From Giardia intestinalis (Eukaryota), in assembly GCA_000002435.2 (NCBI GenBank), contig CM018793.1: a stretch of 64,000 nt of DNA. One strand, 5' to 3'. Below are positions 1 through 64,000 of this stretch, one piece after another. The number at the start of each line of letters is the position of its first letter. Within the stretch, counting starts at the first letter, position 1. The notes beneath the pieces are model-generated. The model had not been told where the DNA came from, did no database searches, and saw only the letters and a program-made list of their open reading frames with translations. The translations under genes and the position numbers were made by a program.

Positions 1-33
1 TTATTTTCTCAGCGCCTTTAGGTTGTCTGGCGG

Positions 34-3000
34 ATGTCCGACTATGCCTCTCTCGCAAGTAAGGTCAGCTCTCAGGCGTTCGCTGCAGAAGCCTTTACCA
101 ATTCGCTCCTGAGCTCGTCGCCGATCCTTGAGGCCAGCTCTGGCAGGGTCTTCTCTTCCGAGGAGCTCCACCAGCTAGACGCGCATGTTGCAGACCTCCT
201 TTCCAATCTCGATAAGCTTGAGGCAGATTTGGTTACCAAGCAGATCCAAGAGTCCCGCAGTTTTCAGCAGTACAAGGTTAGCTTTTCCAGCCAAATAGAC
301 AAGTCTGCAAAGCAGATAAGCAAATTCAAGGCGCATGTCACAACCATCGAAACTCTAATTGGGGACCTTTCATCCCTCTCTCAAGCCGGGTCAGAAGCCG
401 TTCACATTTTGCGGAAAGCCAAGAACCTGCAGAAATCGGTATTTCTATTACAGCTTTTTAATGAGTTTATTATTGCCAGGCTTCTTGGTGGGGTCTCTTT
501 GCACTTTGAGTTTGCACCTGTCGCTAAGAGCGGAGCTGTTGTTATTGATCAGCTGGACTACGAGCACTTTCTGGCAGCAGGCACGCTCTACAAGACAATA
601 GGTGGCGCAGATCCGGAGATGCTGCTCACCAACACTTACTATTCGAAGGATCATTACTTTATTGATATGAACCCTTCTTTGCTTAAGCCAGGTTCTTTGG
701 CACCAGAGAACCTTAAGTACTCACCTTACGCACAGCCAAAATCAGGCGCCAAAGAAGACACTTTGGAGCACTTATTGTCCAAACAGAACAGGGTGATATC
801 CTCTCCCTATGAAGATAGTCCATATATCCCCCCAGCCTTTCGGTATCTACTGAACAACCCTTTCACTAGACACCAGATGCTTTTTATGCTTAAAGAGATG
901 ATTGCTGCATTTGATATGCACAGCCTGCTTTCTGTTCCACGTTTCGACTGTTTTGAAAATGTATCTTTCTCGTGGTCCCTGCTATCAGTTCCGGAACTGC
1001 GCTCCCAGCTCCCTACCCCACTCTCCTCTGAGCAACTCAACACTGCTACCGTTGAGACCGTCGCATTCATTAAGCGGCTATATGATTCAATTACATCCTT
1101 GCACTCCATAATACCCTATCCGCCAACCTCTTCAATGAGCCGACGTCTCAATGAGTTGGTAGAGGCAGCCAACACTCTCATATCTTATGGACCGGAGCAT
1201 ATTGCAGACAATGTACACACTATCTGCACTACTTATGCCATACATTTGGATGGCCGTACAGTTGAAGAGTCTGGAGATTCTCAGCAGGCAACTCAACTAC
1301 CCCCAGTCAAGTACTCTTTTGACCTGTATTGTCATCGGTATGGCCTTCTTTATGAGCTTTGCTGTGCCCTAGACTATCGTAAAAGGCCCGATTTGGCTAA
1401 AGCACGTCGAGTAATAGCTACCATGGATGTTCTCGGCATGTACTGCTATGACCTAGTTTATGAAGCTATTGCCTATGCTTGCATCAAAGCGGCGTCTCAT
1501 CTTCTCACACGCTTTGCGGATAGCCTCTTGTTACAAAGCCCCGAAGATGTTCCCGATATACTTTCGCAATTGTCGTTCTCCGAGGAGTCAGCATCAATAC
1601 CAGGGCCGAGTCCAGAAGACCCGCAGGACGATCCAGTTAGCTCGTCACCCGCCGCATCAAAAATTAACAACCCCTTTTCAGACTTGGTGGTAGCAGCACG
1701 CACAGTATTCCCGCCGCTCACAGAATACTTTACCGCTAGTTTCTGCATCTTGAAGGGCATGTTTCGCATCTGTTTCTTGACGCTTCCCAATCCTCATCCT
1801 ATGGTCATTCAGGTGGTCCAACTGGTTCTCCGCATAATGGTAGAAAGCATAACGGCTACTCTCGATACGATCGTGAAGGAATATGCCAATGATAAGGCTA
1901 AGGTAAGCCTCATTCTAGTACGAGTATACGTCATAATAAAGTGCCTAATGGAAGATTTGGTGCGGAAGATCACTGCCCTGAATATTACAGAGCTTCTACG
2001 TGGAGTAGACTTGTCAGGGCTCTCCTTTGAGGAATACCCCTTGATCTATGGGTACGACTTCCGCTTTTCATCCCTGGATGGGGCTAAGATGGCATTTACA
2101 GACTCCATCATGCAGAAGATACGTTCAAATATCGAGCTGCTAAGGGAAACAGAAAAGGCTTCATCAAACTCAATTGGGAGTATCAATCCGCAAATAGTCG
2201 CTTCCATATTTGCCCCGTTCGAGCAAAAGGCAGGAACAGCTTCCTTGGTATCCTCCCAAGTCTCTCGTTCTGCTGCTTCTCTTTCAGACCTCTCTTCTCA
2301 TACTGTTCCAGATGTCAATATGGTGCAGATAATGATGTACCCGATATCTGACATTCAAGCCACCAATCTGTATTCTTGGTCATACTATTTTGAGGCTGAT
2401 GAAGAATTTGACAATATTCCCTGGGCGTTTGGTGAATATTTTATCAATCATTATTTGAATTTCAATGCCAAAGTGCCTTCTCTTAACGAACTTACCTCTG
2501 AGATAGAAAGGAGGAAGGCACTTTACGAGCAAACGCAAGCGCTATACACACTACTTTGTGAAATTTGTAAAAACGCGTTGGCTAGGACAACAAGCGCAGC
2601 CCTTTTAGATGGAGAGTTCACCGCTAAGGCCCAAACAATAGTTTTAGATTTGGACACGATTGTTGCTCCTTCTATTGATCTTCCCTCATCGTTAGCGAGA
2701 CTTTCATCCCTTCTTAACGGTCTCAACAAATTCAAGGCCTCTGCCTTTGTAGAAGACATTCCTGGAAACTATTACCAGCCAATCAATAAGGCGGACTTTA
2801 AGTTTCATTGCTCGCTAAGCAATAACCTCGCCATGCAGCTTATTCCACAACTTCCTGCATTTATGAGCATAGAAGTGTTCATTAACAAGCCATCCAAGAC
2901 TGGATATGGTGGTTCTCGAGACGACATTTCCCTGCTCGAACTGCTCACTACTTATGAGCGAGTACAGAACTATATGCCCGACGCGCTTACCTCTTCGTCG

Positions 3001-5076
3001 AACAGAGAGCTAAGCCTTCTTGTTCATCAATTTCTCCCAGCCTACTACAGATCCAGTGCGCTAAAAGTGGTTCCCACATATGTACAGGTCACTGCACCCT
3101 GGCCTTTCACAGATCGTACGCTGGGAGAAGTCCAGATGCATGACGGTCAGCTCAAAGCAGCAACTGGTCCAGTGACACAGGTGAACAGAGATGGCGTCCA
3201 GAGCAAGGATGCACTTGACAGCATCATTGCGAAACTCTCTGTTAACTTCTTAGAGACTGCCGAGCATGCGATCAAGCTATTATTCCAAGATTACTTTATC
3301 CACGAAAGCATATACCTAGAGAACTACCTATCCGCGACTGTTATGCTGGAGCCTTTTAGGTCCCACCATGAGGCAATTGATACGTTAATCCTAAATACTT
3401 GCAGTAAGGGCCTTTCAAGCTCGTTGTTCTCTGAGCAGAGTCTCAGCGACCTTATTGCAAAGTACAAGGCTGTGATCTATAGAGCAAGATACATGTTCTT
3501 CAAGGACTTGTCACCGCCAGAAGCAGCGTCTCCCAGGCTTTCCTTTTACAGCTACAAGACCCAGACATTTCAGACTGTGCAGGCAACTCTGGTCAAGCGG
3601 ATTCTTGCCTTTCTTGTTGCAAAGATTGGATTGTGTGTTACGGGTTATGCATCCCTTTGCTTTTCTGCGTCTGCTGGGTATTTTCCTGAGGGTGCTGTCC
3701 AGGATAGCAGCTCTATGGAGATACACGACGTTAGGACGGCCACTTATAGAATCCTGCCCCTACTGATAACATCTCCTCCGGGGACTTATGCTGTCGAGCC
3801 CATCAGCAAGAATCCTAAGCTCAGGGCAGCGTGGAAGGAGTATGGAGAGTCCGTACTAGCCTTATATATGGGGGATGCTGCTTCCACTAACCCCTTCTCT
3901 CTCTCCCTATGCAGAGTGTCTGATTGTGGCACTCCTCTTTGCTTTGGAAATGCGTCCGTAGAATATTACAAAAAGAACTCGGGATACTCGATTAGCGATG
4001 TCAAGCCCATTTTACTAGCTGAGAAGAGGTTGGGGGAGGAGCACCCGGGGGATGTGGCCATGTCGAGATCGTTTGCAAGTGCCACCTCAGGCGTATTCAT
4101 ACCGCTGACTGACAACTTCTTCGATATAATCTCGGCCACAATGACAGGATTGCAAGAGATGAGCGATTTTCTGATCACAGACGTTCTTGCTTTTGAGCGA
4201 AATGAGGAGCTGGACCAGATCATTCACAGAGAGCTGAGGCGCTTCTACGCCTCTGTGGAGCTCGCACTCCATCGGCTCTCGAATCTATACGTTGAGCTTA
4301 CGTTGGCTGGCTGCCGCATAATTTACTGTAATTGCAAATCAAACAGCTATAGCGAAGCCGATATTGCACACGATTCTGATGCTACAAGCTCAAAGCTTGC
4401 ATGTATGAGCTATGAGGAGTTTTGCCAATGGGCAAGCTCAACTGGGACTTGTATGGTGAACAGTGCAGAGAGAATCCCGCTGCATGTTCGTTATATTTTT
4501 GGGCTCCTTACCAATCAGCTATCAGTCCTTGTGTCAACCTATGAGTTTAGGCCTCCCAGCTCACGTTTCTTCTCCAGTGCAGCTCCGCTTTGCAGGAACC
4601 TTCTTCCGCCACAATCAGCCAGTGCAATAGCATCCAAGATTTTGGCTGCCTTCCCGACCCTCTATCTTGCACACCTCTCTCGCTTCTGCTTCAAGGATAA
4701 TGATCCTCTCCTCGTCATCGCTGAGCTAAAGGTTCTGTCCGAACTGTACCACACCGTTCAAGTAATTGGGGTAGACTGTGCACCGGGAACGCGTCAGGAG
4801 ATCCAGCAAAGCAAGGATAAGCTCGATCTCATCAAGGCCGTGCTACTGGCTAACTCGTCTAACCTCTCTCAGGATGTTGCTGCAATGATCAGAAGATTGT
4901 ACTTACATAATCGGGGCGAAATGCTCCTTCTATTACAGATTTTAGCCCGGCGATTGACCTCAGGGCTGGGCTTCATCACGGCAGGGGAGCCGACACGGCG
5001 AGGCGACAGATTTAGAGAGTCTTCATTTGGGCGCGAATTTGACGTCCTTTGCAAAATACTTTATGAGGATAGATAG
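34..5076 (+). CDS. Large hypothetical protein (1680 aa). N-terminal ~150 aa is predicted coiled-coil/helical and is reminiscent of a vesicle-tethering (CATCHR-like) N-terminus. Function unknown.
   Basis: Long uninterrupted ORF starting at a true ATG at 34 with an in-frame stop upstream at 19-21. An AGTGAAT poly(A) motif overlaps the TAG stop. No recognisable catalytic motifs. Confidence 0.6.
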   Translation: MSDYASLASKVSSQAFAAEAFTNSLLSSSPILEASSGRVFSSEELHQLDAHVADLLSNLDKLEADLVTKQIQESRSFQQYKVSFSSQIDKSAKQISKFKAHVTTIETLIGDLSSLSQAGSEAVHILRKAKNLQKSVFLLQLFNEFIIARLLGGVSLHFEFAPVAKSGAVVIDQLDYEHFLAAGTLYKTIGGADPEMLLTNTYYSKDHYFIDMNPSLLKPGSLAPENLKYSPYAQPKSGAKEDTLEHLLSKQNRVISSPYEDSPYIPPAFRYLLNNPFTRHQMLFMLKEMIAAFDMHSLLSVPRFDCFENVSFSWSLLSVPELRSQLPTPLSSEQLNTATVETVAFIKRLYDSITSLHSIIPYPPTSSMSRRLNELVEAANTLISYGPEHIADNVHTICTTYAIHLDGRTVEESGDSQQATQLPPVKYSFDLYCHRYGLLYELCCALDYRKRPDLAKARRVIATMDVLGMYCYDLVYEAIAYACIKAASHLLTRFADSLLLQSPEDVPDILSQLSFSEESASIPGPSPEDPQDDPVSSSPAASKINNPFSDLVVAARTVFPPLTEYFTASFCILKGMFRICFLTLPNPHPMVIQVVQLVLRIMVESITATLDTIVKEYANDKAKVSLILVRVYVIIKCLMEDLVRKITALNITELLRGVDLSGLSFEEYPLIYGYDFRFSSLDGAKMAFTDSIMQKIRSNIELLRETEKASSNSIGSINPQIVASIFAPFEQKAGTASLVSSQVSRSAASLSDLSSHTVPDVNMVQIMMYPISDIQATNLYSWSYYFEADEEFDNIPWAFGEYFINHYLNFNAKVPSLNELTSEIERRKALYEQTQALYTLLCEICKNALARTTSAALLDGEFTAKAQTIVLDLDTIVAPSIDLPSSLARLSSLLNGLNKFKASAFVEDIPGNYYQPINKADFKFHCSLSNNLAMQLIPQLPAFMSIEVFINKPSKTGYGGSRDDISLLELLTTYERVQNYMPDALTSSSNRELSLLVHQFLPAYYRSSALKVVPTYVQVTAPWPFTDRTLGEVQMHDGQLKAATGPVTQVNRDGVQSKDALDSIIAKLSVNFLETAEHAIKLLFQDYFIHESIYLENYLSATVMLEPFRSHHEAIDTLILNTCSKGLSSSLFSEQSLSDLIAKYKAVIYRARYMFFKDLSPPEAASPRLSFYSYKTQTFQTVQATLVKRILAFLVAKIGLCVTGYASLCFSASAGYFPEGAVQDSSSMEIHDVRTATYRILPLLITSPPGTYAVEPISKNPKLRAAWKEYGESVLALYMGDAASTNPFSLSLCRVSDCGTPLCFGNASVEYYKKNSGYSISDVKPILLAEKRLGEEHPGDVAMSRSFASATSGVFIPLTDNFFDIISATMTGLQEMSDFLITDVLAFERNEELDQIIHRELRRFYASVELALHRLSNLYVELTLAGCRIIYCNCKSNSYSEADIAHDSDATSSKLACMSYEEFCQWASSTGTCMVNSAERIPLHVRYIFGLLTNQLSVLVSTYEFRPPSSRFFSSAAPLCRNLLPPQSASAIASKILAAFPTLYLAHLSRFCFKDNDPLLVIAELKVLSELYHTVQVIGVDCAPGTRQEIQQSKDKLDLIKAVLLANSSNLSQDVAAMIRRLYLHNRGEMLLLLQILARRLTSGLGFITAGEPTRRGDRFRESSFGREFDVLCKILYEDR

Positions 5077-5081
5077 TGAAT
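5075..5081 (+). terminator. AGTGAAT, a Giardia-type polyadenylation signal (AGTPuAAPy) overlapping the stop codon of the 1680-aa gene.
   Basis: Exact match to the AGTRAAY consensus, with the stop TAG at 5074-5076 embedded in tAGTGAAT. Confidence 0.5.
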
Positions 5082-5124
5082 TTAGTGGCTTTTAAGTCTC
5101 AAAGCGATAAAATATCTATCGTGA

Positions 5125-8100
5125 ATGAGGCCTTCAGTCTCTCATTATATTCCCCTTTTTGTAGCAGGCCCTGATAAGACTATCGCTATACAGCGGGGTC
5201 GGGGGGTCCCTGTTTTGATGGAAGCCTTTTCTTATGCAGACTTGACTGTTGCTAAGCGTCGACAACTTGCACGAAATCTCTATCATCTAATAGACTGCAA
5301 GCACCCTAGTTTACTAGTGTATTTGACTCTCATCAACGATAGATCTAGATGCAGTTACTCTTTAGTTTCAGAGGCAGCCACATTGCGTCCACTTTCAGAC
5401 GAGCTTTGTGTACAGACGTCTTTGCGAATATTTAGCACCACTCATAGCATCACTGCTTTCCTGATTGACCTTCTTGGAGCCGTTAAGTTTGTCTTCGATC
5501 GACATATGCACAAGGAAGCGATTAAGCTACTATGCCACTCAATTTCACTTGAGAACGTGTATCTTCAGGCGGATGGACACGCAAAACTAGCACTTCGTCC
5601 GTACTATGGCCGGAAGCAACCAAGACCTGCTACTCCTCCAGATCAATGGCCTTTGGACATCTATAAAAATCCCAGCCCAGAAACTATCGTTTTTCTGCTA
5701 GGGCAAATAGTCCTTAGATTGATACTGACAACCGATGACTTTACCGAATTCACTAAAGGGAGAGCATATTTATTGTCTCTCCATTGTAGAGCTAGATTTG
5801 GGGTGCATATCGTTGAGTTGGTTGAGCGAATGACTCGCACAGTAGCCAAAGAAAGGGTTACACTACGTTCCTTATTTGACGAGTACTGCACATCCGAGAT
5901 GAATCGAGTCGCAGACGTCTCTCGCGGCATATCTAGAACGTCTGAGTTAGGGATGACAGACTTGATGATTGCTGCAGGACTCGATGAATACCGAAGCATT
6001 TCTCTTTATCTTCCCTTTCAGCAGTTCTACACCGATAACCTAGGCCGCACAGCCTTGATGGTTGCACTCGAAAATCACGCCTACACGGCAGCTTACTATC
6101 TTCTTTCTGAAAGTGGCTACATACACAGGCTACCGAATGTGGACTATGGCGACCTTGACTACATTCCAACCAAGGCGGAGTTAGATGAGATAGCCGCTGC
6201 AGAAGCAGCGGAGCAAGAAGCAGCGGAACAAGCTGAGCGCCTTGCTGCAGAAAAGAAGGCTCGAGGGAAGAAGAAAAAGGTATCGCGGCCCAATACAGCT
6301 ATGGATGATGATGCCAAACCGCCGTCAAGAACAAGCAGCCGCTCGGGGGCTCGACCGGGCGGCTCAGACAAGGGTCAGGTTTCGGGAGAAAAGAAGAGCT
6401 CGGAAAGGCTTCGAGAAGAGCTCGAAGCCAAAAAGGCTGCTCGTCCACTTCCCTACGCAGGTGTTCGAGGATCTTTTATAACAACACAGTTGATGAAGGA
6501 ACACAAGCACGCTCTGTTCAGGGCTGCCATCCACTACGAGCGCCACCTTCTTCTGCAAGAGGGTTTTACAGAATTAATGATCGCAATTATGGCAGCAAGC
6601 TACAAAACCTTTCGACAGTATATGCACCAAACAAAGAGACAAGACATCAGGGGCTATACGGCATGTATGTACTCCGTTGAGGCCAATTGTCTTCCTATTG
6701 TTACCAGGCTAATAGAAGAAGAGAAAACCATAACGAATAATGATGGGAAAACTGCAGGCACTTTGGCACTAGAAATAGGAAACCAGCAAATTATTGATTT
6801 GTTGACGCGTTATGAGTCTTTGTTAGATCCAGATGGAAACACTCTTCTGCATCGTTCCGTTCTTAGCAATAGACCAGAAGACATATCAAAGTATCTCCAT
6901 CTGGCATCTACTTACAATAGCAATGATAAGACAGCGTTAATGCTGGCAGCTGAACGGGGATATGATAAATGCGTTGAGATGCTGCTTTCTGAAGCCAAGC
7001 TAACCACACAAACAGGACCTGATGTACTAGCAGGGTGGAAGGATATCACTGCTCTCATGCTCGCCGCGTGCAACGGGCATGCAACTTGTGTGAAGCTTTT
7101 GGAGGAAGAGGAAGCAGAGATGCGTGATTCTAATGGACAACATACGGCATTAATGGCAGCAGCTTTGACCAATAGGATCGAGGCAATAGCTATCCTGCTC
7201 AATAGAGAGGGAGGACTACAGAACCACCAAGGGTATACGGCACTTATGCTGGCCGCACAACACGAGAATGTTGAAGCATTGAATGCTTTAGTACACGTGG
7301 AAGCAGGAACGGTGGACAGGTCAGATAATACCGCTCTAATGCAGGCCGTGTTGACAGGAAAAACCGATGTTGCAAGGCACTTAATTGCTGCAGAGGCACA
7401 GGTTATACGAAAAGATGGAAACTTCGCGCTCCAACTAGCAATTGAGCAAAATCATCCTGACCTAGCTCGTGAGTTAATGGAACGAGAAGGGCATATTCTA
7501 TGTTCTATAGGATTTACGGATCTTATGACGAGCGCCTTCTTTGGAGACCTACGTGAATGTAGTCATCTATTAGACCAGGTTAGATGCAGAACAAACACGG
7601 GTATGACAGCTCTTATGATTGCTGCAAGGGCAGGGCACTTAGACGTTGTACAACTTCTTTCTGAGCACGAGATAGGACTATTTGACCAAAATGCAGTGAC
7701 GGCCGGATCTTATGCATACAGAAACGGTCACGAACCGATTTACTCCTTACTAGCAGAGCGGGAAGTAGTGGCGGATGAAGCCAAGAATACACTTCTTCAC
7801 AAAGCAGCAGAAGCAGGGGACATTTCATTAGTCAAACGTTACCATCATATGGTAGGACGGATTAACGGCCAGAACAAGACCGCGTGTCAGCTGGCCAAGA
7901 ACTTCAAGCACGAAGAGGTCGTAAGCTATTTAGAGCGGAAGGGTGACGCGGTTGATACGGACCAATCTACACTACTCCACTTGGCAGCTATTAAGAACAG
8001 TACAGACGAGGTTGGAAAGCTACTACACATGGCTGGCTGCTACAACAAAGCCGGAAGGACTGCTCTGATGGAAGCAGCAGAGAGGGACCATGCCGACATT

Positions 8101-8640
8101 GTAGAACTCCTACTACCCTACGAGGCTCACATCAGAGCAACAAAAGGATTTACTGTCGGGGGAGTTGAGTTTGCCCGGCCCACAGCCCTAATGATAGCAT
8201 CCCGTTCTGGGTCGGCTGCTGCCTGTGAAAAGCTAGTATCAACTGAGGCCAGACTTTTTACCCATGGGGCACGCCTCACTGCCCTGATGGCAGCTGCGCT
8301 TCAGGACAAGTTGGAATGCATTGGGGTGCTGCAGGGGGTAGAACAAAGAATGGTTAATTACTCAGGAAGGACAGCTCTCATGTTGGCTGCTAAAGCAGGA
8401 AAGGTCGCTGCTGTCAAGGCCCTTGCCGTGCACGAGCATGGCCTTGTAGATCTAGAAAGTAAGAATGCCGCCACGATAGCAAAGCTAGCTAAGAAGACAG
8501 ATTGTGTGGTAGCGCTTAAGCCTTATGAAAAGCCAGAAGCAAGATCGCGCCCACCTACGCATACAGAATGCAGGGATACAAACGACATTCAGCTCAACAA
8601 CGGGCCAAACGAGACCGAAGATGATGTAGTAGAGAAGTAA
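5125..8640 (+). CDS. Ankyrin-repeat protein of the Protein 21.1 type (1171 aa). N-terminal ~300 aa looks like a degenerate kinase-like (NEK pseudokinase-like) region. It is followed by a Glu/Ala-rich coiled segment and more than 15 ankyrin repeats.
   Basis: Many G-x-TALM-x-AA ankyrin motifs. The N-terminal segment ENVYLQADGHAKLALRPYYG / PETIVFLLGQIVLRLIL parallels HRDLKPENxxL...DFG / DIWSLGCIxxEM of the neighbouring NEK but lacks the catalytic residues. ATG has an AT-rich upstream (ataaaatatctatcgtgaATG). Confidence 0.75.
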   Translation: MRPSVSHYIPLFVAGPDKTIAIQRGRGVPVLMEAFSYADLTVAKRRQLARNLYHLIDCKHPSLLVYLTLINDRSRCSYSLVSEAATLRPLSDELCVQTSLRIFSTTHSITAFLIDLLGAVKFVFDRHMHKEAIKLLCHSISLENVYLQADGHAKLALRPYYGRKQPRPATPPDQWPLDIYKNPSPETIVFLLGQIVLRLILTTDDFTEFTKGRAYLLSLHCRARFGVHIVELVERMTRTVAKERVTLRSLFDEYCTSEMNRVADVSRGISRTSELGMTDLMIAAGLDEYRSISLYLPFQQFYTDNLGRTALMVALENHAYTAAYYLLSESGYIHRLPNVDYGDLDYIPTKAELDEIAAAEAAEQEAAEQAERLAAEKKARGKKKKVSRPNTAMDDDAKPPSRTSSRSGARPGGSDKGQVSGEKKSSERLREELEAKKAARPLPYAGVRGSFITTQLMKEHKHALFRAAIHYERHLLLQEGFTELMIAIMAASYKTFRQYMHQTKRQDIRGYTACMYSVEANCLPIVTRLIEEEKTITNNDGKTAGTLALEIGNQQIIDLLTRYESLLDPDGNTLLHRSVLSNRPEDISKYLHLASTYNSNDKTALMLAAERGYDKCVEMLLSEAKLTTQTGPDVLAGWKDITALMLAACNGHATCVKLLEEEEAEMRDSNGQHTALMAAALTNRIEAIAILLNREGGLQNHQGYTALMLAAQHENVEALNALVHVEAGTVDRSDNTALMQAVLTGKTDVARHLIAAEAQVIRKDGNFALQLAIEQNHPDLARELMEREGHILCSIGFTDLMTSAFFGDLRECSHLLDQVRCRTNTGMTALMIAARAGHLDVVQLLSEHEIGLFDQNAVTAGSYAYRNGHEPIYSLLAEREVVADEAKNTLLHKAAEAGDISLVKRYHHMVGRINGQNKTACQLAKNFKHEEVVSYLERKGDAVDTDQSTLLHLAAIKNSTDEVGKLLHMAGCYNKAGRTALMEAAERDHADIVELLLPYEAHIRATKGFTVGGVEFARPTALMIASRSGSAAACEKLVSTEARLFTHGARLTALMAAALQDKLECIGVLQGVEQRMVNYSGRTALMLAAKAGKVAAVKALAVHEHGLVDLESKNAATIAKLAKKTDCVVALKPYEKPEARSRPPTHTECRDTNDIQLNNGPNETEDDVVEK

Positions 8641-8646
8641 GTCACA

Positions 8647-8653
8647 GTTCACT
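8647..8653 (-). terminator. AGTGAAC poly(A) signal for the 8674..12834 minus-strand gene.
   Basis: The + strand gttcact gives AGTGAAC on the minus strand. It lies about 20 nt downstream of the TGA stop (8674-8676). Confidence 0.45.
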
Positions 8654-8673
8654 TAGTGACAGGGCCGCACCTA

Positions 8674-11600
8674 TCATCCTGCACAGAGGCTGTGCAGCTT
8701 TTGGAAGACAGAGCGGAAAGACGCGGGGCCGGTGGCGATAGAAGAAATGTATTGCAGTGCTGCCGCCATACGCGTCATTTGGTCGTGTCTAAGCACAGAT
8801 GATGAAACCCTATTGAGTCTTTCCATAAAGACCCGCTCCACGGTATAGAAGATGTGATCAAACAAGAGGGTGTCATAATTCATAATCCACTTAAAGTCCG
8901 GCCGCTCGCTTAGTACTCGGAGCGCTTTTATGCTAGAGACAAAGCTATTGTACCCTGCTGACACAGGAGACTGTGCTCCCAGCTGCACATGTTCAGGAGG
9001 CGCGTTCAGGTCTTCGTCAAATCCCTGACGGATATGAACCGAGACATAGAGCCTCCATTCTAATATAATAAAATGCACGATCTTCTTTATCGTAAGCTCG
9101 AATCGCGAATACCATACATGGTCTGATGAAGGTGGGACTGGTGTAAATTTCTTCAAATAATCATACACGAGGATACACCCTTGAAGACAGTACAAGGCGT
9201 GCTCAAGCATACCTCCATCAACAAGGACCGCAGTGGGTAGTTTTTCTAGAAGAGCATCCCCTTCAGATTGATTCTGACTACACTTAATAGAGGCTTGTTC
9301 TGGTTCCCTAAGATCTTCGCCAATACCCCCGTTGTGTCCATCGAGTGCAAAATTAAAACTAGCACGCTCTACTTCTGCATCAAGGATCTGCAGGCTGGAT
9401 GATTGTCTGCTATGCGTTCGTGTCTTGACAGGCCTCTCACAGCCCTCCATGGTTCTGCTTTGTCTAAACGGCGCAGTTATTGGGTTTAAGGTAAAAGAGT
9501 GTGCAGCAGAGGAACGTCTTGAGATGACTGATGAGCCCGGTGTGCTGCGTCCCACACCCACAAGAGTTGAGACCCCGTCCATGGTCTGCCTGGTGTCAAT
9601 AATTTCATCGAGAATGGCAAACGTCCCCAGACTGTAGAACGAGGACACACTGGCATACTGTTCGATCCCGTGCTGTCCCAGTGCCTTGTCCAGGCTTGCA
9701 ATTCTATCGCTGGTAATGGCTGCAGAACCAATATAATCATCCAGAAGAGCTTCATACCCGCTGACAGTAGAGCCTTCGATGGGAGAATTACCAGCAGGTG
9801 TGAAGAATAGAGCATAGCTATAGAGGGCTTTATAGTGTATGTGCAAGCGCATATAAATCATGTTCAAGAACGTGTTACAGATGGTGCTAAGAATTAGAGC
9901 AGAGTTCGCTTCATAGTACTTGCTTGACATCGATGAAAACGCCATCATATCATTAAGAAAACGCAGTGTATACTGTGCAAGCTTGTATGCGGTAAGTTCA
10001 GGTCTATCAGACATGACAGTTCTTTCATCACCCAGGAGAGCACGAGCCAAAGAGTAAGAAGATTCAACGCGCAGAAGTCCCGTAGTAGATGTAAAGGCGT
10101 CGGTAAGTTCAGACGGCGCCTCACAAGTAGAGTAACAGCTAACATCATCATCAGGCTGCTGTAAGCTGGTCAAAGAAGAGAGGACCCCCAACCCGTAGAC
10201 TCGAGAGTTGGTGGTGTAAAGTCCCAGCTCGAGATCCTGAAGGGAGACCAAAGCAAAGAGATTGTTGACATTGCTGTTTATGTACGAAGTATAATTGTCC
10301 AATAATCGTGAGAAAAACTGAGTAAATATTTCATCTATTGGATTGATCTCTATTACATTGGTGAGCATGACAGCGCAATGATAGAAAGAAAGAAGGTGAT
10401 TCTCAATTAGAAGCGCGTTCCAGTTATTGGGTTTGACGGAGCTCAGAGCCTTGGAAACCCCCGGAGACGATGAATAGAGCGATAGGGATCGAACCCATGA
10501 AAGGCTGAACAAAGAACTGGTCGCAGTATCCGTTAAAACTCGCCCATCCTGGTCAGAAGCAGATGATCCCGCAGCAGCGTACACACCATCGTGCCCGCCA
10601 ATGGTGAGCTTATCACCATGCGTTTGCTGATGCATCTGCGCAGACGACTTAGCGTAGCCAGAGCTCTTGATGACCATTGAGCAGTAGTAGGCCAAGCGAC
10701 GGATGGCTGCATCATAGAATGCGCCTAAAAACTGCTTGAGACTATCATTATATCCTATAAATGGATACCTGGCATCTAAAGCAAAGATGGTATTGATGAA
10801 CGGGAGCTGCTCATTAGCCTTTATGGATACCAATTTTCCGGCAGAGGCCGCGGAAGAAAAGGAGGCAGAAATGATCCGCTTCTGATTGGTGCTTGTAGAG
10901 AAGCTGGACATAAACATAGTGGGGTCAGAAAACCCGCCAGATGGAGAAGAATCCACGTCTGTATTTAGAAATTCCAAAGCAGACGATGGATTTGTCTCCG
11001 CCAGCATGAAGAAGAGAGTTTCAAGAATCTTCTTGAAGCTTACATGCTCAGGTTGAGCCGGCGAGCCAGGAGATTGCAGAGGAGGATGGGGAGGCATTAC
11101 AGGCACCGAAGAGATCGGGACCATGGCGTCTATGTTGAATGCAGATGGCTGGAGAATGGCCCTGCTTTTCGAAGGCTGCAATGTCTTTGCAAGAGATAGC
11201 CCTACCGGGGGAGATTGTTGATTGTCAAAAGGACTCGGTTGCTTCAGCGCTTGGAGATAGAAACTATAAGAAACAAGAAACGATCCATACAATAGCGTAG
11301 CATTTATCATGGAAAAATATACTCTTTGGAAGAAGCGTCTAGTCACCTTTGCAAAATCCTTAAGCGGATTTGTGTCTACTAATCTGAACTCTGGTACATG
11401 AACACCGCCAGACGAACTAAAAATGAGTCTTCTAAGCCTTAGTACATGATCTGCTCGATGGAGATCAAGTGCAGACGAGATGTAAGACATCTTGTCGGTG
11501 GAAAGGGTAGAACTTTGACCCTCATCCACAAAGCTGGATTCTTGCTCCGCTCTGTGGTACATCTCTATTAGCCGGGAATCCATGTTCTCAACCAGAAGCC

Positions 11601-12834
11601 CCCTTAGAAAGTCCGATATGTCGCCGATTCTTCCAGCGGCTATGTCTGATTCGTGCAGCATCAAAAAACACTGTCCCAGCAGGACACCATAAAGCTCTGG
11701 AGGCATAGTATCGATGGTAGAGTTTCGAATGACGGCTTCCTGTGAGGGAGTAATGTTGAAGAACGGATTGCGTTCCAAAGCAAAGCTCTTCAGGACACCT
11801 AGTGAATCTATAAAGGTCTGAATTAGGTCGGTTGTCTGATAAGAGCGAGCAGCAACCGAGCGCAAGAACGTACAGAGTGGGAGAAATGGTAAATTCTGGA
11901 TCATCCTATAGAGGCCCAAGCTATACGAGCTAGATATGCATGGAATCGAAGAAAGTACGTCAGTATCTTGCCCAGACTGTGAAGATGACAGAGTCCCAGC
12001 TGCTCCATTGGTACCAGGAGACCCCTGCTTGGTGGTCGTAGCAGGGCTTCCAGCTAAACTGGCGACGGTGTAGAGGGATCCTGTTGCAGTGCCTTTACCG
12101 TAGAACAAAGCCATAATCTGATGCTTTAACTGATAGGATAGCCGCTCGTGATCTCTCTTGAGGCCACTCCGCATAGTATCAACATCCACAAGCACAGTCC
12201 TGGATGTCCGCATGGCAACGTCTGCAAGATGAAAAATGGCAATGGCGTTGATGAGATCCCGCTTGTGCAGAAGTTGGTCAATTAACAGGGTGGTCGATTT
12301 AAGCGCCAGAATGGAGCGGGAGATGGAGGTGGCCGCATTGAGAACTCTCCGCTTGTGGAGTAGCGCCTTAATGTCGTAATTCTCGGAGAAGTAGTGGGAT
12401 AATGTGTCGTCAGATGCCCGCAGGATGTGCTCTAGACGCGCCGTATCTGCCTTCAACGTGTCCGCAAGGGTATCCATTATTGAGAAGCACGACACCTTAT
12501 TTGCAACGCGCAGCCCATAGGTCTCGGATATAAATGTGGAAAGGTGTTGAAGCTTGTCTATAAAATCCTGAGTCGGCTTGTGTTTAAATACCGTCTTATC
12601 CACAAAGCTCTGGGGCCGGATGGAGGCATCCGTTCGCAATATGGAGTCCAATGCCTTGAGTGCGCAAAATGGGGACGAGGTGTGGAGGGCCTCCAGTGAT
12701 TGTGAAATGTATCTATCCGATCCAGGTGTGCCCTTTATTCGTTGAAATAACGTCCGTGCCGCATCGAGACTGTCTAGTTGCACAGCAGGCTGGTCGATTG
12801 TCGACTGCGTAAACTGTGTGAAGCCTGTGCTCAT
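8674..12834 (-). CDS. Large hypothetical protein (~1386 aa). No recognisable domains.
   Basis: Long ORF. The track start at 12945 is TTG (+ strand caa) and its first 37 codons look non-coding. The first plausible ATG is at 12834 (MSTGFTQ...). An AGTGAAC poly(A) motif lies 20 nt past the stop on the minus strand. Confidence 0.55.
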   Translation of the reverse strand: MSTGFTQFTQSTIDQPAVQLDSLDAARTLFQRIKGTPGSDRYISQSLEALHTSSPFCALKALDSILRTDASIRPQSFVDKTVFKHKPTQDFIDKLQHLSTFISETYGLRVANKVSCFSIMDTLADTLKADTARLEHILRASDDTLSHYFSENYDIKALLHKRRVLNAATSISRSILALKSTTLLIDQLLHKRDLINAIAIFHLADVAMRTSRTVLVDVDTMRSGLKRDHERLSYQLKHQIMALFYGKGTATGSLYTVASLAGSPATTTKQGSPGTNGAAGTLSSSQSGQDTDVLSSIPCISSSYSLGLYRMIQNLPFLPLCTFLRSVAARSYQTTDLIQTFIDSLGVLKSFALERNPFFNITPSQEAVIRNSTIDTMPPELYGVLLGQCFLMLHESDIAAGRIGDISDFLRGLLVENMDSRLIEMYHRAEQESSFVDEGQSSTLSTDKMSYISSALDLHRADHVLRLRRLIFSSSGGVHVPEFRLVDTNPLKDFAKVTRRFFQRVYFSMINATLLYGSFLVSYSFYLQALKQPSPFDNQQSPPVGLSLAKTLQPSKSRAILQPSAFNIDAMVPISSVPVMPPHPPLQSPGSPAQPEHVSFKKILETLFFMLAETNPSSALEFLNTDVDSSPSGGFSDPTMFMSSFSTSTNQKRIISASFSSAASAGKLVSIKANEQLPFINTIFALDARYPFIGYNDSLKQFLGAFYDAAIRRLAYYCSMVIKSSGYAKSSAQMHQQTHGDKLTIGGHDGVYAAAGSSASDQDGRVLTDTATSSLFSLSWVRSLSLYSSSPGVSKALSSVKPNNWNALLIENHLLSFYHCAVMLTNVIEINPIDEIFTQFFSRLLDNYTSYINSNVNNLFALVSLQDLELGLYTTNSRVYGLGVLSSLTSLQQPDDDVSCYSTCEAPSELTDAFTSTTGLLRVESSYSLARALLGDERTVMSDRPELTAYKLAQYTLRFLNDMMAFSSMSSKYYEANSALILSTICNTFLNMIYMRLHIHYKALYSYALFFTPAGNSPIEGSTVSGYEALLDDYIGSAAITSDRIASLDKALGQHGIEQYASVSSFYSLGTFAILDEIIDTRQTMDGVSTLVGVGRSTPGSSVISRRSSAAHSFTLNPITAPFRQSRTMEGCERPVKTRTHSRQSSSLQILDAEVERASFNFALDGHNGGIGEDLREPEQASIKCSQNQSEGDALLEKLPTAVLVDGGMLEHALYCLQGCILVYDYLKKFTPVPPSSDHVWYSRFELTIKKIVHFIILEWRLYVSVHIRQGFDEDLNAPPEHVQLGAQSPVSAGYNSFVSSIKALRVLSERPDFKWIMNYDTLLFDHIFYTVERVFMERLNRVSSSVLRHDQMTRMAAALQYISSIATGPASFRSVFQKLHSLCAG

Positions 12835-12922
12835 GTTAAATTGAGTCAGGGAGTTTATAAGTGAAAACAGTGGAAGAAAGCAGTGGAACCTTAAAAATCG
12901 ATAATAAGTAAACCAAAAAATC
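12835..12922. promoter_or_regulatory. Short (~88 bp) divergent intergenic spacer, a presumed bidirectional promoter, between the 8674..12834 (-) and 12923..15370 (+) genes.
   Basis: A/T-rich initiators abut both ATGs (aaccaaaaaatcATG on +; caatttaacATG on -). Giardia promoters are short AT-rich elements. Confidence 0.3.
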
Positions 12923-15370
12923 ATGGCTCCGCGCTCGGTACTCAAGCGAGAATGGTTCGATGCGATCTATCGCGGTGATGTAGAATGTGTCTCTCAGATG
13001 CTTCCTCAGATGAAAAAGACCTGTAACCAGTGGGGAGAAACCGGATTAATGATTTCCGCGAAGGAGGGCAACCTAACTATGGCAGAACTTCTGGCTCCCC
13101 ACGAAGCAGGAATGACCAATGTGGAAGGAAGAACTGCCCTAATGCTTGCAGCTGCAGCCAACAATCCAGAGATCTGTAAAATTTTGGTCACAGAGGAGAA
13201 GCACATTGTGACCTTGGACTCTCGTAACGCGCTCATGTTTGCAGCTGCAGCCAATGCTGCTGACGCAGCAGAGATACTCATATGTGATCTTGGAAAGACC
13301 CGCGACGCCTTAGGCCGGGCACCTCTTCATTATGCTGTGCTTAGCCGAGCTCCCCACGTGGTTCAACTTATTCTTCAATATCCTAATGACATATCTCACG
13401 ACGATGTGTCTCTCCTGTTGGATTATGCCAAAGAGTACGGATATGACACGATTATACAGATGCTCACCGAGTACGACCCTATAAACAGGCTCATGGAGTT
13501 CGATCAGGTTTCACTTATCAAGCTATCTGAACTACAACAGTTGATGCAGAGGTTTCCCAGTTCCTCACTAAGATCAGAAGCCACCAAGCTTCTCAGTGAA
13601 GCGACGGAGTCGATAACCATTGACCTAGAGAAAAAAACGGCTATGATAGACGGTTATCATAACGAGATCAGTATGCTGCACGAACGCATTTCGGTACTCA
13701 ATGAAACGATTAATCAACAGCAGAAAGAGCTTGATGGACTTTATAAAATGGTGAAGCTGGGGATATCTGGAATAGATAGCAGTAAGCAGAGCATGCCCGC
13801 ATCAGAGTTTGCAATCAAGCGAGCACAGGAGCTGATGGTCAAGCCCATGTCTGTGGATTCATCTAAGGTAAATCATGACGATCACGATGAGAAATACAGT
13901 GATAGATGTAGTACTGACTTGCACGAGGATCTCCAGTATCATGAGGGCAGTGATGCTATCCCTGGATCTACAGAGGCAAAGAGCTTGGAAACTTACTTAG
14001 CTCGCACAAAGTCCACTCCGTCTCGCGCTGATACGACAGATGAGAGAACGTGCTTATCTGACAGAGACCAGCAAGCCCTGGTGACAGACCCAACTATTGA
14101 AACAGAGGATTCGCCGTCTGCGAATTTTCATACACATCAAGACACTATGGTTAAAGGAACAGAAGAGTATGAAAACCGTGCTCTACCAATTTCATACTCT
14201 CCAGATGTTGATAATGATGAGGAGCGTCAGTACCTGGCTTACATGGCGCTGATGGCTGAGATTGATGAAGAGCACGGCGTAGTCGCTCGCCCACTCGAGA
14301 AACCGCCGCCTCACTTAACGCTGCCACGCATGCGTGAAAGCATAGGAACAGATGAAGTTGACGCCATAGTTTCTACTGGTTCTTTAGCAAGCGACCTAAA
14401 AGAGCTCCCGATGGGTGTCTCGACTGAGAATCAAAGTACTACGGAAGAAGTCGATAAGGACAATACTTTTCCCGTCACTTCGTCTATAGATGGACAAATC
14501 GAACCTTTGGACCCACAGCAACCAAGAGAACTCATTCTTTTAGAATCAGATATCCCCAAAAAGGAAACACTTACTTCGATATCGAGTGATCAAATAGCCA
14601 CAGCTGATCAGTACCATGATCAAGATTGTCCCACAGTTTCTGCCAAGCCACTAGATGACAGTAAAGCAAGCCCGTGCACCTTCAGTAGCCAGCCTTCAGA
14701 CCACGGTGATTCTTCAGAAATGGTTATTAGGATGGTATCAGAGGAGGAGTCCATACGCGATGAAAACGTTCAATTGGCATATCAATATGAAACGCCAGCA
14801 GAGCCCCCTGCAGACGAGGCGGTGATCGACGCCATCCCGGAGCCCCCTGCAGACGAGGCGGTGATCGACGCCATCCCGGAGCCCCCTGCAGACGAGGCGG
14901 TGATCGACGCCATCCCAGAGCCCCCTGCAGACGAGGCGGTGATCGACGCCATCCCGGAGCCCCCTGCAGACGAGGCGGTGATCGACGCCATCCCAGAGCC
15001 CCCTGCAGACGAGGCGGTGATCGACGCCATCCCAGAGCCCCCTGCAGACGAGGCGGTGATCGACGCCATCCCGGAGCCCCCTGCAGACGAGGCGGTGATC
15101 GACGCCATCCCAGAGCCCCCTGCAGACGAGGCGGTGATCGACGCCATCCCAGAGCCCCCTGCAGACGAGGCGGTGATCGACGCCATCCCAGAGCCCCCTG
15201 CAGACGAGGCGGTGATCGACGCCATCCCAGAGCCCCCTGCAGACGAGGCGGTGATCGACGCCATCCCAGAGCCCCCTGCAGACGAGGCGGTGATCGACGC
15301 CATCCCGGAGCCCCCTGCAGACGAGGCGGTGATAGAGACGGACCAACTAGGAGAAGACGGCAGCAATTAG
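12923..15370 (+). CDS. Ankyrin-repeat / coiled-coil protein (815 aa). Its N-terminus is of the 21.1 paralog type (REWFDAIYRGD...GETGLMISA). The C-terminal region consists of about 14 tandem copies of the 13-aa unit EPPADEAVIDAIP.
   Basis: TALMLAA / NALMFAA ankyrin motifs. Central heptad-like region (ISMLHERISVLNETINQQQKELDGLYK). Perfect 39-nt repeats in frame. A-rich initiator. Confidence 0.8.
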   Translation: MAPRSVLKREWFDAIYRGDVECVSQMLPQMKKTCNQWGETGLMISAKEGNLTMAELLAPHEAGMTNVEGRTALMLAAAANNPEICKILVTEEKHIVTLDSRNALMFAAAANAADAAEILICDLGKTRDALGRAPLHYAVLSRAPHVVQLILQYPNDISHDDVSLLLDYAKEYGYDTIIQMLTEYDPINRLMEFDQVSLIKLSELQQLMQRFPSSSLRSEATKLLSEATESITIDLEKKTAMIDGYHNEISMLHERISVLNETINQQQKELDGLYKMVKLGISGIDSSKQSMPASEFAIKRAQELMVKPMSVDSSKVNHDDHDEKYSDRCSTDLHEDLQYHEGSDAIPGSTEAKSLETYLARTKSTPSRADTTDERTCLSDRDQQALVTDPTIETEDSPSANFHTHQDTMVKGTEEYENRALPISYSPDVDNDEERQYLAYMALMAEIDEEHGVVARPLEKPPPHLTLPRMRESIGTDEVDAIVSTGSLASDLKELPMGVSTENQSTTEEVDKDNTFPVTSSIDGQIEPLDPQQPRELILLESDIPKKETLTSISSDQIATADQYHDQDCPTVSAKPLDDSKASPCTFSSQPSDHGDSSEMVIRMVSEEESIRDENVQLAYQYETPAEPPADEAVIDAIPEPPADEAVIDAIPEPPADEAVIDAIPEPPADEAVIDAIPEPPADEAVIDAIPEPPADEAVIDAIPEPPADEAVIDAIPEPPADEAVIDAIPEPPADEAVIDAIPEPPADEAVIDAIPEPPADEAVIDAIPEPPADEAVIDAIPEPPADEAVIDAIPEPPADEAVIETDQLGEDGSN
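14801..15340 (+). repeat. Tandem repeat, 39-bp unit (gagccccctgcagacgaggcggtgatcgacgccatccc[g/a]), about 13.8 copies. It is in frame within the CDS and encodes (EPPADEAVIDAIP)n.
   Basis: Copies are identical except for a single synonymous G/A at the last position. Period 39 was verified at 14801, 14840, 14879 and onward. The repeat also creates three spurious antisense ORFs. Confidence 0.95.
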
Positions 15371-15414
15371 GGTCTATTTCCATCTCTGATACTGATGAGG
15401 AGACAACCCATACA

Positions 15415-15421
15415 GTTCACT
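15415..15421 (-). terminator. AGTGAAC poly(A) signal that contains the TGA stop of the NEK gene.
   Basis: Minus strand reads aaAGTGAACtg, and the TGA stop is at 15417-15419. Confidence 0.45.
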
Positions 15422-17642
15422 TTCGCCGGCTGGTTCTTAGTTGTTGTAAGTGCATTTTCATCGTATTAGTGAACGTAGGGCTCATTTCGTTTAGCTTTGG
15501 TTCGCTTATAGCAAATTCTAAAGAAAACAGCAAATTAACCATGTCAATGTCGTTGTGGTTTGCTGCATAAGTCAGGGCTGTCGAACCATCCGGAGTAGCT
15601 AGGCCTCCTTCAGACCCAAGTAGTAAGGTTGCGATAGAAAGCTGGCCGGTAGCAGCTGCCTTCATCAGCGCTGTGCGTCCTTTGATATCTCGTAACCCTG
15701 TTTCCTGGCGCAGAAGGAGCTGAATGCAGTTGAATCTTTTATTCAGTACCGCATGCATAAGGGCTGTGTTACCTACTCGATCCGTCATCCTACACTCTTC
15801 GGGTAAAAGGATCTCGACGCAGTTCAAGCTGTCGGATATAGCCGCATACATAAGAGCCGTTTTGCCGTCCTCGTCGTACTGGCGAACCTGTGAAATCCAC
15901 TGCTTCACACCCTTCGAGTCTCCGATTGTCGCCGCCTTCATAAGGTTTGTGTGCCCATGAATCGAAACTCCTGTGGGAGTTCGTTTAGCTACGTGGTCTT
16001 TGGACGATAACGAGTGCGGAAGACCCTGCCGAGACTCATGGCGGCTCGGAGTCATGGTATTGACGCTTTCGGACTTGCACATGTTGCGACTAACACGGCT
16101 ATCACTTCGTTGGTTACGCGAATAGGGGCGTGAATCAGTGGTACCACGGGATCCCTCTACTTGATAGTCATATCTTGCAGTGCCGTGTCCGGAAAACGCA
16201 GAATGCTGAAGAGTAGTTGTAGCACAACCTTGGGATATTCGGTGCTTAGACGACGAAGATCTGCTTCTAGTCGAAGTGTCCCCATCCGTCATCCGTTTCA
16301 AATATGCTGGAAGGGCACTCGTGTCTATTGAAACGGTAGTCCCATCTGCAAAATGTCTAGGATTCTCAGGTATATCCTTGTGTGCACGATCAGATACCCT
16401 CACCGCCGCATCACCGTAGACGCTTGGGTTCTCCAGTAGTGAATAGTTAATCTCTTTGGGTCCTCCTGAAGGGTAGCGCTTAACTTTATCAGCACCATCG
16501 CTTTGGCCCCCGTGATCATGGAACCCTCCAGAACTGAGACCTTTACCATGAACACTCTCTAGAGATTCGAGGGGCTGCGCATGTGCATGTCCACACTGCT
16601 TGGACGATTTTCGGAGATCTATGGGATGAACACTGCTTGGCCGAGAAGTGCGGGACGTGCTAATAGATCTGCTTCCCCGCCTACTCAAGTCGTCGTCACC
16701 AGACTGCACCGTTCTATTTCCGGGTGTATGCTTCAGAGTGTAGTCAAGGTCGTTGAGAATACTAGTATCGTAGACGCCACGCTCAATCAGTCGCTTAACA
16801 GCACTTACTATTTGGGGCACCTGAGCAAGCTCAGACGAAGAGGGCCGAGCATTGTGATCTACGACTAGAATTTTATATATGAACCCAATCAGGTCATTAG
16901 AGTACATTCCCTGCGGTAGCCTGAGATTCTGTGCTGAAAATTTTGAGAACTCCGTGGTGTAATCAGTAGAATGCGAAAAATTGAAAATTGGTCTATTTGT
17001 GCACATTTCACACACTATGCAGCCAAGAGACCAAATATCCACCTTCTCGTTGTAAGGCTTCCGCAAGAGTATTTCTGGTGCCATGTATGAAAACGTACCG
17101 GCAAAGGTCATTTTCGCATCCGCCGATTCAATCACCCGCGACAAGTTGAAATCCCCTATCTTGACCGCACCAGTACTAGATAGAAATACGTTATCAGGCT
17201 TTAGATCTCTGTGTATAATCCGACCGATGCCAGAGGCATTTTCCTTGATTGGTGAGTGCAAATACCGCAAAGCCAATACCATCTGTGCCGTAATGTCCCA
17301 GACAAACGTCTCCGGGATATTTTGCCGACACTGGTGGTACTTATCAATGAGATTAGACAGAGAGCCGCTTTCTAGAAACTCCATTGAAAGCATAATCTTT
17401 CCTGGTATTTCGTTAAAAACCTCAAAATGCTGGACTAGATTTGGGTGGCTTATGCGCGGGATTATCTCTAGCTCTGTCTTCATTGCGCGCAAAACCCCAG
17501 ACGATAGCTGCCGTACTTTATACTCTTTAATAGCCACTTTCCGCTTCTTATTCGTCTCCCAGGCACTGTAAACAGTCCCGAATGCCCCACAGCCCACTGT
17601 GGCTATTTGATCGAACCCCCGGGGAACAACCAAGTCAGCCAT
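15417..17642 (-). CDS. NEK-family Ser/Thr protein kinase with C-terminal ankyrin repeats (741 aa). Predicted catalytically active.
   Basis: GCGAFGTVY glycine loop, VAIKEY, HRDLKPDNVFL, KIGDFNLSR, SYMAPE and DIWSLGCIVCEM are all present. The C-terminus has GKTALMYAA / GNTALMHAV / GRTALMKAA ankyrin repeats. True ATG with AT-rich upstream. The stop codon is embedded in AGTGAAC. Confidence 0.88.
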   Translation of the reverse strand: MADLVVPRGFDQIATVGCGAFGTVYSAWETNKKRKVAIKEYKVRQLSSGVLRAMKTELEIIPRISHPNLVQHFEVFNEIPGKIMLSMEFLESGSLSNLIDKYHQCRQNIPETFVWDITAQMVLALRYLHSPIKENASGIGRIIHRDLKPDNVFLSSTGAVKIGDFNLSRVIESADAKMTFAGTFSYMAPEILLRKPYNEKVDIWSLGCIVCEMCTNRPIFNFSHSTDYTTEFSKFSAQNLRLPQGMYSNDLIGFIYKILVVDHNARPSSSELAQVPQIVSAVKRLIERGVYDTSILNDLDYTLKHTPGNRTVQSGDDDLSRRGSRSISTSRTSRPSSVHPIDLRKSSKQCGHAHAQPLESLESVHGKGLSSGGFHDHGGQSDGADKVKRYPSGGPKEINYSLLENPSVYGDAAVRVSDRAHKDIPENPRHFADGTTVSIDTSALPAYLKRMTDGDTSTRSRSSSSKHRISQGCATTTLQHSAFSGHGTARYDYQVEGSRGTTDSRPYSRNQRSDSRVSRNMCKSESVNTMTPSRHESRQGLPHSLSSKDHVAKRTPTGVSIHGHTNLMKAATIGDSKGVKQWISQVRQYDEDGKTALMYAAISDSLNCVEILLPEECRMTDRVGNTALMHAVLNKRFNCIQLLLRQETGLRDIKGRTALMKAAATGQLSIATLLLGSEGGLATPDGSTALTYAANHNDIDMVNLLFSLEFAISEPKLNEMSPTFTNTMKMHLQQLRTSRRK

Positions 17643-17817
17643 AGGGAGATTAAATTTTAAGGTCTAAAATGTTGATTACGTTTATCTGAAATTAGAGTTG
17701 CCTGCGTGCTCTGGCAATTCGTTGTTGTATATTATTTTTAAGGAGGGGGTTCCCGGAGCAGGTTAGCAACCGCGGAGGGAGTCAAAAAATATTTAAAGTG
17801 CTACAGGAGTACAAACT

Positions 17818-18768
17818 ATGTACAATTGTCGGAGCACACCGGCGACTCCGCGTTGCTCAGTTACCTCTCCTACTCGCTGGGGTGGGTGCCCTGCCTCTAG
17901 GACCCCGTCTTACGACCGCGTGCGGCCAATATCTGTGACGGCCCATCATCCGACTGCCCCTGTAGAGACAGTATTCACTTTGCTCAGCAGGTCTCCTTAT
18001 GCATCCTCTAGTCGTTCTTTGTCCAACAGAGCTGTACCGCAACATATCGCAACCTCTAACCTTCCACATTCTCCGTCGCGCAAGAAACCTTCAGGCTATC
18101 AACATCAGGTCTATCGGCAACGCCTGTCGGTAGATCAGCACAAATCTAAGAGCACTACACGTCCAGTGGACAAGCAATGTGTTCAAAGCGCGCGCACAAC
18201 TAAAACTAATGTTAACTTTCCTAAGCAAAGTTCTACTAAAGAATTACCTTACACTAATACTAATGTTCGCCAAGGCTGCAACAGTAGACAGCAGACTGCT
18301 ACTGCTCAACCTAACAGACTAACGAAGACGCTCTGCAATTCCCCCTGGCACATTTCAAGCAATCTGGCATCCTTAGCGGAGTTTTCTAGCAGCATCTTCA
18401 GTGACGAAGAGACCCCTGTATACAGTGGCAGAGTCAGTGGTGATCCCCGGAAGACTCCTGTTATGATGCAGCCGCAGATCAGCCCTAGCCTAGATGAGAT
18501 TGAAGAACTTGAGGGTAGCGCTCTTCTTAAGCGTTGCCATCATTCAAAGGACACGGATGCCACTGTTCAAAGCAGTCACACAAGCCAGACTGGCAGCAAC
18601 ACCCACACCGATGAGTCGATAATTCCAGCGTTGCCTCCTGGAAGCATGCAGAGCACAGAGTTGATGCAGTACATTCTTGGCGTTCTGATGACCGAGAAGA
18701 GCCCTAGGCCAACTAGGCCTGCTTGGAATAGCGGAGTGTACACCCTTTACAAGCGCAGCAAAGATTAG
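17818..18768 (+). CDS. Hypothetical Ser/Thr/Pro/Arg-rich protein (316 aa).
   Basis: ORF with a true ATG and an A-rich upstream (aaaaaatatttaaag...caaactATG). Low-complexity composition and no recognisable domains. Confidence 0.45.
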   Translation: MYNCRSTPATPRCSVTSPTRWGGCPASRTPSYDRVRPISVTAHHPTAPVETVFTLLSRSPYASSSRSLSNRAVPQHIATSNLPHSPSRKKPSGYQHQVYRQRLSVDQHKSKSTTRPVDKQCVQSARTTKTNVNFPKQSSTKELPYTNTNVRQGCNSRQQTATAQPNRLTKTLCNSPWHISSNLASLAEFSSSIFSDEETPVYSGRVSGDPRKTPVMMQPQISPSLDEIEELEGSALLKRCHHSKDTDATVQSSHTSQTGSNTHTDESIIPALPPGSMQSTELMQYILGVLMTEKSPRPTRPAWNSGVYTLYKRSKD

Positions 18769-19013
18769 CCCCAACACTCTTTAGCCTATAGAGAACCTGC
18801 AGAGGCTTACACGCATATTCTCTCGATGAGATTCCCTTATGAAGGCCGTTCTATCTTTTTCATTGGTATCAACAAACCTATTAATGTAAACTTAACAAGC
18901 GACTACAGCGGACAGCAGTCACTAGTAGTATCTAGAAAACTAAAAACAGAGTGCTTCAGACCTCATAATGTAGTGCCTCCTCAAGCTCTTTGTGTATTCA
19001 CGCGGGTTTAAAA

Positions 19014-19676
19014 ATGCACTTAGAGGATCTGTCTTCTCTGTCCAAGTTGGGCGTGTCTATCGCCATGAAAATAACAGGAGTGTCTATCCTGTCTGTTCTA
19101 TCCCTCTTTATGGTCATCAACCGACCGGAATACCTTCCCTCAATATCTGAAGCCGCTGCCAAAGGGATTCCACGGGTCGTGAACTCGATCGGGGTTGGCT
19201 TGGGAGGCTTTCTCTTCTTTGTCTCGGGGGCTCTGTGGCTAATTTACGGGTACAAGCAAACAGGGGGGTGGGCAGTGCATGCGAAGATACTCTTCACCTT
19301 TATGGTTCACTCTGTCTCCTCGTTTTGCCTTATATCTCAGGCAGTCATTCCGATCAAGCTTCGAGAAGAGACATGTATTCATAGAGTCTTCGCAGCCATC
19401 TTCTTTCTGACAGCCTTTCTACTGTGTTACTTACTTGAAAGCATTGAAAAGGCAATTCATGAGGTGTGCGCCTCGGTACGACTGCTGAGATCTGCTCTCC
19501 TATTCCTGGGTGTTTCAGCGATGCTCTTCGGAGGCAATCTGGCCACTGCCTGGGGCAACTTTATGTCCCACAGTCCAAAAATGGCCGAGCTTCGTATACT
19601 AACAGGCTTCTCGTGCATTCAGTACGTCATCGTTTTTTCACTCCTCTTATATATGTACACATTTGGTCTCAGCTGA
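19014..19676 (+). CDS. Small hypothetical polytopic membrane protein (~220 aa, about 5-6 predicted TM helices).
   Basis: The track start at 18990 is TTG. The first ATG at 19014 is preceded by gggtttaaaaATG. Several hydrophobic segments of 20-23 aa. Confidence 0.5.
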   Translation: MHLEDLSSLSKLGVSIAMKITGVSILSVLSLFMVINRPEYLPSISEAAAKGIPRVVNSIGVGLGGFLFFVSGALWLIYGYKQTGGWAVHAKILFTFMVHSVSSFCLISQAVIPIKLREETCIHRVFAAIFFLTAFLLCYLLESIEKAIHEVCASVRLLRSALLFLGVSAMLFGGNLATAWGNFMSHSPKMAELRILTGFSCIQYVIVFSLLLYMYTFGLS

Positions 19677-19686
19677 GCCTCTATCT

Positions 19687-22629
19687 TTACTCTTCCAATA
19701 AGTCGTAGGATTTCAGTATATGATCTTCAATAGACTGCTTAAATGCATCGATACTTATTCCACGGGCTGTGTCACTGAGTGTCATGTATTCAGCGATGAT
19801 CTCTGCGTATGCTCCCTGGGAAGATACCACTATTATATTCAGCTGGACGCCTCTAGTTTCATACACTCTCTTTTGTACCATGTCTATCGTCGCTGATATT
19901 CGTGCCGCAGCGTCACTGTCAGCTCTTAGATATAGTGTCTCGTGCGGTTGCTTGGTCTTGCTTCGTCTATCCCGGTTCATCCGTTGTTTGTCTGCGACAG
20001 AAGGCTGGACGGACAGAGACCGTGGAAAGGGGATTTGTACTGACGTATATGGATGGCGTGGATCGTCTCTGGGGTTGCTCAAACCTAGACTCGGAGATCG
20101 GATGAACTCTTTTATACCTTTATAACCTGCGGTGAGCTTTTCTCGGATGGTACTGTGTGATCTTGTGCTGGCCAGTGGCTTTGCATGGAACCTGGAACGT
20201 TTGAGAGATGAAGCTTGCGCGTAATTAGATTCTGTTGCCGAGATTGCTTTCAATTGCTCATCGTCCTCAACGATATTACAAGAAGGTGCGGCGGGTTGTG
20301 TCTCTGTGTGCTGTTCACTGCGCGTAGATTCACTGCGCTTAGAAAATACCAGCTTGTTGTACAGTGGACTTATAGGATTGATATTTATGAAGACATATAA
20401 ACAGTAGAAGCTCTCGAGAAGATACACCCCTGGCCTTTCTAATGACGAGGAGAGAAGGGGAAGCTCTATACCTTCGTTGTCGGTAGGAGCAGGTATTGTT
20501 ACATCAACATAGTATAGGTGTGGACAAAGATAAGCAATCATATCAACCGTAGTTATGCCTTCCAATGTTATCATAGATATGAGACTCTTAACCACAGATT
20601 CAGGTCGTGGAGGACTCAGGTCGAGCATATCTGTTTTTAGTATGGAGAAGACTAGGTCCGGAAGAGCCCGGAGCTGTGGACAATAGTCTAAGAATCGCAG
20701 CCCTTCAACAAGGTCCAATTTGAAGATGTTAGACCGCTGATAGCAAACCACATCCGGCAGGGTACTGTGGTACAAAGCTAGGCAGTCCCGCAAGTTGCGA
20801 CGGAGGACCTTCCCCGCCGTTGCTGAGTCTATAGTCTCTGAAAGGGTTGATGCGTATACTATAAAGAGATCGGTATGCTTGTTGAGAATTAGCTCTTGTG
20901 GGTTACTGGTATGGGGAGACCATCGCAAGGTTTGGGCAATGAGTTTGACGTACATATTCAAAAGTACGTGGGGATTGACGCTCGTTATTATCTTTGTTAT
21001 ATCAGAGGACAATCTTAGTGGCTTTGTGCACACGCGAATCACCCGTTGTCCAGAGAATGTAATGAACGATGTGCGTGCTTGGTAGTATGCGATGTCTCCA
21101 TCGAGTTCCCCGTGCACCTGAAGACGTACCCCACAGCAGGAAGCTTGTGTTGCCGCAGCAAGGTATATGACTACGTCTGAGCGATGCATGACGGTCCCCA
21201 GCACATGCTTCACGCTTATCTGCTTTGGAAGATGTAGCGAACAATAGACGTCAAAACAGGTCGCTTCCCCAAACTCTCGCTGTAGAAAGAGCTGAATAGG
21301 GACTTCTGCTGTATGCGGAGAGAACCTCTCTACATACCAGAGACCACCGTTGGTATGCCGTACCAACTCTAGCACACTTCCGAAGCTTGAAACAGAGCTT
21401 GCGGGCATGAGCACCATGCTGACTGAGATTTTCAGTCGAACAAGCCGGATGGCCATATCACCGTAGAACGCGTTGAGGCACGAGAATCGATTCTTCATAT
21501 TAAAGTGATTATCCTGACAGGCTGCTCTGCCGCTGGTGTCGCATTGCCCCGGAGCTAGATTCTTCGGCTGGGTTGAAACGAACACTATAACGCGCCCTCC
21601 CTGTGGTTTAAGGATTTCGGTTATGAGCTCAAGGGCATGTGCAAGTTCTGTCTGTCTCACCTGAGTCAGAGTAGGAGGGACAAAAGATAAGGTCTGCTTG
21701 AGCGCTAGTGTGTGGATGGTTCTTTTAATGAATGAGTAGAGCGCGTTGAAGCTGTGGAGATCTGAAATATTAATTAGAAAGCCATCTGGAACCGGGAGTG
21801 TGTTCCTATCTACTAAAGAGTATATGCACAGGTCTTGAGAGCTTGGAGACATCCGTGCTAAGACGTGCACATATGTGTTGAAAAAGAGCAGGCCAATGCA
21901 GATAGAACAATTATGGCGATTGTGGATCTCAACCAGGTAGTCTAGATGTCCTAGGACGGCGGTTAAAACCTCAATTGCCTTCTTTGTCCGTATGGTATAT
22001 TCGGTTAACTCTATAGCATAATAACAGGCGTGGCCCGTACTTGTGCTAGTCAACTCTGTGCACTCAGCTCCTGCTCCGACAGTCTGCGCAGGGCATAGGT
22101 AATCGTACGCCTCATGCGAGAGTTCTGGCCGTGTCATATTAACATTGCGAAGCAAGGCTGAGTAGGCGGGTGGGAGGCGTGTGAGCTCGTCACAAATGCA
22201 ACAGAAAACCATTGTCCTGGTATCAGTGAATCTGTTATATCCGTTGATATAAGCTCCACAAAAGGAGCACCGTGGGAGCTGCAGCCCCGTATCCTGTTGC
22301 AAGGTGACCGTTGTATCTCCAATAGCAGAGAGAGGCTCCACTATTAGTCCAAGGGAAAACTTCATCTGAGACTCTAAGGCGGAATTCCTCGGAAAAACCT
22401 TGTGTGTCATCGTCATAAAGGGGCTGGTGCAGGCCTGGATTCCCTTTTTGTATCGCTGCAAGCTCATGTACATGACCATAGATGAAGCGTTGGGTTCAAC
22501 TGAGCCGTGTCTCTGAAATGTATCCTGCACGAACCCTTCCACAGTTCCTTGTAGCTCTCCAGATGATCTAGCAAAGGTGCTGCTTGATCTAGCCGATGGA
22601 CGCAGGACACTAGCTTTGCGACTCGTCAT
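19687..22629 (-). CDS. Sec23/Sec24-family COPII coat protein (980 aa). Length and pre-finger region suggest it is probably Sec24-like.
   Basis: Sec23/24-type zinc finger RCSFCGAYINGYNRF...VFCCICDELTRLPPAY (C-x2-C...C-x2-C, A-Y-x-N, PP-Y). The upstream FPRNSALESQMKFSLGLIVEPL motif resembles the Sec24 pre-finger segment. Confidence 0.65.
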   Translation of the reverse strand: MTSRKASVLRPSARSSSTFARSSGELQGTVEGFVQDTFQRHGSVEPNASSMVMYMSLQRYKKGIQACTSPFMTMTHKVFPRNSALESQMKFSLGLIVEPLSAIGDTTVTLQQDTGLQLPRCSFCGAYINGYNRFTDTRTMVFCCICDELTRLPPAYSALLRNVNMTRPELSHEAYDYLCPAQTVGAGAECTELTSTSTGHACYYAIELTEYTIRTKKAIEVLTAVLGHLDYLVEIHNRHNCSICIGLLFFNTYVHVLARMSPSSQDLCIYSLVDRNTLPVPDGFLINISDLHSFNALYSFIKRTIHTLALKQTLSFVPPTLTQVRQTELAHALELITEILKPQGGRVIVFVSTQPKNLAPGQCDTSGRAACQDNHFNMKNRFSCLNAFYGDMAIRLVRLKISVSMVLMPASSVSSFGSVLELVRHTNGGLWYVERFSPHTAEVPIQLFLQREFGEATCFDVYCSLHLPKQISVKHVLGTVMHRSDVVIYLAAATQASCCGVRLQVHGELDGDIAYYQARTSFITFSGQRVIRVCTKPLRLSSDITKIITSVNPHVLLNMYVKLIAQTLRWSPHTSNPQELILNKHTDLFIVYASTLSETIDSATAGKVLRRNLRDCLALYHSTLPDVVCYQRSNIFKLDLVEGLRFLDYCPQLRALPDLVFSILKTDMLDLSPPRPESVVKSLISMITLEGITTVDMIAYLCPHLYYVDVTIPAPTDNEGIELPLLSSSLERPGVYLLESFYCLYVFININPISPLYNKLVFSKRSESTRSEQHTETQPAAPSCNIVEDDEQLKAISATESNYAQASSLKRSRFHAKPLASTRSHSTIREKLTAGYKGIKEFIRSPSLGLSNPRDDPRHPYTSVQIPFPRSLSVQPSVADKQRMNRDRRSKTKQPHETLYLRADSDAAARISATIDMVQKRVYETRGVQLNIIVVSSQGAYAEIIAEYMTLSDTARGISIDAFKQSIEDHILKSYDLLEE

Positions 22630-22747
22630 TCAATCAGCTTATCTTTGAATGTGTTCCAGCAAGTTTTGGCCTGTCAGGAGACTTAGTAATGGGCTATGGG
22701 AGTCATTCTAGGGTAGGGTATTGTTAGCATGCTAATGGTATGTTAAT

Positions 22748-23839
22748 ATGTTCTCACAAGGACAGTTTTTACTTCCGTCTCTGCCAGCTATGGATCTGAT
22801 GTGCGATCAAAATCCATCTCCACCTCTGCTGTCTTCTTCTCTTCCACTTAGTATCCATACACATAACTCAGTTCATGACCTCGATGCCATCTCCACACCG
22901 GCGGGACTATGTTCGTCCGGCCTCTTATGGAACCCTCCTGAGCACGACACAGTTCTCCCGGAGCCGTGCCCTCTCCAGTCCTCCTCCGGGCTTTTCCACC
23001 CACCCCATGCAGATCCTGATGCCACTATCCTCTTTCCGTGCAATCTAAGAAATACACAGGCTCTTGATGTATTCTCCCAATCTACAAGCTTTAGGACAAC
23101 CGGAGAAGGTGCTCTGACCATAGCAGGCGGGCGTTATCTAGACCCCATCGCTAAAAATCATATGTTGCTGGAGCAGCATCTACACTCGATCAAAGACGAA
23201 TGGGTAGAGACAGCTCTGAAGGTACTGGTGGGTATAACGCAGGAAAACGTAGAGACTTCTGCTGCTGTGGAAAGTGTCCTGATCGAACGCCTGGGGAAGG
23301 AAAGGTACGACGGGCTCCGCACAGCACCGTTGTTTCTATTCCTGAACGTGGTTGCTGCTGGCTTTTGGATGGATGACGTCATGCCTTCCTTTCCAAAGGT
23401 GCTGTCGCAGGAGGATCGAACTAAGAGGTTTGCGAATTCTATTGAGGCGATGTACGAGGCTGTGTTAAGGACTTTGGAGATACCGGCAACACGAGAACAG
23501 CTTGCTGAAAAGACTGGTTTTCAACGCCGTCGACTGAGTAGTGTCATGATGCCTCTTCGGGCTATCGGGCTCATTGCAGAACCGGAAAACCTCAAGAAAG
23601 ACCATCCCAACAGTGACAAGGCTGTTTGTGAACATGACGGAGGGCCGAACTTGATTCTCTGCAGGAATGCCCGACAGGAGGCAGCATCCTTCATGATCTC
23701 CGGCTTCTGTCGCTATTATCGGCAACTCCGCCTCATCCGGCAGCATCTCGAACGGACCATTGGGCTCGTGCGCTATGACAACAGCTTCATTGACGAGCGC
23801 CTGACATATCTGACAAGGCCCCGCCCAGACATGAAATGA
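22748..23839 (+). CDS. Hypothetical protein (363 aa) with a divergent E2F/DP-like winged-helix segment.
   Basis: FQRRRLSSVMMPLRAIGLIAEPEN aligns without gaps to E2F [24 protein letters not shown] (RR...L..IGLI). The rest is unrecognisable. True ATG. Confidence 0.5.
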   Translation: MFSQGQFLLPSLPAMDLMCDQNPSPPLLSSSLPLSIHTHNSVHDLDAISTPAGLCSSGLLWNPPEHDTVLPEPCPLQSSSGLFHPPHADPDATILFPCNLRNTQALDVFSQSTSFRTTGEGALTIAGGRYLDPIAKNHMLLEQHLHSIKDEWVETALKVLVGITQENVETSAAVESVLIERLGKERYDGLRTAPLFLFLNVVAAGFWMDDVMPSFPKVLSQEDRTKRFANSIEAMYEAVLRTLEIPATREQLAEKTGFQRRRLSSVMMPLRAIGLIAEPENLKKDHPNSDKAVCEHDGGPNLILCRNARQEAASFMISGFCRYYRQLRLIRQHLERTIGLVRYDNSFIDERLTYLTRPRPDMK

Positions 23840-23841
23840 AA

Positions 23842-23848
23842 GTTCACT
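23842..23848 (-). terminator. AGTGAAC poly(A) signal for PFOR. It lies in the 11-nt gap between two convergent genes.
   Basis: The + strand gttcact at 23842-23848 gives AGTGAAC on the minus strand, immediately 3' of the PFOR TAA (23851-23853). Confidence 0.5.
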
Positions 23849-23850
23849 GC

Positions 23851-26800
23851 TTACTCCGCCTTGGCGGTCGCCTGCATTTCGCTGTACTTCTTGTAGCGGC
23901 TGTTGACGAAGTCCTGCAGCTCGGTTCTCAGTACTTCTGCCTCCGCGGGGCGTTCGCTGAGAAGTTGGTTGAAGCGGTTCTGCCTATTAAGGAAGTCTGT
24001 GACGGGCTTTGACGGCTCCTTGCACCCCATGACGAGACCACGCTCCGGATGTCTGGTGTAGGTGAGCCAATAGCCTGTCTCGACGGCAAGCTTCTGGGTC
24101 GCGTTGGATGCCTTCATATCCTCCCCGTGCTCGATGCAAGGCGCATAGGCCATGACAATCGAAGGCCCAGTCCACTCGAACGCCTCTCTGATGGTCTTGA
24201 TCGCAGCGGTATGGGAGTAGCCGAGGCTGATAGACCCAACGTACACATTATCGTATGCCATAGCGATCTGGCCCATGTCTTTCTTCTCCGTGCGCTTTCC
24301 GGCAGCTGCGAAGCGTGCCACAGCACCAAGAGGCGTGGCCTTGGAACGCTGCCCGCCTGTGTTTGAGTAGACCTCAGTGTCCAGTATGAGGATAGTCACG
24401 TCGAGACCCGTGCTAAGGACGTGGTCCAGGCCTGCGAAGCCGATATCGTAAGACCAGCCGTCACCGCCCTGAATCAAGACGAGAGGCCTTGCAAGAAGGT
24501 CCAGATTCGATGGCAGGGTGAGCAGATCCTTGGCCTCCCTGAGCTCGTCACAGTCTGCGGAAAGAGCCATGATCTGCTCCTTCAGCTTGTCGCCAGCTGT
24601 CTCGCTCTCGGCGATCTTATTATAGTTCTCAATCCAACTGTTTGCAGCCTCAATGAATTTATCTCCTCCGAGGTTCTTCGCAACAAGTCCCTTGACGGTT
24701 TCGAGGATGCGCTCGCGGCGCTGCTGAATGCCGACCAGCATACCCATGCCGAACTCGGCGTTATCCTCGAAGAGAGAGTTGGCCCAGGCAGGGCCTTGTC
24801 CCTTTGCGTTCTTGGTGTATGGGGAGAATGGGAAGCTGAAGCCGTAAATAGACGAGCATCCGGTTGCATTCGCGATGATCAAGCGGCTTCCAAAGAGCCT
24901 CGTCACATGCGTAATATACGCCGTCTCACCACAGCCAGCGCAGGCGCCGTGATATTCGAACAGCGGGCGGCGGTACTGGTATGCCTTCTCACTCTCATCA
25001 AGGGTCCAATCGTCCGTCTTCACAGAGACGTTGTCTGCGAGACTGTAGAACTTCTCGACCTCTCTGGCCTCAACGTTATGTGTGACCTCCATCTTCAGAG
25101 TTCCCTTCTCTCTCGTCGGGCAGACCTGAGAGCAGACCTGGCATCCGGTGCAATCAAGTGTCGACGCCTGGATGGCCAGCTTGAAGTTTCCTTTGCTCTT
25201 AACGACTGGATTCTTGATAGGAATGAGCTGGTCGCGGATCACCGGGGCAAGCTTCTCCTCCTCCTCGGAGCTAACCAAGTACGGGCGAATGACGGCGTGC
25301 GGGCAGGCAGTGACGCAGAGCATACACTGGATGCACGTGCTGGACTGCCAAACGGGGACCTGAACAGCGATGTTCCTCTTTGCGTACTGGGTCGTCCCAG
25401 TCATCATAAAGCCACCCTTACGGAAGGCGCTCACCTTGAGATCGTCACCTCGGCCCGTGGTCGCGGGAATCATAACGTTCTTGACAAACTCTGGCGCAGC
25501 CGAGACGATCTTTTCCATGCGCTTGTTGTACATCTTAACGAAGGAACCATCCTCAATACTGGCCCAGTTCTTCGGGTACTTGATCTCCTTGATTGCACCC
25601 TCCTTGATCGTGGCGTCGATGCAAGCGAGGTTCATGTTGACGACCTTCTCGCCCTTCCTGCTGAAGGTCTTGATGACCGTCTTCTTCCAAATGTCAATGG
25701 CCTGATCCGGCGGCAGAACGCCAGAGAGGAGGAAGAACGCAGTCTGGAGGGCGGAGTTTATCCTGCCCGGCAGCCCAGCCTCGAGAGAGATCTCACTTGC
25801 GTCCATGACCATCAATTTAAGGCCCTTGTCTTCGATCATCTTGCGCATGTTCTTTGGAATCGCAGCAGTGACTTCCTCGACGTTACTCGCAGACGTGTTG
25901 AGCAATAGGAGGCTCCCAGGCTTGCAGCGCTCCACAAGCAAAATGTTATACTTTGTAAGATAAGACGGCTGCGAAACGGCTGTGAAGTCGGCATCGTGGA
26001 TAAGATACTCGCAGCGGATAGGCTTGTCGCCGAACCTGAGATGCGCGCTGGTGAAGCCGCCCGCCTTAAAGCTATCGTAGTCAAAGTAGCCCTGCGTAAA
26101 GAGAGGTGTGTTGTCTGAAATGATCTTGATAGCATTCTTGTTGGCGCCGACAACACCATCGGACCCCATACCAAAGAAGAGGCACTGGACGGTGCCCTTA
26201 GGAACAAGGGACGGAGAGGCGGGATCACGCTTCAAGGACATGTGTGTGACGTCGTCTTCAATCCCAACGGTGAAGTTGTTAAGTGGAGTTGTGGCCTGAA
26301 GGTTCCTGAAGATCGCGAAGGCATCTGCAGTGTTGAAGTCCTTGGAAGAAAGACCGAAGATGCCACCAATGACGGTCGTCACGGCGCTCAGCCTGTTGCC
26401 GCTGTAGAGGGCCTCAATTACGTCCAGTCTGAGAGGTTCTGCGCCGGCCATGATCTCCTTCGCCTTCTCCATGACGCAGATACGCCTGCAACTAGTGGGA
26501 ATTGCTTCGAGGAGCTTATCTCCGCAGAAGGGCCTAAAGAGGTGGACGCAGACAACGCCGACCTTATCGCCGCGCTCAACGAGGTACTCAACGACCTCGC
26601 GGACAGTCAGGTAGCCACTGCCCATGATGATGACAACAGCAGTCGCGTCTGGGGCACCGAAATAATTGAAGAACTTGTAGGAGCGACCGGTGATCTCCCT
26701 CACCTTCTCAAAAGCGCGCTCAATGTGGCCTGGGATTTCTGCATAGTGCTTATTGTCCGCCTCGCCAGCCTGCATCCAGATGGGAGGACCTTGGCAGGAC

Positions 26801-27450
26801 CCACGCATCTCGGGGTGCTGTGGAGAGAGAGACTTCTGGCGGAAGGCCTCGATCTCATCGTAGGGGACGTGGGGCCTGAGATGCTCGTAATCAATGAGCT
26901 CCACCTTCTTGATGGTATGAGATGTCCTGAAGCCATCAAACGCATGGACAACCGGGTGAGAGGAATAGATGGCTGTGAGGTGCGCAGCAATGGCCATGTC
27001 CATCGCCTCCTGGATGTCCTCGGAAACCATGATCGTGCATCCCGTCTGCCTGACAGCCATGATATCGGCGTGGTCTCCGTGGACCGACAGAGAGTGCGTA
27101 GCAATCGTGCGTGCGGCAACGTGGAAGACGGCGGGCAGATGCTCCCCAGCCATCTTGTACATGTTGGGGATCATCAGCAGGAGGCCCTGGGACGCCGTGT
27201 AGGTGGAGGCCAGCAGACCCGTGCTGAGAGCTCCGTGCAAGGCGCCTGCAGCAGCCCCCTCGGAGTTCATCTCCTCAACCCTGAGGGTCTGGCCGAACGC
27301 ATTCTTGCGGCCCTTGGCAGCCCAGGAGTCGACATACTCGGCCATGGGGGTCGACGGCGTGATCGGGTAGATTATCGATGCATCCGAGAAGAAGTAGGAC
27401 ACATGGGCAGCCGCGTGACAGCCGTCTATAGGCGCGTGGACCACAGACAT
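23851..27450 (-). CDS. PFOR: Pyruvate:ferredoxin (flavodoxin) oxidoreductase (1199 aa).
   Basis: Full-length single-chain PFOR architecture: N-terminal IYPITPSTPMAEYVDSWAA; two 4Fe-4S ferredoxin motifs CIQCMLCVTACPHAVIRP and CTGCQVCSQVCP; C-terminal thiamine-diphosphate domain GGDGWSYDIGFAGLDHV. A-rich initiator. Confidence 0.95.
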   Translation of the reverse strand: MSVVHAPIDGCHAAAHVSYFFSDASIIYPITPSTPMAEYVDSWAAKGRKNAFGQTLRVEEMNSEGAAAGALHGALSTGLLASTYTASQGLLLMIPNMYKMAGEHLPAVFHVAARTIATHSLSVHGDHADIMAVRQTGCTIMVSEDIQEAMDMAIAAHLTAIYSSHPVVHAFDGFRTSHTIKKVELIDYEHLRPHVPYDEIEAFRQKSLSPQHPEMRGSCQGPPIWMQAGEADNKHYAEIPGHIERAFEKVREITGRSYKFFNYFGAPDATAVVIIMGSGYLTVREVVEYLVERGDKVGVVCVHLFRPFCGDKLLEAIPTSCRRICVMEKAKEIMAGAEPLRLDVIEALYSGNRLSAVTTVIGGIFGLSSKDFNTADAFAIFRNLQATTPLNNFTVGIEDDVTHMSLKRDPASPSLVPKGTVQCLFFGMGSDGVVGANKNAIKIISDNTPLFTQGYFDYDSFKAGGFTSAHLRFGDKPIRCEYLIHDADFTAVSQPSYLTKYNILLVERCKPGSLLLLNTSASNVEEVTAAIPKNMRKMIEDKGLKLMVMDASEISLEAGLPGRINSALQTAFFLLSGVLPPDQAIDIWKKTVIKTFSRKGEKVVNMNLACIDATIKEGAIKEIKYPKNWASIEDGSFVKMYNKRMEKIVSAAPEFVKNVMIPATTGRGDDLKVSAFRKGGFMMTGTTQYAKRNIAVQVPVWQSSTCIQCMLCVTACPHAVIRPYLVSSEEEEKLAPVIRDQLIPIKNPVVKSKGNFKLAIQASTLDCTGCQVCSQVCPTREKGTLKMEVTHNVEAREVEKFYSLADNVSVKTDDWTLDESEKAYQYRRPLFEYHGACAGCGETAYITHVTRLFGSRLIIANATGCSSIYGFSFPFSPYTKNAKGQGPAWANSLFEDNAEFGMGMLVGIQQRRERILETVKGLVAKNLGGDKFIEAANSWIENYNKIAESETAGDKLKEQIMALSADCDELREAKDLLTLPSNLDLLARPLVLIQGGDGWSYDIGFAGLDHVLSTGLDVTILILDTEVYSNTGGQRSKATPLGAVARFAAAGKRTEKKDMGQIAMAYDNVYVGSISLGYSHTAAIKTIREAFEWTGPSIVMAYAPCIEHGEDMKASNATQKLAVETGYWLTYTRHPERGLVMGCKEPSKPVTDFLNRQNRFNQLLSERPAEAEVLRTELQDFVNSRYKKYSEMQATAKAE

Positions 27451-28084
27451 TTAATTTATTGGGGCAAAATGTTGTAATTTCACTTCGTAATAGATAGTGG
27501 TCAAAGTTATTATGCGTCTCAGAATTTTTTAGCAAGTTGTAGGACTCCTCCTCTGGTGTCATGCACTCTCGGATCGTCCCGGTGTCGTACCCCCAGACTA
27601 AAGACGGTCTGCTCGGACCTTCATACAATATCCCTTTCCTCCGGGGATTAGCCAGACTCTGCCATATAGCATTTACATCGTTGCAAGCATTAGAGAGATT
27701 GCCTTTTAATTTTAATTAAAATCTTCGCTTATGTCATGGCACATTCACATTCCTCTTGGTCACTAGTATCTACGTTATGCCAGCTCCCCTACTCCTGCAG
27801 TTCTCATTCTGAAGGGTAGCACGTCAAACACTTTGATCAACCCCACTGACGCTTATTTAATTTATTTTGACAAAAGTAGTATAACAGTAGATGGTAGCCA
27901 GATAGCTGCTACACATTGGAATGAGATAAAAAGCATATTAGATGCCGGATAGCAGAATTTCATTTTGCACAAAGGATAGATCAACCGACACGACCTCATT
28001 GCTCTCTTTCTCCACTGGAGCCTGATGTACACAGAGAAGATGCGCCTTTACACATAACATCTCAGCAGCCAGTAACGCTCTGTG

Positions 28085-29668
28085 CTATGTGCGACAAGCG
28101 GGGATGGTCGCGGAAACCAAGCGCATACTTGATTGCAAACAGATGCTTTGAGCTTCCTTCAAGCCAAGAAGTACAGGGATGATGCCGGGAGTATGGGCCT
28201 CGGACAGAAGGACTATTGGTTCCAGCGACGCGTACATAGATTGATTTTGGAGGTACTCGGCCCTCGCCGTGTCTAAAATGTTGGAGGCATTACGCAGAGA
28301 CTGACTGGAGCAAGTCCTAATAAATCTGGACGCAGAATCAAATCCCTGGAATGCGCGGTCTACAACAACAGTATAAGCTACTTCGGAGGTGGTGATGGAG
28401 ACACTTAAAGTTGACGAGGCAAGAGGCTGTGATCTGGCAATAACAGCAGGGACGTAGACTCTCTCGAGGTGCTTGTAGAAGTAGGTTGAACTTTGTGCCT
28501 TATCAGTAGGTATACTAGACAAGTCCTGACTGGCTCCGGTCCGGGGCATCCTCAGCGGAGCAGTGATCTGCGAGTGCTGAACTGCTGGTTGGTCTGGGGT
28601 GTGCGGTGGCGACAGTTGATTGGACGATGCCCCTGAGACCACATTCTCACGTGAGTGTATTTTATCAAATAAGCTTTCAATCTGAGCAAATGCCTGCAAG
28701 GAGTTTGTGGCTCGTGAGGAGATATCTTTCAGCTGATCCCCGCGCACAACTTCATCAGCTGCCAATGTTAAGTTGGGCAATTTAGTGTGAGATGTAAGTG
28801 ATTCAAACAAAGCTGGTGTTGTTGCTACCATCACTACGTCACTTGACACAATCGATTGATGTTCTCCCGGATTGCTTACGAACGAGCACAGCGCTGCTTT
28901 TTCAGCGACGCACTCTTCTTCGTCGAAAAGGGCATTCTGGTCCTCGCAATCCTCAGCCCCTGGCTGTATCTGTATAAAGCGGGGATATGCACGAAGGAGA
29001 ACATACACGAACTCTGTGATAAAAGGGCTGAGCCCATAAAGGATAAGATTGCAACCATCCTCGTTAGACGTTGAAGAAACGACTACGCTACATGCACCAT
29101 CATCTAAGTTAACTGCTGTGATTGCATTATGCGGCACACACAATACCTCAGCTTGCTCTGTATCACTTATTTGCAAGCCAAAAGGTGTTACTGATACTTT
29201 GCAAGGACACGGAGGAAGGTAGCCAGCAGTCAGGGCTTCTCTGGGCCGTGCTCGAGACCCCAATCCTCTTACAAGGACGCTGGGTCGAAGTCCAATTGGC
29301 CTTGTAGCCTGGATCATCATGTTGTAAGAGAGCAGGTCATCAGAGACGCTAAATGGCAGGGAGGCTGTGATGCCTTGGGCGGCATCTTGATCCCTCCGCA
29401 GGGAAGTAAAGATAGCGGACAAGATTGCGTCTCTATATAAAGAATACAGGACGACAGTGCCATGTCCAGTGATATGGAGCCGCAAAAGCTCAGAGCAGTT
29501 TATATCGCACAGTAGTGTAGAGACGTTTCTAATGGGTAACGATATGATGGTCTCCACAACGGCCACATCGATTATGGAGAAAAAAGACGCTATGCATACT
29601 GCGGAATATGGCCGCCTCTGTCCCGAATAAAAGACCTGGGCCGGGTACACAGAACCCTGGGGAGGCAT
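28085..29668 (-). CDS. Hypothetical protein (527 aa).
   Basis: ORF with a true ATG and a very AT-rich upstream (gaatttaaacttaaaatgcctaaagtaaATG). No recognisable domains. Confidence 0.5.
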   Translation of the reverse strand: MPPQGSVYPAQVFYSGQRRPYSAVCIASFFSIIDVAVVETIISLPIRNVSTLLCDINCSELLRLHITGHGTVVLYSLYRDAILSAIFTSLRRDQDAAQGITASLPFSVSDDLLSYNMMIQATRPIGLRPSVLVRGLGSRARPREALTAGYLPPCPCKVSVTPFGLQISDTEQAEVLCVPHNAITAVNLDDGACSVVVSSTSNEDGCNLILYGLSPFITEFVYVLLRAYPRFIQIQPGAEDCEDQNALFDEEECVAEKAALCSFVSNPGEHQSIVSSDVVMVATTPALFESLTSHTKLPNLTLAADEVVRGDQLKDISSRATNSLQAFAQIESLFDKIHSRENVVSGASSNQLSPPHTPDQPAVQHSQITAPLRMPRTGASQDLSSIPTDKAQSSTYFYKHLERVYVPAVIARSQPLASSTLSVSITTSEVAYTVVVDRAFQGFDSASRFIRTCSSQSLRNASNILDTARAEYLQNQSMYASLEPIVLLSEAHTPGIIPVLLGLKEAQSICLQSSMRLVSATIPACRT

Positions 29669-29717
29669 TTACTTTAGGCATTTTAAGTTTAAATTCTCCA
29701 AACCACAGCTCCGGCAA

Positions 29718-30548
29718 ATGTACCGAAGCGGGCCGCTGACCTGCAATGACGATGCCACAGACAGATACCTTCCAGTTTCCAAGCCAAAGAAGAGCACCAG
29801 AGAAATCGTAGTCAAGGATTTCTTGACAATGAACAAAAACATGGATAACGTCCGAAGGAATTCTCCCTACCACAGTGGGACGTCGCAGTACGTTCCCCCA
29901 TCTAAGAATAAGGACGCAGTTGTTTATAAAAAGATAAATTCTCCTGTTCGACGCTCTCCAGAACAGAGAAAGCCCAAGCCAAACATCATATTCAGCCCCG
30001 TGCAGCTTCCCCCAGAGCCAGAGGAGAGCAGGCGCAAACCATTTGTCCCTCAGATCAATAACTCCCAGAGCCATCTCTTGAGTCCATCTCGTTCGAGCGC
30101 CAAGTCTCCAATACGTGGAGTATCCCCGTCGCGCCAAACTACAAACAGACCTGTAACCATAACCTCCCCTATGCGGTCTTCGCAGCAGGAATACACGTAC
30201 GAGTTGTCTGCCCCTGCTGACTTGGGGCTGAGCCGCTCTGTGAGTCAGTCACAATATCGCAGTCCTTCAAAAAGGGGCAAAAACTCCATCATCAACGTAT
30301 CCATTCGCTCCCCTTCTAATTCTCGCGTGGCAGCGTACAACGAGATCCAGCGTTTGACCTTCAGTCCGATGTCTACCAGTACTCGTTGCAGAAGTGAGAT
30401 GGACAGAGACATATTGTCTGATAATAGGGATGCAGTAAGCACGATCACTCGCAAGTCCACGACTATCAAGGCTCCAATGAGATCAGAGCACTATCTTCTT
30501 CCATCTCGCAGAAAGTACCAACAAAACTACACTCTCAATCTAAAATAA
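29718..30548 (+). CDS. Hypothetical basic Ser/Pro/Arg-rich protein (276 aa).
   Basis: ORF with ATG. Divergent from the previous gene across a 50-bp spacer. Low complexity. The antisense 202-aa ORF is judged spurious. Confidence 0.4.
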   Translation: MYRSGPLTCNDDATDRYLPVSKPKKSTREIVVKDFLTMNKNMDNVRRNSPYHSGTSQYVPPSKNKDAVVYKKINSPVRRSPEQRKPKPNIIFSPVQLPPEPEESRRKPFVPQINNSQSHLLSPSRSSAKSPIRGVSPSRQTTNRPVTITSPMRSSQQEYTYELSAPADLGLSRSVSQSQYRSPSKRGKNSIINVSIRSPSNSRVAAYNEIQRLTFSPMSTSTRCRSEMDRDILSDNRDAVSTITRKSTTIKAPMRSEHYLLPSRRKYQQNYTLNLK

Positions 30549-30632
30549 TTGTTTGGATTGTTCTAAAAATTAAAAATCTTATTATTACAGTTGTCGCGAT
30601 AGAACAGACCGCCTTCGCTCTTTGCGCTCAGC

Positions 30633-32798
30633 TTATTGTGGTTTAACGACTTGTAAAAGGGGTGTAAAGAGTGCTACTATTTCGTTTTCTGAGTTATAAT
30701 TCATGGGGTATCCCCTTATTTCGGGCAGAAACCAGAGGGTTGGAATAATCTGCTGCGTATCAACTAAGACCTCGTCTGGTGGTCTAACGAAGGAGGCCTC
30801 CATCTTCCACAAATTGCCTCCAGAGGCCAGGGGGAGCGAGGCACATTCTTCAGTGTTATGAGCCTCAGCGCCATTCCTCTCCGTAGCAGCGGGTAGTAGT
30901 GCATTTATGTCCACCTTGTCCACTTTGAAGGATAGAGGAGCGTATGGAGCGTACGGCTCTGGACAGATACTCCGAGGGGGAATCTTGTCCCAACACCGAT
31001 GGATGTCCTCAATGAGAAGCACTAGCTGGAATTTTGTCAGGGTTGATAAAAACTGTACTGGGAACTGGGCCTGGCAGACTTCCTCTAAGAGTGTCTTTTC
31101 TGTATCCTTTTGTGTTGCGAATAATTGGAGTCCGAGAGCTACGTCTTGCCCCGTATGTTGGCACTTCGTGTTGGAAGATCCAAAACTATTGTACTGATCG
31201 TGTCCTCCGCGATTTCGTCTATGGTTCTGCAAAGAGTTATAGCTTACCTTGAAAGGAATTTGTGTGAAAATTCCCAGACGAAGAGCAGTAAGCGAGAGGT
31301 CTCGAAAGAGACACCCAGTTTTTATATGGGGAATAAGGACTGGGAATGCAGGAATGTTGTCACAATTGTATGGGGGGTCAGCAAGAAAGCCCAGTGTGAA
31401 GATCCAATGGCATAGAGATGTCTCAAGCATTGAGAATTGAAGAGGATTGTATGGCAGCAGAGCAGCAGAGACAGGATGGTCCAACTCTTTGAAGGCCAGA
31501 GTATCAGGGAGTGGGAATCTTTGCACAATAGAGCTGAGGAGTGCCCAGACAGTGCTCTCGCATTGGGACGGTTCAGTAAAGTCGTCAGCAAGAATCCTAT
31601 ATGCACAAGACACTCCACAGTGCTCTGCAAACTGGAGAATAAAGCTGTTGTTCTGTACGCAGTGCTCATAAGTGGATGGATTGGGGATTGGAAGAACTAG
31701 CGATTTGGTATCAGCAACCAGGACAGAGTAGATCTTTCCGAGAATAAGGTGAAAGTTGCACCCATTGCACCACGGATTAGATATAAGCTTGTCGTGGTCA
31801 AACAGAGGAGGCTCTAGAGATAACCATGCGAGCCATCGTGACACCTCTGTTTTGCAAAGTGCATGCTCGATGGGATATGATATGAGCATGTCGCTTCGTA
31901 GTTGCTGTAACGTGTGTGAACGCGGGGCACATAATTTCCAATCTGGATAGGCGTCCTGTTGTTGCTCTTCTTTAGCCTGTGGAGCAAAACTTGCGTTATC
32001 GGGGAATGGAACCCGGCTGCTGTGGTTCAGCAAAGGAGTATCCTCGACTTGACTCATTGGGGAAGGTGCTGTGGGCCTACTGTATGCTTGTCTAAGATCC
32101 TTCAACAGAAGAAGAAACATACGAAGAAAGTCGGGCCCTGCGCGCGCCAAGTCTCTTTCTATGAACAAATGAGCAGGAGAGACGAGCACATTGGTTCGAA
32201 GCACACTCAGTGCCTTTGTCCAATTGTTATAGGCCACGGCCGGAGTGTGCTGGTCTGAAAGGCCTGGAATGCTTGTGCACCCTAAGAGCTCGACAAGCTT
32301 GCCAAAGATAAACCCGTTCTGCATCGTGGCCTTTATTTTTGCAGGTGCTCCTGCAGTGGGTGTAGGCGAGACTGCGATTGACTGTAGAAGCTCAGGGATC
32401 TGTGCACTGAATGCGCGTGCCCACGGGTCAGTACCTTTCCTCAGTACACCTAGCATCCAAGATAACGTGTCCGCCTCGTCGTAAGTTAGTGCAACATCAT
32501 GTGAATCTGCAAGGGAGGTTGTGCTGGGGAGATCGGCTGGGGCTACATTACAGTGGGCCTTGGAGGTTCTTTGCCCTTTAGATGGAATGCCTGTCGATGC
32601 AGACCGTCTCCTTGTACTCTTACTATCTTTACGAATGGGTGTGCACTCATGTCGCTGTGGAAGAGAAGGTCTGAATGGAAGACCTGACTGCTTCTTTTGA
32701 ATGCCCCTGTCTTCGGCCTCGAGGATATTGAGTCCAATGTTGGGCAGGGAAAAAGCTGGAACAGATGTGTAGTCCTGGGTCTTAAAGAGGCTTTGCAT
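30633..32798 (-). CDS. Hypothetical protein (~721 aa).
   Basis: The track start at 32810 is TTG; the first ATG is at 32798 (MQSLFKT...). No recognisable domains. Confidence 0.5.
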   Translation of the reverse strand: MQSLFKTQDYTSVPAFSLPNIGLNILEAEDRGIQKKQSGLPFRPSLPQRHECTPIRKDSKSTRRRSASTGIPSKGQRTSKAHCNVAPADLPSTTSLADSHDVALTYDEADTLSWMLGVLRKGTDPWARAFSAQIPELLQSIAVSPTPTAGAPAKIKATMQNGFIFGKLVELLGCTSIPGLSDQHTPAVAYNNWTKALSVLRTNVLVSPAHLFIERDLARAGPDFLRMFLLLLKDLRQAYSRPTAPSPMSQVEDTPLLNHSSRVPFPDNASFAPQAKEEQQQDAYPDWKLCAPRSHTLQQLRSDMLISYPIEHALCKTEVSRWLAWLSLEPPLFDHDKLISNPWCNGCNFHLILGKIYSVLVADTKSLVLPIPNPSTYEHCVQNNSFILQFAEHCGVSCAYRILADDFTEPSQCESTVWALLSSIVQRFPLPDTLAFKELDHPVSAALLPYNPLQFSMLETSLCHWIFTLGFLADPPYNCDNIPAFPVLIPHIKTGCLFRDLSLTALRLGIFTQIPFKVSYNSLQNHRRNRGGHDQYNSFGSSNTKCQHTGQDVALGLQLFATQKDTEKTLLEEVCQAQFPVQFLSTLTKFQLVLLIEDIHRCWDKIPPRSICPEPYAPYAPLSFKVDKVDINALLPAATERNGAEAHNTEECASLPLASGGNLWKMEASFVRPPDEVLVDTQQIIPTLWFLPEIRGYPMNYNSENEIVALFTPLLQVVKPQ

Positions 32799-32868
32799 AC
32801 AGTATTGCAATCTGTATACTCAAAAAAACCACATTTTTGCTCCAGAAACACGTGGGTTCAGGCCTTGC

Positions 32869-33876
32869 ATGAGTTTCAATGAGCTCTATGACATCAGCTA
32901 TCATAAGATAGGTGAAAGCGCAGTTGGAATGGTCTATTATGGAACAGAAATCCGCACAAACACGCCCGTGGCAATTAAGCTCATCTGCAAGGCCTCAACA
33001 AAGCTCGATCCCTACTTTATGGAGCGAGAGGCAAATACACTACTATCCATCACCCATGAAAACATCAATCGCGTCCGCGGGATCTATGAGAGTGCAGAAA
33101 ACCTGTACATTGTCATGGACCTCTGCGTAGGAAACGATGTGTTCACTCATGCCATACGGAAAAAGTACTATTCCGAGGACGATGCCCGGGAGATCATCAG
33201 GCAAATCTGTCGAGCTCTAGCCTACCTACACTCGCGTCACATAGCGCACCTGGGGATTAAGCCCGAGAATCTTCTCATAACGTGCAATTCGCAAAGGCCC
33301 ATAGTTTCCCACCTCAATGACAGCGAAGGGCCACAGCCATCTCGGGAGCTTGATGAGAAATACCTTGTGAAGCTTGTGGATGTGATGCTATCTCAGTACC
33401 TACACGGGGGAGAACCGTTGATCAGGCCCGAATACATCTCATTCATGGCTCCAGAAGTCTTGCGCCATCAGCCATACTCCACAGAGCCGGACATCTACGC
33501 CATGGGAGTCACTACTTATCTTCTCCTTGGCGGCGTACTTCCTTACGAGGAGCGTGACGCAGGAGAGCTGCTGGTTCTCATTGAAAAGGGTCAATGGGGC
33601 TTTCAGAATGCAAACTTCAATGGTATTTCAGCTAATGCTAAGGACTTTATTACTCAGTGTCTCAAGCCGGCGATTTCTGAGCGCATTACAGCACGCAAGG
33701 CGCTTCAGCACCCCTGGCTCTGCGATCCTCTACCGCACATAGTTCCCCTCAGCGGAACCCAGTCTCAACTCGAGCGCTATCTCGCCTCTTTGAAATTGCA
33801 CACCATGTCTGTAACAGAACAAGAGCCAATCCCGGCCACAATCTTTACTAATAGTGGGGAGAATGTGCCACAGTAG
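32869..33876 (+). CDS. CAMK-like protein kinase homolog (335 aa) predicted to be catalytically inactive (pseudokinase).
   Basis: Kinase fold is recognisable: GESAVGMVYYG, VAIKLI, an alpha-C Glu, FMAPE and a C-terminal ALQHPWL. However HRD is replaced by HLGIKPENLL, so the catalytic Asp is lost, and DFG is replaced by DVM. Confidence 0.7.
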   Translation: MSFNELYDISYHKIGESAVGMVYYGTEIRTNTPVAIKLICKASTKLDPYFMEREANTLLSITHENINRVRGIYESAENLYIVMDLCVGNDVFTHAIRKKYYSEDDAREIIRQICRALAYLHSRHIAHLGIKPENLLITCNSQRPIVSHLNDSEGPQPSRELDEKYLVKLVDVMLSQYLHGGEPLIRPEYISFMAPEVLRHQPYSTEPDIYAMGVTTYLLLGGVLPYEERDAGELLVLIEKGQWGFQNANFNGISANAKDFITQCLKPAISERITARKALQHPWLCDPLPHIVPLSGTQSQLERYLASLKLHTMSVTEQEPIPATIFTNSGENVPQ

Positions 33877-33990
33877 CCACAACAAGATGTCTGATCGGGC
33901 TTTCGCTTTGATGCTCAGCTATGCAAGCAAGGGTTACTCGTGCCTTCACTGTAGATCTACTCTTGTAAACGATAGCATCAACAGTCTTCG

Positions 33991-35745
33991 ATGGTTGTTC
34001 CTGGGTTTTCTAGACTTTCAAAAACGGAATTTTGGTGCATGTCAAGCCTGGATACCCCCGTTTCTTCTCTTGAGCAACTCACACGGCTTAAGGTTGAAGC
34101 ACACAGCAACCTCCTGCACGGAGACTTCCAAGGGACACTACAGATCTGTCACGACGTATTACAGATTATTCACCGCCAACCAGAGAGTACGCAGCACGCA
34201 GAAGATCAGATTCTCTTCTTTCTCATGAGAATAGAAGCGGAGCTACGGCTGGGGCTCTTCCAGCAGGCTCGTGAGGGACTCGAAAAGCACATCCCGCCGC
34301 TTCTTGCTCTCCTTTCCGAAGAGCATCCTTTTAACATAACGCACATATTCGACTCTGTCCACCTAGAGCTTGCAATGGGGAATTATGCGACCGCACTGAA
34401 GGCAGCCAAACGACTTATAACTTACATACGTGCAGCTCAGCAAACTGCAGACGACATCACGAGGAACAACTTACAGTTGGCGCGGGCGCTTCTTATGTAT
34501 GCCCATGCAGCAGCTGGGATGAACGACTTCAAGGATGCATTCATTGCCCTTGCAGAGGCCAGAAACATCCAGATGTCCGCTGGCGCCGAGTGCGAAGCAG
34601 CGCTGACGACGGCTCACGAAATTTCCACCCGGCTGCTATCGGGAGATACAACCGATGCTGTGGTCAGTCTCGTTGCAGTGTGTGAAAAGATCCTCACGGA
34701 CAACCCTACCTGGGCTGGCCTGCCCTCGCTTTACCACAACATTGCCGTAGCACTGAACTGCGAGGGTAGACCTTCAGATGCTGTCGACTTTCTTGCGAAG
34801 GCCGCAAGCATGTGCAAGATATTCTATGGCGAAGGGTCTGCTGATTATTGTCGTGAACTTCTGAGCCTTGCGCAGACACAGCTTATCATAGGGAACATGA
34901 GTGAGTGCAGTTTGCTCTTAGAGAGAGTTGGGTCCGTGAGCAGCATGGCAACTGACGGAAATTACTGGTTTATTAAGGGAGATGTCGCATATCTGTCGGG
35001 GGATAGCGAGACGGCCGTCCAGCACTATCGCACAGCTATTATCCATATCACAAACCCAGTTATTAAGGCAGATGCAGAGCAAGCGTTAGCCTCAGCCCTG
35101 CAGGCCTCTGGCTCCCCAAAAGATGCCCTTTTGTTGCTAGACAAGCTAGCTAGTCGCTACGAAAAGCAATATGGAGAGCGCTCGCCGCGGACAGCATCGG
35201 TTTGCGTCTCACTGGGTAACATTTTTCGGCATCAAGCGCGATACAAAGAGTGTCTGGTGCTTTATGAAAGAGCCCTTAACATTTTCGAAGAGACCTATGG
35301 TCGCAGTCATGCGTACGTTGCAACCGTAAAGATCAATATTGGTGGGGTCTACTATACTCAGAGATCCTTCCGGAACGCCCTTATTTACTTTACCCATGTA
35401 AAAGCCATCCGTGAGGCCGTCTTCGGTCCTGTGCATCCACTCACCATTAGATTATATCTAGCAATCGCCAAGACCTACGAGCAAATCTGCATAGAACTAG
35501 CGAGCACAGTCACGGGGATGACCGCTTCAGGTAGTGCGAGCCTGGGTCCTCGAAGCGTCGGGCCAACAACCGGGAACATGGTCAGGCAGATAGCAGGCGA
35601 AGAAAGATCTAGTTTCGAGGAGGCACAAGCATTCTATGATAGGGCGCTAAAGGGGTGCATGGAAGCATATGGACCCAATGCACCCGAAACTATAGAAGTT
35701 CGCAAGAGTATGACGGAGTTGAAGAGACGGCGAAGAAACTGGTGA
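33991..35745 (+). CDS. TPR-repeat protein (584 aa; kinesin-light-chain / nephrocystin-3-like TPR units).
   Basis: Repeated 34-aa helical units with the spacing Y..AL.I.E..YG..HP..A.....IG.VY. The alternative ATG at 34039 has a better AT-rich context than the ATG at 33991. Confidence 0.6.
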   Translation: MVVPGFSRLSKTEFWCMSSLDTPVSSLEQLTRLKVEAHSNLLHGDFQGTLQICHDVLQIIHRQPESTQHAEDQILFFLMRIEAELRLGLFQQAREGLEKHIPPLLALLSEEHPFNITHIFDSVHLELAMGNYATALKAAKRLITYIRAAQQTADDITRNNLQLARALLMYAHAAAGMNDFKDAFIALAEARNIQMSAGAECEAALTTAHEISTRLLSGDTTDAVVSLVAVCEKILTDNPTWAGLPSLYHNIAVALNCEGRPSDAVDFLAKAASMCKIFYGEGSADYCRELLSLAQTQLIIGNMSECSLLLERVGSVSSMATDGNYWFIKGDVAYLSGDSETAVQHYRTAIIHITNPVIKADAEQALASALQASGSPKDALLLLDKLASRYEKQYGERSPRTASVCVSLGNIFRHQARYKECLVLYERALNIFEETYGRSHAYVATVKINIGGVYYTQRSFRNALIYFTHVKAIREAVFGPVHPLTIRLYLAIAKTYEQICIELASTVTGMTASGSASLGPRSVGPTTGNMVRQIAGEERSSFEEAQAFYDRALKGCMEAYGPNAPETIEVRKSMTELKRRRRNW

Positions 35746-35771
35746 TCTAGCCAATCTGGTTATCATGGCAG

Positions 35772-38700
35772 TTACACAGCTTTGCTCCTACGACAGCACA
35801 AGAACCATACGAGTACACCCACAGCGCAGCCAATTACGGCGATAACGGCAATTGCTATCCCCGTGATCGCGCCGGCAGAAAGAGACGATTTATTGCCCGC
35901 TTCACTCGAGTCTAGGCAAAGGGCGATCCCAGCCTGTTGAGGGGCTATACAAATGCGACAACCCTGAACGCCCTGGTAGCCATCTGTAATGGTTGTATCG
36001 TCACACCGCTTGCAAACGCCCTGAGAGCCACTAAAGGCAGGGAAGAATCCCTCGGTACAAGAAGTACAAGCAGAAGCGGCTGTGCTGCTACATGAGCTGC
36101 AGCCGAGCACACAGTTGGAGCATATGCCATTGGTATTTGTAAAGCCGTCTGCGCAATTTGTGCAAAGCCCGTCCGACGAGGAGGTGCACACAGCTGATCC
36201 AGGGTATCGAGACGTTGCATAGCACCCTCCATTGAAGAGAAAGAGACCTCCTGAACACGATTCGCATGTGCCATCGCCGGATGTTATGCACATCACATTG
36301 CGTGCGGCAGAAACTGGCTCGCATCGCCCATTGATGGGTGCTTCTCCAGGCGTGCACTTGGAACAATAGCGCGTGCCATCAATAATTGCATTACAAACTG
36401 CACAATTACCTGCTGCGGTCGCTGAGCATTCTTGCAAGCACGAGCCAAGACCTGTACCAGTAGAGTGAACGGTACCAGTTGGGCAAGTCAGGCAGTCGTT
36501 CTCTGTACCCCCTCCGCAGGTCTTACAAGAGGTACTGCACGTTACACACTCGCCGTTAGAAAGAAATGAGGAGTCTGTGCATGAGGTGCAGGTTGTTTCG
36601 TTTGTACAGCTTGTGCAGTGTTCGCCGGTGCACGGAGCACACTGTCCTTGCTTGTTGTAGTACCCTTGGTCGCATTTTTCAACACAAGACGCATCAGTCT
36701 GGTGGAGAATGTATCCGTCAGCGCATACCAAGCACGTACTTTCATCAGTGCATGTCATGCAGTTTGCTAGACACTTCTTACAGTGCACGTCGGTTTTACG
36801 GAGACGCATGATAAATCTGGCAAGTACAGATACTTCATAATATCCGCTTTGGCACCCAGTGCAGATACTAGAGTCCTCAGCATCCTCACAGACACAACCA
36901 AGAGGGCAGACCGTCTCGCAAACCACAAGCTCTGTGTCTGGAGTTAACGTAGGAGACGCGCCTGGTCGACATTCCACACATGAGTCTAGATTTTCGTCGC
37001 AACGCAAACAGTTCTCATCATTGCAGTTGAAGCACACATTGTTGATAGATCCCATCCCATCCGGGCATGCGTCCAAACATTGCGTTGATTCCCCGGAGAC
37101 CAGCAGATGCTTTCCCTGGACGCACTGAGTACAAATAGCAGGTCCGGGGCTTGATGGCGTTGTGCACATAGCACAGCCAGCTACTCCATTCCAGGAGGCG
37201 TCCCTAACAATTTGCAAGCTGATTGAATCTGTCCTTTTTCTTCTTATAGATAGTAGCCTTTCTAAGCGCCTCGCTCCGGAAATGCGCGTCGGAATATAAC
37301 GGGTAGGAATGCTGCAACGCATGCAGCGTCCACTCGCTTCATCGGTGGGGTCTACCTCAAAGTATCCGTCCGCACATCCATTGCAAGTACTTGTTCCAGG
37401 AACACATGTACACCCGAGAGGACAGATAGGAACAAGAGCTATGCATGATTTCTTATCTTGAGACAGCTGGTAGTCTGGCATGCACTCGGTACACTTTGTG
37501 TGCTCAGACGCGCTGCACCTGTTACAACCCTCGATTGAGCAGGCGCTGCAGCCCTGTTTATCAGCACACTCGATGCATATATTAACCGATTCGAGAGATC
37601 GTCTATATGCATACCGTCTACCAGGACTGAAAGTATGACCGAAGAAAGTAGCATCATTGGGTACGCGTCCGCAAGAAGAGCAGAAATCTCCACTACATGG
37701 CTCGCAACGTGCCGCGTCAGTTCTAGATGGATCGAATGTGAAGTATCCATCCGCGCACCCCGAACAAATATTTCCAACCGCACATGTACAAATAGAGGGA
37801 CAAGCAGAGCTGTCCTTAACGCATGTCAGGCCATTGAACGAAATGCTGTACCCCAGGAGACAGACACAACGTCCATTTTGCTCCTCTGAAAACTCGGGAC
37901 ATTCGGGAACACATTGATCACTCCGAAGGCTCAGCTTGTATGCTGGATTATAGCACGTGCTGCAGAGCTCGGGATCACCGTTGCACGTCTTGCAGGTCAC
38001 ATGGCAGCTATGGCACGTTCCCTCTACCAAGCCTTTCCCATCGTCGCACAGGGTACAAGTGACCTTTGACGTGCTTCGACGCAAGGACGAACCTTCCACT
38101 GTGCACGTTTTACAACCAGAGATGGCAGAGCTACACCGCACGCAATTCTCTGCTGAGGGCGTAGATAATGTAAAGTATCCCCTCTGACAGCTAACACACG
38201 TGGGAGACACATCTGTGCAGATGCAATTAGAGGGACAATCTTCGTGTCCAGAGTCGTCTAAGACGCAAACTTCCCCCTTTAACGTGTATCCTAAATCACA
38301 TTCTTTGCACACCACAATAAGGTCACCGTTTTCCTGCACCCCTCTGCAATCGATGCAGTGCTCAACTCCAATGACCGATCCATCGGAAAAGCTGCTCAAG
38401 TCACAAGGTATACACTGACCTTTCCAGCTACCACTGGCGAGGAAAAACCCGGATCTGCATGTTACACACTTGTCAATCTCTCCTCCAGAACACGTGTCGC
38501 ATGATTCGTCACATTTCTCACATCCCTGTAGCGTTGAGTAATACCCGTGAATACATGAGCACTTCTTATTTGTAGCTGCAACGGAATTAGGCGGACAAGC
38601 AGAAAGACATTCTGTTAAGGCAGGATTAAAGTACGGTGTTTCAGCAAAGCACTCTGCACACTTATTGGCCCTATGTGGGCACGACTTGCAGCCATTACCA

Positions 38701-40600
38701 CAGGGCTCACACAGCCCATCATCCATCCTATATCCATCCAGACACTCCTCACAGACAATGCTGTCAGACTCAGGAATGTATGAGCATAAGCCACAATGCT
38801 CCACCTCTAGCGCACACGATAAGCAAGTATCCCCTGAGACAACTCCTGCCGCTATAAAGCCCGGCTTACAGCTGGTACACAGAGCAGGAACATCTTGATC
38901 GGCACAGAGACAAGACAGGGGGCACTCGCTGGCTGGCAACGGGGTACAGAATCCGTCCTCATCAGGCTCGTACGCCTCCTGACAAGCAAGGCACTCAGTC
39001 AGGGCAGGATCACAAAGGACACAGTTTGGAATTGCGCAGGCGTTACACTCTGTTTTGTCAGTGCAGTCTACGCACATGTTATCTCGACACGCTGCACAGT
39101 GCTCTCCCTCACAAGCTACACAAGCTGTCCCGGTAAAGAAGTACTTAGGATCACACGCGTTGCAGGTAGCGACATCACTCTTACAATCTAAGCAATGTGC
39201 TATTGTACATGGAGAGCATTCACCTTCGTGAATTCCGTACCCGTCTCTGCACTTAATACATGTTGTCCCAGAAACTTCTGCACAAATGATATTCCCAGGG
39301 ATACTAGCCAGCGTATAGCAGCCTCCTTGAAATAGGAAATAACCTGTAGTCTTGCAGCCTGTGCACGCTCCATCGCGTACATCACAATGGTCGGCCGCTG
39401 CCTCTGTGCACTCTCCGTTGAGGGGGGCCTCCTTCTTTTGGTTACACTTGCTACAGTATACCTTACCCCCTATAGCGATTTGATTTTCTATGGAACAGAT
39501 CTGGAGTCCATAAGATCCTGTCGTTGCGTAGCATCCGCCACTATAAAGTAGATGCTCTCCCTCGCAGCTGATGCAAATCTGGGAAAAGTTTTTCTGACAG
39601 GTTGTTAGGCCTGATGTGCATATGCCTGCTACGGGGACGTCTTCTTCATAGGCACACTTGGTGCACAACGTTCCCTCAAAAGCTGTACAGTGGCCTATTG
39701 CACAGCTCTGAAGCCCGTTTCCTTCTGAGCATAGCTTAACACACCTCCCACTGCTTCGTAGGACATAGCCTTGTTGGCACTGTGTGCAGGACTCGTTCTC
39801 ACAGAGCAAGCAATGATCCACGGGACAATATGTGCATACGCCGTCAGTCACAGGATAATGACTTCCGCATTCTGTGCATTCACCATCACGAACCTCTGCA
39901 CAAATGGCTGATCCCGGATGTTCGTTGGCGTTGTAGCAGCCACCATTGAACAAAAAGTATCCATCGGCAACACAGTTGATGCATTGGCCACTCTCTGCAT
40001 CACAGTACGAGGAATGCTCGTCAGTGCAATGTCCATTGATTGGGGCCTCGTTCTCGTCATTGCATAGGCTACAGTAAAGCATGCCTTCGACAACTATCTG
40101 GTTATCGGTAGCACATATAGACTGGGCTAAAGCACTCTTGCTAGGGTAACAGCCTCCTCGATAAAGTAGGTGTCCTGATTCGCAAGATATGCAGATTCCG
40201 TGACTGTCTTTAACGCACGTTGTAACCCCGGTGTTACATACCCCGGCTGCCGGCACGTCTCCCTCGTGTGCGCACTTTGAGCATAGAGTGTCATCAAACA
40301 CAGTGCAGTGACCAACAGCACAATTTGTCTCCGAGTCTCCTTCAATGCAAAGGTCGACACACCGTCCTCTATTGGTAAGGGTGTACCCGTGGTCACAGAC
40401 TTCACAGATATACGGGTCTGTACATGATGTACAGTTCTCAGGACAGTCTGACACATCACTGAATAGAATGCGCTCTGCAGTGCCGGCCTTAGCTGCCAAA
40501 CGGCACAAGGCGCCGCCCTTCAAGTAATGGTTACTGTTGTGCAGATAATGGTGACGGTTGCTACACGTGCACATTAGGAGAGTAAGAATCCATGTGTGCA
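35772..40600 (-). CDS. High-cysteine membrane protein of the VSP-like cysteine-rich surface protein family (~1608 aa). It has a signal peptide, many CxxC / CxC / GGCY modules, a single C-terminal TM helix and a short cytoplasmic tail CRRSKAV.
   Basis: About 12% Cys. GGCY recurs five times (RGGCYPS, NGGCYNA, SGGCYAT, QGGCYTL, NGGCYAT). The C-terminus is GIAIAVIAVIGCAVGVLVWFLCCRRSKAV. The track start at 40655 is GTG. A true ATG at 40600 (MHTWILTLLMCTCS, a signal-peptide-like segment) is preceded by cacaaaacaaaaATG. Confidence 0.85.
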
Positions 40601-40687
40601 TTTTTGTTTTGTGGGCATCTACTGCAGAAAAGGCTCCATCTCCTATCCTGTACACTTGTAGATATCTGCTGTACTATCGACATCACG

Positions 40688-41695
40688 CTAGAGGTCTACA
40701 AACATGAAGTCTAACAAGGAATCGTCCACATCCTGTGACACGGTGAGAGTTTCTGCCGACCGTGCTCGCCGTGCAGCGGGAATAGTTGGCTGGATAACCG
40801 GCGGAGGAAACTGGACAATACTGGAAAAGGGAGAAGGGTTCTTCTCATCATCTCTCTCAGGTTCTTCATCCCAAGCTACACGGGCATGACGGGCTTGGCG
40901 CCTGGCAAGGGTGGCAAGGGAGGGGTTTTCTACTGCAGTGAGGCTAAGGGACTGTAGATTATCTAGTGTGCCTTTTGCAAGGAGAGAAGACAGGAGAGGT
41001 CCTTGTTTGCAGTTGACTGGATTCGATGGGCACGGCTCGAAAATCATGTTGGAGCTCTGAAGAAGCCCGCAATCTGCACGAAGCCGCATCCCTTTTGAAG
41101 TAGTGCTAGAAGGAGACCCTTGGGGAACGACCGGATCTAGAGACCTATATGGACTATTGTCATGCAAGATTTCTTGTGGCGAAGTTGTATCCGCTGGAAT
41201 TAAGGCTGGGACAAGATTATCCGAAAACTGCGCCCCTGTACATTTCTGTCTCAGCTCCAGCTCATTCTGATCATCCTTATCTTGCCTGAGGGACAGCTTC
41301 GGCTCTACATTCACTGCTTTTGTCCGCTGTTGCTTGGTAGACTTGGCCGAGCGCCGTGGAGAAGCTGGCGGAGAATGCTCTGCCAAGTGATGGACTGAAG
41401 GAGTGGCAGATCCTTGACGTGTCGCTGACCTGTATTTATACTGAAAGTAAGATGGCGGCAAGAACTTTATATTTGTTGTGTATTCATATCTAGGGTGCCC
41501 TGCAGGGCCAGGCACCGCCTCAAAGTCTCGCGAGGCGACTATCTTTGTGCACCGGGGGCGTGTTGTGTGAGGCCTGGTCCTCTTGGAGGGAAGAGAACTT
41601 CTGGGACCTGCACCCTCGGGAGTAGCTTGAGGTGCCTGCGCCTCTGCCTGGAGCTGCCGAGTTCTTGGCCGCGGCGAAGCTCGCCGAGCAGGCAT
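40688..41695 (-). CDS. Hypothetical low-complexity (Pro/Ser/Arg-rich) protein (335 aa). It may be the 3' part of a frameshifted gene that also includes 41520..42119.
   Basis: ORF with ATG. It overlaps the upstream ORF by 176 nt in a different frame. Confidence 0.35.
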   Translation of the reverse strand: MPARRASPRPRTRQLQAEAQAPQATPEGAGPRSSLPSKRTRPHTTRPRCTKIVASRDFEAVPGPAGHPRYEYTTNIKFLPPSYFQYKYRSATRQGSATPSVHHLAEHSPPASPRRSAKSTKQQRTKAVNVEPKLSLRQDKDDQNELELRQKCTGAQFSDNLVPALIPADTTSPQEILHDNSPYRSLDPVVPQGSPSSTTSKGMRLRADCGLLQSSNMIFEPCPSNPVNCKQGPLLSSLLAKGTLDNLQSLSLTAVENPSLATLARRQARHARVAWDEEPERDDEKNPSPFSSIVQFPPPVIQPTIPAARRARSAETLTVSQDVDDSLLDFMFVDL

Positions 41696-42119
41696 CGTTT
41701 TTTAGAACTCGATTTTTGTTGAGCCAGGAAGGTTTTGCCTTTGCTGAATCCCTGCATGATTGGAGTGAAAGAGGAGCAAACGCAGTAAACGCAGGGGAGC
41801 TACTATTATCCTGGATTTGGGACAGATTGGGCCTATCTGCACGTGGCGTTGACCCATTGGTGGGTGTTCTTCTGCATCTTGACATGTTCTGATTTGGATG
41901 CGGGGACTTTACAGATCTAGATGCGGGTGGACAGGGGCTTGAATAGCTGGACTTGAGTCGCAGAGTCTCATGCTTAGCTTCAGAGCTTTCTAAGAAATTG
42001 CGAGAGCTTTTGCGCTGCGAGTCTATGGGTTGGTCAACTGGTTCCTTCAGCAGCTGTATTCCAGCCTGCGTCGTCAAAAATGCTCGAATGATGGGAGCAA
42101 GATAGTGCTCCTCGGGCAT
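41520..42119 (-). CDS. Hypothetical low-complexity protein (199 aa). It overlaps the N-terminus of the downstream ORF.
   Basis: ORF with ATG (ccgcttaaagataatttacacATG). Ser/Pro-rich. Confidence 0.3.
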   Translation of the reverse strand: MPEEHYLAPIIRAFLTTQAGIQLLKEPVDQPIDSQRKSSRNFLESSEAKHETLRLKSSYSSPCPPASRSVKSPHPNQNMSRCRRTPTNGSTPRADRPNLSQIQDNSSSPAFTAFAPLSLQSCRDSAKAKPSWLNKNRVLKNDACSASFAAAKNSAAPGRGAGTSSYSRGCRSQKFSSLQEDQASHNTPPVHKDSRLARL

Positions 42120-42245
42120 GTGTAAATTATCTTTAAGCGGTCACGGGGACATAGAGATAGTATGGGAAGAACAACTGATGTATCGAAGACACTGTAGTTT
42201 ACAACCCGTAGGTAGATAAAGGGAGGCTAAGTCAGATTTCTAATT

Positions 42246-42773
42246 CTATGACTGGTGAGGTTCTCCAGCGCCATTGCGCGGGTTGATACCAGAGTTGGAC
42301 AGGGAGCTATGAAGACTGAGAAGCAAGTCATTGCTAATTGCACGACCTTCAGGAGGAATATCATCGACAAGATTATTCAAGGCATGCTGAATACGTGCTT
42401 GGGTTCGTATGGCGTCTGCATTTTGGTTCCCATCAAAAAGTGACGATGTGAGGCGCGAAGACGGGGAGGTTGACGATCTAAAAGGCTGCACTCGTGCTCG
42501 AGAGGAACAAGGGTGCAGAGCAGCCCTACGGAGACTGCAGTAGGGCATACTTGCATACATGTCCGCAACGGGAGGGCTCTGGAGGAGATCTCTATTGAGC
42601 TCGCGGCGACCCCACTGAACAGCAGATGCAATATTTGAACTCACATAGTTCCTCGTCGGACGCTTCAGACAGAGCGGGAGGGCTGAAACCATGCGGCCTA
42701 TCTCTGCTGGAGGTAGCCGCGGGGCTCGTGGGGACGGAGGCGTCGGAGACAAAGCCAGTGAATCTAATAACAT
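42246..42773 (-). CDS. Hypothetical Pro/Ser-rich protein (~175 aa).
   Basis: The track start at 42791 is TTG; the first ATG is at 42773. It is sandwiched head-to-tail between minus-strand genes. Confidence 0.3.
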   Translation of the reverse strand: MLLDSLALSPTPPSPRAPRLPPAEIGRMVSALPLCLKRPTRNYVSSNIASAVQWGRRELNRDLLQSPPVADMYASMPYCSLRRAALHPCSSRARVQPFRSSTSPSSRLTSSLFDGNQNADAIRTQARIQHALNNLVDDIPPEGRAISNDLLLSLHSSLSNSGINPRNGAGEPHQS

Positions 42774-42817
42774 ATTCACAAGACAGCACAAAAGGCAGGA
42801 GGAGGGGTGACCACGGA

Positions 42818-44449
42818 TCAGTCGTTCAGTCCAATCATGTTCTTTGCAACGTTCATCACCATGGCTCCCTTTGTAGGGATGCCTGTTCCACTTTCCTTGG
42901 GCCCGAATACGCTCATGAGGCCCTTCGACTCCTTCGTACCCTTCTTACTCTTCTTGCTGTCATCCTCACTAGTCCGCTTACGAATCTTGCAGCGCTTGCA
43001 CTGAACAAATACATATGTCACCCAGAGGGCTACTGCAACCGGAGATAGTGCGACTATAGCCCAGTACATGTTCAGAAACCAAGCATCGAATTTGCATGCA
43101 TTGGCAACTGTGTCCTTGAAGAGTTTGTACACACCAGACGCATTAGTATATTCGCTCATCATCACGATAAGAAACAGGAGAGACGGGAGCGCACCTACAC
43201 ACATCATCATAGAATTAAATACAAAGCCCACAAGGGGCGTGTTGTTCCGCTCCATAGGGTAGATCTTCATGAAAAACACAAACTTGAGTCCCAGGATTGT
43301 CACCCCGTTAACAAAACAGAACAAGATATAAATGGCGAGGCTACTGTAAAAGATTATCGACAGGATGGGGAAAGGCAAGGCACTGTCCATGGCTGCGAAT
43401 GCTTTGTCTAAAATGTAAAAGGGCTTAGGTAGCGCGGCCGCTATTATCTGGATGTACCAGAGCACAGAAACTATTAAGAAAAATATTCCAAGTACCAGTA
43501 GTAAATAGTACTTGAGTGGATTAGCTGTCTCCTTGATATTCATGGCGAGAGTGTCAGTGTACTCCCTCTCCATCTCCTCGAGGTCTCGCTCAAGCTTCTC
43601 GAAATTACGTGCCTCTTTCCTTAAAGATGACCTGCTGAACAGGGCGCTTCTTTCGTTTCTCTTTATCATCCTTTCAACGTGGTCTCGGCTGTACTCTTTG
43701 ATCAGTAGTTCATATATTCTGTCGTACTCCTTCAAAAGATTGAGTGACCTCTGCTTGTAGCGCTGCTTGAACGTGAGGAGCTCGTCCTTGTTCATGCTAT
43801 GAGGCCGTTTGATAAACCTAATGATGTATGATACGGGATAAATAAATAGCCCGACGGATAAGAACAAAACGAAAATTATGCTACCGAGGAAGCAAGCAAA
43901 AACAATGAAGTAAATGTAGATAGGCATGGTCGAAGATGTGGACGCTTTCAGAATCCTCTCTGGTGCAGCCAGGGCATTTGTCGTCTGCTTTGGGCAGGTG
44001 TTCCTTACTTCCAGTAGCCACCACAGAAATGCAGACAAGAGCAGCGTGCTCGCGATGATGACTGCGGCCTTCCAGAGGCCCCCAAGCAACGACCTTCCTA
44101 TCGTTTCTCCGGCATTACGAGAAGAGATGTAGAAGTAGCAGAGAGGGAGGAGAAATGTTGCCAAAAAAATTGCGAAGAGCATCAATCCGACCCAAATATA
44201 TGACATGATGGTCGGATTTATCCCAACTGGAGACGTAGCATTGAACGTTGAACTATTCGCCCGATCAAGGGGGATCATGACAGGGAGCATGAACAGGAAG
44301 AAAAGAGAGAAGACAACTAAAATCCGAGACGGCAACTCGACCCATTTGTCGCTAGGCCTCGACCAGTAAAGCAATATGTAAATTGACATGGCCAGCACGA
44401 TGGCTGCAGCCCCCAGAGCAAGCCCCAGGAGAACCCAGGAGACACCCAT
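42818..44449 (-). CDS. LMBR1-like polytopic membrane protein (543 aa).
   Basis: About 9 predicted TM helices, with a central cytoplasmic coiled-coil loop (LKEYDRIYELLIKEYSRDHVERMIKRNE...LERDLEEMEREY) between TM blocks. This is the arrangement characteristic of LMBR1/LIMR proteins. A-rich initiator (caaaatcaaaaaagtgaATG). Confidence 0.55.
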   Translation of the reverse strand: MGVSWVLLGLALGAAAIVLAMSIYILLYWSRPSDKWVELPSRILVVFSLFFLFMLPVMIPLDRANSSTFNATSPVGINPTIMSYIWVGLMLFAIFLATFLLPLCYFYISSRNAGETIGRSLLGGLWKAAVIIASTLLLSAFLWWLLEVRNTCPKQTTNALAAPERILKASTSSTMPIYIYFIVFACFLGSIIFVLFLSVGLFIYPVSYIIRFIKRPHSMNKDELLTFKQRYKQRSLNLLKEYDRIYELLIKEYSRDHVERMIKRNERSALFSRSSLRKEARNFEKLERDLEEMEREYTDTLAMNIKETANPLKYYLLLVLGIFFLIVSVLWYIQIIAAALPKPFYILDKAFAAMDSALPFPILSIIFYSSLAIYILFCFVNGVTILGLKFVFFMKIYPMERNNTPLVGFVFNSMMMCVGALPSLLFLIVMMSEYTNASGVYKLFKDTVANACKFDAWFLNMYWAIVALSPVAVALWVTYVFVQCKRCKIRKRTSEDDSKKSKKGTKESKGLMSVFGPKESGTGIPTKGAMVMNVAKNMIGLND

Positions 44450-44494
44450 TCACTTTTTTGATTTTGGACGAACAAATTGATAGTTAGTAGATGC

Positions 44495-47400
44495 CTACTC
44501 AACTAGAGATACATTGAAGCGCATTCTCACACCCATCGCTGCGAGGTCATTGGCAAGAACGAGCAGCACCATGGGTATTTGTATGAGCCGCCCGTGGCCT
44601 GTAGCCTTACATTCTCGGCAGACACTTCCGCCCAGCTGCATTCCAAGCAGACTTCCACATGCAGCGCAGACAACGTGCTCCGTGGCGTCACTCTCTGTGC
44701 AGAGTCTACCCCTAAGGCTCGCCATAGCTCCGTGGGCCAACAAAGCATCTCGCTCCATTTCTCCGAAGCGCAGGCCGCCACCCCTCTTACGCCCCTTGAT
44801 GGGCTGCTTTGTGATCTTGTCGGAGGGGCCTTCTGCGCGAACCTGGTACTTGTCTGACACCATGTGTCGTAGACGCTGATAGTAGACAACGCCAATGAAA
44901 ATGTCGGCTGGCATTGGGTCCCCAGTTATGGCGCTGTACATGACCTCCGACCCGTACCTATTAAATTGGCCTGTTTTGAGAAGTTGCTCACCAAAGACAT
45001 CTATAGCGCGACGCTCGTCACTCCACTGAAAAGGCGAAGAATCAACAAAGTCAGCGTAGTGCACGCCTATCTTGGAGGCAAGTGACTCTATAAGCATTCC
45101 GACTGTCATTCTGGATGGAAAAGCGTGGGGGTTAATGATGAGGTCGGGAACTATACCGCTGGAGGTAAAGGGCATGTCGGTTTGCCGCCACCGTATCCCC
45201 ATGATTCCTTTCTGGCCATGTCGGCTTGCAACCTTGTCTCCCACAACAGGAGTTCTGTCGTGCCGAATGACTATGCGCACGCGCTGAATAAAGTGTAGAG
45301 ATGAGCTCTCAGTTCGAGCACGGGTCTGCAACTGTCTAGAGGACTTTCTCTCCGCCTTGCTTGCGTGTGACCGCGGCGTTGCTGTTTGGTTATCTTCATT
45401 TGATTCGGAACCGCTACCTGGCTGGTTACTTATCTCATCATCCGAAGCATCATTATCAAGGTTGGATGAGTTGGAGTCTCCAGCTGGAAACGAAGAGTCC
45501 CGTTTCTTCTTTGTAGCAATATCGTTATCGGTCCAATACTCTCCTTTCGCAGCGCTTTTATGAATAACGATGACCTTCTCCACAAACCCCGGTTCGTGAT
45601 GGTACAGCTTGGTTGAGTAGCACTGCTTAGTTGGGTCATACGTTTGGTAGAATACACTGCCATGCGACAGGTATGCCCCAACGGGAGGAAGCCCGTCCTC
45701 GTCTAGCTCTGTGTCGTAGTTCTCATCCATGTGAGTCACAATATAGTCTGGGCTGCGCTTGAGGTAGGGCACGGCAGTGGCTACGGTTCGCATGTATCTC
45801 ATTAGCTTGTCGTCGTAGCAATCTATGTCGTGAACCGAATAAACGGTTCCGTGAAAAAGACCTCGCTCCAGCGAGGCCTTGTTGATCAGTGCTGCGTCCT
45901 CCATATCGTATGAGGTATACGCCGAGACTGCCACCACTAGGTTCGTGCCTGTTGGGTGGGTATCGAAGCCACCAATATCATGTATGATTGCGTTCCGCAC
46001 AAGAGGCTTCTGGGGAGTTGTAAGGAGATAGGACTTTGTATCATATTTATATGCAAGATTGCGGCACGGGATTCCCATCGTTTGCTTGAGCATTTGGCAC
46101 TCATACATGTTCCTGGGGGACTGATTGTGGTCCGAGAATGGCACCAGAAGCCCAAGAATGGAGAGAAGGGAGGTTGGGGTAATTTCTTGATGCGTAGTCA
46201 CCCCCAGGCGCACGTCGTCGCCATAGATGGCTATCTGAAGGAATATCTGCTCAAGAGGAGTAATATACTCTGGTGAATTATTAGTCAGTGAGTGGACAGG
46301 GCGATAGAATCGTCCCATGGATGTGTTCATATAGATTCCCGGAAAGAGATGATCTTTATTGCCCTTCTCTATAAAAACGACTTCGGTGTACGGGAAAATA
46401 ATAGACTTTACCTTTGCTGCGCGAATGCACGCGACAAGCTGAATTGCACGTTCATTCGTATCTAAATAGCCTAGAATAGTGCCATTGAGCACCACACAAA
46501 GGCTGTAGATATCAGAAAGAGAGGGGGAAAGCCCAAATTGTGCCAATAATATGAATAGATTTGCAATTTGATCGGTGGTTGGGGTGGAGCTGAGGACCGT
46601 GGCCTTATAGCAAAGATGCGTGAGTATTCCACATGGCGCACCATCCGGGGTGTGGACAGCACACTGGAAGCCGTAGGACTCTGGGTACAGTTTTCTAATG
46701 CTAGTGATTTTGTGAGTCGCAAAGGCGTTTCCTCGGTTTATGCAACGAAAATGCGCCAGGAAGCGGACGTAGTTTATCCTATCTGCAAGGACCGAGAGGC
46801 CACTCATATTAGAGTAGTCGTGGCCCTTGTATGCGCGCATCACTCCCGGTCCGGCAAGAGATCGCAGGCCACTAGACAAGGGCCTCCAAAGTTTGGGAGA
46901 GGCTATGTAATGAGAAATCCAAGAGTTTGAGAGCTCATAGCTGCCAATGGCTCCGGTGGAGGTGGCGTTTCGAGAGACAAGACGCATGATTTTGATGAGG
47001 GTAGACGTGACCTCTGCCTTGAAAAAGGCGCCAGGAGTAAGAGCCTCTTGCGAAGACAGCAGGTCTGGACTGTCTGGCTTTATAAAGCTACCAAAGAGCA
47101 GCAGGCATTTGCGGGCCATGAGGCACATCATATTAAACTTGGCTCTGGTGTCTTCCTTGGGGATGTTTATCAGAAGGTACTGCTCGAATAATAGGTCACA
47201 GCAGTCCACATCTGTCAAGTCATACCTATCTAACAAGGAAAGGATCATCCTGAACTTACCGCCAAGTAACTGCTTGCAGGCTTTGTGGGAGAAAATGCGA
47301 TATTTGTGAAAGTCTCGCAGCATAGCTTCAACCCGAAGGGAGACATATCCATCTTCTTTGGGGTGTGCTGAAGCACAGATGGTACAGATGGTGGAATAAA

Positions 47401-48202
47401 TCTCCTTATCTGTTGTCGAAACTAGAGCACGCAGAACCAGTATGAGAGGCACATAAATGTATCTTCCATCTATTGTGAATTTCACGCTGAGAAAGTTATC
47501 CTTTCGTGCCTGTATGACTGTGGAGTAGACGTGCCCATCTTCTCGAACCCCTTTGTAGTGCACGCCTGCAGGAGCAAATTCAGAAATCGTGGACAAAGAA
47601 CGATATTTGGTGAACGCAAGGGGGGTATTAGACAGACAGTCCAAATAAAGGCGCACAACTTTGTCTTGACCATTTGAGATAAAGTATCCCCCCGCATCAC
47701 GCTCATCCTCGCGGAGTCGTATCCTTTCTTCCCGTGTTTTCCCATGCAACAAGCAAAGCTTTGATCCTACCATGACCGGAACGTCTCCGGCATTGATGAC
47801 TACGGTCTTGGACATTGGTCCGTCCGACACCTTGAGGGTAACGTGTAGTGGGCCACAATAGTTGGCGCGTGTTTCCCGGGCAAAAGCTGGTGTAAAAGAA
47901 GGAGGCTTGATGGTTAGATTGACTATTTCGACCTTAATAGCCTTGGATGTGCTTAGGTTAATAACTATTGCAGGTGCGTGTTTGATGATTGTTGTATTTA
48001 AGGAATCAATGAAATCGTTGAATGAGTTGACGTGAGCACTGACGGCTTCTGTGTTGAAGTTCTCGTTGAACTGCGACGTATATCCAGTATGTCTTGGAGA
48101 TAGTTTGCGGCGCCACCGGTTGTCCTTATGGTCTTTCTTCTGGTTGCAGATCTTTAAATCATCTATATCCTCGGTTGGGAGGTCAGTAAGGCAGAGCGTC
48201 AT
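44495..48202 (-). CDS. RPA2: DNA-directed RNA polymerase second-largest subunit, most similar to the RNA polymerase I RPA2 (RPA135) signature (~1235 aa).
   Basis: GDKVASRHGQKGIMGI metal-site motif. C-terminal zinc ribbon CAACGSLLG...CRECKATGHG. DHNQSPRNMYECQMLKQTMGIP matches the RPA2-type NQSPRNMYQCQMGKQTMG rather than the Rpb2/Rpc2 variants. The track start at 48316 is GTG. The first ATG at 48202 has an AT-rich upstream (tcaattaaaacttATG). Confidence 0.8.
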   Translation of the reverse strand: MTLCLTDLPTEDIDDLKICNQKKDHKDNRWRRKLSPRHTGYTSQFNENFNTEAVSAHVNSFNDFIDSLNTTIIKHAPAIVINLSTSKAIKVEIVNLTIKPPSFTPAFARETRANYCGPLHVTLKVSDGPMSKTVVINAGDVPVMVGSKLCLLHGKTREERIRLREDERDAGGYFISNGQDKVVRLYLDCLSNTPLAFTKYRSLSTISEFAPAGVHYKGVREDGHVYSTVIQARKDNFLSVKFTIDGRYIYVPLILVLRALVSTTDKEIYSTICTICASAHPKEDGYVSLRVEAMLRDFHKYRIFSHKACKQLLGGKFRMILSLLDRYDLTDVDCCDLLFEQYLLINIPKEDTRAKFNMMCLMARKCLLLFGSFIKPDSPDLLSSQEALTPGAFFKAEVTSTLIKIMRLVSRNATSTGAIGSYELSNSWISHYIASPKLWRPLSSGLRSLAGPGVMRAYKGHDYSNMSGLSVLADRINYVRFLAHFRCINRGNAFATHKITSIRKLYPESYGFQCAVHTPDGAPCGILTHLCYKATVLSSTPTTDQIANLFILLAQFGLSPSLSDIYSLCVVLNGTILGYLDTNERAIQLVACIRAAKVKSIIFPYTEVVFIEKGNKDHLFPGIYMNTSMGRFYRPVHSLTNNSPEYITPLEQIFLQIAIYGDDVRLGVTTHQEITPTSLLSILGLLVPFSDHNQSPRNMYECQMLKQTMGIPCRNLAYKYDTKSYLLTTPQKPLVRNAIIHDIGGFDTHPTGTNLVVAVSAYTSYDMEDAALINKASLERGLFHGTVYSVHDIDCYDDKLMRYMRTVATAVPYLKRSPDYIVTHMDENYDTELDEDGLPPVGAYLSHGSVFYQTYDPTKQCYSTKLYHHEPGFVEKVIVIHKSAAKGEYWTDNDIATKKKRDSSFPAGDSNSSNLDNDASDDEISNQPGSGSESNEDNQTATPRSHASKAERKSSRQLQTRARTESSSLHFIQRVRIVIRHDRTPVVGDKVASRHGQKGIMGIRWRQTDMPFTSSGIVPDLIINPHAFPSRMTVGMLIESLASKIGVHYADFVDSSPFQWSDERRAIDVFGEQLLKTGQFNRYGSEVMYSAITGDPMPADIFIGVVYYQRLRHMVSDKYQVRAEGPSDKITKQPIKGRKRGGGLRFGEMERDALLAHGAMASLRGRLCTESDATEHVVCAACGSLLGMQLGGSVCRECKATGHGRLIQIPMVLLVLANDLAAMGVRMRFNVSLVE

Positions 48203-48701
48203 AAGTTTTAATTGAAATTCAGTGATTTGGAACTCTGGCCTACCATACCAATCTGGTAACGAGCTAGAGAGATTATGGGCGGCTATCCTGATTGCTATTT
48301 CTTTACTCCTCGTCACTCACTATGTCCCCTTACTTCATTTAATGCGATGTGATAGCTGAGCTACGAGTCTGGGCAGACATACCCTTTCGCTCTCCCAGTG
48401 ACATGTGTTTGATGGTATGGCCTTAAAAAGTAAATACCTCTATGCTCTGCTTAGTCTAGACGCCAATCGACACAGGACAGGATTGGTAAAAAATTGAAGC
48501 GCAATCTCAGCACTGATCAACACAGGAAAAGCTGACCGAACACACCCTGCTCTACTCACCCTGTGCACAAAAACATCCCCCCTCGGGGAACGGAAGGCTG
48601 ACCTAGCCACCCCCAAGCGTCGATCGGTGGCTCCATTATTGGGGCAGCGCGCAGCGGAATGGGCCTCGCCGGCGCGCAGCACGGGCGACCCCAAGGAGGA
48701 G

Positions 48702-49493
48702 ATGAAAGCCAGAGCTATAGACCAATTACAGGCCAACATCCATTGGAAGCAGTCCTATCAGAATAGGAAAGAGCTTGAGGAGCTCACTACGGGGAGGACA
48801 GGTGTCTCATTCATAGCGGCCAGACTAAACAACAGAGCCCCAGAAAACTTAAACATATCTGCCATAGGGTATCAAAGACGTGCTTTGAGTCCGCGCCGTA
48901 GCCTCAGTAAGTCATCTCCGCAATCAAGCATTCTGGCTCCAGATAGCCTTCGGTTCCTTTTCGAAGAAAGCCCCCAGCAAGTGCCCACGAGGATGAAGCC
49001 ACAGGAGCTTCCACGTGCAAATGGTAACTCAATGACAAGGGAGGAGATAAGCCAGGCCATGAGCAGGATTCGTGCAAGGAGAGCGGCTAGCCTGAACAAA
49101 ACATATACTCTTGATGGGAGCCCATGTACCTTGATTACCTTCAATTCCCATCTGAAGGACGAAGATGTTGATAAACTTAACGTGTCTCTCCAAACCAGGG
49201 GTGCCGGCACTTCCATAGATGGTGGCTGCATGCGAGGAGGTGCACTATCAACCGTTCTTCGTGAGATTGACCAGATTCCAGACCAGGAGCTCCTTTGTGA
49301 GTCCCCTCGTGACCCAATATCTGGCTGTGTGGACACGGCTTTCAGAAGTTACAGCAGAGGAAGCTCTACAGCAGCGCCCACTCGACCGCAGGCACAGCTG
49401 GGGTTTTCTACTATGTCACTTAAGCCATTCTTCGGAGAGTCTATGTGCCTAAACCACGCAGCAGCCCGCCACAGAGCGAAGGCTATTGCTTGA
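48702..49493 (+). CDS. Hypothetical protein (~263 aa).
   Basis: The track start at 48627 is GTG; the first ATG is at 48702 in a GC-rich context. No recognisable domains. Confidence 0.35.
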   Translation: MKARAIDQLQANIHWKQSYQNRKELEELTTGRTGVSFIAARLNNRAPENLNISAIGYQRRALSPRRSLSKSSPQSSILAPDSLRFLFEESPQQVPTRMKPQELPRANGNSMTREEISQAMSRIRARRAASLNKTYTLDGSPCTLITFNSHLKDEDVDKLNVSLQTRGAGTSIDGGCMRGGALSTVLREIDQIPDQELLCESPRDPISGCVDTAFRSYSRGSSTAAPTRPQAQLGFSTMSLKPFFGESMCLNHAAARHRAKAIA

Positions 49494-49608
49494 TAGCCAT
49501 ACAGCAATAGAAGGGCTGCTGTGCACGTGTTTGCACTTACTTTCCCACGCTGATTAAGTAAATTATATTAGCAGAATTCATAAAAAACTACCGCTTGGAT
49601 TCTACGCC

Positions 49609-51855
49609 ATGTCTATAACGACTTCTGGCCAGTGGTTCGAGGCGGTGCACCAGAGGAACTACATGCTTGTTGAGCGCTACGCAGACAGGTTTGCGTCCTC
49701 GGTCAATAGTCACGGAGAGACCGCACTTATGTTGGCTACGCGCGCGCAAGATGTCCAGATGATGGAGCTCCTGGTTGGCTATGAGCGGGGCATGTTCAAT
49801 AAGATGGGGGAAACGGCGCTTGTCATTGCCATAGACAACAACTTGTTCATGGGGATCGAGCTTTTGGCGCGGAATGAGGCTAATTCGACGGGGTATGATG
49901 GGTCGTCTCCTCTACACCACGTTGTGAGGTCAAACAAGATTGATTTTGTCCCGTACCTGGCTCCTCTTCTGGCGCAGAAGTGCGATGACGCTGGAAGGAC
50001 GCCTCTCGAGCTGGCAGCAGAACTAGGCTACACAGAAATGATGGAGCGTCTCATCCGCCACGGACTCCCTGTGGCCACGGCAGATCAGATCAATCGTGCA
50101 GCTCAAATTGCTGAGGAGCACGGATTTCCAGACTGTGCGTATGCCATCCGCAATACATCGGCGCCGCCCACCGATACGCAGGGAGGACGCCAGATTTTCA
50201 GCGGCACAGGACATATTTGCGAGAATGCCCGAAGTGATCAGTATTATAATGACGTCACTGCGAATCAACTACACGCTCACAGCGCACGAATTGTTGCACC
50301 AGTTGTGCCTCCAGAGCTAGACCCAGAGCAGATAGAGGGCATGGGGAAAGGGCACAGCATGTCCCCCTATGCAATTTACAACACAAACTGTCTAAACTGC
50401 GAAAAGAACATCACCGCTCTTGTTTCCTTGCTAATCGATAGGGATCAGACGGTGTCAGAGCTTAGACACAGACTTGATGTTGCCCAGAATGATAACGTTA
50501 TCCTCAAGAAGAAGATCCGAGCCCTGGAAGAACTTCAGGAGCGGCACTACCAGGGGTCGATAGAGCACGCCATGGCCATCGAACGCGAGGCTAACCCGGA
50601 TCGCTACGTGGGGACAAATAATACTGTCGACCCATCGCATTCTCAGATCGAAAACCAATTGGACTTCAGCCATTCGGCCACGGCAACTCCGTCGCGGCAA
50701 GCAACTACTTCCAAGCTGGGGACTTCCAGGGGGAACTCGTCGATGCAATTGACAGGAGGATTCACTGAAAGGCACCTGAAGTGTCTGTCTCCGTCTCAAC
50801 GACAACAAGTCATCGAAGACGCAGCAACTATCGAGCTGGCAAATGACTACAAGACCCTCAGAACCCTGGGAATAGACGTCTCGAATGTCGTATCAGGGAC
50901 GACAAAGCTGTCCAGTAGCTCTACTGCAGATACGCTCAGGAGATCTCTGAGTAATTCGGGCCGGGTTCGGTCTATGCCAAGTGACACTGTACTGAACTGC
51001 GAGCCGGGATCTGCTCCATACTCCACACATATTTCCCGCAGATATGGCGACTCTCCATCCCGTTCGACATCTCGCACCAGAACAGCCCTATCGAGTTCAC
51101 AAACACGTGCGGGGAGCAACACTCTGCGTCGTTCTGGCTCAGTTACAGGTACGGCCACAGGAGCAACCAAGGCACATGGATCTACCTCTACCTCAAGAGC
51201 CCAGTCCAGAACACAGTCTAGGAATCAATCCCGCACGGGCCGGTCGGGCTCCACGGTGGACCGGCAAAGACATATGCCCCCGAGCAAGACTAATGCGATG
51301 GATGAAACGGAGCTCATGCTTGCCGCGCTTAACGGTGACTTGATGCTCGTCGATCAGCTGAGACATACGCAAGTGGGGTATGTCAACAAGTTTGGTAAAA
51401 CAGCGCTGATGTACGCGGCAGAACGGAACCATGTATCCTGCGTAACGCTCCTGTTTCTGAAGGAAAGTGGAAAGCAAGATAGAGATGGGATGTCCGCCTT
51501 GATGTACGCGGCTCAGTATGGCTACATGACCGTCTGCAAGACCCTTATGTATGCCGAGGCGAAGCTCACACGACACGACGGAATGACTGCATTGATGCTT
51601 GCGGCAAACAACGGTCACGAGCTTGTGGTTTCAATTCTCTTAGAGTTCGAAGCAGGATACCAGAACGTGGAGGGCATGACGGCGCTTATGTTAGCTGCAC
51701 AGAATGGCCACCTGGAATGCTGCAAGCTGCTGTGTTCGCAGGAGATCTTTATGGTTGATAATGAGGGCCACGACGCGGTCTGGCATGCTCGGGAATACGG
51801 CAGACAAGCCATTGCAATTGAGCTTAAGCATTACAAGGACTGCTTCAGTAAATAG
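49609..51855 (+). CDS. Protein 21.1-type ankyrin-repeat protein (748 aa), paralog 1 of the tandem array. It has an N-terminal ankyrin block, a central coiled-coil, an Arg/Ser/Thr-rich low-complexity tract and a C-terminal ankyrin block.
   Basis: N-terminus SGQWFEAVHQRNY...GETALMLA shares the W-F-x-A-x(n)-GETxLM signature with the other array members. C-terminal GKTALMYAA / MSALMYAA / MTALMLAA repeats. A-rich initiator. Confidence 0.8.
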   Translation: MSITTSGQWFEAVHQRNYMLVERYADRFASSVNSHGETALMLATRAQDVQMMELLVGYERGMFNKMGETALVIAIDNNLFMGIELLARNEANSTGYDGSSPLHHVVRSNKIDFVPYLAPLLAQKCDDAGRTPLELAAELGYTEMMERLIRHGLPVATADQINRAAQIAEEHGFPDCAYAIRNTSAPPTDTQGGRQIFSGTGHICENARSDQYYNDVTANQLHAHSARIVAPVVPPELDPEQIEGMGKGHSMSPYAIYNTNCLNCEKNITALVSLLIDRDQTVSELRHRLDVAQNDNVILKKKIRALEELQERHYQGSIEHAMAIEREANPDRYVGTNNTVDPSHSQIENQLDFSHSATATPSRQATTSKLGTSRGNSSMQLTGGFTERHLKCLSPSQRQQVIEDAATIELANDYKTLRTLGIDVSNVVSGTTKLSSSSTADTLRRSLSNSGRVRSMPSDTVLNCEPGSAPYSTHISRRYGDSPSRSTSRTRTALSSSQTRAGSNTLRRSGSVTGTATGATKAHGSTSTSRAQSRTQSRNQSRTGRSGSTVDRQRHMPPSKTNAMDETELMLAALNGDLMLVDQLRHTQVGYVNKFGKTALMYAAERNHVSCVTLLFLKESGKQDRDGMSALMYAAQYGYMTVCKTLMYAEAKLTRHDGMTALMLAANNGHELVVSILLEFEAGYQNVEGMTALMLAAQNGHLECCKLLCSQEIFMVDNEGHDAVWHAREYGRQAIAIELKHYKDCFSK

Positions 51856-51911
51856 AGAGGGTGAGGGTCACAGGGGAGGATGTGCGCGAAGGCGTGTAAT
51901 CAAAAATTCAT

Positions 51912-54062
51912 ATGGGCTCGGACACAGTGACCGATTGGTTCAATGCCGCTTTTGACAATGATCACCGCTTCATCAAAGAAAATGTTGAAACGTATGCACG
52001 AACCATAGACTCCACCAAGGAGACAGCGCTCATGAAGGCTGCCAGACGCAATTGCGGGTCCGTGGTGGAGATCCTTTGCGATCATGAATCTGGGCTTTAT
52101 AATAGCCGTGGAGAGAGTGCCCTTATGCTAGCGATACAGAACAACAGCGTGGACTGTTTGGGTGTGCTCTGCGAATACGAGTCTGAACAAATGATCTCAA
52201 ATGGGGACACGCCCCTCCATTACGCCATTCGTATGGGCTGTGTTGAAGCCATCTCTTATTTGACAAGCCGTTATAAGAGAGCACGCTCTAGGGCCGACCG
52301 CACACCCCTCGAGTTTGCAGCTGAGTTGGGGTCCATTCGCTCTATCGAGCACTTGCTGGTCTCTGGTACCCCATATACACAATTAGAAATAGATCGGGCG
52401 ATTGAGCATGCTCGTGCATGTGGACAGATGGTGATCGTCTCTACTCTCCCGATCCTTTTTAAGAGGTACTGGCGTGTCGCAAATTCAAGACAAGACACAG
52501 GAGAGCCAGTAACAGTAGAAGATCTGCGAGCCTTCGAGCCTGAGCCTGCACCTGGAGGGCCTGTCGTTGACGGTCTAGCCCTGAAGAACGCTCTTTTGTC
52601 TGCCGGTGTCCCTGTCAGTGAAGCCAACTCTGTTGTCAGGTCTCTCAGCCAGCCGGCAATCCAATCTATGAGGCAGCTCGCTGCTCCAGCTCCGTGCACG
52701 GACAGCTTCAGAGAGCTTACTGATTCTATGCGACAGCTAGCGTATCCTAGTAACGAAACACTCGATCAGATCCACGAGTCGCAGAATGGGCCGCAGGTAT
52801 TGGCTTCCGCCTATCAGGATCCCGGTGCCGATGGCGTGGATTATGCGAACTTCATGGGGTTCAGAGGGAGACGTGACGACGAGTCGGTGATTTCGGCCGA
52901 TGTCGTGGATAACATCGTTGCCGTCAAGAATGCAGAGATTGCAAGGCTAGAGGACGCTCTTCGCGAGGCAAATGCTCGCCTTCGCATGGCTGAAGGTAAC
53001 GCGGCTGTGAGTCAGGCTAATAGGGTCACTGGGACCTCTTCGGGACACATAGACCGCAAGACACACGAGTATATTCCTGGGACAGTGGAGAGCCCACTCA
53101 ACTATTGTTCAAACAAGATCGCAAACGACGGAGGAGACCACCGTGCCGCTTATCGCGGGGATGTCTACTCAGCTTCTTGCAGCATCCAGTCTCCGAGCAG
53201 ATCGGGCAGGGCGAGCTCTCGTAGTAGAAGCCGCAGTAGCAGTCGTAGCACATCTCGCTCGCATTACGGTAAGGGCTATAGGCCGGAGGTCAAGCCCCGC
53301 ACCAACTCGGCGTCGAGCGTTGCTCGGTCTGATAGCGCTCGTACGTCTCAACTTAAACCTGAGACGCTGATTCCTCCTATGTCCCAGAGGCGCTTGCAAC
53401 CAGGCGCTGCTGGAGACTCTGATCTGATAATTGCAGTGAAGAACGGTGATATCATCAAATTCAGGAAGTATCTTCCCCACCAGACAAGACAGGTCGACTC
53501 TCGCGGACGCACTGCCCTCATGCATGCTGTAGATCGAAACAACACGCTGATGATCACGGAGCTGTGCAACATAGAAGCAGGAATTCAGGATGCGGATGGC
53601 ACCACGGCGCTCATGATAGCTGCGGCCCTAAATCTGCCCCTGGCTGTCTCAATGCTTGTGTCACACGAGAAGCGATTCACCAAGCGCATTGACGGCTCCA
53701 CGGCCCTTATGGCGGCTGCCTCCAATGGGAACATAGATTGTGTCGATATTCTTGCCCGCCACGAAAAGGGCATTCAGGCCCACGATGGATCAACGGCCCT
53801 AATTCATGCGATTCGTAATAATAGGCGCCGCTGTGCGTGCCTACTCTGGCCACTTGAGCACGCAATAGCAGACCGTGACGGCATCTCTCCGCGCGACTGG
53901 GCCAAAAGGTTTAACCGTCAAGAGATTCTCAAGGTGGTAGACTCGCATACCCCATCGAACACTGAGGCGAGGTCGAATATGTATCTTCCTCCTACTATAA
54001 ATCCATCCTATATGGTTCGTGATATCGAACATACTGTCAACCTCCTAAACACAAAAAAGTGA
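51912..54062 (+). CDS. Protein 21.1-type ankyrin-repeat protein (716 aa), paralog 2. It has a central coiled-coil and an RS-rich tract (SRSGRASSRSRSRSSSRSTSRS).
   Basis: N-terminus TDWFNAAFDNDHRF...KETALMKA. C-terminal GRTALMHAV / TTALMIAA / STALMAAA ankyrin repeats. Initiator caaaaattcatATG. Confidence 0.8.
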   Translation: MGSDTVTDWFNAAFDNDHRFIKENVETYARTIDSTKETALMKAARRNCGSVVEILCDHESGLYNSRGESALMLAIQNNSVDCLGVLCEYESEQMISNGDTPLHYAIRMGCVEAISYLTSRYKRARSRADRTPLEFAAELGSIRSIEHLLVSGTPYTQLEIDRAIEHARACGQMVIVSTLPILFKRYWRVANSRQDTGEPVTVEDLRAFEPEPAPGGPVVDGLALKNALLSAGVPVSEANSVVRSLSQPAIQSMRQLAAPAPCTDSFRELTDSMRQLAYPSNETLDQIHESQNGPQVLASAYQDPGADGVDYANFMGFRGRRDDESVISADVVDNIVAVKNAEIARLEDALREANARLRMAEGNAAVSQANRVTGTSSGHIDRKTHEYIPGTVESPLNYCSNKIANDGGDHRAAYRGDVYSASCSIQSPSRSGRASSRSRSRSSSRSTSRSHYGKGYRPEVKPRTNSASSVARSDSARTSQLKPETLIPPMSQRRLQPGAAGDSDLIIAVKNGDIIKFRKYLPHQTRQVDSRGRTALMHAVDRNNTLMITELCNIEAGIQDADGTTALMIAAALNLPLAVSMLVSHEKRFTKRIDGSTALMAAASNGNIDCVDILARHEKGIQAHDGSTALIHAIRNNRRRCACLLWPLEHAIADRDGISPRDWAKRFNRQEILKVVDSHTPSNTEARSNMYLPPTINPSYMVRDIEHTVNLLNTKK

Positions 54063-54131
54063 ATGTCCTGTAAGTTTGGCGCGGTGACCCCCAAGTGTAT
54101 AAAATTCTCCACCCTGTGACATTTTTAAAAA

Positions 54132-56003
54132 ATGGTCGTTTCAACGCAGTCGGACTGGTTCCGTGCCATTGCGCAGAAGAACTACGGGGAGATCTCCGCA
54201 GCCTCAGCAGCGTTTTCGAAGTCTGTAGACCAAGAAGGGAACACGGGGCTCATGATTGCTGCCTCAAATAATGACGCGGAAATGTGTCGCATGCTGGGGC
54301 CTCTCGAGAAGGGCATGTTTAATAGGCACGGCGAAAACGCCATCACCATCGCCATTAAGAAGCGTGCGCTCGACTCTGTCCCCGTTCTGGCTCAGTTTGA
54401 GGCGTTTTATCGTCTGCGTGACGATTCGACCCCGCTACATTATGCTGTTCGCAATCTCTTCCCGGAGAGCATACCCTTCCTCGTCCACTATCTAAAGGAC
54501 AAACCTGATGGTCGTGGGATGACAGCACTGGACCTTGCCGCTGATCAGGGCAACGCAGTCGCTTGTGAGACAATTCTCAAGTATGGTGTTGGCTGGACCC
54601 CACTCCAGCTAGAACGCGCCGCTGAACATGCCAATCTTCATAGCTATCACACGGTTGCAAATCTCATCAGGGATTACAAGATGGACAGTACTCTTGCAAC
54701 CAAGCTCGCGGTCGACGCCGCAGTGATTCGTAACAGCATCGTCGGAAGCACTCTTAATCCCCTGGCTGCCGTTGACCCTGTTACGGCGAGTATCGAGAAT
54801 GCCGTCTTGTCATCGAGAATCACCGACGAAATCGCGCGTACCGGCCACTCCTCGACGTTAGATGCCGTGACAGCCTCGAAGCTTATTCCCCCGTCACTGG
54901 CTACAGCGTCTGCCATTACTGCCTCCCAGCTTGCTACTCGCGCTGCACTCGCCACGACTCCCTACTATAACCCAGTAGCTGCTCAGGCCGCTGCTACCCA
55001 AGCAGCCCTAACGGCATCTCAGCTCTACAACCCTCTTGTTCCAGGGTCGGCCACCGTTGCCACTGCCGCCGCGAACGCCGCAGCCACGGCAGCTGTCCAG
55101 GACACGCTTGTTCGCTCTGCGGTTGCCAACAACGTCTTGGCAGCCCAGCGCATATATGATCCGCTGTGGTTCCAGCCTTCTCTTGCCGCCACCGCCTCGT
55201 TCGTTGCAGCCAACAGGATCAACCAGGCTCTGACTGAGAGTGCAAGGATCCGGGCCAATGCCGCCTTGCACGCCGCCAATGCCGCTGCCGCCGCTGCAAC
55301 CGACAAGTCTGCAGCGGTAGCTTCCCTCAAGGCGACACTCGATGAGCTGGCTGAGTCCACTCCTGAGGCAGCGGCTATCAATAGCATTACTGCCTCCATG
55401 CGTGCCGAGAATTACGTTCTCGACAGCGCCACTGGCCGCTATCCTAATGGGGATACAGAACTGATAAACGCCGCAAAGAATGGAAACCTCAACTCTGTCC
55501 GTATCTTGTTGAACACGCAGGCGGGACTCATCAATAACCGCGGGAAGACCGCGCTCATATGTGCTGCTGAGCGCAACCACATAGCCTGCGTCTGTGAGCT
55601 CTCGCCCAAAGAGAGCGGCATGTCGGATTATGAAGGGATGACGGCACTTATGTACGGTGCGTCGTACGGCCTTCGCGAGGTTGTTACCGCCCTGCTACAT
55701 CCTGAAAAGCGCCTTTCTAGGCCGCGTGATGGAGGCACTGCCATGATGGCTGCGGCGGCTAATGGCCACTTTGACTGCGTAAAAGTTCTGCTCGACCACG
55801 AGCATGGAATGCAGTCGTTGGACGGAACGACTGCGCTGATCCTTGCCGTTAAGTTTAACCGTAGGCACGTGGCTCAACTCCTTTACAGCACCGAGTACGA
55901 CATCAAGGACTCCATGGGCAAGTCTGCGCGTGACTGGGCGACGGAGCTCAACAGAAATGCTATCCTTGAGGATATGAAGGAGTATGAGCGTGCAAGGTCT
56001 TAG
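54132..56003 (+). CDS. Protein 21.1-type ankyrin-repeat protein (623 aa), paralog 3. It has a long Ala/Thr-rich low-complexity central region.
   Basis: N-terminus SDWFRAIAQKNY...GNTGLMIA. C-terminal GKTALICAA / MTALMYGA / GTAMMAAA / TTALILAV ankyrin repeats. Initiator atttttaaaaaATG. Confidence 0.8.
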   Translation: MVVSTQSDWFRAIAQKNYGEISAASAAFSKSVDQEGNTGLMIAASNNDAEMCRMLGPLEKGMFNRHGENAITIAIKKRALDSVPVLAQFEAFYRLRDDSTPLHYAVRNLFPESIPFLVHYLKDKPDGRGMTALDLAADQGNAVACETILKYGVGWTPLQLERAAEHANLHSYHTVANLIRDYKMDSTLATKLAVDAAVIRNSIVGSTLNPLAAVDPVTASIENAVLSSRITDEIARTGHSSTLDAVTASKLIPPSLATASAITASQLATRAALATTPYYNPVAAQAAATQAALTASQLYNPLVPGSATVATAAANAAATAAVQDTLVRSAVANNVLAAQRIYDPLWFQPSLAATASFVAANRINQALTESARIRANAALHAANAAAAAATDKSAAVASLKATLDELAESTPEAAAINSITASMRAENYVLDSATGRYPNGDTELINAAKNGNLNSVRILLNTQAGLINNRGKTALICAAERNHIACVCELSPKESGMSDYEGMTALMYGASYGLREVVTALLHPEKRLSRPRDGGTAMMAAAANGHFDCVKVLLDHEHGMQSLDGTTALILAVKFNRRHVAQLLYSTEYDIKDSMGKSARDWATELNRNAILEDMKEYERARS

Positions 56004-56069
56004 GCTCTCTTCTGGACCTGCGCTGCAAAGTGTAAATGAATCTCTGGTAGCGTTAGGAAGAATAAAAAG

Positions 56070-57503
56070 ATGTCCTTCCGGGATCCCGATCAGTGGTTTT
56101 GCGCGATACGGGAACGCAATTTAGAGGCTATCAAGGCGAATGCCGAGCGATTTGCAGGAGCCCGTGGGCCTCATGGAGAGACGGGACTAATGCTGGCGGC
56201 AAAACTGAATATTCCAGAAGTTGTCTTTTTCTTAGCCCCTCGTGAAAAAGGGTGCTACAATCATGACGGAGATACGGCGCTAAAACTGGCTATGGACGAA
56301 CACAATTTTGCATGCATTGATGAGCTTTTGCACTACGAGATACACCTAAAGACATCGAAGGGCTCCACACCTCTTCACTCGGCTGTTCGGCAAAATCTTC
56401 TGGGCTACCTATCTGTCTTGGTCAGATACTGGAAGAGCACACCTGATGGCCAGGGGCTGAGTGCTTTAGATCTAGCGGCGCAGCTGGGGCATGACGAAGC
56501 AGCAGAGTATCTACTCAAGCACGGCTCCTTCACTCATCAGGAGGCAGAGCACGCAAGTGAGGTTGCTAGAGGGGCAAATCACTATATGCTTGCAAGGAGC
56601 ATATTGTCTGTTGCAGCACAGTTCTGCGATCAGTCGGCAACTGAGTCGCGGCGAGCAATGGTGTCTCATCATCAAAGCAGTAGAAGTATAGGCAAATCGA
56701 TTACTGAAGACTCTGCACACGGACCTTCGCTTCCGCTCCCAATCTCTGATCGCTCCAGGTCCTTTAGACACTCATATCTTGATAAGGACAATACCGAAAC
56801 CCTTGCAAGCACGCCAGAACTCTATGCCTTTAACTGCCCACGATGTAGGACCATGTTTGAATCTATGGCTAAGCGGCTAAAAGAGACGACAGCTGAGTGT
56901 CGCAGGCTGAAAGAAGAGCTGTCTCGGAGACATGCCAGCGACAAGGGGTCTTCATCGACAAGTGCACTTGTGGAAAAGACGCCAGATCCCAAGCCAATAG
57001 GTCTTAAGACAACGCTAGCCGAGACAGCGCCCCCAGTAAGAGCCCCACAAATGCCCTTTCTGTCGTTCGACACAGACAATAATGCTCCAGGAGAACCGAG
57101 TGGGAGCAGCTTCAGCATAGCAATTGGCCACGACAACCCCCAATCGTCCATCCTTGTTCCCCCGACCATTACTCATGGACTTGATCGACAAAACATTAGT
57201 GGCAGAGCTGAGTCCACAAACCATAGCCTAAGGAGCATTCGAGGCGGGGGACCTTCACTGCACAGTGTTGAGCGGAATAATCCTCTCCACACTCCAGAAT
57301 ACTATAACGCTACGAACCAGTCTCCATCCTACCTGCAACGCATTGCAGCATTGCGTTCGCAAGCTTCAGCGACTCCGCTCCAAGTCCCTGAGCGTGCGGT
57401 TTCCCACAACTTAAATCGTAAGGTGTCTCCTTTGACTCAGGATAACTCCACATATAGCATATCGTCCCTCAGACCATCATCTTACGAGACTACTAGCCAC
57501 TAA
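56070..57503 (+). CDS. Protein 21.1-type ankyrin-repeat protein, paralog 4 (477 aa). It has the N-terminal ankyrin block, a coiled-coil and a Ser-rich tail, but lacks the C-terminal ankyrin block found in the other paralogs.
   Basis: N-terminus DQWFCAIRERNLEAIKANAERFAGARGPHGETGLMLA. Initiator gaataaaaagATG. It ends 8 nt before the next ORF opens in another frame. Confidence 0.7.
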   Translation: MSFRDPDQWFCAIRERNLEAIKANAERFAGARGPHGETGLMLAAKLNIPEVVFFLAPREKGCYNHDGDTALKLAMDEHNFACIDELLHYEIHLKTSKGSTPLHSAVRQNLLGYLSVLVRYWKSTPDGQGLSALDLAAQLGHDEAAEYLLKHGSFTHQEAEHASEVARGANHYMLARSILSVAAQFCDQSATESRRAMVSHHQSSRSIGKSITEDSAHGPSLPLPISDRSRSFRHSYLDKDNTETLASTPELYAFNCPRCRTMFESMAKRLKETTAECRRLKEELSRRHASDKGSSSTSALVEKTPDPKPIGLKTTLAETAPPVRAPQMPFLSFDTDNNAPGEPSGSSFSIAIGHDNPQSSILVPPTITHGLDRQNISGRAESTNHSLRSIRGGGPSLHSVERNNPLHTPEYYNATNQSPSYLQRIAALRSQASATPLQVPERAVSHNLNRKVSPLTQDNSTYSISSLRPSSYETTSH

Positions 57504-57571
57504 CTCGGACTTTGCATCCCAATTTAAGGCACGTTGTTACATTACTTTTGCGTCAAAAGTTGGACGCTCCA

Positions 57572-58198
57572 ATGTCACGGCCGCCAAATGGAAAGAATGA
57601 TGACAAGTGGGAGATTATGGGGGAACCAACAGAGTACGTCTACACTATAACAACTAATCGAGCTTTTACAGCCCTCATGGAGGCCGCCCGAGCGGATGCG
57701 TTAGAGGATGTTTTGAACTACTCCAGCACGCAGGCACGCATGACAACTCCTACCGGGCAGACTGCATTAATGATTGCTGCAGAAGCAGGAAACTTCAACT
57801 CTGCACGGGTGCTTTTGCCGCTGGAGAAAGGCATGCAGACGAACGACGGACGTACCGCACTCATGCATGCTGCGGCAGCAGGCTCTATCTCTCTTACCAA
57901 GCTTCTCATTCCGCACGAAGCAAAGATTACCAGTGAACGGGACGGTCACACGGCGTTGATGGAGGCAGCTAGGGAAGGCCACTGTGGGGTTGTGGAGATT
58001 CTTCTCCAGCACGAAGTCGGTATGCGGCAGTACATGGGTTTGACCGCTCTAATTTACGCCATCCATGAGGGACACAGTGAGTGCGTCGCAGCCCTTGCAG
58101 AGGCCGAGAGCCACCTCTGCTCATATGATGGGAAGAGCCCAGTTGTGCATGCACTTGACACCGGCAACAAGTATTTGTTTCCATATTTGAAGATCTGA
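57572..58198 (+). CDS. Ankyrin-repeat-only ORF (209 aa from the first ATG). It corresponds to the missing C-terminal ankyrin block of the preceding paralog, so it is either a gene-fission product or the 3' half of a frameshifted gene.
   Basis: The frame is open from 57497, and the track start at 57512 is TTG. Content: NRAFTALMEAA, GQTALMIAA, GRTALMHAA, GHTALMEAA, GLTALIYAI. The upstream ORF in frame 0 stops at 57501-57503. Confidence 0.55.
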   Translation: MSRPPNGKNDDKWEIMGEPTEYVYTITTNRAFTALMEAARADALEDVLNYSSTQARMTTPTGQTALMIAAEAGNFNSARVLLPLEKGMQTNDGRTALMHAAAAGSISLTKLLIPHEAKITSERDGHTALMEAAREGHCGVVEILLQHEVGMRQYMGLTALIYAIHEGHSECVAALAEAESHLCSYDGKSPVVHALDTGNKYLFPYLKI

Positions 58199-58209
58199 CG
58201 GGGAATTTA

Positions 58210-59772
58210 CTAGTACGCTGGAAGGCTCCTAACCATTTGGACTTCGTGTTCATCAGTCCTTCTGCCTGTCCTCTGCAGCGCTTTAGTCACGTTGCAGCTG
58301 CGGAGCATGGTGCTGGATTTAGTTCCCTCTTTGAGTATTGGTGCTGTTGCCGTATTTTGTTGTCCTCCACTAAAGTCTCTAAGGGTGACCGCTGTGCTTC
58401 GAGCCGCGTTGAACTCGTTATAATATTCTCTGTCGTATGTCTCTGATGCATCTACCAGCCTGTCAACAACCTTACGCCAATGCCCTATGTTACTTGCTTC
58501 TTTACGGCCCACAGTGGGCTTTTCGTGTTCTAGCAAGGTTGCTCTAGATGGCCCCGGCAGGGTTTCGCAGAGCTCAGATGCTGTGCGGTACTTCTTCACT
58601 CCCACGACCTGACCTGCATGGGGCATGTGGGAGTCGTCTGCATAGAGCTCCACCTTTTTCTTATACACATGCTCACTTGGGCACGGCTGGTACTCGGGTA
58701 CTATGTGTGGATTGAGTTTAGTATAGGCAATGTACTTCTCGCGATCGTGCTCTAGTTCGTACTTTGTTTCGACAGAAGGGGCGTCTTTATGCGAAGGAAC
58801 ATAGGCAGTAGGGTCGGCCTTGGACATAGGGTTATCATAAGTTTCATCTCCTATGGACCTTTTAATTCCAAAGCCCTTCTTTTCAGCTCCCGAGTAGCTG
58901 TGACTGAGTCTTCTTCCGATGAAATCTGCCGAGTAGATCGGTGGCTGCTTGTTACCACTGATTGCTCCGCATAAAAATGCATAGTCTTTATCTCTAATTG
59001 ATGGATCATGCGGGTCTTTCCCATAATATCTTCTACACTTGTCGCTGAGTTTGTTGAAGCTGTACATGGCTTTCGCCCCCTCAATGTCAATACACGATTG
59101 AGTGTCCTTGGTGGTCTTTCGCAGCGAGCCGTACAGCCTCTCCCGTTTGATACGGTCGTTTTCCAAAATGTCATCGGCCTTGAGTGAAAGGTCTCCCCGT
59201 TCGACTACGTTTCGATTGAGCAGTTTTTCATTTGTTAGGGTGCACCCCGAAGCTACAGGTTGCTCTGCGTGCTTCCACTGATAAATGGGGTTGTTGGGGT
59301 TGAAGTCTGCCTGTCTGAACTCGTATGGTTTGGGGTCGTTAATGCTTACGTCTGAACTGAGCATCATGTAGTCGATTGTTCGGGGCCTGATCTCCTTGAC
59401 CTCTGTTCTCTGTTCTGCAATGTCGCTGACGTCTAGATTTGTGTTGCGGACCTTCTTAGTGTAAAGAGGCTTTGATTTGGCACCTTCAATGTCGGATATA
59501 TCTATCTGGTCCCGCAGAAAGCGCGGGGGCGTGACGGGCCTTTCTTCGACAGTCGGTAGCTTGTAATCCGGTTCCAGTGGGTCCACGCTTCGGTTTGTTC
59601 GAAAGTCCTTGGAATGCGGTTGCGCGCCTTCGATGTCATCTGTCTTCAGCGAGGAGAAAACCCGCGTGCCAGATTGCCGTATTACGGGAAGCTTTTCCGG
59701 GTAGCAACTGATGACCTTGTCTGCCCTTAGCTCCTTTGTGTGATAGTGCAGTGGTCCATCGCCAGGCTGCAT
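58210..59772 (-). CDS. Hypothetical protein (520 aa) with a thrice-repeated D-I-E-G-A-[QK] motif.
   Basis: ORF with ATG and an A-rich initiator (aaatttcaaaaATG). Motifs are DDIEGAQPHSKDF, ISDIEGAKSKPLY and CIDIEGAKAMYSF. No family assignment is possible from sequence alone. Confidence 0.55.
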   Translation of the reverse strand: MQPGDGPLHYHTKELRADKVISCYPEKLPVIRQSGTRVFSSLKTDDIEGAQPHSKDFRTNRSVDPLEPDYKLPTVEERPVTPPRFLRDQIDISDIEGAKSKPLYTKKVRNTNLDVSDIAEQRTEVKEIRPRTIDYMMLSSDVSINDPKPYEFRQADFNPNNPIYQWKHAEQPVASGCTLTNEKLLNRNVVERGDLSLKADDILENDRIKRERLYGSLRKTTKDTQSCIDIEGAKAMYSFNKLSDKCRRYYGKDPHDPSIRDKDYAFLCGAISGNKQPPIYSADFIGRRLSHSYSGAEKKGFGIKRSIGDETYDNPMSKADPTAYVPSHKDAPSVETKYELEHDREKYIAYTKLNPHIVPEYQPCPSEHVYKKKVELYADDSHMPHAGQVVGVKKYRTASELCETLPGPSRATLLEHEKPTVGRKEASNIGHWRKVVDRLVDASETYDREYYNEFNAARSTAVTLRDFSGGQQNTATAPILKEGTKSSTMLRSCNVTKALQRTGRRTDEHEVQMVRSLPAY

Positions 59773-59838
59773 TTTTGAAATTTACAAGGGTTAGAGATAA
59801 TGGCTTTGAAGAGTACGCGGGCCAAGGCATTAAGAATG

Positions 59839-62800
59839 CTAGTCCCGGACGAGCTTATAGCGCGAGGCTGCGGTCCTATTAGCCATTCGGCTAGCAGGTG
59901 CCCTTCTGTTTGATTCGTTGCCAAGCTGCTGATATGAAGCAGCCGCTACTGGGGGTGGCGTGGGTTCCTTCTGTACTGGTGGAGGTATCTCGTCGCCATT
60001 CTCGTCTAGTGTGACCCAGCACTCATAGACCTTGGAGTATGCCATTCGCCCCGTGGAATTAGCCTTTAGATCTACCACAGCTACGCCGTCGCCTTCCTGC
60101 TTTGACTTTGAGGGTTTAAAGAAGTTGAAAATCAATGGCTGAGGACGCTTATCCTTTGGCTGTTCTGGAATAGGTTCTTGGCAACCTTTCTCATTGCTGC
60201 TATCGGGGACTAGGACATTTTTTCTAAGAGGAGAAGGTAACGGAATCATTGTAGCGTTGAGGTCAGTTGGGTTGACAGGGGTTGTGACTTCCGAGACTGC
60301 AGGCGTATTGCATGTGTGTGATGATGCAGTGAACTTGGGAACAGTTATTGCTGAAACGTTCAGTGGCACTTGAGGTATGGTCAAGGCCTGGGTAGGTAGT
60401 TCCCTTGCCAGGGAACTTAAGGGATCTATTTGAATGATAGGGGGCGGGGACCTTCCGGATGGTACAACATCCTGGTCTGAACTAGTGCTATACTCGTCAG
60501 TAGACACATCCTGTTCAAAAATGGGGACCTCAGAAGTCTTCCCTCTGAAACCTGGAGGGATTGCTAGAGGAGGAGGAAGATGGGGAACCGTGGTATGCCT
60601 CTCTTCTGGGGTTATGAATGGAAATCCTGGTGGATTCTCCACTAACGTTGTCACGACAGGCTCAGTTGAGCCGGAATAAGTCTGCTCCGGATTCTGTATT
60701 ACGGATGTAGTAAATGCTGAGCCCTGTATTGACTGTGAATCCGAAGCAGATCCTTGATCTATGCTGCTGTTGGGTTCGTACTCTGCTCTGATCAAGGTTG
60801 TGGTGGGGATGGTGACGTTTTCGGTGTAGATCTGCACAGGAGCAGGAGTCAAGGATGAACGTGTCACAGTCTGGCCTCGATAGTTTTCGTGCTGTTGAAT
60901 TACACTCGGGTTGGTTACATTGGTCGATCCACTTGTTTCCGGATCTAGGAGAACCTTTTCGAGGGCACCTAGATCGTTATCCTCACTTTCAAAGCTATCG
61001 TTGTCAAACTCTGGATGGACGCCGAAGTCCAGCGAAGAGTCCTCTACCACCTTTTGGGGATCTTCACATGAGTCGCAGCTTTCAGAGATATCCCCCTGAA
61101 GCATAGTGCATCTTTGGAACTTTGATTTACCCCCTGTGCATCCTACAAATGCTTGGAAGAGAAATTCTGGCTCCTTTCCAAAGAGGTAATCTGTAGTGAG
61201 CCTACCTCTGTCAGTTAAGCTCGGCTCTGCTGATCTGTTGATAGTGCTCGCACCGTTTTCAGAGCACTCACGCTCATCGTGGCTGTCCTTGTCTGCGGCA
61301 GCCATATTCTTTTGCTTCTTTGCATTGTTGCTTTTTAACGTTGATCTCATGCACTGACGTCGAACAATCGGTACTTCATCGCCCAAGATGCTCGTATCGT
61401 GCAGGTTATCCCCAGAAGTTCTGTGTGGCGTGTAGTTGCTTGAAAAATCAGAAGTGAGGACACAATCTATATCAATGCCTTCGATCAGAACTTGAATCTC
61501 CTTCAGCAACGCGCGCTGAGTCGGACGCAAGGACGTTTCACACAGCAAGTCGTCTAGCCAATGATACGCTTCCTTTTGCAGATGATGTACGGATTCTATG
61601 GCCTCAGACGAGATGAGCATCAATTCCTTAATATACTTAGCAGAAATTGATGCCTTGCTTCTGAGTTCTTTCTTGTAATTGCTGGCGAGACGGAGAGTGT
61701 TAATAAATATATCCCCGCACTCAATAGGGGCAACAATAGCTGGATAATCGAACCCCAAGGGATAATCTAGGGTAGCGGTAGAGAGATCATTGATGGGCGT
61801 GGACTTGGAATCAGTTGGAAGACACGACGGCTTCATAAGCAGGGCGTCGCTGTCTGCGGCTACCGCATCCTTACGCGTCAAGTACTCACCTGAAAGATTA
61901 ACCCGTGAAATAACTTGCTCGATACTGCTATAGGCCATGGTGGTGTATAAAAGACCATACCTGGCTAGCGTATCATTGGTCCGGCTCTCTCTTCGCAAAA
62001 ACCCTGCAAACGCGAGCTTATATGGAAGGAGGTGGGGGAAGAACGGCAGAGTAAGGTCATATTTGTAGGAGTGGTGGAACCCGTGATTGGCCAATAGCAC
62101 CGGCTTTGTTGCCTGATAGAATAACTCGTGCGGGATATGCGTTGTACGAAAATGAATATATTCTAAAATCTCGTGAATTCTGAAAGTAAATAGATCAACG
62201 GACTGAATGTTCTTCGTAGGAAGTTTTTGCAAGAAGAGCTCTAGTTCAGTAGACACCTCTGATCGAATGTGCTTCCCCCCAATATTAATGGGTCCACTCA
62301 CATGGGGTTGAGATGTCTGCCCCTCCATTTGTCCAGACTCCGCAGGAAAAAGGTCTGTAAAGCAGAAACGACCATAACTATCATAGACAGGGGGGATTCC
62401 TAATAGAATACACAGAAGTGCACGAAGATAGCGATTCTCAGATGCTTCTTTAGAGTACACCAGAAGCGATACCAGGACATCGTTCCGCTCATCTTTGGTG
62501 AGAACATGAATATAGGAGAATGCTATTTTATGTAGAATGTCTCCTGCGGTAAATGTGGCGTACTGTCTTCTGATGCTAGATCCTGGCCCAGAATTTTGCA
62601 GCAAGGACACCAGAGATCCATCCCAATGAATTCGGGGTCCTCCCGCATCAGCGTAGAGCTCTCCTTGCTCCATCGTTGTCAGCATCTGTGGACGCTCCTT
62701 AAAGTCTGCGGTTGTAGTAGCATTTGTGGCTGAACTCGGATGTTGGTCATGACTGGTCTTAAAGTGTGATGATTTTGAGTCGCTACTGCTGCCTTGTACT

Positions 62801-63771
62801 GAGCTCCAACGCAAGTGCCGATTCTTAGTTGCATATGCGGAGTACAGAAGAGAAAGAGTGGGGTCAATAGACGAGTATACATGACCCTCAAATGCAGCCA
62901 AGGCAGAGCAAAGAACCTCAGCATTTCCAGATACTATGGCTAGGTACAGTGCGTGATCGTACATCTCGTGGTCTAAACACTGGTTAACCACTGTCTCCGG
63001 GGGTGACGAGAGCAGCTCCTGTCGAATGTCCTCCAAAGCTTTAGAGGCCCCCTTGGGCTTCTCTGGTAATGACGAGTAGCAGGGGCTCGACAAGGAAGCA
63101 AGAAGGTCCCTGCAAAACCGTGCCAAGTTGGTCCTGTTGTCATCCGTGTCAAATGTACAGTTACGTAGCTCTGGACATGCTGTAAGCAGCCGGAAGCGGA
63201 TAGCTTGTAGGATAAGTTGTTTATATGAGGGAAGATTCCTCTGGGATCCCGAAGACGCTGATAGTTCCTCTCCCAGTAGGCTGTCTAAATAACCGAGGAT
63301 TCTTGCAGCAGATGCAGAGGGCAGGATGGGAAACAGAGTAGGATCATCATCAAATCTTCTACTATAGTAGGGAACGTGCGCTGTCCTCTTTCCTTGGCCG
63401 GAGGCGTGAGTGGCCGGCTGCTTAGCGTCTTGTCTGACAGACTCTGTCAGGGAAACATGGGGAATCTCGATGGAAGACGTGAGATCCAATGGACTATTAG
63501 ACTTCTCATCTATATTACTGGCCTCAGTAACACCCGTTTGGGTGCCTTCCCTGGAGCCTATGGGCTTTGGTACAATAGTATCTCTGGTTAGTGTGATTCT
63601 GGATGGGGTAATACCCTTGCACGACTTAGCGCGACGCTCTGTAAGGAGCACAACGGAGCGTGTATCATAGATAACAGGAGATGCAGTTCCTAGAATGGGC
63701 TCGGCCGTGGGAGCCGCTAGTATCCCACCTTTATCCGAGTTCATAGCATCCTGTTGCGCAGCCATGTTCAT
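59839..63771 (-). CDS. Large hypothetical protein (~1311 aa). The C-terminal third is Ser/Thr/Pro-rich.
   Basis: The track start at 63867 is GTG, directly preceded by an in-frame TAG; the first ATG is at 63771. No recognisable domains. Confidence 0.5.
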   Translation of the reverse strand: MNMAAQQDAMNSDKGGILAAPTAEPILGTASPVIYDTRSVVLLTERRAKSCKGITPSRITLTRDTIVPKPIGSREGTQTGVTEASNIDEKSNSPLDLTSSIEIPHVSLTESVRQDAKQPATHASGQGKRTAHVPYYSRRFDDDPTLFPILPSASAARILGYLDSLLGEELSASSGSQRNLPSYKQLILQAIRFRLLTACPELRNCTFDTDDNRTNLARFCRDLLASLSSPCYSSLPEKPKGASKALEDIRQELLSSPPETVVNQCLDHEMYDHALYLAIVSGNAEVLCSALAAFEGHVYSSIDPTLSLLYSAYATKNRHLRWSSVQGSSSDSKSSHFKTSHDQHPSSATNATTTADFKERPQMLTTMEQGELYADAGGPRIHWDGSLVSLLQNSGPGSSIRRQYATFTAGDILHKIAFSYIHVLTKDERNDVLVSLLVYSKEASENRYLRALLCILLGIPPVYDSYGRFCFTDLFPAESGQMEGQTSQPHVSGPINIGGKHIRSEVSTELELFLQKLPTKNIQSVDLFTFRIHEILEYIHFRTTHIPHELFYQATKPVLLANHGFHHSYKYDLTLPFFPHLLPYKLAFAGFLRRESRTNDTLARYGLLYTTMAYSSIEQVISRVNLSGEYLTRKDAVAADSDALLMKPSCLPTDSKSTPINDLSTATLDYPLGFDYPAIVAPIECGDIFINTLRLASNYKKELRSKASISAKYIKELMLISSEAIESVHHLQKEAYHWLDDLLCETSLRPTQRALLKEIQVLIEGIDIDCVLTSDFSSNYTPHRTSGDNLHDTSILGDEVPIVRRQCMRSTLKSNNAKKQKNMAAADKDSHDERECSENGASTINRSAEPSLTDRGRLTTDYLFGKEPEFLFQAFVGCTGGKSKFQRCTMLQGDISESCDSCEDPQKVVEDSSLDFGVHPEFDNDSFESEDNDLGALEKVLLDPETSGSTNVTNPSVIQQHENYRGQTVTRSSLTPAPVQIYTENVTIPTTTLIRAEYEPNSSIDQGSASDSQSIQGSAFTTSVIQNPEQTYSGSTEPVVTTLVENPPGFPFITPEERHTTVPHLPPPLAIPPGFRGKTSEVPIFEQDVSTDEYSTSSDQDVVPSGRSPPPIIQIDPLSSLARELPTQALTIPQVPLNVSAITVPKFTASSHTCNTPAVSEVTTPVNPTDLNATMIPLPSPLRKNVLVPDSSNEKGCQEPIPEQPKDKRPQPLIFNFFKPSKSKQEGDGVAVVDLKANSTGRMAYSKVYECWVTLDENGDEIPPPVQKEPTPPPVAAASYQQLGNESNRRAPASRMANRTAASRYKLVRD

Positions 63772-64000
63772 TGGCTTTTCAGCCTTGCTAACTTCGTAGT
63801 AAGCCGTGCTAGCGGTCTTCTCGCCCTCAGAAAGTTCAGAGACGGTCGGAGCGGACTCCCTCTCCACACTCTTCTCTGAACTATCTTTTACGGTAGTAAG
63901 AGTGACTCCAGCACCGGTGCCAAGCTCAGCATTGCAAGGATCCAGAAGTAGCTGAGTAGAGTCACAGAGTTCGGTTATCCCGCCGCGAAGGAGGGAGGCA

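Follow-up and report, generated by a model that had tools for sequence, protein, structure and literature searches.

Pseudokinases make up roughly 10% of most kinomes. HER3 and JAK2 JH2 (both with HRN as the catalytic motif) and STRAD-alpha, which belong to the TK and STE groups, lack the catalytic Asp and keep the beta3 Lys, the alpha-C Glu, the catalytic-loop Asn, and the DFG Asp, a residue pattern that in these proteins goes with ATP binding and with allosteric or scaffold function. The animal proteins CASK, Tribbles 1-3, and PSKH2 have kinase folds of the CAMK group in which the catalytic motifs are degraded, and they work mainly by contacting other proteins; the catalytic Asp is present in both CASK and Tribbles, but CASK is missing the DFG Asp and Tribbles the glycine loop and DFG. 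Inactivity is not proven by sequence, as some kinases without canonical residues have weak or atypical activity (HER3, CASK). The product of the Giardia intestinalis gene GL50803_11178 resembles HER3, JAK2 JH2, and STRAD-alpha in having lost the catalytic Asp and kept the other four residues, but it differs from them in belonging to an unrelated kinase group, in carrying Gly rather than Asn or Ser at that position and in having an altered DFG as well. With CASK, Tribbles, and PSKH2 it has in common a CAMK-group fold with degraded catalytic motifs, although its pattern of losses differs from those of CASK and Tribbles. None of these three is found among its best 60 PDB sequence matches, and they are not its orthologs.

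GL50803_11178 encodes a CaMKI-like pseudokinase at 32869..33876 on the + strand of the window, the 64,000-nucleotide stretch of G. intestinalis DNA analysed here. The open reading frame, taken from the ORF list, specifies 335 amino acids and a stop and corresponds to XP_001708942.1 and A8B843 of G. intestinalis WB; an exact-sequence look-up returned 'Kinase, CAMK CAMK1 [Giardia intestinalis]' and placed the exact protein on 189 contigs. That the kinase is dead is already known and has been on record since 2011. The identical 335-aa sequence is printed in Additional file 1 of the Giardia kinome of Manning et al. 2011 (PMC3218828; Genome Biol 12:R66), where the gene is entered as 'Dead - missing D166', classed as CAMK/CAMK1 and 'Primordial', and assigned 1:1:1 orthology across WB, P15, and GS, with blank SAGE columns. 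The same study reports no obvious calmodulin-binding domain in this protein, notes a C-terminal extension that weakly resembles other CAMKs and 'might be calmodulin binding', gives the gene just the label 'Calcium-dependent signaling' in its main-text table, and shows that Giardia retains a CAMKK gene (ORF 96363) (PMC3218828). GL50803_11178 is the sole CaMKI-type gene of Giardia. No paper besides this catalogue mentions the gene or its protein ID in the searchable literature, where neither biochemical, expression, or localisation data nor a published activity assay was found. The main text of the 2025 kinome re-annotation (PMC12538575) makes no mention of the protein by name, and the string '11178' in PMC11631216 is a reference-list identifier, not the gene. 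Our additions to the 2011 entry are incremental. That entry gives the missing D166 only and says nothing of the change of DFG to DVM, the lost P+1 Gly-Thr, the non-RD HLD motif in diplomonad relatives, when the losses occurred, how strong selection is, or the invariant regulatory helix.

The kinase fold proposed by the sequence-only reading spans residues 12-284 (32902..33720, + strand). The Pfam Pkinase profile PF00069 matches at E=2.8e-50 (171.6 bits, with the cutoff at 31.7; positions 5-263 of the 263-position profile are covered), and the AlphaFold2 (AF2) model is a confident kinase fold (pLDDT 82.7, pTM 0.83), so that both the profile match across the two lobes and the predicted fold place the protein in the eukaryotic protein kinase superfamily. 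Structure comparison of this model with Foldseek gave CaMKII, CaMKI, and CDPK1 as best matches (TM 0.72-0.80). The top PDB sequence matches are CaMKI (4fg7, E=6.6e-38), CaMKI-gamma/delta, and CaMKIV, followed by STK33, CaMKII, CDPK, and DAPK; by these matches the kinase domain is closest to CaMKI-type kinases and belongs to the CaMKI family of the CAMK group. The catalytically intact CaMKI, CaMKIV, and CaMKII (for example human CaMKI, PDB 4fg7 / 1a06) are thus the best sequence and fold matches, with 28-33% identity, and share with the Giardia protein the order of kinase domain and regulatory helix and the CAMK signature 'ALxHPW'. Unlike them, it has HLG and DVM, has lost the P+1 Gly-Thr, has neither a conserved activation-loop Thr nor a conserved basic calmodulin-binding stretch, and carries a predicted disordered insert of 20-28 residues before beta8.

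The HRD motif is replaced by H127-L128-G129 (codons CAC CTG GGG, 33247-33255), with Leu for the HRD Arg and Gly for the catalytic-base Asp. The degenerate catalytic loop HLGIKPEN (residues 127-134; 33247..33270, + strand), delimited by alignments and an HMM, keeps K131 and N134. DFG is replaced by D171-V172-M173 (codons 33379-33387), in which the DFG Asp is kept. In the alignments of the PDB matches, 'HIAHLGIKPENLL' lies opposite 'GIVHRDLKPENLL' of CaMKI, and 'VKLVDVMLS' lies opposite 'IMISDFGLS'. Both substitutions had been read from the sequence, together with retention of the metal-binding Asp, and both hold in the alignment to intact CAMKs and in an independent HMM, with D171 on the metal-binding position. 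A mis-assigned motif can be set aside, since the aligned position is Gly and the loop contains no Asp elsewhere, its only acidic residue being the canonical E133. In terms of the K72/D166/D184 triad of PKA, K37 and D171 are present and position 166 is Gly129 in six Giardia orthologs. A canonical catalytic residue is thus missing, and missing in the orthologs alike, as in the sequence definition of a pseudokinase.

Much of the remaining nucleotide site is intact. The VAIK motif with the ATP-binding K37 (equivalent to PKA K72; 32968..32979, + strand) and the alpha-C Glu E54, the partner of K37 (33028-33030, + strand), are invariant in all orthologs and homologs aligned. Motif reading and alignments likewise confirm the other elements named earlier, APE (residues 194-196) and ALQHPWL (residues 278-284), along with KPEN containing N134. 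The ATP- and Mg-contacting residues K37, E54, K131, N134, and D171 (in PKA numbering K72, E91, K168, N171, and the metal-binding Asp) and the adenine-pocket hydrophobics are all kept, as are the structural anchors D208, E196, and R272. The glycine loop claimed by the sequence-only reading is there (GESAVG, residues 15-20; 32911..32928, + strand), but not in canonical form, as G. intestinalis has Ser for the middle Gly of GxGxxG. All four G. intestinalis-type sequences have GES(A/T)VG here and G. muris has GTGTTG; the catalytically intact relatives keep GxGxxG. The Ser hints that exact positioning of the ATP phosphates is not under constraint any more in G. intestinalis, which weakens the case for nucleotide binding.

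The activation segment from DVM to APE (residues 171-196; 33379..33456, + strand), defined by the HMM and by invariant-run and ortholog alignments, contains an invariant 'MLSQYLHGG' and has lost the Gly-Thr of the P+1 loop. No phospho-acceptor in this segment is conserved among the aligned Giardia orthologs. The position of PKA T197 is R or K in G. intestinalis, T in G. muris, and A or G in the catalytically intact diplomonad relatives; an activation-loop Thr targeted by CaMKK and read by the HRD Arg is not found, and all of the diplomonad clade has Leu for the HRD Arg. Of the 36 columns with conservation of 90% or more across a set of 56 catalytically intact CAMKs, 25 are kept and 8 are changed in all six Giardia orthologs. 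The Giardia-specific non-conservative changes at these columns are exactly D129G, F172V/T, G173M, and the deletion of the P+1 Gly.

The register of the DFG position required care. Many CaMKI-like matches read 'DVMLSDFGLS', and BLAST slides the Giardia 'DVMLS' onto this word one strand too early. A BLAST motif read-out across 233 homologs consequently gave a false 'DVM' in many intact kinases, and it was discarded in favour of an HMM because of this word. The HMM, trained on 57 catalytically intact CAMKs without the word 'DVMLSDFGLS', matched D171 to the DFG Asp in each of the five orthologs tested, at the top posterior probability. A register with 'QYL' as the DFG equivalent is rejected: the HMM posteriors contradict it, a beta8 strand is predicted at 165-169, right ahead of D171, and the segment length fits (23 residues from D171 to the Ala of APE vs 24 in CaMKI). 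Three independent aligners or HMMs agree on the HLG/DVM register.

Assemblages A, B, and E of G. intestinalis, a further G. intestinalis-like assembly, and G. muris all have HLG, and the second motif persists across the same set as D-x-M, reading DTM in G. muris (TNJ29394.1, with HLG and DTM) and DVM elsewhere. Ortholog conservation, proposed as a check on the motif reading, was found for HLG and for D-x-M in all Giardia orthologs examined. The HLGIKPEN loop is 100% conserved in six Giardia orthologs, with synonymous codons for its Leu (CTG/CTA/TTG/CTT) and Gly (GGG/GGA). A syntenic G. muris-type copy (P0002 on contig L001), which falls into a 90%-identity cluster with TNJ29394.1, is 56-58% identical to the window protein and better conserved than both of its neighbours on that contig (25% and 46% identity). 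The reading frame is intact in every assembly. The dN/dS of GL50803_11178 across assemblages A, B, and E (0.021-0.028) matches that of the neighbouring kinesin-light-chain gene (0.021-0.030) and is 4-7x lower than that of the upstream gene (0.09-0.18). By these comparisons the losses have been maintained by strong purifying selection since before the split of G. muris and G. intestinalis.

The closest non-Giardia homologs, found by a profile search with the Giardia alignment, form a diplomonad CAMK1 clade (Hexamita inflata CAL6079512.1 and CAL5993763.1, and the sequences P0234 and P0236) with 37-43% identity. Judging by the helicase encoded next to it, P0234 comes from a relative of Giardia. 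An exhaustive representative search yielded no additional orthologs, its output being dominated by multi-kinase-domain giants. The clade shares with Giardia a non-RD Leu (HL-), Tyr for the alpha-F Trp, an insert before beta8, and a post-kinase helix 'L.GTQ..L..Y.A.L.L'. Unlike Giardia, these relatives retain HLD, DFG, the P+1 Gly-Thr, and a Thr gatekeeper, and from their sequences they look catalytically competent. Because the closest relatives outside Giardia have HLD and DFG, the losses arose once, on the Giardia stem, from an ancestor that was non-RD 'HLD' by then, otherwise intact, and without an activation-loop phosphosite. With intact diplomonad CAMK1s as closest relatives, the loss is therefore Giardia-specific and independent of the animal CAMK pseudokinases. 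The gene provides a cleanly dated example of an HLD-to-HLG pseudokinase transition.

The insert between beta7 and beta8 (residues 137-164; 33277..33360, + strand) is predicted to be disordered (pLDDT <50 for 143-161). Its sequence differs from one assemblage to another, the G. muris version has about 16 residues fewer, and the Hexamita relatives and P0234 also have a shorter insert. The post-kinase segment PHIVPLSGTQSQLERYLASLK (residues 289-309; 33733..33795, + strand) is the longest invariant stretch in the five orthologs aligned and is identical in the NCBI G. muris protein. It forms the start of a predicted helix (295-316), with pLDDT ~89 for 281-310 in the AF2 model, and aligns to the CAMK autoinhibitory/junction helix (HMM consensus '...eelkkfnakrklka'). 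Foldseek alignments of 320-330 columns to the autoinhibited CaMKII structures 2vn9 and 2bdw extend over the regulatory helix of CaMKII, so that an autoinhibitory helix is predicted directly after the kinase domain, as is typical of the CaMKI family. The C-terminal tail EQEPIPATIFTNSGENVPQ (33817..33873, + strand) sits where CaMKI and CaMKII carry a basic calmodulin-binding helix; it is acidic and Pro-containing, predicted to be disordered (pLDDT 33-34), and absent in G. muris. Residues ~310-328, which align to the basic calmodulin-binding segment, are not conserved: in G. intestinalis they are acidic and include Pro, and in G. muris the protein terminates inside this stretch. Canonical control of the protein by Ca2+/calmodulin and CaMKK is unlikely, judging from its sequence, because neither the calmodulin-binding stretch nor the CaMKK target Thr is conserved.

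The pseudokinase prediction of the sequence-only reading, which had been published in 2011, is favoured by motif assignment, ortholog conservation, and fold tests alike. GL50803_11178 is probably a conserved pseudokinase that acts by binding rather than by catalysis. We consider it likely that the protein phosphorylates no substrate and serves as a nucleotide-binding kinase-fold scaffold or allosteric partner. With the catalytic base replaced (D to G), the DFG Phe-Gly changed (to V/T-M), and the P+1 Gly-Thr gone, the protein would lack the means both for phosphotransfer and for positioning a peptide substrate. The retained ATP and Mg contacts would allow the kinase fold to bind nucleotide, and the frozen pseudo-active site (HLGIKPENLL and MLSQYLHGG) together with the invariant regulatory helix (289-309) may offer conserved interaction surfaces. 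The role of 'scaffold or allosteric regulator' is one we infer by elimination. A functionless, decaying gene, or an HLG/DVM pair produced by alignment, sequencing, or strain artefacts, would agree with the lost catalytic residues and with the absence of recorded SAGE tags (Manning 2011, PMC3218828). However, this reading is refuted by the selection and conservation data: the frame and the low dN/dS (0.02-0.03), the exact protein on so many contigs, the synonymous variation inside the HLG codons, the motifs and gene order conserved in G. muris, and the agreement on register all speak against it.

The protein could still be an enzyme, with low activity or an atypical mechanism that needs no canonical catalytic base, as has been reported for HER3 (Asn at the catalytic-base position) and the Mg-independent CASK. 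The catalytic loop is among the most conserved blocks, the pattern expected of an active site in use, and the five nucleotide-site residues and the backbone anchors of the loop are invariant across Giardia. However, three parts have been lost together, the position of D166 has no side chain, the loop offers no substitute acid, and the glycine loop is starting to degrade in G. intestinalis; the P+1 Gly-Thr, one of the lost parts, normally hydrogen-bonds to the catalytic Asp. We regard continued catalysis as unlikely. A non-catalytic Ca2+/calmodulin sensor, in which the post-kinase helix would bind calmodulin and the protein would serve either as a scaffold dependent on Ca2+ or as a calmodulin or CaMKK decoy, seems similarly doubtful. 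An extremely conserved CAMK regulatory-type helix is present, the C-terminal extension has been thought possibly calmodulin binding, and Giardia retains a CAMKK gene (PMC3218828), but the invariant part of the helix aligns to the autoinhibitory half of the regulatory segment, and the equivalent of the basic half is acidic in G. intestinalis and truncated in G. muris. Further, G. intestinalis has R/K where CaMKK would phosphorylate a Thr, and no member of the diplomonad clade carries the HRD Arg needed to read that phospho-Thr.

The preferred reading, a pseudokinase that acts by binding, bears on calcium signalling in Giardia. Since the only CaMKI-type gene is dead and yet conserved like a housekeeping neighbour, the canonical calmodulin-CaMKK-CaMKI phosphorylation arm is probably missing. 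The result is useful for annotating Giardia calcium signalling and for the selection of drug targets among its kinases, since inhibitors of the ATP site may not act on this protein. It opens no new question, as the dead status has long been recorded and pseudokinases are common. As a long shot, Giardia's only CaMKI might be a helix-locked, nucleotide-binding allosteric partner that associates with and controls an active kinase (for instance CaMKK ORF 96363 or an AMPK-like CAMKL, much as STRAD does with LKB1 or HER3 with EGFR) or that controls the adjacent kinesin light chain; if so, the Ca2+-kinase cascade of a minimal kinome would be rewired around a pseudokinase.

The downstream neighbour is a kinesin-light-chain-like TPR protein (568-aa form, 34039..35745, + strand; Pfam TPR_12 E=2e-33) named 'Kinesin light chain protein'. 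It is found at the corresponding place in assemblages B and E and on the G. muris-type contig, whose copy is 46% identical. A functional link between the two proteins is a low-probability lead only: gene order is conserved, but no W-acidic KLC-binding motif is present in the kinase protein, neither of whose two Trp (W243, W283) forms one. The short distance to this gene described earlier was recovered, with the ORF opening at 33991, 114 bp downstream, but the start at 34039 is better supported, as it gives the 568-aa form of the assemblage B and E orthologs. On the other side, a divergent gene (30633..32798, - strand) encodes a hypothetical protein of 721 aa, counted from the first ATG, that has no Pfam domain and evolves fast, its homolog at the same position in the G. 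muris-type contig showing 25% identity (E=7e-28). Its first ATG at 32798 leaves the 70-bp gap (32799..32868) that had been noted between the two genes, and this intergenic region, in which an A-rich stretch CAAAAAAACCACATTTTTG can be read, may function as a promoter.

In this WB-type (assemblage A) chromosome segment, the forward-strand entry at 32869..33876 in the ORF list is a predicted pseudokinase gene of the CAMK1 family, GL50803_11178, whose 335-aa product exactly matches XP_001708942.1 / KAE8305345.1 / UniProt A8B843 ('Kinase, CAMK CAMK1') and was found on 189 contigs by exact-sequence look-up. It covers the Pfam Pkinase profile end to end (E=2.8e-50), and its nearest solved structures by sequence are CaMKI, CaMKI-gamma/delta, CaMKIV, STK33, and CaMKII (E-values between about 1e-38 and 1e-34), in agreement with the CAMK-like affinity proposed in a sequence-only reading. 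Its ancestry places it in the CaMKI family, within a diplomonad-specific non-RD clade; it is not related to the animal CAMK pseudokinases CASK, Tribbles, and PSKH2, none of which is among its best 60 PDB sequence matches. The main table of Manning et al. 2011 (PMC3218828) gives Giardia a single CAMK1, ORF 11178, and their Additional file 1 lists it as 'Dead - missing D166'. The dead status of this kinase, the core of the finding, has thus been on record for 15 years, and the details added here (DVM, the P+1 loss, an HLD ancestor, a dated loss, dN/dS, and an invariant helix) are incremental. A literature search on the gene, the protein id, and Giardia CAMK1 recovered no later functional work, and the main text of a 2025 re-annotation of the Giardia kinome (PMC12538575) does not name GL50803_11178.

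In HMMER alignments, HIAHLGIKPENLL of the Giardia protein falls on GIVHRDLKPENLL of CaMKI and 'VKLVDVMLS' on 'IMISDFGLS', which places the HRD position at H127-L128-G129 and the DFG position at D171-V172-M173. The substitutions of HLG for HRD and DVM for DFG in the sequence-only reading are therefore correctly assigned; the catalytic loop, HLGIKPEN, has no Asp at any position, and the metal-binding Asp is retained, as had been proposed (D171, D184 in PKA numbering). The KPEN motif is present with N134. Other motifs listed in that reading were recovered (VAIK, K37; alpha-C Glu, E54; APE, 194-196; ALQHPWL, 278-284), but the glycine loop is incomplete: it reads GESAVG, with Ser at the middle Gly of GxGxxG in G. 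intestinalis, and GTGTTG in G. muris. The DFG register required particular care. Many CaMKI-like homologs read 'DVMLSDFGLS', among them a large family of short (about 300 aa) proteins from JGI metagenomes (P0003-P0038), and BLAST puts the Giardia 'DVMLS' on the residues preceding DFG. Since this 5-mer is common to the metagenomic family and the Giardia protein but lies one strand out of register, word-seeded searches are biased and BLAST misplaces DFG. An HMM trained on 57 catalytically intact CAMKs, none containing the word 'DVMLSDFGLS', aligned D171 to the DFG Asp, and in each of the five orthologs tested this assignment had the top posterior class. The BLAST alternative, with 'QYL' as the DFG equivalent, is ruled out by the HMM, the predicted beta8 strand (165-169), and the normal length of the activation segment.

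The kinase fold is under strong purifying selection. In 56 catalytically intact CAMKs, 36 alignment columns are conserved at 90% or more; of these, 25 are kept by all six Giardia orthologs and eight are changed in all six. Non-conservative changes confined to Giardia affect the catalytic base (D129G), DFG (F172V/T and G173M), and the P+1 loop, where the Gly is deleted and the neighbouring Thr is gone too; R128L and W210Y are common to Giardia and catalytically intact diplomonad relatives. In PKA numbering, L49, G50, G55, V57, A70, K72, E91, K168, E170, N171, L173, D184, E208, D220, and R280 are kept and R165, D166, F185, G186, G200, and T201 are lost, with G52 lost in G. intestinalis only. HLG is present in all Giardia examined (assemblages A, B, and E, one further G. 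intestinalis-like assembly, and G. muris TNJ29394.1), and the same set keeps D-x-M, as DVM or, in G. muris, DTM. The HLG codons vary synonymously across lineages (Leu CTG/CTA/TTG/CTT, Gly GGG/GGA), indicating that the residues themselves are under selection. Nei-Gojobori dN/dS among assemblages A, B, and E is 0.021-0.028, with synonymous sites near saturation for A-B, and 0.027 in the least saturated pair, A-E (dS 0.88). These values match those of the neighbouring kinesin-light-chain-like (KLC) gene (0.021-0.030), whereas the upstream hypothetical gene has values 4-7 times higher (0.09-0.18). The protein is 56-58% identical to P0002, a G. muris-type copy on syntenic contig L001 that shares a 90%-identity cluster with TNJ29394.1, while the genes flanking P0002 are only 25% and 46% identical to their window counterparts. 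The tests of selection, synteny, and register rule out both a decaying gene and an artefact.

An AlphaFold2 model from a 50-sequence alignment (pLDDT 82.7, pTM 0.83) predicts a disordered insert before beta8 (143-161) and a helix after the kinase domain (295-316). Its best Foldseek matches are autoinhibited CaMKII (2vn9, 2bdw), CaMKI, and TgCDPK1 (TM up to 0.80), in alignments of about 320-330 columns that extend through the regulatory helix; together with the Pkinase match, they bear out the whole kinase fold claimed from sequence. The longest invariant run in five aligned orthologs, PHIVPLSGTQSQLERYLASLK (289-309), recurs unchanged in the NCBI G. muris protein, and an HMM aligns residues 301-315 to the CAMK consensus '...lkkfnakrklkaavk', the autoinhibitory/junction helix. 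The next invariant runs are alpha-F (210-222), the degenerate catalytic loop (125-136), MLSQYLHGG at the start of the activation segment (173-181), and KYYSEDDAR (99-107).

A profile search built on the Giardia orthologs recovered as nearest outside relatives two Hexamita inflata 'CAMK CAMK1' paralogs (P0235 and P0124, 37-38% identity), P0236, and P0234, the closest intact homolog (43%; contig L005, SRA run SRR31929897, contig 136656, 6001-6981). All read HLD...DFG...GT, which makes the ancestor a non-RD (HLD) kinase with an intact catalytic centre and without an activation-loop phospho-acceptor. The catalytic centre was then lost on the Giardia stem, before G. muris and G. intestinalis split. 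In these relatives Tyr replaces the alpha-F Trp, the gatekeeper is Thr, the activation-loop phospho-site holds Ala or Gly, and a common 'P.NYD...KF.P' insert precedes beta8; they resemble constitutively structured kinases that do not depend on CaMKK. The gatekeeper has changed in Giardia, to Met in G. intestinalis and Gln in G. muris. The L005 contig appears to come from a Giardia relative: the DBP4-type helicase it carries shares 40% identity with the G. muris protein and matches Giardia (G. muris 1.7e-153, G. lamblia 6.5e-138) far better than any other named taxon (next near 1e-101). The P0234 neighbourhood (helicase, class IV aminotransferase, peptidase M49) is unlike the Giardia locus.

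The nucleotide- and metal-contacting residues and the regulatory helix are frozen, and the catalytic base, the DFG Phe-Gly, and the P+1 Gly-Thr are gone. GL50803_11178 is very likely catalytically inactive and would not phosphorylate substrates. The retained ATP/Mg residues would in principle allow residual or atypical catalysis, but the triple loss and the lack of a substitute acidic residue disfavour it. The odds that the protein still binds nucleotide appear evenly balanced, and the Ser in the G. intestinalis glycine loop speaks mildly against ATP binding being strictly required.

Several pseudokinases, including HER3, JAK2 JH2, and STRAD-alpha, bind nucleotide without a catalytic base, and the Giardia protein may work in a similar mode. 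Overall, it is probably a conserved pseudokinase that acts by binding; the most plausible role is that of a nucleotide-binding scaffold or allosteric partner, with the pseudo-active-site cleft and the invariant helix 289-309 as likely functional surfaces. The helix could also suggest a calmodulin sensor without catalysis, which is possible but poorly supported, as the stretch matching the basic calmodulin-binding half is unconserved: in G. intestinalis it is acidic and contains Pro, and the G. muris protein stops inside it. Since, in addition, G. intestinalis has R/K at the CaMKK target position and the phospho-Thr-reading Arg is absent in the whole diplomonad clade, canonical Ca2+/calmodulin-CaMKK regulation is unlikely.

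Upstream, the 70-bp spacing to the divergent gene (30633-32810, minus strand, 721/725 aa, no Pfam domain) holds when measured to its first ATG. Though fast-evolving (A-B identity 66%, G. muris-type homolog 25%), this gene keeps its place beside the pseudokinase. Downstream on the plus strand, the KLC-like TPR gene has two annotated starts, 33991 and 34039, giving 584 aa in the older WB annotation and 568 aa in current WB and assemblages B and E. The spacing noted from sequence agrees with the first (114 bp), but the A/T-rich element TTTCAAAAACGGAATTTTGG directly upstream of the 34039 ATG favours the 568-aa form, so the start is more probably 34039 and the gap 162 bp. A 1627-aa cysteine-rich protein follows (35772-40655, minus strand); it matches PF03302, the Giardia VSP family (E=1.5e-82, 8 stretches), and assemblages B and E carry 1609-aa orthologs at the equivalent site. 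Canonical VSPs end in 'CRGKA'; this protein has a C-terminal membrane anchor with the tail '...CCRRSKAV' and resembles a high-cysteine membrane protein more than a true VSP. Six ORFs of 276-543 aa around the locus (17818-18768, 22748-23839, 28085-29668, 29718-30548, 40688-41695, and 42818-44449) have no Pfam match at E<=0.001; that at 29718-30548 is very Ser/Pro/Arg-rich. Four consecutive plus-strand ankyrin-repeat genes (49609-57503; 748, 716, 623, and 477 aa; Ank_2 E=1e-16 to 1e-52) resemble the 'protein 21.1' / Nek-ankyrin expansions of Giardia, and in the 748-aa and 623-aa proteins it is the C-terminal end that holds the best-scoring ankyrin stretches.

Follow-up and report, generated by a model that had tools for sequence, protein, structure and literature searches.

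A probably ancient tandem cluster of Protein 21.1/ARP-1 ankyrin genes in Giardia intestinalis WB

Gene content of the locus

The window analysed is a 64-kb stretch of Giardia intestinalis WB DNA in which five ORFs, here called g1 to g5, lie head-to-tail on the same strand, all at the coordinates given by the original prediction and separated by spacers of 56, 69, 66 and 68 nt (Table 1). An A-rich stretch is found at most ~35 nt upstream of each start codon, in agreement with the proposal that every gene keeps its own A-rich initiator. The genes are paralogous members of the Protein 21.1/ARP-1 family, as had been proposed; exact matches to g1–g4 and to another gene of the window, g6 (position 12923), are annotated as "Ankyrin repeat protein 1" (WB) or "Protein 21.1" (P15), and for four of the five array proteins the exact match lies on a 4.02-Mb contig of G. 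intestinalis WB. No exact database record was found for the 208-aa g5; a 208-aa gene is called at that position in P15. All Pfam matches of g1–g6 fall in Ank-clan families, and ARP-1 proteins are defined by ankyrin repeats as the sole Pfam-detectable domain (PMC7000408). This class comprises 267 of 4,963 genes (PMC7000408), and by arithmetic from these counts random placement would produce a run of five ARP-1 genes ~0.002 times per genome. The clustering of the five genes is non-random. In G. muris, ARPs have been described as scattered with no obvious clustering (PMC7641422). Beyond the array, three more ankyrin genes are located in the same window.

Table 1. Coordinates of the array genes, their parts and other ankyrin genes of the window
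Feature	Position	Strand	Content	Basis
g1	49609-51855	+	748 aa, ARP-1, XP_001708929	ORF, Pfam Ank at both ends, exact database match
g1 N ankyrin block	49609-50163
g1 linker	50164-51288
g1 CxxC and predicted coiled-coil segment	50389-50544		within linker	heptad scan, CxxC
g1 C ankyrin block	51289-51852
g2	51912-54062	+	716 aa, ARP-1, XP_001708928	ORF, Pfam, database match
g2 N block	51912-52466
g2 linker	52467-53411		Ser/Ala/Arg-rich, with RS tract
g2 C block	53412-53966		followed by 31-aa tail
g3	54132-56003	+	623 aa, ARP-1, XP_001708927	ORF, Pfam, database match
g3 N block	54132-54686
g3 linker	54687-55445		Ala/Thr-rich (28% Ala)
g3 C block	55446-56000
g4	56070-57503	+	477 aa, ARP-1, XP_037902261	ORF, Pfam
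g4 N block	56070-56624
g4 CxxC and helix	56835-56942		invariant CxxC and 35-residue helix, then disordered Ser/Pro-rich tail with conserved short motifs
g4-g5 intergenic spacer	57504-57571	+		four-lineage DNA alignment
g5	57572-58198	+	208 aa from ATG; mechanical ORF start is TTG 57512	ORF, Pfam
g5 C ankyrin block	57668-58195		TALM-type; only block present, no WF cap, no linker
g6	12923-15370	+	815 aa, ARP-1, XP_001708954	Pfam matches only in aa 13-158
NEK-ankyrin gene	15417-17642	minus

One architecture had been proposed for all five genes, consisting of an N-terminal ankyrin block, a central coiled-coil, a low-complexity tract and a C-terminal ankyrin block. According to Pfam, the N block, linker and C block occur together only in g1, g2 and g3; g4 (like g6) has the N block only and g5 the C block only, so that the array holds four N-block genes instead of five, with g4 and g5 as complementary halves. 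The predicted N-terminal motif is present in g1–g4, which open with [QD]-W-F-x-A-[VAI] and then carry [GK]-[EN]-T-[AG]-L-M, but g5 has no WF cap. TAL[MI] opens most of the C-block repeats of g1, g2, g3 and g5, and TALM, TGLM, TALV and TALK are the variants present in the N blocks.

The central coiled-coil does not extend to every copy: a crude heptad scan, on which these calls rest, was positive for g1 (aa 262–312), g4 (aa 258–290) and g6 (aa 222–279) and negative for g2 (none above threshold), g3 and g5. The AlphaFold model of g4 has a helix at aa 257–291 (pLDDT 53–72). A CxxC, formed by C261 and C264 in g1 and by C256 and C259 in g4, precedes the predicted helix of these two proteins and is also found in several unlinked ARPs. 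The linkers have the composition originally described (Ser/Arg-rich in g1 and g2, Ala-rich with additional Thr in g3, Ser/Pro-rich in g4), and the contrast drawn between diverged linkers and conserved termini is upheld: paralogue linkers show no detectable alignment, except for the CxxC-helix common to g1 and g4, whereas paralogues are 32–37% identical in the N blocks and 37–46% in the C blocks. Across orthologues, the g4 tail aligns with invariant motifs.

Nothing essential separates the array genes from other Protein 21.1/ARP-1 genes, with which they share an ankyrin-only composition, TALM-type repeats, absence of introns and short A-rich upstream regions; what they add is five members in a conserved local subfamily cluster. 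The TALM-ankyrin repeat subtype and the relationship between 21.1 and Nek proteins have been described (PMC3218828), and the Giardia NEK kinases that carry TALM-ankyrin arrays (Manning et al., 2011, PMC3218828) share this repeat subtype and are part of the same Giardia-specific expanded superfamily. The GL4 Neks show fast turnover, whereas the array cluster is stable between assemblages and between species. No protein kinase domain was detected in g1–g6 (no Pkinase match, Pfam E ≤ 0.01). Very divergent cryptic kinase domains occur in some 21.1 proteins (PMC3218828); they are unlikely in g1–g6, given that ankyrin blocks form the N termini. Pfam gave no zinc-finger match either, a zinc-finger/RING domain being the ARP-2 feature, and only the single CxxC before the helix is present in g1 and g4.

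Giardia head-stalk proteins contain ankyrin repeats together with coiled-coil domains (Elmendorf et al., 2005, Int J Parasitol 35:1001, as cited in PMC3243723). Similarly, in g1, g4 and g6 a predicted coiled-coil helix comes after an N-terminal ankyrin head. Unlike head-stalk proteins, g1–g3 carry a second, C-terminal block, no coil was detected in the g3 linker, g5 is without a stalk and the helix of g1 and g4 starts at an invariant CxxC. The family also includes the ankyrin-repeat DAPs found in the ventral disc and lateral crest (Hagen et al., 2011, PMC3243723), and the same WF-capped N block is found in XP_001705749, which we equate with DAP17097 by protein length alone (1457 aa); on the other hand, no listed DAP matches g1–g5 in size. 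The literature searched, accession searches included, held no data on function or localisation of g1–g5.

Relatedness, age and selective constraint

The N blocks of g1–g4 are collinear from residue 1, with pairwise E values of 1e-23 to 1e-27. In leave-one-out profiles, each held-out N block scored 142–163 bits against the other three, compared with 111–115 bits for the highest-scoring of nine capped ARPs that are unlinked, and none of 120 further family proteins exceeded 114.5 bits with the full g1–g4 N-block profile. The background ceiling is thus ≤115 bits among ~130 other family proteins. Since each genome has some 490 ankyrin genes, an extra dispersed member of the group may exist elsewhere in the genome. 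The leave-one-out gaps amount to 30–50 bits in each of the four N blocks and to 23–63 bits in the C blocks of g1–g3. Orthologues aside, the best match of each array gene among ~380 family proteins is another array gene, and the array with its G. muris relatives forms a neighbour-joining clade with a bootstrap of 66%; deep nodes of the C-block tree have values below 50. The array ankyrin blocks are therefore closer to each other than to the other sampled family members. An exhaustive profile search returned the best 150 proteins by summed score, which favours giant repeat proteins, and its usable matches were only those whose best stretch spanned the whole N block at the protein N terminus. Another N-block profile search gave only bacterial and metagenomic ankyrin proteins (≤78 bits) from which the query proteins were absent; the matches did not exceed ~1.75 times the query length, so a length filter is suspected.

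The motif WFxA...GETxLM, originally taken as a mark of the array, is found at the start of many unlinked ARP-1 proteins in WB, P15 and G. muris; it is a generic family-wide N-terminal cap, not an array signature. By their block-level similarity, g1–g4 appear to form their own subfamily within the Protein 21.1/ARP-1 family. The gene at 12923 had been proposed as a sixth member. It has the cap motif and a predicted coiled coil but no C-terminal ankyrin block; its identity to g1–g4 is 23–28% (E ~1e-8), no better than N-versus-C cross-matches inside the array, and in the neighbour-joining tree it falls outside the array clade. Its leave-one-out score of 88–95 bits, below other unlinked members, together with the missing C block places g6 outside the subfamily, as an ordinary ARP family member.

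Each of g1, g2, g3 and g4 pairs with its own G. muris orthologue by reciprocal best hits and with bootstrap values of 100, 99, 100 and 83, respectively. The g1 orthologue (TNJ26502) is 69% identical in the N block, the g2 orthologue is a 610-aa protein (L006:8130-9962), the g3 orthologue (TNJ27387) is 48% identical over its full length and likewise Ala-rich, and the g4-like gene also has no C block. These counterparts are spread over two chromosomes, with the g4-like gene in inverted orientation; for this reason, an original single array is something that we infer. Within G. duodenalis, the five-gene order is kept in two further lineages, namely P15 (746/715/627/476/208 aa) and a B-like lineage (772/716/623/474/193 aa as called), and in a third one (ERR3333378) four of the five genes lie on the contig, with g1 beyond the contig end (>641 aa for g2, which is cut at the contig end, then 633/480/208 aa). 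The g4 orthologues measure 474–487 aa in all lineages, and those of g5 208 aa in P15 and ERR3333378; the B-like g5 has this length too if its first ATG is taken as the start. At the DNA level, direct repeats between 49400 and 58400 are only 20–26 nt long and comprise two 26-nt families (more than two copies) that encode G-x-TALM-AA and three two-copy matches; beyond such short motif-coding matches, no nucleotide-level similarity of the kind expected from recent duplicates or gene conversion was found in this interval. The individual G. muris orthologues, together with the gene-for-gene conservation of the array across G. duodenalis lineages, argue against the lineage-specific expansion originally proposed and suggest that the duplications predate the split of G. 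muris from G. intestinalis. On this comparative evidence, the duplications appear to be ancient and conserved, not recent.

The proposed rapid evolution of the linkers needs to be qualified. They do evolve faster than the ankyrin blocks (2–10 times in most comparisons), but "rapid" is misleading as linker dN/dS values of 0.015–0.17 correspond to purifying selection; those of the ankyrin blocks are 0.004–0.095. Values for assemblage A against more divergent lineages are approximate since dS is saturated (>1, and undefined in two cases). The g3 linker is 94–98% identical between A, E and the B-like lineage, 91% in the ERR3333378 lineage and 38% to G. muris. dN/dS is 0.06–0.17 for g4 and 0.018–0.031 for the g5 C block (A versus E; A versus the B-like lineage).

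The g4/g5 junction

Taken together, g4 (N block, coil and linker) and g5 (C block) rebuild the architecture of g1–g3, and they lie in different frames 68 nt apart, as would be expected of one gene broken by a frameshift, whether as a pseudogene, an assembly error or a case of programmed frameshifting. This reading is barely credible. The same split is found in four independently sequenced lineages, where the g4 stop occupies the same position with three different spellings (TAA, TAA, TAG and TGA), and the spacer is poorly conserved, with indels of 2, 8 and 9 nt that are not all multiples of three. A TAG at 57494 closes the g5 frame, so that a frame switch would have only ~4 nt available, and no slippery sequence was found at the junction; programmed frameshifting was rejected on these sequence features. 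Additionally, both parts have dN/dS values far below 1 and the G. muris g4-like gene likewise has no C block. The g5 ATG is conserved, as is an A-rich box (CAxAAAAxTTxGA) that ends ~10 nt upstream of it. From this pattern, g4 and g5 appear to be separate, constrained genes.

How the two genes came to be neighbours is close to evenly balanced. That they are the halves of an old gene fission has about an even chance. The competing explanation, only slightly less probable, is that an independent short ARP gene, g5, adjoins g4 by chance, g4 having lost its C block or never had one. In its favour, no phylogenetic signal ties g5 to the C blocks of the array: its best non-orthologous matches are unlinked ARPs at ~100 bits, equal to its match on g1, and its leave-one-out score is 142 bits versus 133 for an unlinked protein. 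Furthermore, no g5 orthologue was identified in G. muris, where the C-block-only gene adjoining the g4-like gene scores ~100–108 bits (background) and is divergently oriented. A 457-aa C-block-only gene of G. muris (mur6_457, L006:6732-8105), considered as a g5 orthologue, was rejected with a background-level score only. Against chance adjacency, g5 starts ~30 residues before its first repeat, exactly as the C blocks of g1–g3 do, and its position, strand and spacing fit a missing half. In G. muris, the same subfamily also has another complementary pair, in which a 343-aa N-block gene precedes a 581-aa gene carrying the CxxC-coil and C block; this indicates that such splits do occur.

A more far-reaching and rather doubtful proposal is that the two-block scaffolds of one conserved ARP-1 subfamily were divided more than once and independently, the break lying behind the coil and linker in G. 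intestinalis (g4|g5) and ahead of the CxxC-coil in G. muris (343-aa|581-aa). The halves may then act as a two-subunit scaffold, and the CxxC could be a metal-bridged, zinc-hook-like dimerisation element characterising Giardia head-stalk proteins.

Origin of the cluster and its meaning for the ARP family

The region is most probably an ancient, conserved tandem cluster of paralogous, Giardia-specific Protein 21.1/ARP-1 genes. Two other explanations have been weighed against this one. According to the original prediction, a recent lineage-specific tandem duplication was followed by rapid and essentially unconstrained divergence of the linkers, which would agree with the head-to-tail order, the uniform short spacers, linkers that (apart from the g1/g4 CxxC-helix) do not align between paralogues and their faster evolution relative to the ankyrin blocks in most comparisons. 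It is nevertheless very improbable, given that every paralogue with an N block has its own G. muris orthologue, that three other G. duodenalis lineages have the same gene content (one of them on a contig that is truncated within g2), and that paralogues are just 32–46% identical with no DNA repeat beyond the 26-nt TALM-coding matches; the low linker dN/dS, the highly conserved g3 linker and the invariant motifs of the g4 tail do not fit unconstrained divergence either. Alternatively, the neighbours might not be specially related, their resemblance being the generic Giardia TALM-ankyrin similarity and their clustering a product of high ARP density. The family-wide occurrence of the cap, the three more ankyrin genes in the window, a g5 as close to unlinked ARPs as to the array and the weakly supported deep tree nodes are compatible with such a view. 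It remains improbable in the face of the leave-one-out gaps of both block types, the best non-orthologous match of each gene being another array gene, the common two-block architecture and similar size of g1–g3, and the very low number of five-gene ARP-1 runs expected by chance.

If the cluster is ancient, the ancestral gene would have consisted of an N-ankyrin block, a linker and a C-ankyrin block, and would have been duplicated locally several times before the divergence of G. muris and G. intestinalis, giving rise to g1, g2, g3 and the g4 lineage. The g4 lineage has no C-terminal block, g5 lies directly behind it with a promoter-like A-rich element of its own, and all five would be independently expressed and selectively constrained genes. 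From what is known of the family, they may be cytoskeleton-associated scaffolds or adaptors in which the two ankyrin modules bind partner proteins, the CxxC-preceded helix of g1 and g4 would mediate dimerisation, and the disordered Ser/Arg-, Ser/Pro- or Ala/Thr-rich linker would serve as a spacer, the Ser-rich ones probably being phospho-regulated.

The cluster is an ordinary feature of an already annotated, known family, with a few small curiosities, and it has little significance outside Giardia genomics. Within that field, it corrects the use of the WFxA...GETxLM motif, which does not mark the array. The Protein 21.1/ARP family is commonly portrayed as dynamic in evolution and strain-variable; at least one block of it appears to be old and stable, with four paralogues that would predate the species split and are under strong purifying selection. 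Such a clean subfamily, whose orthologues are defined and which includes complementary split genes as well as a CxxC-helix, could guide the tagging or knock-down of ankyrin scaffolds of the Giardia cytoskeleton.

Gene content and architecture of the array

The array comprises five consecutive plus-strand genes (g1-g5) whose coordinates match the ORF list, with spacers of 56, 69, 66 and 68 nt; each has a short A-rich run within ~35 nt upstream of its start codon, so that the original prediction was borne out in both respects. Such a run just upstream of the start codon is typical of Giardia promoters. Exact-sequence look-up found five of six proteins (g1-g5 and g6, the proposed sixth member) on a 4,018,654-bp contig of Giardia intestinalis ATCC 50803 / WB clone C6, where each of the five carries the annotation "Ankyrin repeat protein 1", and the orthologue of g1 in P15 (assemblage E) is annotated "Protein 21.1".

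In all six proteins Pfam detected only ankyrin-clan domains. The single architecture predicted for the five genes was not found: N- and C-terminal ankyrin blocks (N and C blocks) occur together in g1-g3 only, g4 consists of an N block (Pfam matches confined to aa 73-153) and g5 of a C block alone. The WF cap, an x-W-F-x-A-[VAI] start followed ~25 residues on by [GK]-[EN]-T-[AG]-L-M, is present in g1-g4 and g6 and missing from g5. From residue 1 onwards the N blocks of g1-g4 form a collinear alignment with 32-37% identity (E 1e-23 to 1e-27), and the C blocks of g1, g2, g3 and g5 share 37-46% identity, while the linkers of g1-g4 gave no alignment in the same comparison. A coiled coil, expected in every copy, was indicated by a crude heptad scan in g1 (aa 262-312) and g4 (258-290), as well as g6 (222-279), but nothing exceeded the threshold in the g2 linker and nothing was found in g3. 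The AlphaFold model of g4, computed from six orthologous sequences, shows ankyrin helices up to residue 196, an isolated helix at 257-291 and disorder in the rest (mean pLDDT 49).

Linker composition was confirmed copy by copy: g1 has Ser/Thr/Arg, g2 has Ser/Ala/Arg together with an RS tract, g3 has 28% Ala plus Thr, and g4 has Ser/Pro. The claim of complete linker divergence holds as far as alignment goes, but a single CxxC at the very start of the predicted coiled-coil helix is common to g1 and g4, whose linkers are thus not completely unrelated. This CxxC, absent from g2 and g3, is invariant across all g1 and g4 orthologues, the G. muris ones among them; it recurs in a G. muris 581-aa gene and in several unlinked ankyrin-repeat proteins (ARPs), P0184, P0146, P0328, P0343 and P0354, and may be a metal-bridged dimerisation element. 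Within the "low-complexity" tail of g4, several short motifs are invariant in five aligned orthologues, including FNCPRCRTMFESMAKRLK, PQMPFLSFD, HTPEY, LRPSSY, SF-x-IAIG-x-DNPQSS and S-x-SY-x-QR-xx-ALRS, which have the look of conserved linear motifs for interaction or modification. An antisense ORF inside the Ala-rich linker of g3 (Gly/Arg/Cys-rich) is most likely a by-product of GC-rich Ala codons, not a gene.

The length of g1 differs between sources: 748 aa at NCBI, 730 aa in many Logan assemblies (from Met19, which cuts off the WF cap) and 772 aa on the contig of a B-like lineage (a 32-aa upstream extension, start L002:3466 versus 3562; WB start 49609). The 748-aa start is favoured because the WF cap is conserved across paralogues and in G. 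muris. The B-like g5 is likewise called from its second Met, though the first ATG is present; in WB the mechanical ORF of g5 starts at TTG 57512.

The window holds eight ankyrin-repeat genes in all. One encodes a 1171-aa ARP with ~12 ankyrin stretches in the last 700 residues, whereas the ~480 aa at its N terminus have neither a Pfam match nor a WF cap; some 21.1 proteins carry cryptic, very divergent kinase domains at their N termini (Manning et al., PMC3218828). Another encodes a NEK-type kinase whose ankyrin repeats are C-terminal; it is arranged tail to tail with g6, at a distance of 46 nt from the g6 stop.

Features of the array, its surroundings and its counterparts in other lineages (L005, G. 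muris CM016929.1; L006, G. muris CM016927.1)
Feature	Location	Strand	Size	Record or remark
g1	49609-51855	+	748 aa	XP_001708929
g2	51912-54062	+	716 aa	XP_001708928
g3	54132-56003	+	623 aa	XP_001708927
g4	56070-57503	+	477 aa	XP_037902261
g5	57572-58198 (from ATG)	+	208 aa	no exact database record
g6	12923-15370		815 aa	XP_001708954
CxxC, g1	50389-50400			aa 261-264
CxxC, g4	56835-56846			aa 256-259
g4 tail	56625-57500
Antisense ORF	55008-55580	-	190 aa
ARP gene	5125-8640	+	1171 aa
NEK-type kinase	15417-17642	-
Sec24-like COPII subunit	19687-22629	-
Pyruvate:ferredoxin oxidoreductase	23851-27450	-
TPR protein	33991-35745	+
Cysteine-rich VSP/HCMP-like protein	35772-40655	-	1627 aa	PF03302
RNA polymerase second-largest subunit	44495-48316	-		flanks array in every G. 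duodenalis lineage examined
g1-g5, assemblage E (P15)	ACVC01000199.1		746 / 715 / 627 / 476 / 208 aa
g1-g5, B-like lineage	Logan SRR3177763		772 / 716 / 623 / 474 / 193 aa	as called
g1-g5, fourth lineage	Logan ERR3333378		g1 off contig; g2 >641 (contig end) / 633 / 480 / 208 aa
G. muris g1 orthologue			740 aa	TNJ26502; 69% identity in N block; bootstrap 100
G. muris g2 orthologue			610 aa	bootstrap 99
G. muris g3 orthologue			626 aa	TNJ27387; 48% identity over full length; bootstrap 100
G. muris g4 orthologue (g4-like gene)	L006:4610-6559	-	649 aa	39% identity in N block, no C ankyrin block; bootstrap 83
G. muris N-block-only gene	L005:7083-8114		343 aa	WF-capped; with 581-aa gene, directly upstream of g1 orthologue
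G. muris gene with CxxC-coil, linker, C block	L005:8232-9977		581 aa	follows 343-aa gene
G. muris C-type ankyrin gene	L006:6732-8105	+	457 aa

Specificity of the N block

Comparison of the N-terminal similarity with the family background, set beforehand as the refuting test, gave a divided answer: the WF-cap motif is generic to the family, yet the whole N block defines a distinguishable subfamily. In an exhaustive profile search, unlinked family members matched the N block over its full length at their own N terminus, namely XP_001705749, XP_001709499 and XP_001704906 in WB, EFO64060 in P15, and TNJ26183 and TNJ28213 in G. muris, all six of which begin xWFxA...G[ED]T[AG]LM or a near variant; the motif was also present in 9 of 120 further family proteins. 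In leave-one-out profiles (three array genes versus the fourth), the held-out N block scored 142-163 bits, compared to 111-115 bits for the best unlinked capped protein and 88-95 bits for g6, and the full g1-g4 profile reached a best domain score of 114.5 bits against these 120 additional ARP/NEK proteins. After orthologues, the best BLASTP match of every array gene among ~380 family proteins is another array gene, and a neighbour-joining tree unites the array genes with their G. muris relatives in one clade (66% bootstrap). Given 267 ARP-1 genes among 4,963 (PMC7000408), chance alone would produce a run of five ~0.002 times per genome. As the family was sampled in part, an extra dispersed member of the subfamily may exist elsewhere.

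The sixth member of the original prediction, g6, shares the start motif but has no C-terminal ankyrin block, and its similarity to g1-g4 (23-28% identity, E ~1e-8) equals that of N-versus-C cross-matches inside the array; g6 is related to the array at the family level only.

Age of the cluster and the division between g4 and g5

The same gene order was found in three further lineages (assemblage E, a B-like lineage, more divergent and probably assemblage B, and a fourth), with the same genes on either side, the RNA-polymerase subunit gene and a 520-aa gene. Each of g1-g4 has its own G. muris orthologue (4 of 4 pairs are reciprocal best hits), and the linker of the g3 orthologue is likewise Ala-rich. 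G. muris has kept the g2 and g3 orthologues side by side, head to tail, with the g4-like gene nearby on the opposite strand and the g1 orthologue on another chromosome. Direct DNA repeats inside the WB array reach 20-26 nt only (two 26-nt families encoding G-x-TALM-AA; the other three are two-copy matches). Own orthologues, conserved order and short repeats together place the duplications before the divergence of G. muris and G. intestinalis. Judged from these comparisons, the array appears to be an old, stable cluster of tandem paralogues instead of a lineage-specific expansion of recent date.

Rapid linker evolution is upheld in part. Nei-Gojobori dN/dS between assemblage A (WB) and each of the other three G. 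duodenalis lineages was 0.004-0.095 for ankyrin blocks and 0.015-0.17 for linkers, ratios that are approximate because dS reaches saturation in the comparisons with divergent lineages; linkers thus evolve faster than ankyrin blocks in most comparisons but are clearly constrained. The comparison of A with B-like gives identities of 84% (linker) and 98% (ankyrin blocks) for g1 and of 63% (linker) and 84% (N block) for g4; the Ala-rich linker of g3 keeps 94-98% identity among A, E and B-like and 91% in the fourth lineage.

Combined, g4 and g5 reproduce the architecture of g1-g3, although each is a gene of its own. They lie in different frames, that of g5 being closed by a TAG at 57494; the g4 stop holds an identical position in four lineages, read as TAA, TAA, TAG and TGA; the 61-70 nt spacer is poorly conserved, with indels of 2, 8 and 9 nt, apart from the g5 ATG and an upstream A-rich box (CAxAAAAxTTxGA); and dN/dS is far below 1 for both. 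Taken together, these observations exclude a sequencing error and a pseudogene and, in practice, a programmed frameshift. As a separate gene, g5 may be the C block of g4 detached through gene fission: its position, strand and spacing are as expected and its start coincides with that of the g1-g3 C blocks, although its C block is no closer to the array than to unlinked ARPs and g5 has no identified orthologue in G. muris. Fission is also favoured by a second complementary N-block/C-block pair in G. muris, beside the g1 orthologue. The genes of this pair (343 and 581 aa) are separated by 117 nt with four in-frame stops, the best match of the 581-aa gene is g1 (29% identity over 539 aa), and the pair looks like an independent split at another break point than g4|g5. 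A G. muris 457-aa gene, placed beside the g4-like gene in divergent orientation and followed by the g2 and g3 orthologues, has C-type ankyrin repeats only, behind a Gln/Ser/Pro-rich leader; by position it could correspond to g5, although its sequence gives this no support.

Likely function

Overall, the observation is partly confirmed and its interpretation partly supported: the tandem paralogues comprise four N-block genes and one C-block-only gene, and all of them come from a well-known family that is already annotated. The literature searched yielded nothing specific to g1-g5 on function. The 21.1 family carries Giardia-specific TALM-type ankyrin repeats, common to the expanded NEK kinases, and its ankyrin proteins are thought to direct proteins to subcellular structures (PMC3218828). 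XP_001705749, equated by length with the disc-associated protein DAP17097, likewise has a WF-capped N block, and a "head-stalk" class combines ankyrin repeats and coiled coils (Elmendorf 2005, as cited in PMC3243723). The proteins of the array would be scaffolds or adaptors whose ankyrin modules bind partners; the CxxC-initiated helix of g1 and g4 may mediate dimerisation, and the disordered linkers would act as spacers or, if Ser-rich, as regulated segments.

Follow-up and report, generated by a model that had tools for sequence, protein, structure and literature searches.

Ankyrin-repeat proteins of the ARP-1 / Protein 21.1 family count 267 members in the Giardia WB reference and are often found at synteny breaks (PMC7000408). 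The name is given to proteins with ankyrin repeats and no other Pfam domain, while an added kinase, zinc-finger or other domain moves a protein to NEK, ARP-2 or ARP-3 (PMC7000408). Protein architectures divided over two open reading frames (ORFs) are found in the trans-spliced HSP90 and dynein heavy chains of Giardia, whose conserved intron halves bear GTATGT and CTRACACACAG-type signals and whose parts are joined again in the RNA. Giardia transcripts start within an AT-rich consensus and mostly have 5' UTRs shorter than 20 nt (PMC3792122).

The locus described here lies in a 64,000-nt stretch of contig CM018793.1 from Giardia intestinalis WB, referred to below as the window, where a tandem ankyrin array ends in two adjacent ORFs. 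With a probability of roughly 0.85, the region 57440-57640 is an ordinary intergenic junction, and ORF4 and ORF5 on its two sides are bona fide, separately expressed genes. The features of the locus are:

49609..56003, plus strand: three tandem full-length paralogs, P1-P3, each with an N-terminal ankyrin domain, a linker and a C-terminal ankyrin block (C-block)
49609..51855, plus strand: P1, 748 aa
51912..54062, plus strand: P2, 716 aa
54132..56003, plus strand: P3 (GL50803_17060), 623 aa
56070..57503, plus strand: ORF4, 477 aa, an ankyrin-repeat protein of the ARP-1 / Protein 21.1 type
57501-57503, plus strand: genuine TAA stop codon of ORF4, at a position common to all lineages
57504..57571, plus strand: intergenic spacer of 68 nt, its 5' part unconstrained
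57544..57565, plus strand: AT-rich box ACTTTTGCGTCAAAAGTTGGAC, with the core TCAAAAGTTGGAC at 57553-57565, 7-28 nt upstream of the ORF5 ATG
57572..58198, plus strand: ORF5, 208 aa from its ATG and ending with TGA, a stand-alone ankyrin protein
58210..59772, minus strand: convergent gene of 520 aa without a Pfam domain, which served as synteny anchor

The C-terminus of ORF4 reads ...SSYETTSH and is followed by the TAA at 57501-57503. The ORF5 frame is closed by a TAG at 57494-57496 and open from 57497, its first ATG is that at 57572, and the overlap of the two open frames is confined to 57497-57500. All of these coordinates, together with the 68-nt spacer, had been given in the initial annotation and hold. 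The two A/T-rich stretches to which it drew attention are present as well (aatttaagg at 57522-57530, caaaag at 57554-57559), and its remark that the spacer is of normal size for Giardia agrees with the array-internal spacers of 56, 69 and 66 nt, among which 68 nt is typical. That the ORF5 frame is free of stops back to 57497 carries no significance by itself, since about one third of 68-nt stretches are stop-free by chance.

The WB annotation names ORF4 and P1-P3 Ankyrin repeat protein 1; in P15, the orthologs of ORF4 and P1 go under Protein 21.1. The ORF4 protein is identical to KAE8305356.1 / XP_037902261.1 / D3KGJ4. Its exact 477-aa product is recorded from 144 contigs, including a chromosome-scale contig of 4.0 Mb, and isolate DH also has a 477-aa form. 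The protein begins with an N-terminal ankyrin domain (residues ~1-185); a CxxC motif and, after it, a long helix come next (~255-290), and a conserved tail follows. The tail may be disordered, as weakly hinted by a low-confidence AlphaFold2 model (pLDDT 50) built from a five-sequence alignment. Pfam Ank_2 is matched only N-terminally, at about residues 80-153 (E=3e-16), and no ankyrin match lies past residue 186, bearing out the earlier statement that ORF4 has no C-terminal ankyrin block. Its N-domain shares 33-37% identity with those of P1-P3. An ORF4-type N-terminal domain occurs in 61 representative proteins and is absent from ORF5. ORF4 thus has the N-terminal ankyrin 'QWF' domain of the array-type subfamily without a C-block in the same polypeptide.

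ORF5 is ankyrin throughout (Pfam Ank_2, E=2.4e-34, in three stretches), with six ankyrin-type helix pairs after ~30 unstructured residues at the N-terminus, and is predicted to form an ankyrin solenoid by itself (AlphaFold2 pLDDT 86.4, pTM 0.80). The C-blocks of P1, P2 and P3 align collinearly with it at 40, 40 and 37% identity, respectively, without gaps for P2 and P3. At E<=0.01, a Pfam search with ORF4 and ORF5 returned ankyrin families only and no kinase, zinc-finger or other domain, and both proteins accordingly fall under ARP-1 / Protein 21.1. A homology search with ORF5 and an exact look-up of six ORF5 variants gave neither an ortholog nor a self-match; the gene is still called in contigs. 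A 205-aa ARP-1 of G. muris (P0039) was rejected as the ORF5 ortholog, its neighbourhood being unrelated and not syntenic, and P0036/L007 was set aside as well, as a generic ankyrin protein with unrelated surroundings.

Comparison with the orthologous locus in other isolates, which the initial annotation had proposed, covered, besides WB, five loci in four further G. duodenalis lineages, namely P15 (assemblage E), L002/L003 (a B-like lineage represented by two independent assemblies), L004 and L005. Two genes are found in each of the four. The ORF4 orthologs, of 476 (P15), 474 (L002/L003), 480 (L004) and 487 aa (L005), all terminate in ...SSY..SH and a stop at the same position, the codon being TAA in WB and P15, TAG in L002/L003, and TGA in L004 and L005. 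The ATGTCA start of ORF5 and its length of 208 aa are kept in all five lineages; its second WB ATG (57617) is not conserved. In the order WB, P15, L002/L003, L004 and L005, the spacers measure 68, 70, 62, 61 and 61 nt, differences that are not multiples of three, and ORF5 stands in frame +2, +1, +2, +1 and +1 relative to ORF4. In P15 and L004 the stretch from the ORF4 stop to the ORF5 ATG also contains an in-frame stop. With the limit that dS is saturated between the deep lineages, dN/dS amounts to 0.09-0.14 for ORF4 (0.05-0.09 over its last 147 codons) and to 0.03-0.05 for ORF5, both genes being under strong purifying selection. The arrangement as two genes is older than the radiation of the G. 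duodenalis assemblages. Conserved as it is across these lineages, the boundary can be ascribed neither to a sequencing error nor to a recent disruption. The frameshift or error that had initially been entertained is thereby set aside, the orthologs in other assemblages being naturally two genes.

A sequencing or assembly indel, or a recent frameshift turning the fourth paralog into a pseudogene in WB, accordingly has a negligible chance of being correct, even though a 1-nt insertion or a 2-nt deletion within 57497-57500 would fuse the WB frames into a P2-like protein of ~710 aa. The identical ORF4 product is recorded from 144 contigs, a single stop position is occupied by three different stop codons across the lineages, the relative frames vary, the P15 and L004 spacers carry in-frame stops, and purifying selection is strong on both ORFs. 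The status of frameshifted pseudogene was rejected because the disruption is common to five lineages and not private to one genome, and because ORF5, with a dN/dS of 0.03-0.05, gives no sign of relaxed constraint. Production of a single protein from ORF4 and ORF5 by -1/+1 programmed ribosomal frameshifting, stop-codon bypass, or cis- or trans-splicing is also very unlikely. There is no slippery heptamer at 57489-57503, where the overlap (ACT ACT AGC CAC TAA) contains no X_XXY_YYZ site, and the frame relation, +2 or +1 by lineage, is not conserved, with in-frame spacer stops in two lineages. Frame variation alone does not exclude an intron, and a few cis- and trans-spliced genes do exist in Giardia (PMC9014877). 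However, neither a GTATGT 5' splice site nor a CTRAC..CAG branch/3' motif is conserved or suitably placed in the five lineages, the single P15 matches being in the wrong order and position. A joint product would be compatible with the lack of a canonical poly(A) hexamer between the ORFs, but conservation of the ORF4 protein reaches all the way to its stop, and the ATG of ORF5 is itself conserved and preceded by a conserved AT-rich box.

This box, at 57544..57565, retains 62% identity among deeply diverged pairs in the spacer alignment versus 32-33% in the flanking spacer, the 5' part of the spacer standing at 32%. Similar A-rich tracts lie less than 30 nt from the ATGs of the other array genes. 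The conserved box fits the Giardia AT-rich initiator and very short 5' UTRs (PMC3792122) and may represent the initiator or promoter element of ORF5, which would then be transcribed independently. The AGTRAA hexamer and the GTATGT and CTRAC..CAG motifs are all absent from the WB spacer, and none is conserved across the five lineages. In P15 alone, a CTAACTCAG string runs across the stop codon and a GTATGT occurs inside ORF5. A canonical AGURAA poly(A) hexamer is absent between the ORF4 stop and ORF5 in every lineage examined. Because P3 and ORF5 likewise have no canonical hexamer and ~40% of Giardia genes are without the two common hexamers (PMC9014877), this signal is uninformative on co-transcription. 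A look-up of transcript starts, transcript ends and gene IDs in the literature and its supplements returned nothing for ORF4 or ORF5; among the array genes it identified P3 alone, with 159 and 133 ONT reads.

ORF4 ends at a genuine stop codon (57501-57503). For ORF5, translation probably begins at its conserved ATG (57572), on a transcript with its start in the AT-rich box just upstream. The pair may have arisen when an ancient fission divided a fourth 'N-ankyrin - linker - C-ankyrin' array member into an N-terminal and a C-terminal part, both of which would have been kept by selection as ankyrin-type protein-interaction modules. A functional link between the two products is conceivable. An improbable extension of this is that ORF4 and ORF5 form a conserved 'split ARP', whose co-expressed halves re-associate non-covalently and rebuild the N-ankyrin - linker - C-ankyrin architecture; co-expression from overlapping or read-through transcripts is possible because no AGURAA hexamer separates the two in any lineage. 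If true, the pair would constitute a natural two-piece, cytoskeleton-associated ankyrin scaffold and a rare operon-like gene pair in Giardia.

As to how the two genes originated, ancient fission of a fourth full-length array member is the most likely route, with odds slightly in its favor. It is plausible, but an unsplit ortholog was not found and ankyrin similarity does not discriminate. Of the gene fission proposed in the initial annotation, the two genuine genes are supported by their conservation across lineages, while the fission itself is a reasonable but undemonstrated reading of architecture and position. ORF5 lies directly downstream of ORF4, on the same strand and at a normal intergenic distance, and the summed length of 477 + 208 = 685 aa falls inside the 623-748 aa range of P1-P3. 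The pair has two of the features by which gene fission is recognized: the genes are adjacent, on one strand and collinear with the parts of an unsplit homolog, and both members are under purifying selection. Among the 61 representative proteins with an ORF4-like N-terminal domain, 53 (87%) have a C-terminal ankyrin block.

A doubtful but serious alternative is that the two-gene state is real and ancient without being a fission, ORF4 having lost or never had a C-block and ORF5 being an independent small ankyrin gene, for instance an ARP gene that was transposed there or a copy of part of the C-block of a neighbouring gene. The syntenic ORF4-like gene of L008, a distant Giardia-like organism, measures 657 aa and has no C-block, and neither ORF5 nor an ankyrin remnant was found downstream of it; P0198, 79% identical to that gene, is also without a C-block and has no ORF5 downstream. 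Both observations favor independent genes, but the L008 array is rearranged, with P2- and P3-like genes on the opposite strand from the ORF4-like gene, and ORF5 could therefore have been moved or lost there. The similarity of ORF5 to array C-blocks (79-102 bits) does not exceed the family background either, as C-blocks of unrelated family members reach up to 111 bits, and the earlier description of ORF5 as exactly the missing ankyrin block was in this respect overstated. Similarity ranks of N- and C-domains are uncorrelated (rho 0.14), and a nearest-relative test of ORF5 versus the ORF4 N-domain carries no signal because ankyrin similarity is too saturated. Stand-alone ankyrin proteins of ~200 aa exist elsewhere in Giardia, such as the 205-aa G. 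muris ARP-1. Against independent genes stand the 87% of relatives with an ORF4-type N-terminal domain that carry a C-block, and the position, strand, spacing and six-repeat layout of ORF5, which are the expected leftovers of a fission. The search for an unsplit ortholog, which in an outgroup would give the polarity of the event, yielded none, the sole full-length match to ORF4 being the G. duodenalis cluster. No syntenic locus was found in G. muris, where the P0039 locus is not syntenic and the anchor-gene search gave no entry, and L009, reached via the 520-aa anchor gene, has no ankyrin array.

The main value of recognizing two genes lies in annotation quality. The junction should not be 'repaired' into one gene or flagged as a pseudogene, and the 208-aa ORF5 from ATG 57572 should be retained in the annotation as a real gene with strong conservation. 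The locus also offers a clean, datable case of domain-architecture change, by fission or domain loss, in the large and poorly understood ARP / Protein 21.1 family, and the AT-rich box upstream of ORF5 may be a further case of a Giardia core-promoter element under constraint. The junction does not alter the current picture of Giardia biology.

Compared with known systems, both ORFs resemble ARP-1 / Protein 21.1 members in containing only ankyrin repeats of the Giardia 'G-TALM-AA' type. Most ORF4-type relatives, however, carry a C-terminal six-repeat block, whereas here there are two adjacent genes. Like eukaryotic gene-fission pairs, ORF4 and ORF5 are adjacent on the same strand, collinear with full-length paralogs and under purifying selection, and the downstream half has a start codon of its own, preceded by an AT-rich element; unlike in such pairs, the unsplit references are paralogs rather than orthologs, and neither the direction nor the mechanism of the change is established. 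The division of a protein architecture over two ORFs recalls the trans-spliced HSP90 and dynein heavy chains, but the splicing signals of those genes are absent from ORF4 and ORF5, which instead have their own conserved stop and start, respectively. As in the ARP 'pseudo copies' of the WB reference, one indel could be enough in WB to join the abutting frames; in contrast to these copies, the split between ORF4 and ORF5 is common to all lineages, its stops and frames vary, and dN/dS is far below 1 on both sides.

The junction at the 3' end of the ankyrin array in WB is strongly supported as the boundary between two genes (probability roughly 0.85-0.9). The initial annotation had proposed that the last array member is split, either at a frameshift or sequencing-error junction or by genuine gene fission, and the layout on which it relied (ORF ends, stops, open frame, ATG at 57572 and 68-nt spacer) holds on re-reading of the window. 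The features concerned are:

49609..51855, P1, tandem paralog 5' of ORF4 with N- and C-terminal ankyrin blocks
51912..54062, P2, tandem paralog 5' of ORF4 with N- and C-terminal ankyrin blocks
54132..56003, P3 (GL50803_17060), tandem paralog 5' of ORF4 with N- and C-terminal ankyrin blocks
56070..57503, + strand, ORF4, 477 aa, last residues ...SSYETTSH followed by TAA at 57501-57503
57504-57571, ORF4-ORF5 spacer, 68 nt
57572..58198, + strand, ORF5, 208 aa counted from its ATG, the TGA ending at 58198

Gaps of 56-69 nt separate the paralogs P1-P3. Ankyrin repeats occupy only the N-terminal third of ORF4 and the whole length of ORF5. The frame one base back from ORF4 is closed by a TAG at 57494-57496 and open from 57497, its first ATG being that at 57572. 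At the other end of the array, an unusually long gap for a compact genome (~1.3 kb, 48317-49608) lies between the RNA polymerase I gene RPA2 (44495..48316, - strand) and P1, holding only a 288-aa ORF (48627..49493, no Pfam match) and an antisense 154-aa ORF. P1 itself occurs in two lengths, 748 aa in the WB reference and DH and 730 aa in many independent WB-like assemblies, a difference that might, at a guess, sit in its Ser/Thr/Arg-rich low-complexity linker.

ORF4 orthologs of 476, 474, 480 and 487 aa were found. The junction was compared in WB, isolate P15 (assemblage E; L001), one lineage present in two independent assemblies (L002/L003; 71% identical to WB and probably assemblage B, SRR3177763 being part of a G. 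intestinalis isolate collection) and two further lineages (L004 and L005; 67-68% identity to WB). In every compared locus ORF4 ends in ...SSY..SH at the same residues, and ORF5 starts with ATGTCA and has a length of exactly 208 aa, the stop codon in L005 falling outside the contig, whose end ORF5 reaches. The ORF4 stop codon is TAA in WB and P15, TAG in L002/L003 and TGA in L004 and L005. Spacers of 68 (WB), 70 (P15), 62 (L002/L003), 61 (L004) and 61 nt (L005) place ORF5 in frame +2 relative to ORF4 in WB and L002/L003 and in frame +1 in the other three, and in P15 and L004 the stretch from the ORF4 stop to the ORF5 ATG is interrupted by an in-frame stop. Neither a shared indel artefact nor a recent frameshift can give this combination of a conserved stop site, varied stop codons and varied frames, and the existence of natural two-gene loci with the same stop position, ATGTCA and 208 aa refutes the sequencing-error or recent-disruption reading.

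Nei-Gojobori dN/dS estimates, in which synonymous sites are saturated between deep lineages, are 0.03-0.05 for ORF5 and 0.09-0.14 for ORF4, whose last 147 codons give 0.05-0.09. These low ratios mark both ORFs as functional coding sequences and show the split to predate the assemblage radiation. The alternative of two genuine genes is strongly supported by the two-gene loci of five lineages and by purifying selection on both ORFs.

Production of one protein by recoding or splicing is very unlikely. The sole frame overlap (ACT ACT AGC CAC TAA) contains no slippery heptamer, and the ORF4/ORF5 frame relation varies between lineages. Frame variation alone would be compatible with an intron; however, Giardia splice signals (GTATGT at the 5' end, CTRAC..CAG at the 3' end) were not found in a suitable place in any lineage examined, ORF4 protein conservation continues right to the stop codon, and the ORF5 initiator ATG is conserved.

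Within the spacer, the five-lineage alignment is essentially random over the first ~40 nt 3' of the ORF4 stop (32% identity in deep pairs) and contains indels of lengths not divisible by three, and the last 6-7 nt 5' of the ORF5 ATG are unconstrained (33% identity). Between them, identity reaches 62% in a box at 57544-57565 (core TCAAAAGTTGGAC; TCAYAAAARTTKGAMC across lineages), and A-rich tracts also lie at most 30 nt from the ATGs of other array genes. TSS-seq data place Giardia transcription starts in an AT-rich consensus, with most 5' UTRs <20 nt (PMC3792122). The box is a putative ORF5 core promoter or initiator. In none of the lineages is the ORF4 stop separated from ORF5 by a canonical AGURAA poly(A) hexamer. 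This absence is not diagnostic, since the interval from -40 to +400 nt around each of the P3 (56003), ORF4 (57503) and ORF5 (58198) stops lacks AGTRAA alike, as at the orthologous loci, and ~40% of Giardia genes use neither AGUAAA nor AGUGAA (PMC9014877). In P1 (AGTAAA, 51847-51852) and P2 (AGTGAA, 54058-54063) the hexamer and the stop codon overlap.

An origin of the pair by fission is plausible, at slightly better than even odds. When a profile of ORF4 orthologs was searched against 1.84 billion representative proteins, matches to other proteins ran through the N-domain only, few reaching the early linker and P1 extending to profile position 322. Among 61 representatives with an ORF4-type domain at the N-terminus, 53 carry a C-terminal ankyrin block detected by the ORF5 profile, and only four (ORF4, P0198 and two short entries) have no ankyrin match past the N-domain. 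ORF5 is collinear with the six-repeat C-terminal blocks of P1 (40% identity), P2 (40%) and P3 (37%), gap-free for the last two, and ORF4 and ORF5 together make 685 aa, the paralogs ranging from 623 to 748 aa. Fission is nevertheless unproven: ORF5 scores against the C-blocks of unrelated family members are at least as high as those against the array C-blocks, and similarity ranks for the N-domain and the C-domain show no correlation (rho 0.14).

That ORF5 is no closer to the array C-blocks than to unrelated ones also suits a truncation of ORF4 with an independent origin of ORF5, a course that is possible, if somewhat doubtful given the 53 relatives with a C-block and the collinearity with P1-P3. 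A search with the convergent 520-aa neighbor used as synteny anchor (58210..59772, - strand, no Pfam domain) led to a contig of a distant Giardia-like organism (L008; Logan SRR30592944, region 10001-18483, 57% GC, anchor gene 48% identical) that contains:

11774..13747, - strand, ORF4-like gene, 657 aa, following the anchor-gene ortholog and without a C-block
13729..15312, divergent ankyrin protein of 527 aa, N-terminus of low complexity, ~9 repeats
15334..17151, P2-like gene
17188.., P3-like gene

The N-domain of the ORF4-like gene shares 39.5% identity with the ORF4 N-domain, its best match among array members, and P0198, 79% identical to this gene, has the same architecture. Both lack the C-block, and neither ORF5 nor a remnant of it was found downstream in L008, which favors independent origin; because the array is rearranged there, with the 527-aa, P2-like and P3-like genes on the opposite strand, ORF5 may instead have moved or been lost. 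A syntenic G. muris locus was not found, the one locus examined being non-syntenic and the anchor-gene search giving no G. muris entry.

The ORF5 model is confident (pLDDT 86.4, pTM 0.80) and predicts an ankyrin solenoid of six helix pairs after ~30 unstructured residues. Ankyrin repeats serve as protein-interaction modules. For ORF4 the model is of low quality (pLDDT 50, shallow alignment); it hints at an N-domain of helical repeats, then a conserved CPRC motif with a long helix after it (~257-290), and a tail that is disordered. Despite its predicted disorder (pLDDT ~30 from a shallow alignment), this tail (57060-57500, residues 331-477) is strongly constrained by purifying selection, with dN/dS of 0.05-0.09, and its invariant motifs, including PQMPFLSFD, IAIG.DNPQSS, HTPEY and SLRPSSY, suggest short linear interaction motifs. 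That the halves are co-expressed and re-associate as a split protein is very improbable, and nothing found here supports it directly.

Exact look-up identifies the window as Giardia intestinalis WB C6; ORF4 is KAE8305356.1 / XP_037902261.1 / D3KGJ4, 'Ankyrin repeat protein 1', present in the WB reference annotation as a 477-aa ARP-1; its exact product is recorded from 144 contigs, one of 4.0 Mb. At the ORF5 position, genes of 208 aa are called on the P15 (5502-6128) and L004 (5475-6101) contigs, and one of 193 aa with an internal ATG start in L002/L003 (ORF5 at 5488-6114 in L002). In L005 the ORF5 frame is open upstream into the ORF4 3' end (3587-3667), and the gene call there is consequently a 235-aa product that begins at an upstream start and overlaps ORF4; the true start is likely the conserved ATG, which lies 81 nt 3' of the called one. 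Neither exact look-up nor homology search of the protein collections retrieved any protein version of ORF5, even though genes are called on these contigs. P1-P3 share the annotation of ORF4, and P3 is also known as 'Protein 21.1' (PMC7761642), the ankyrin-only genes of that name having become ARP-1, with 267 members, in the 2020 WB reference (PMC7000408). Within this very large, fast-evolving gene family, the ORF4/ORF5 arrangement is an ordinary architectural variant.
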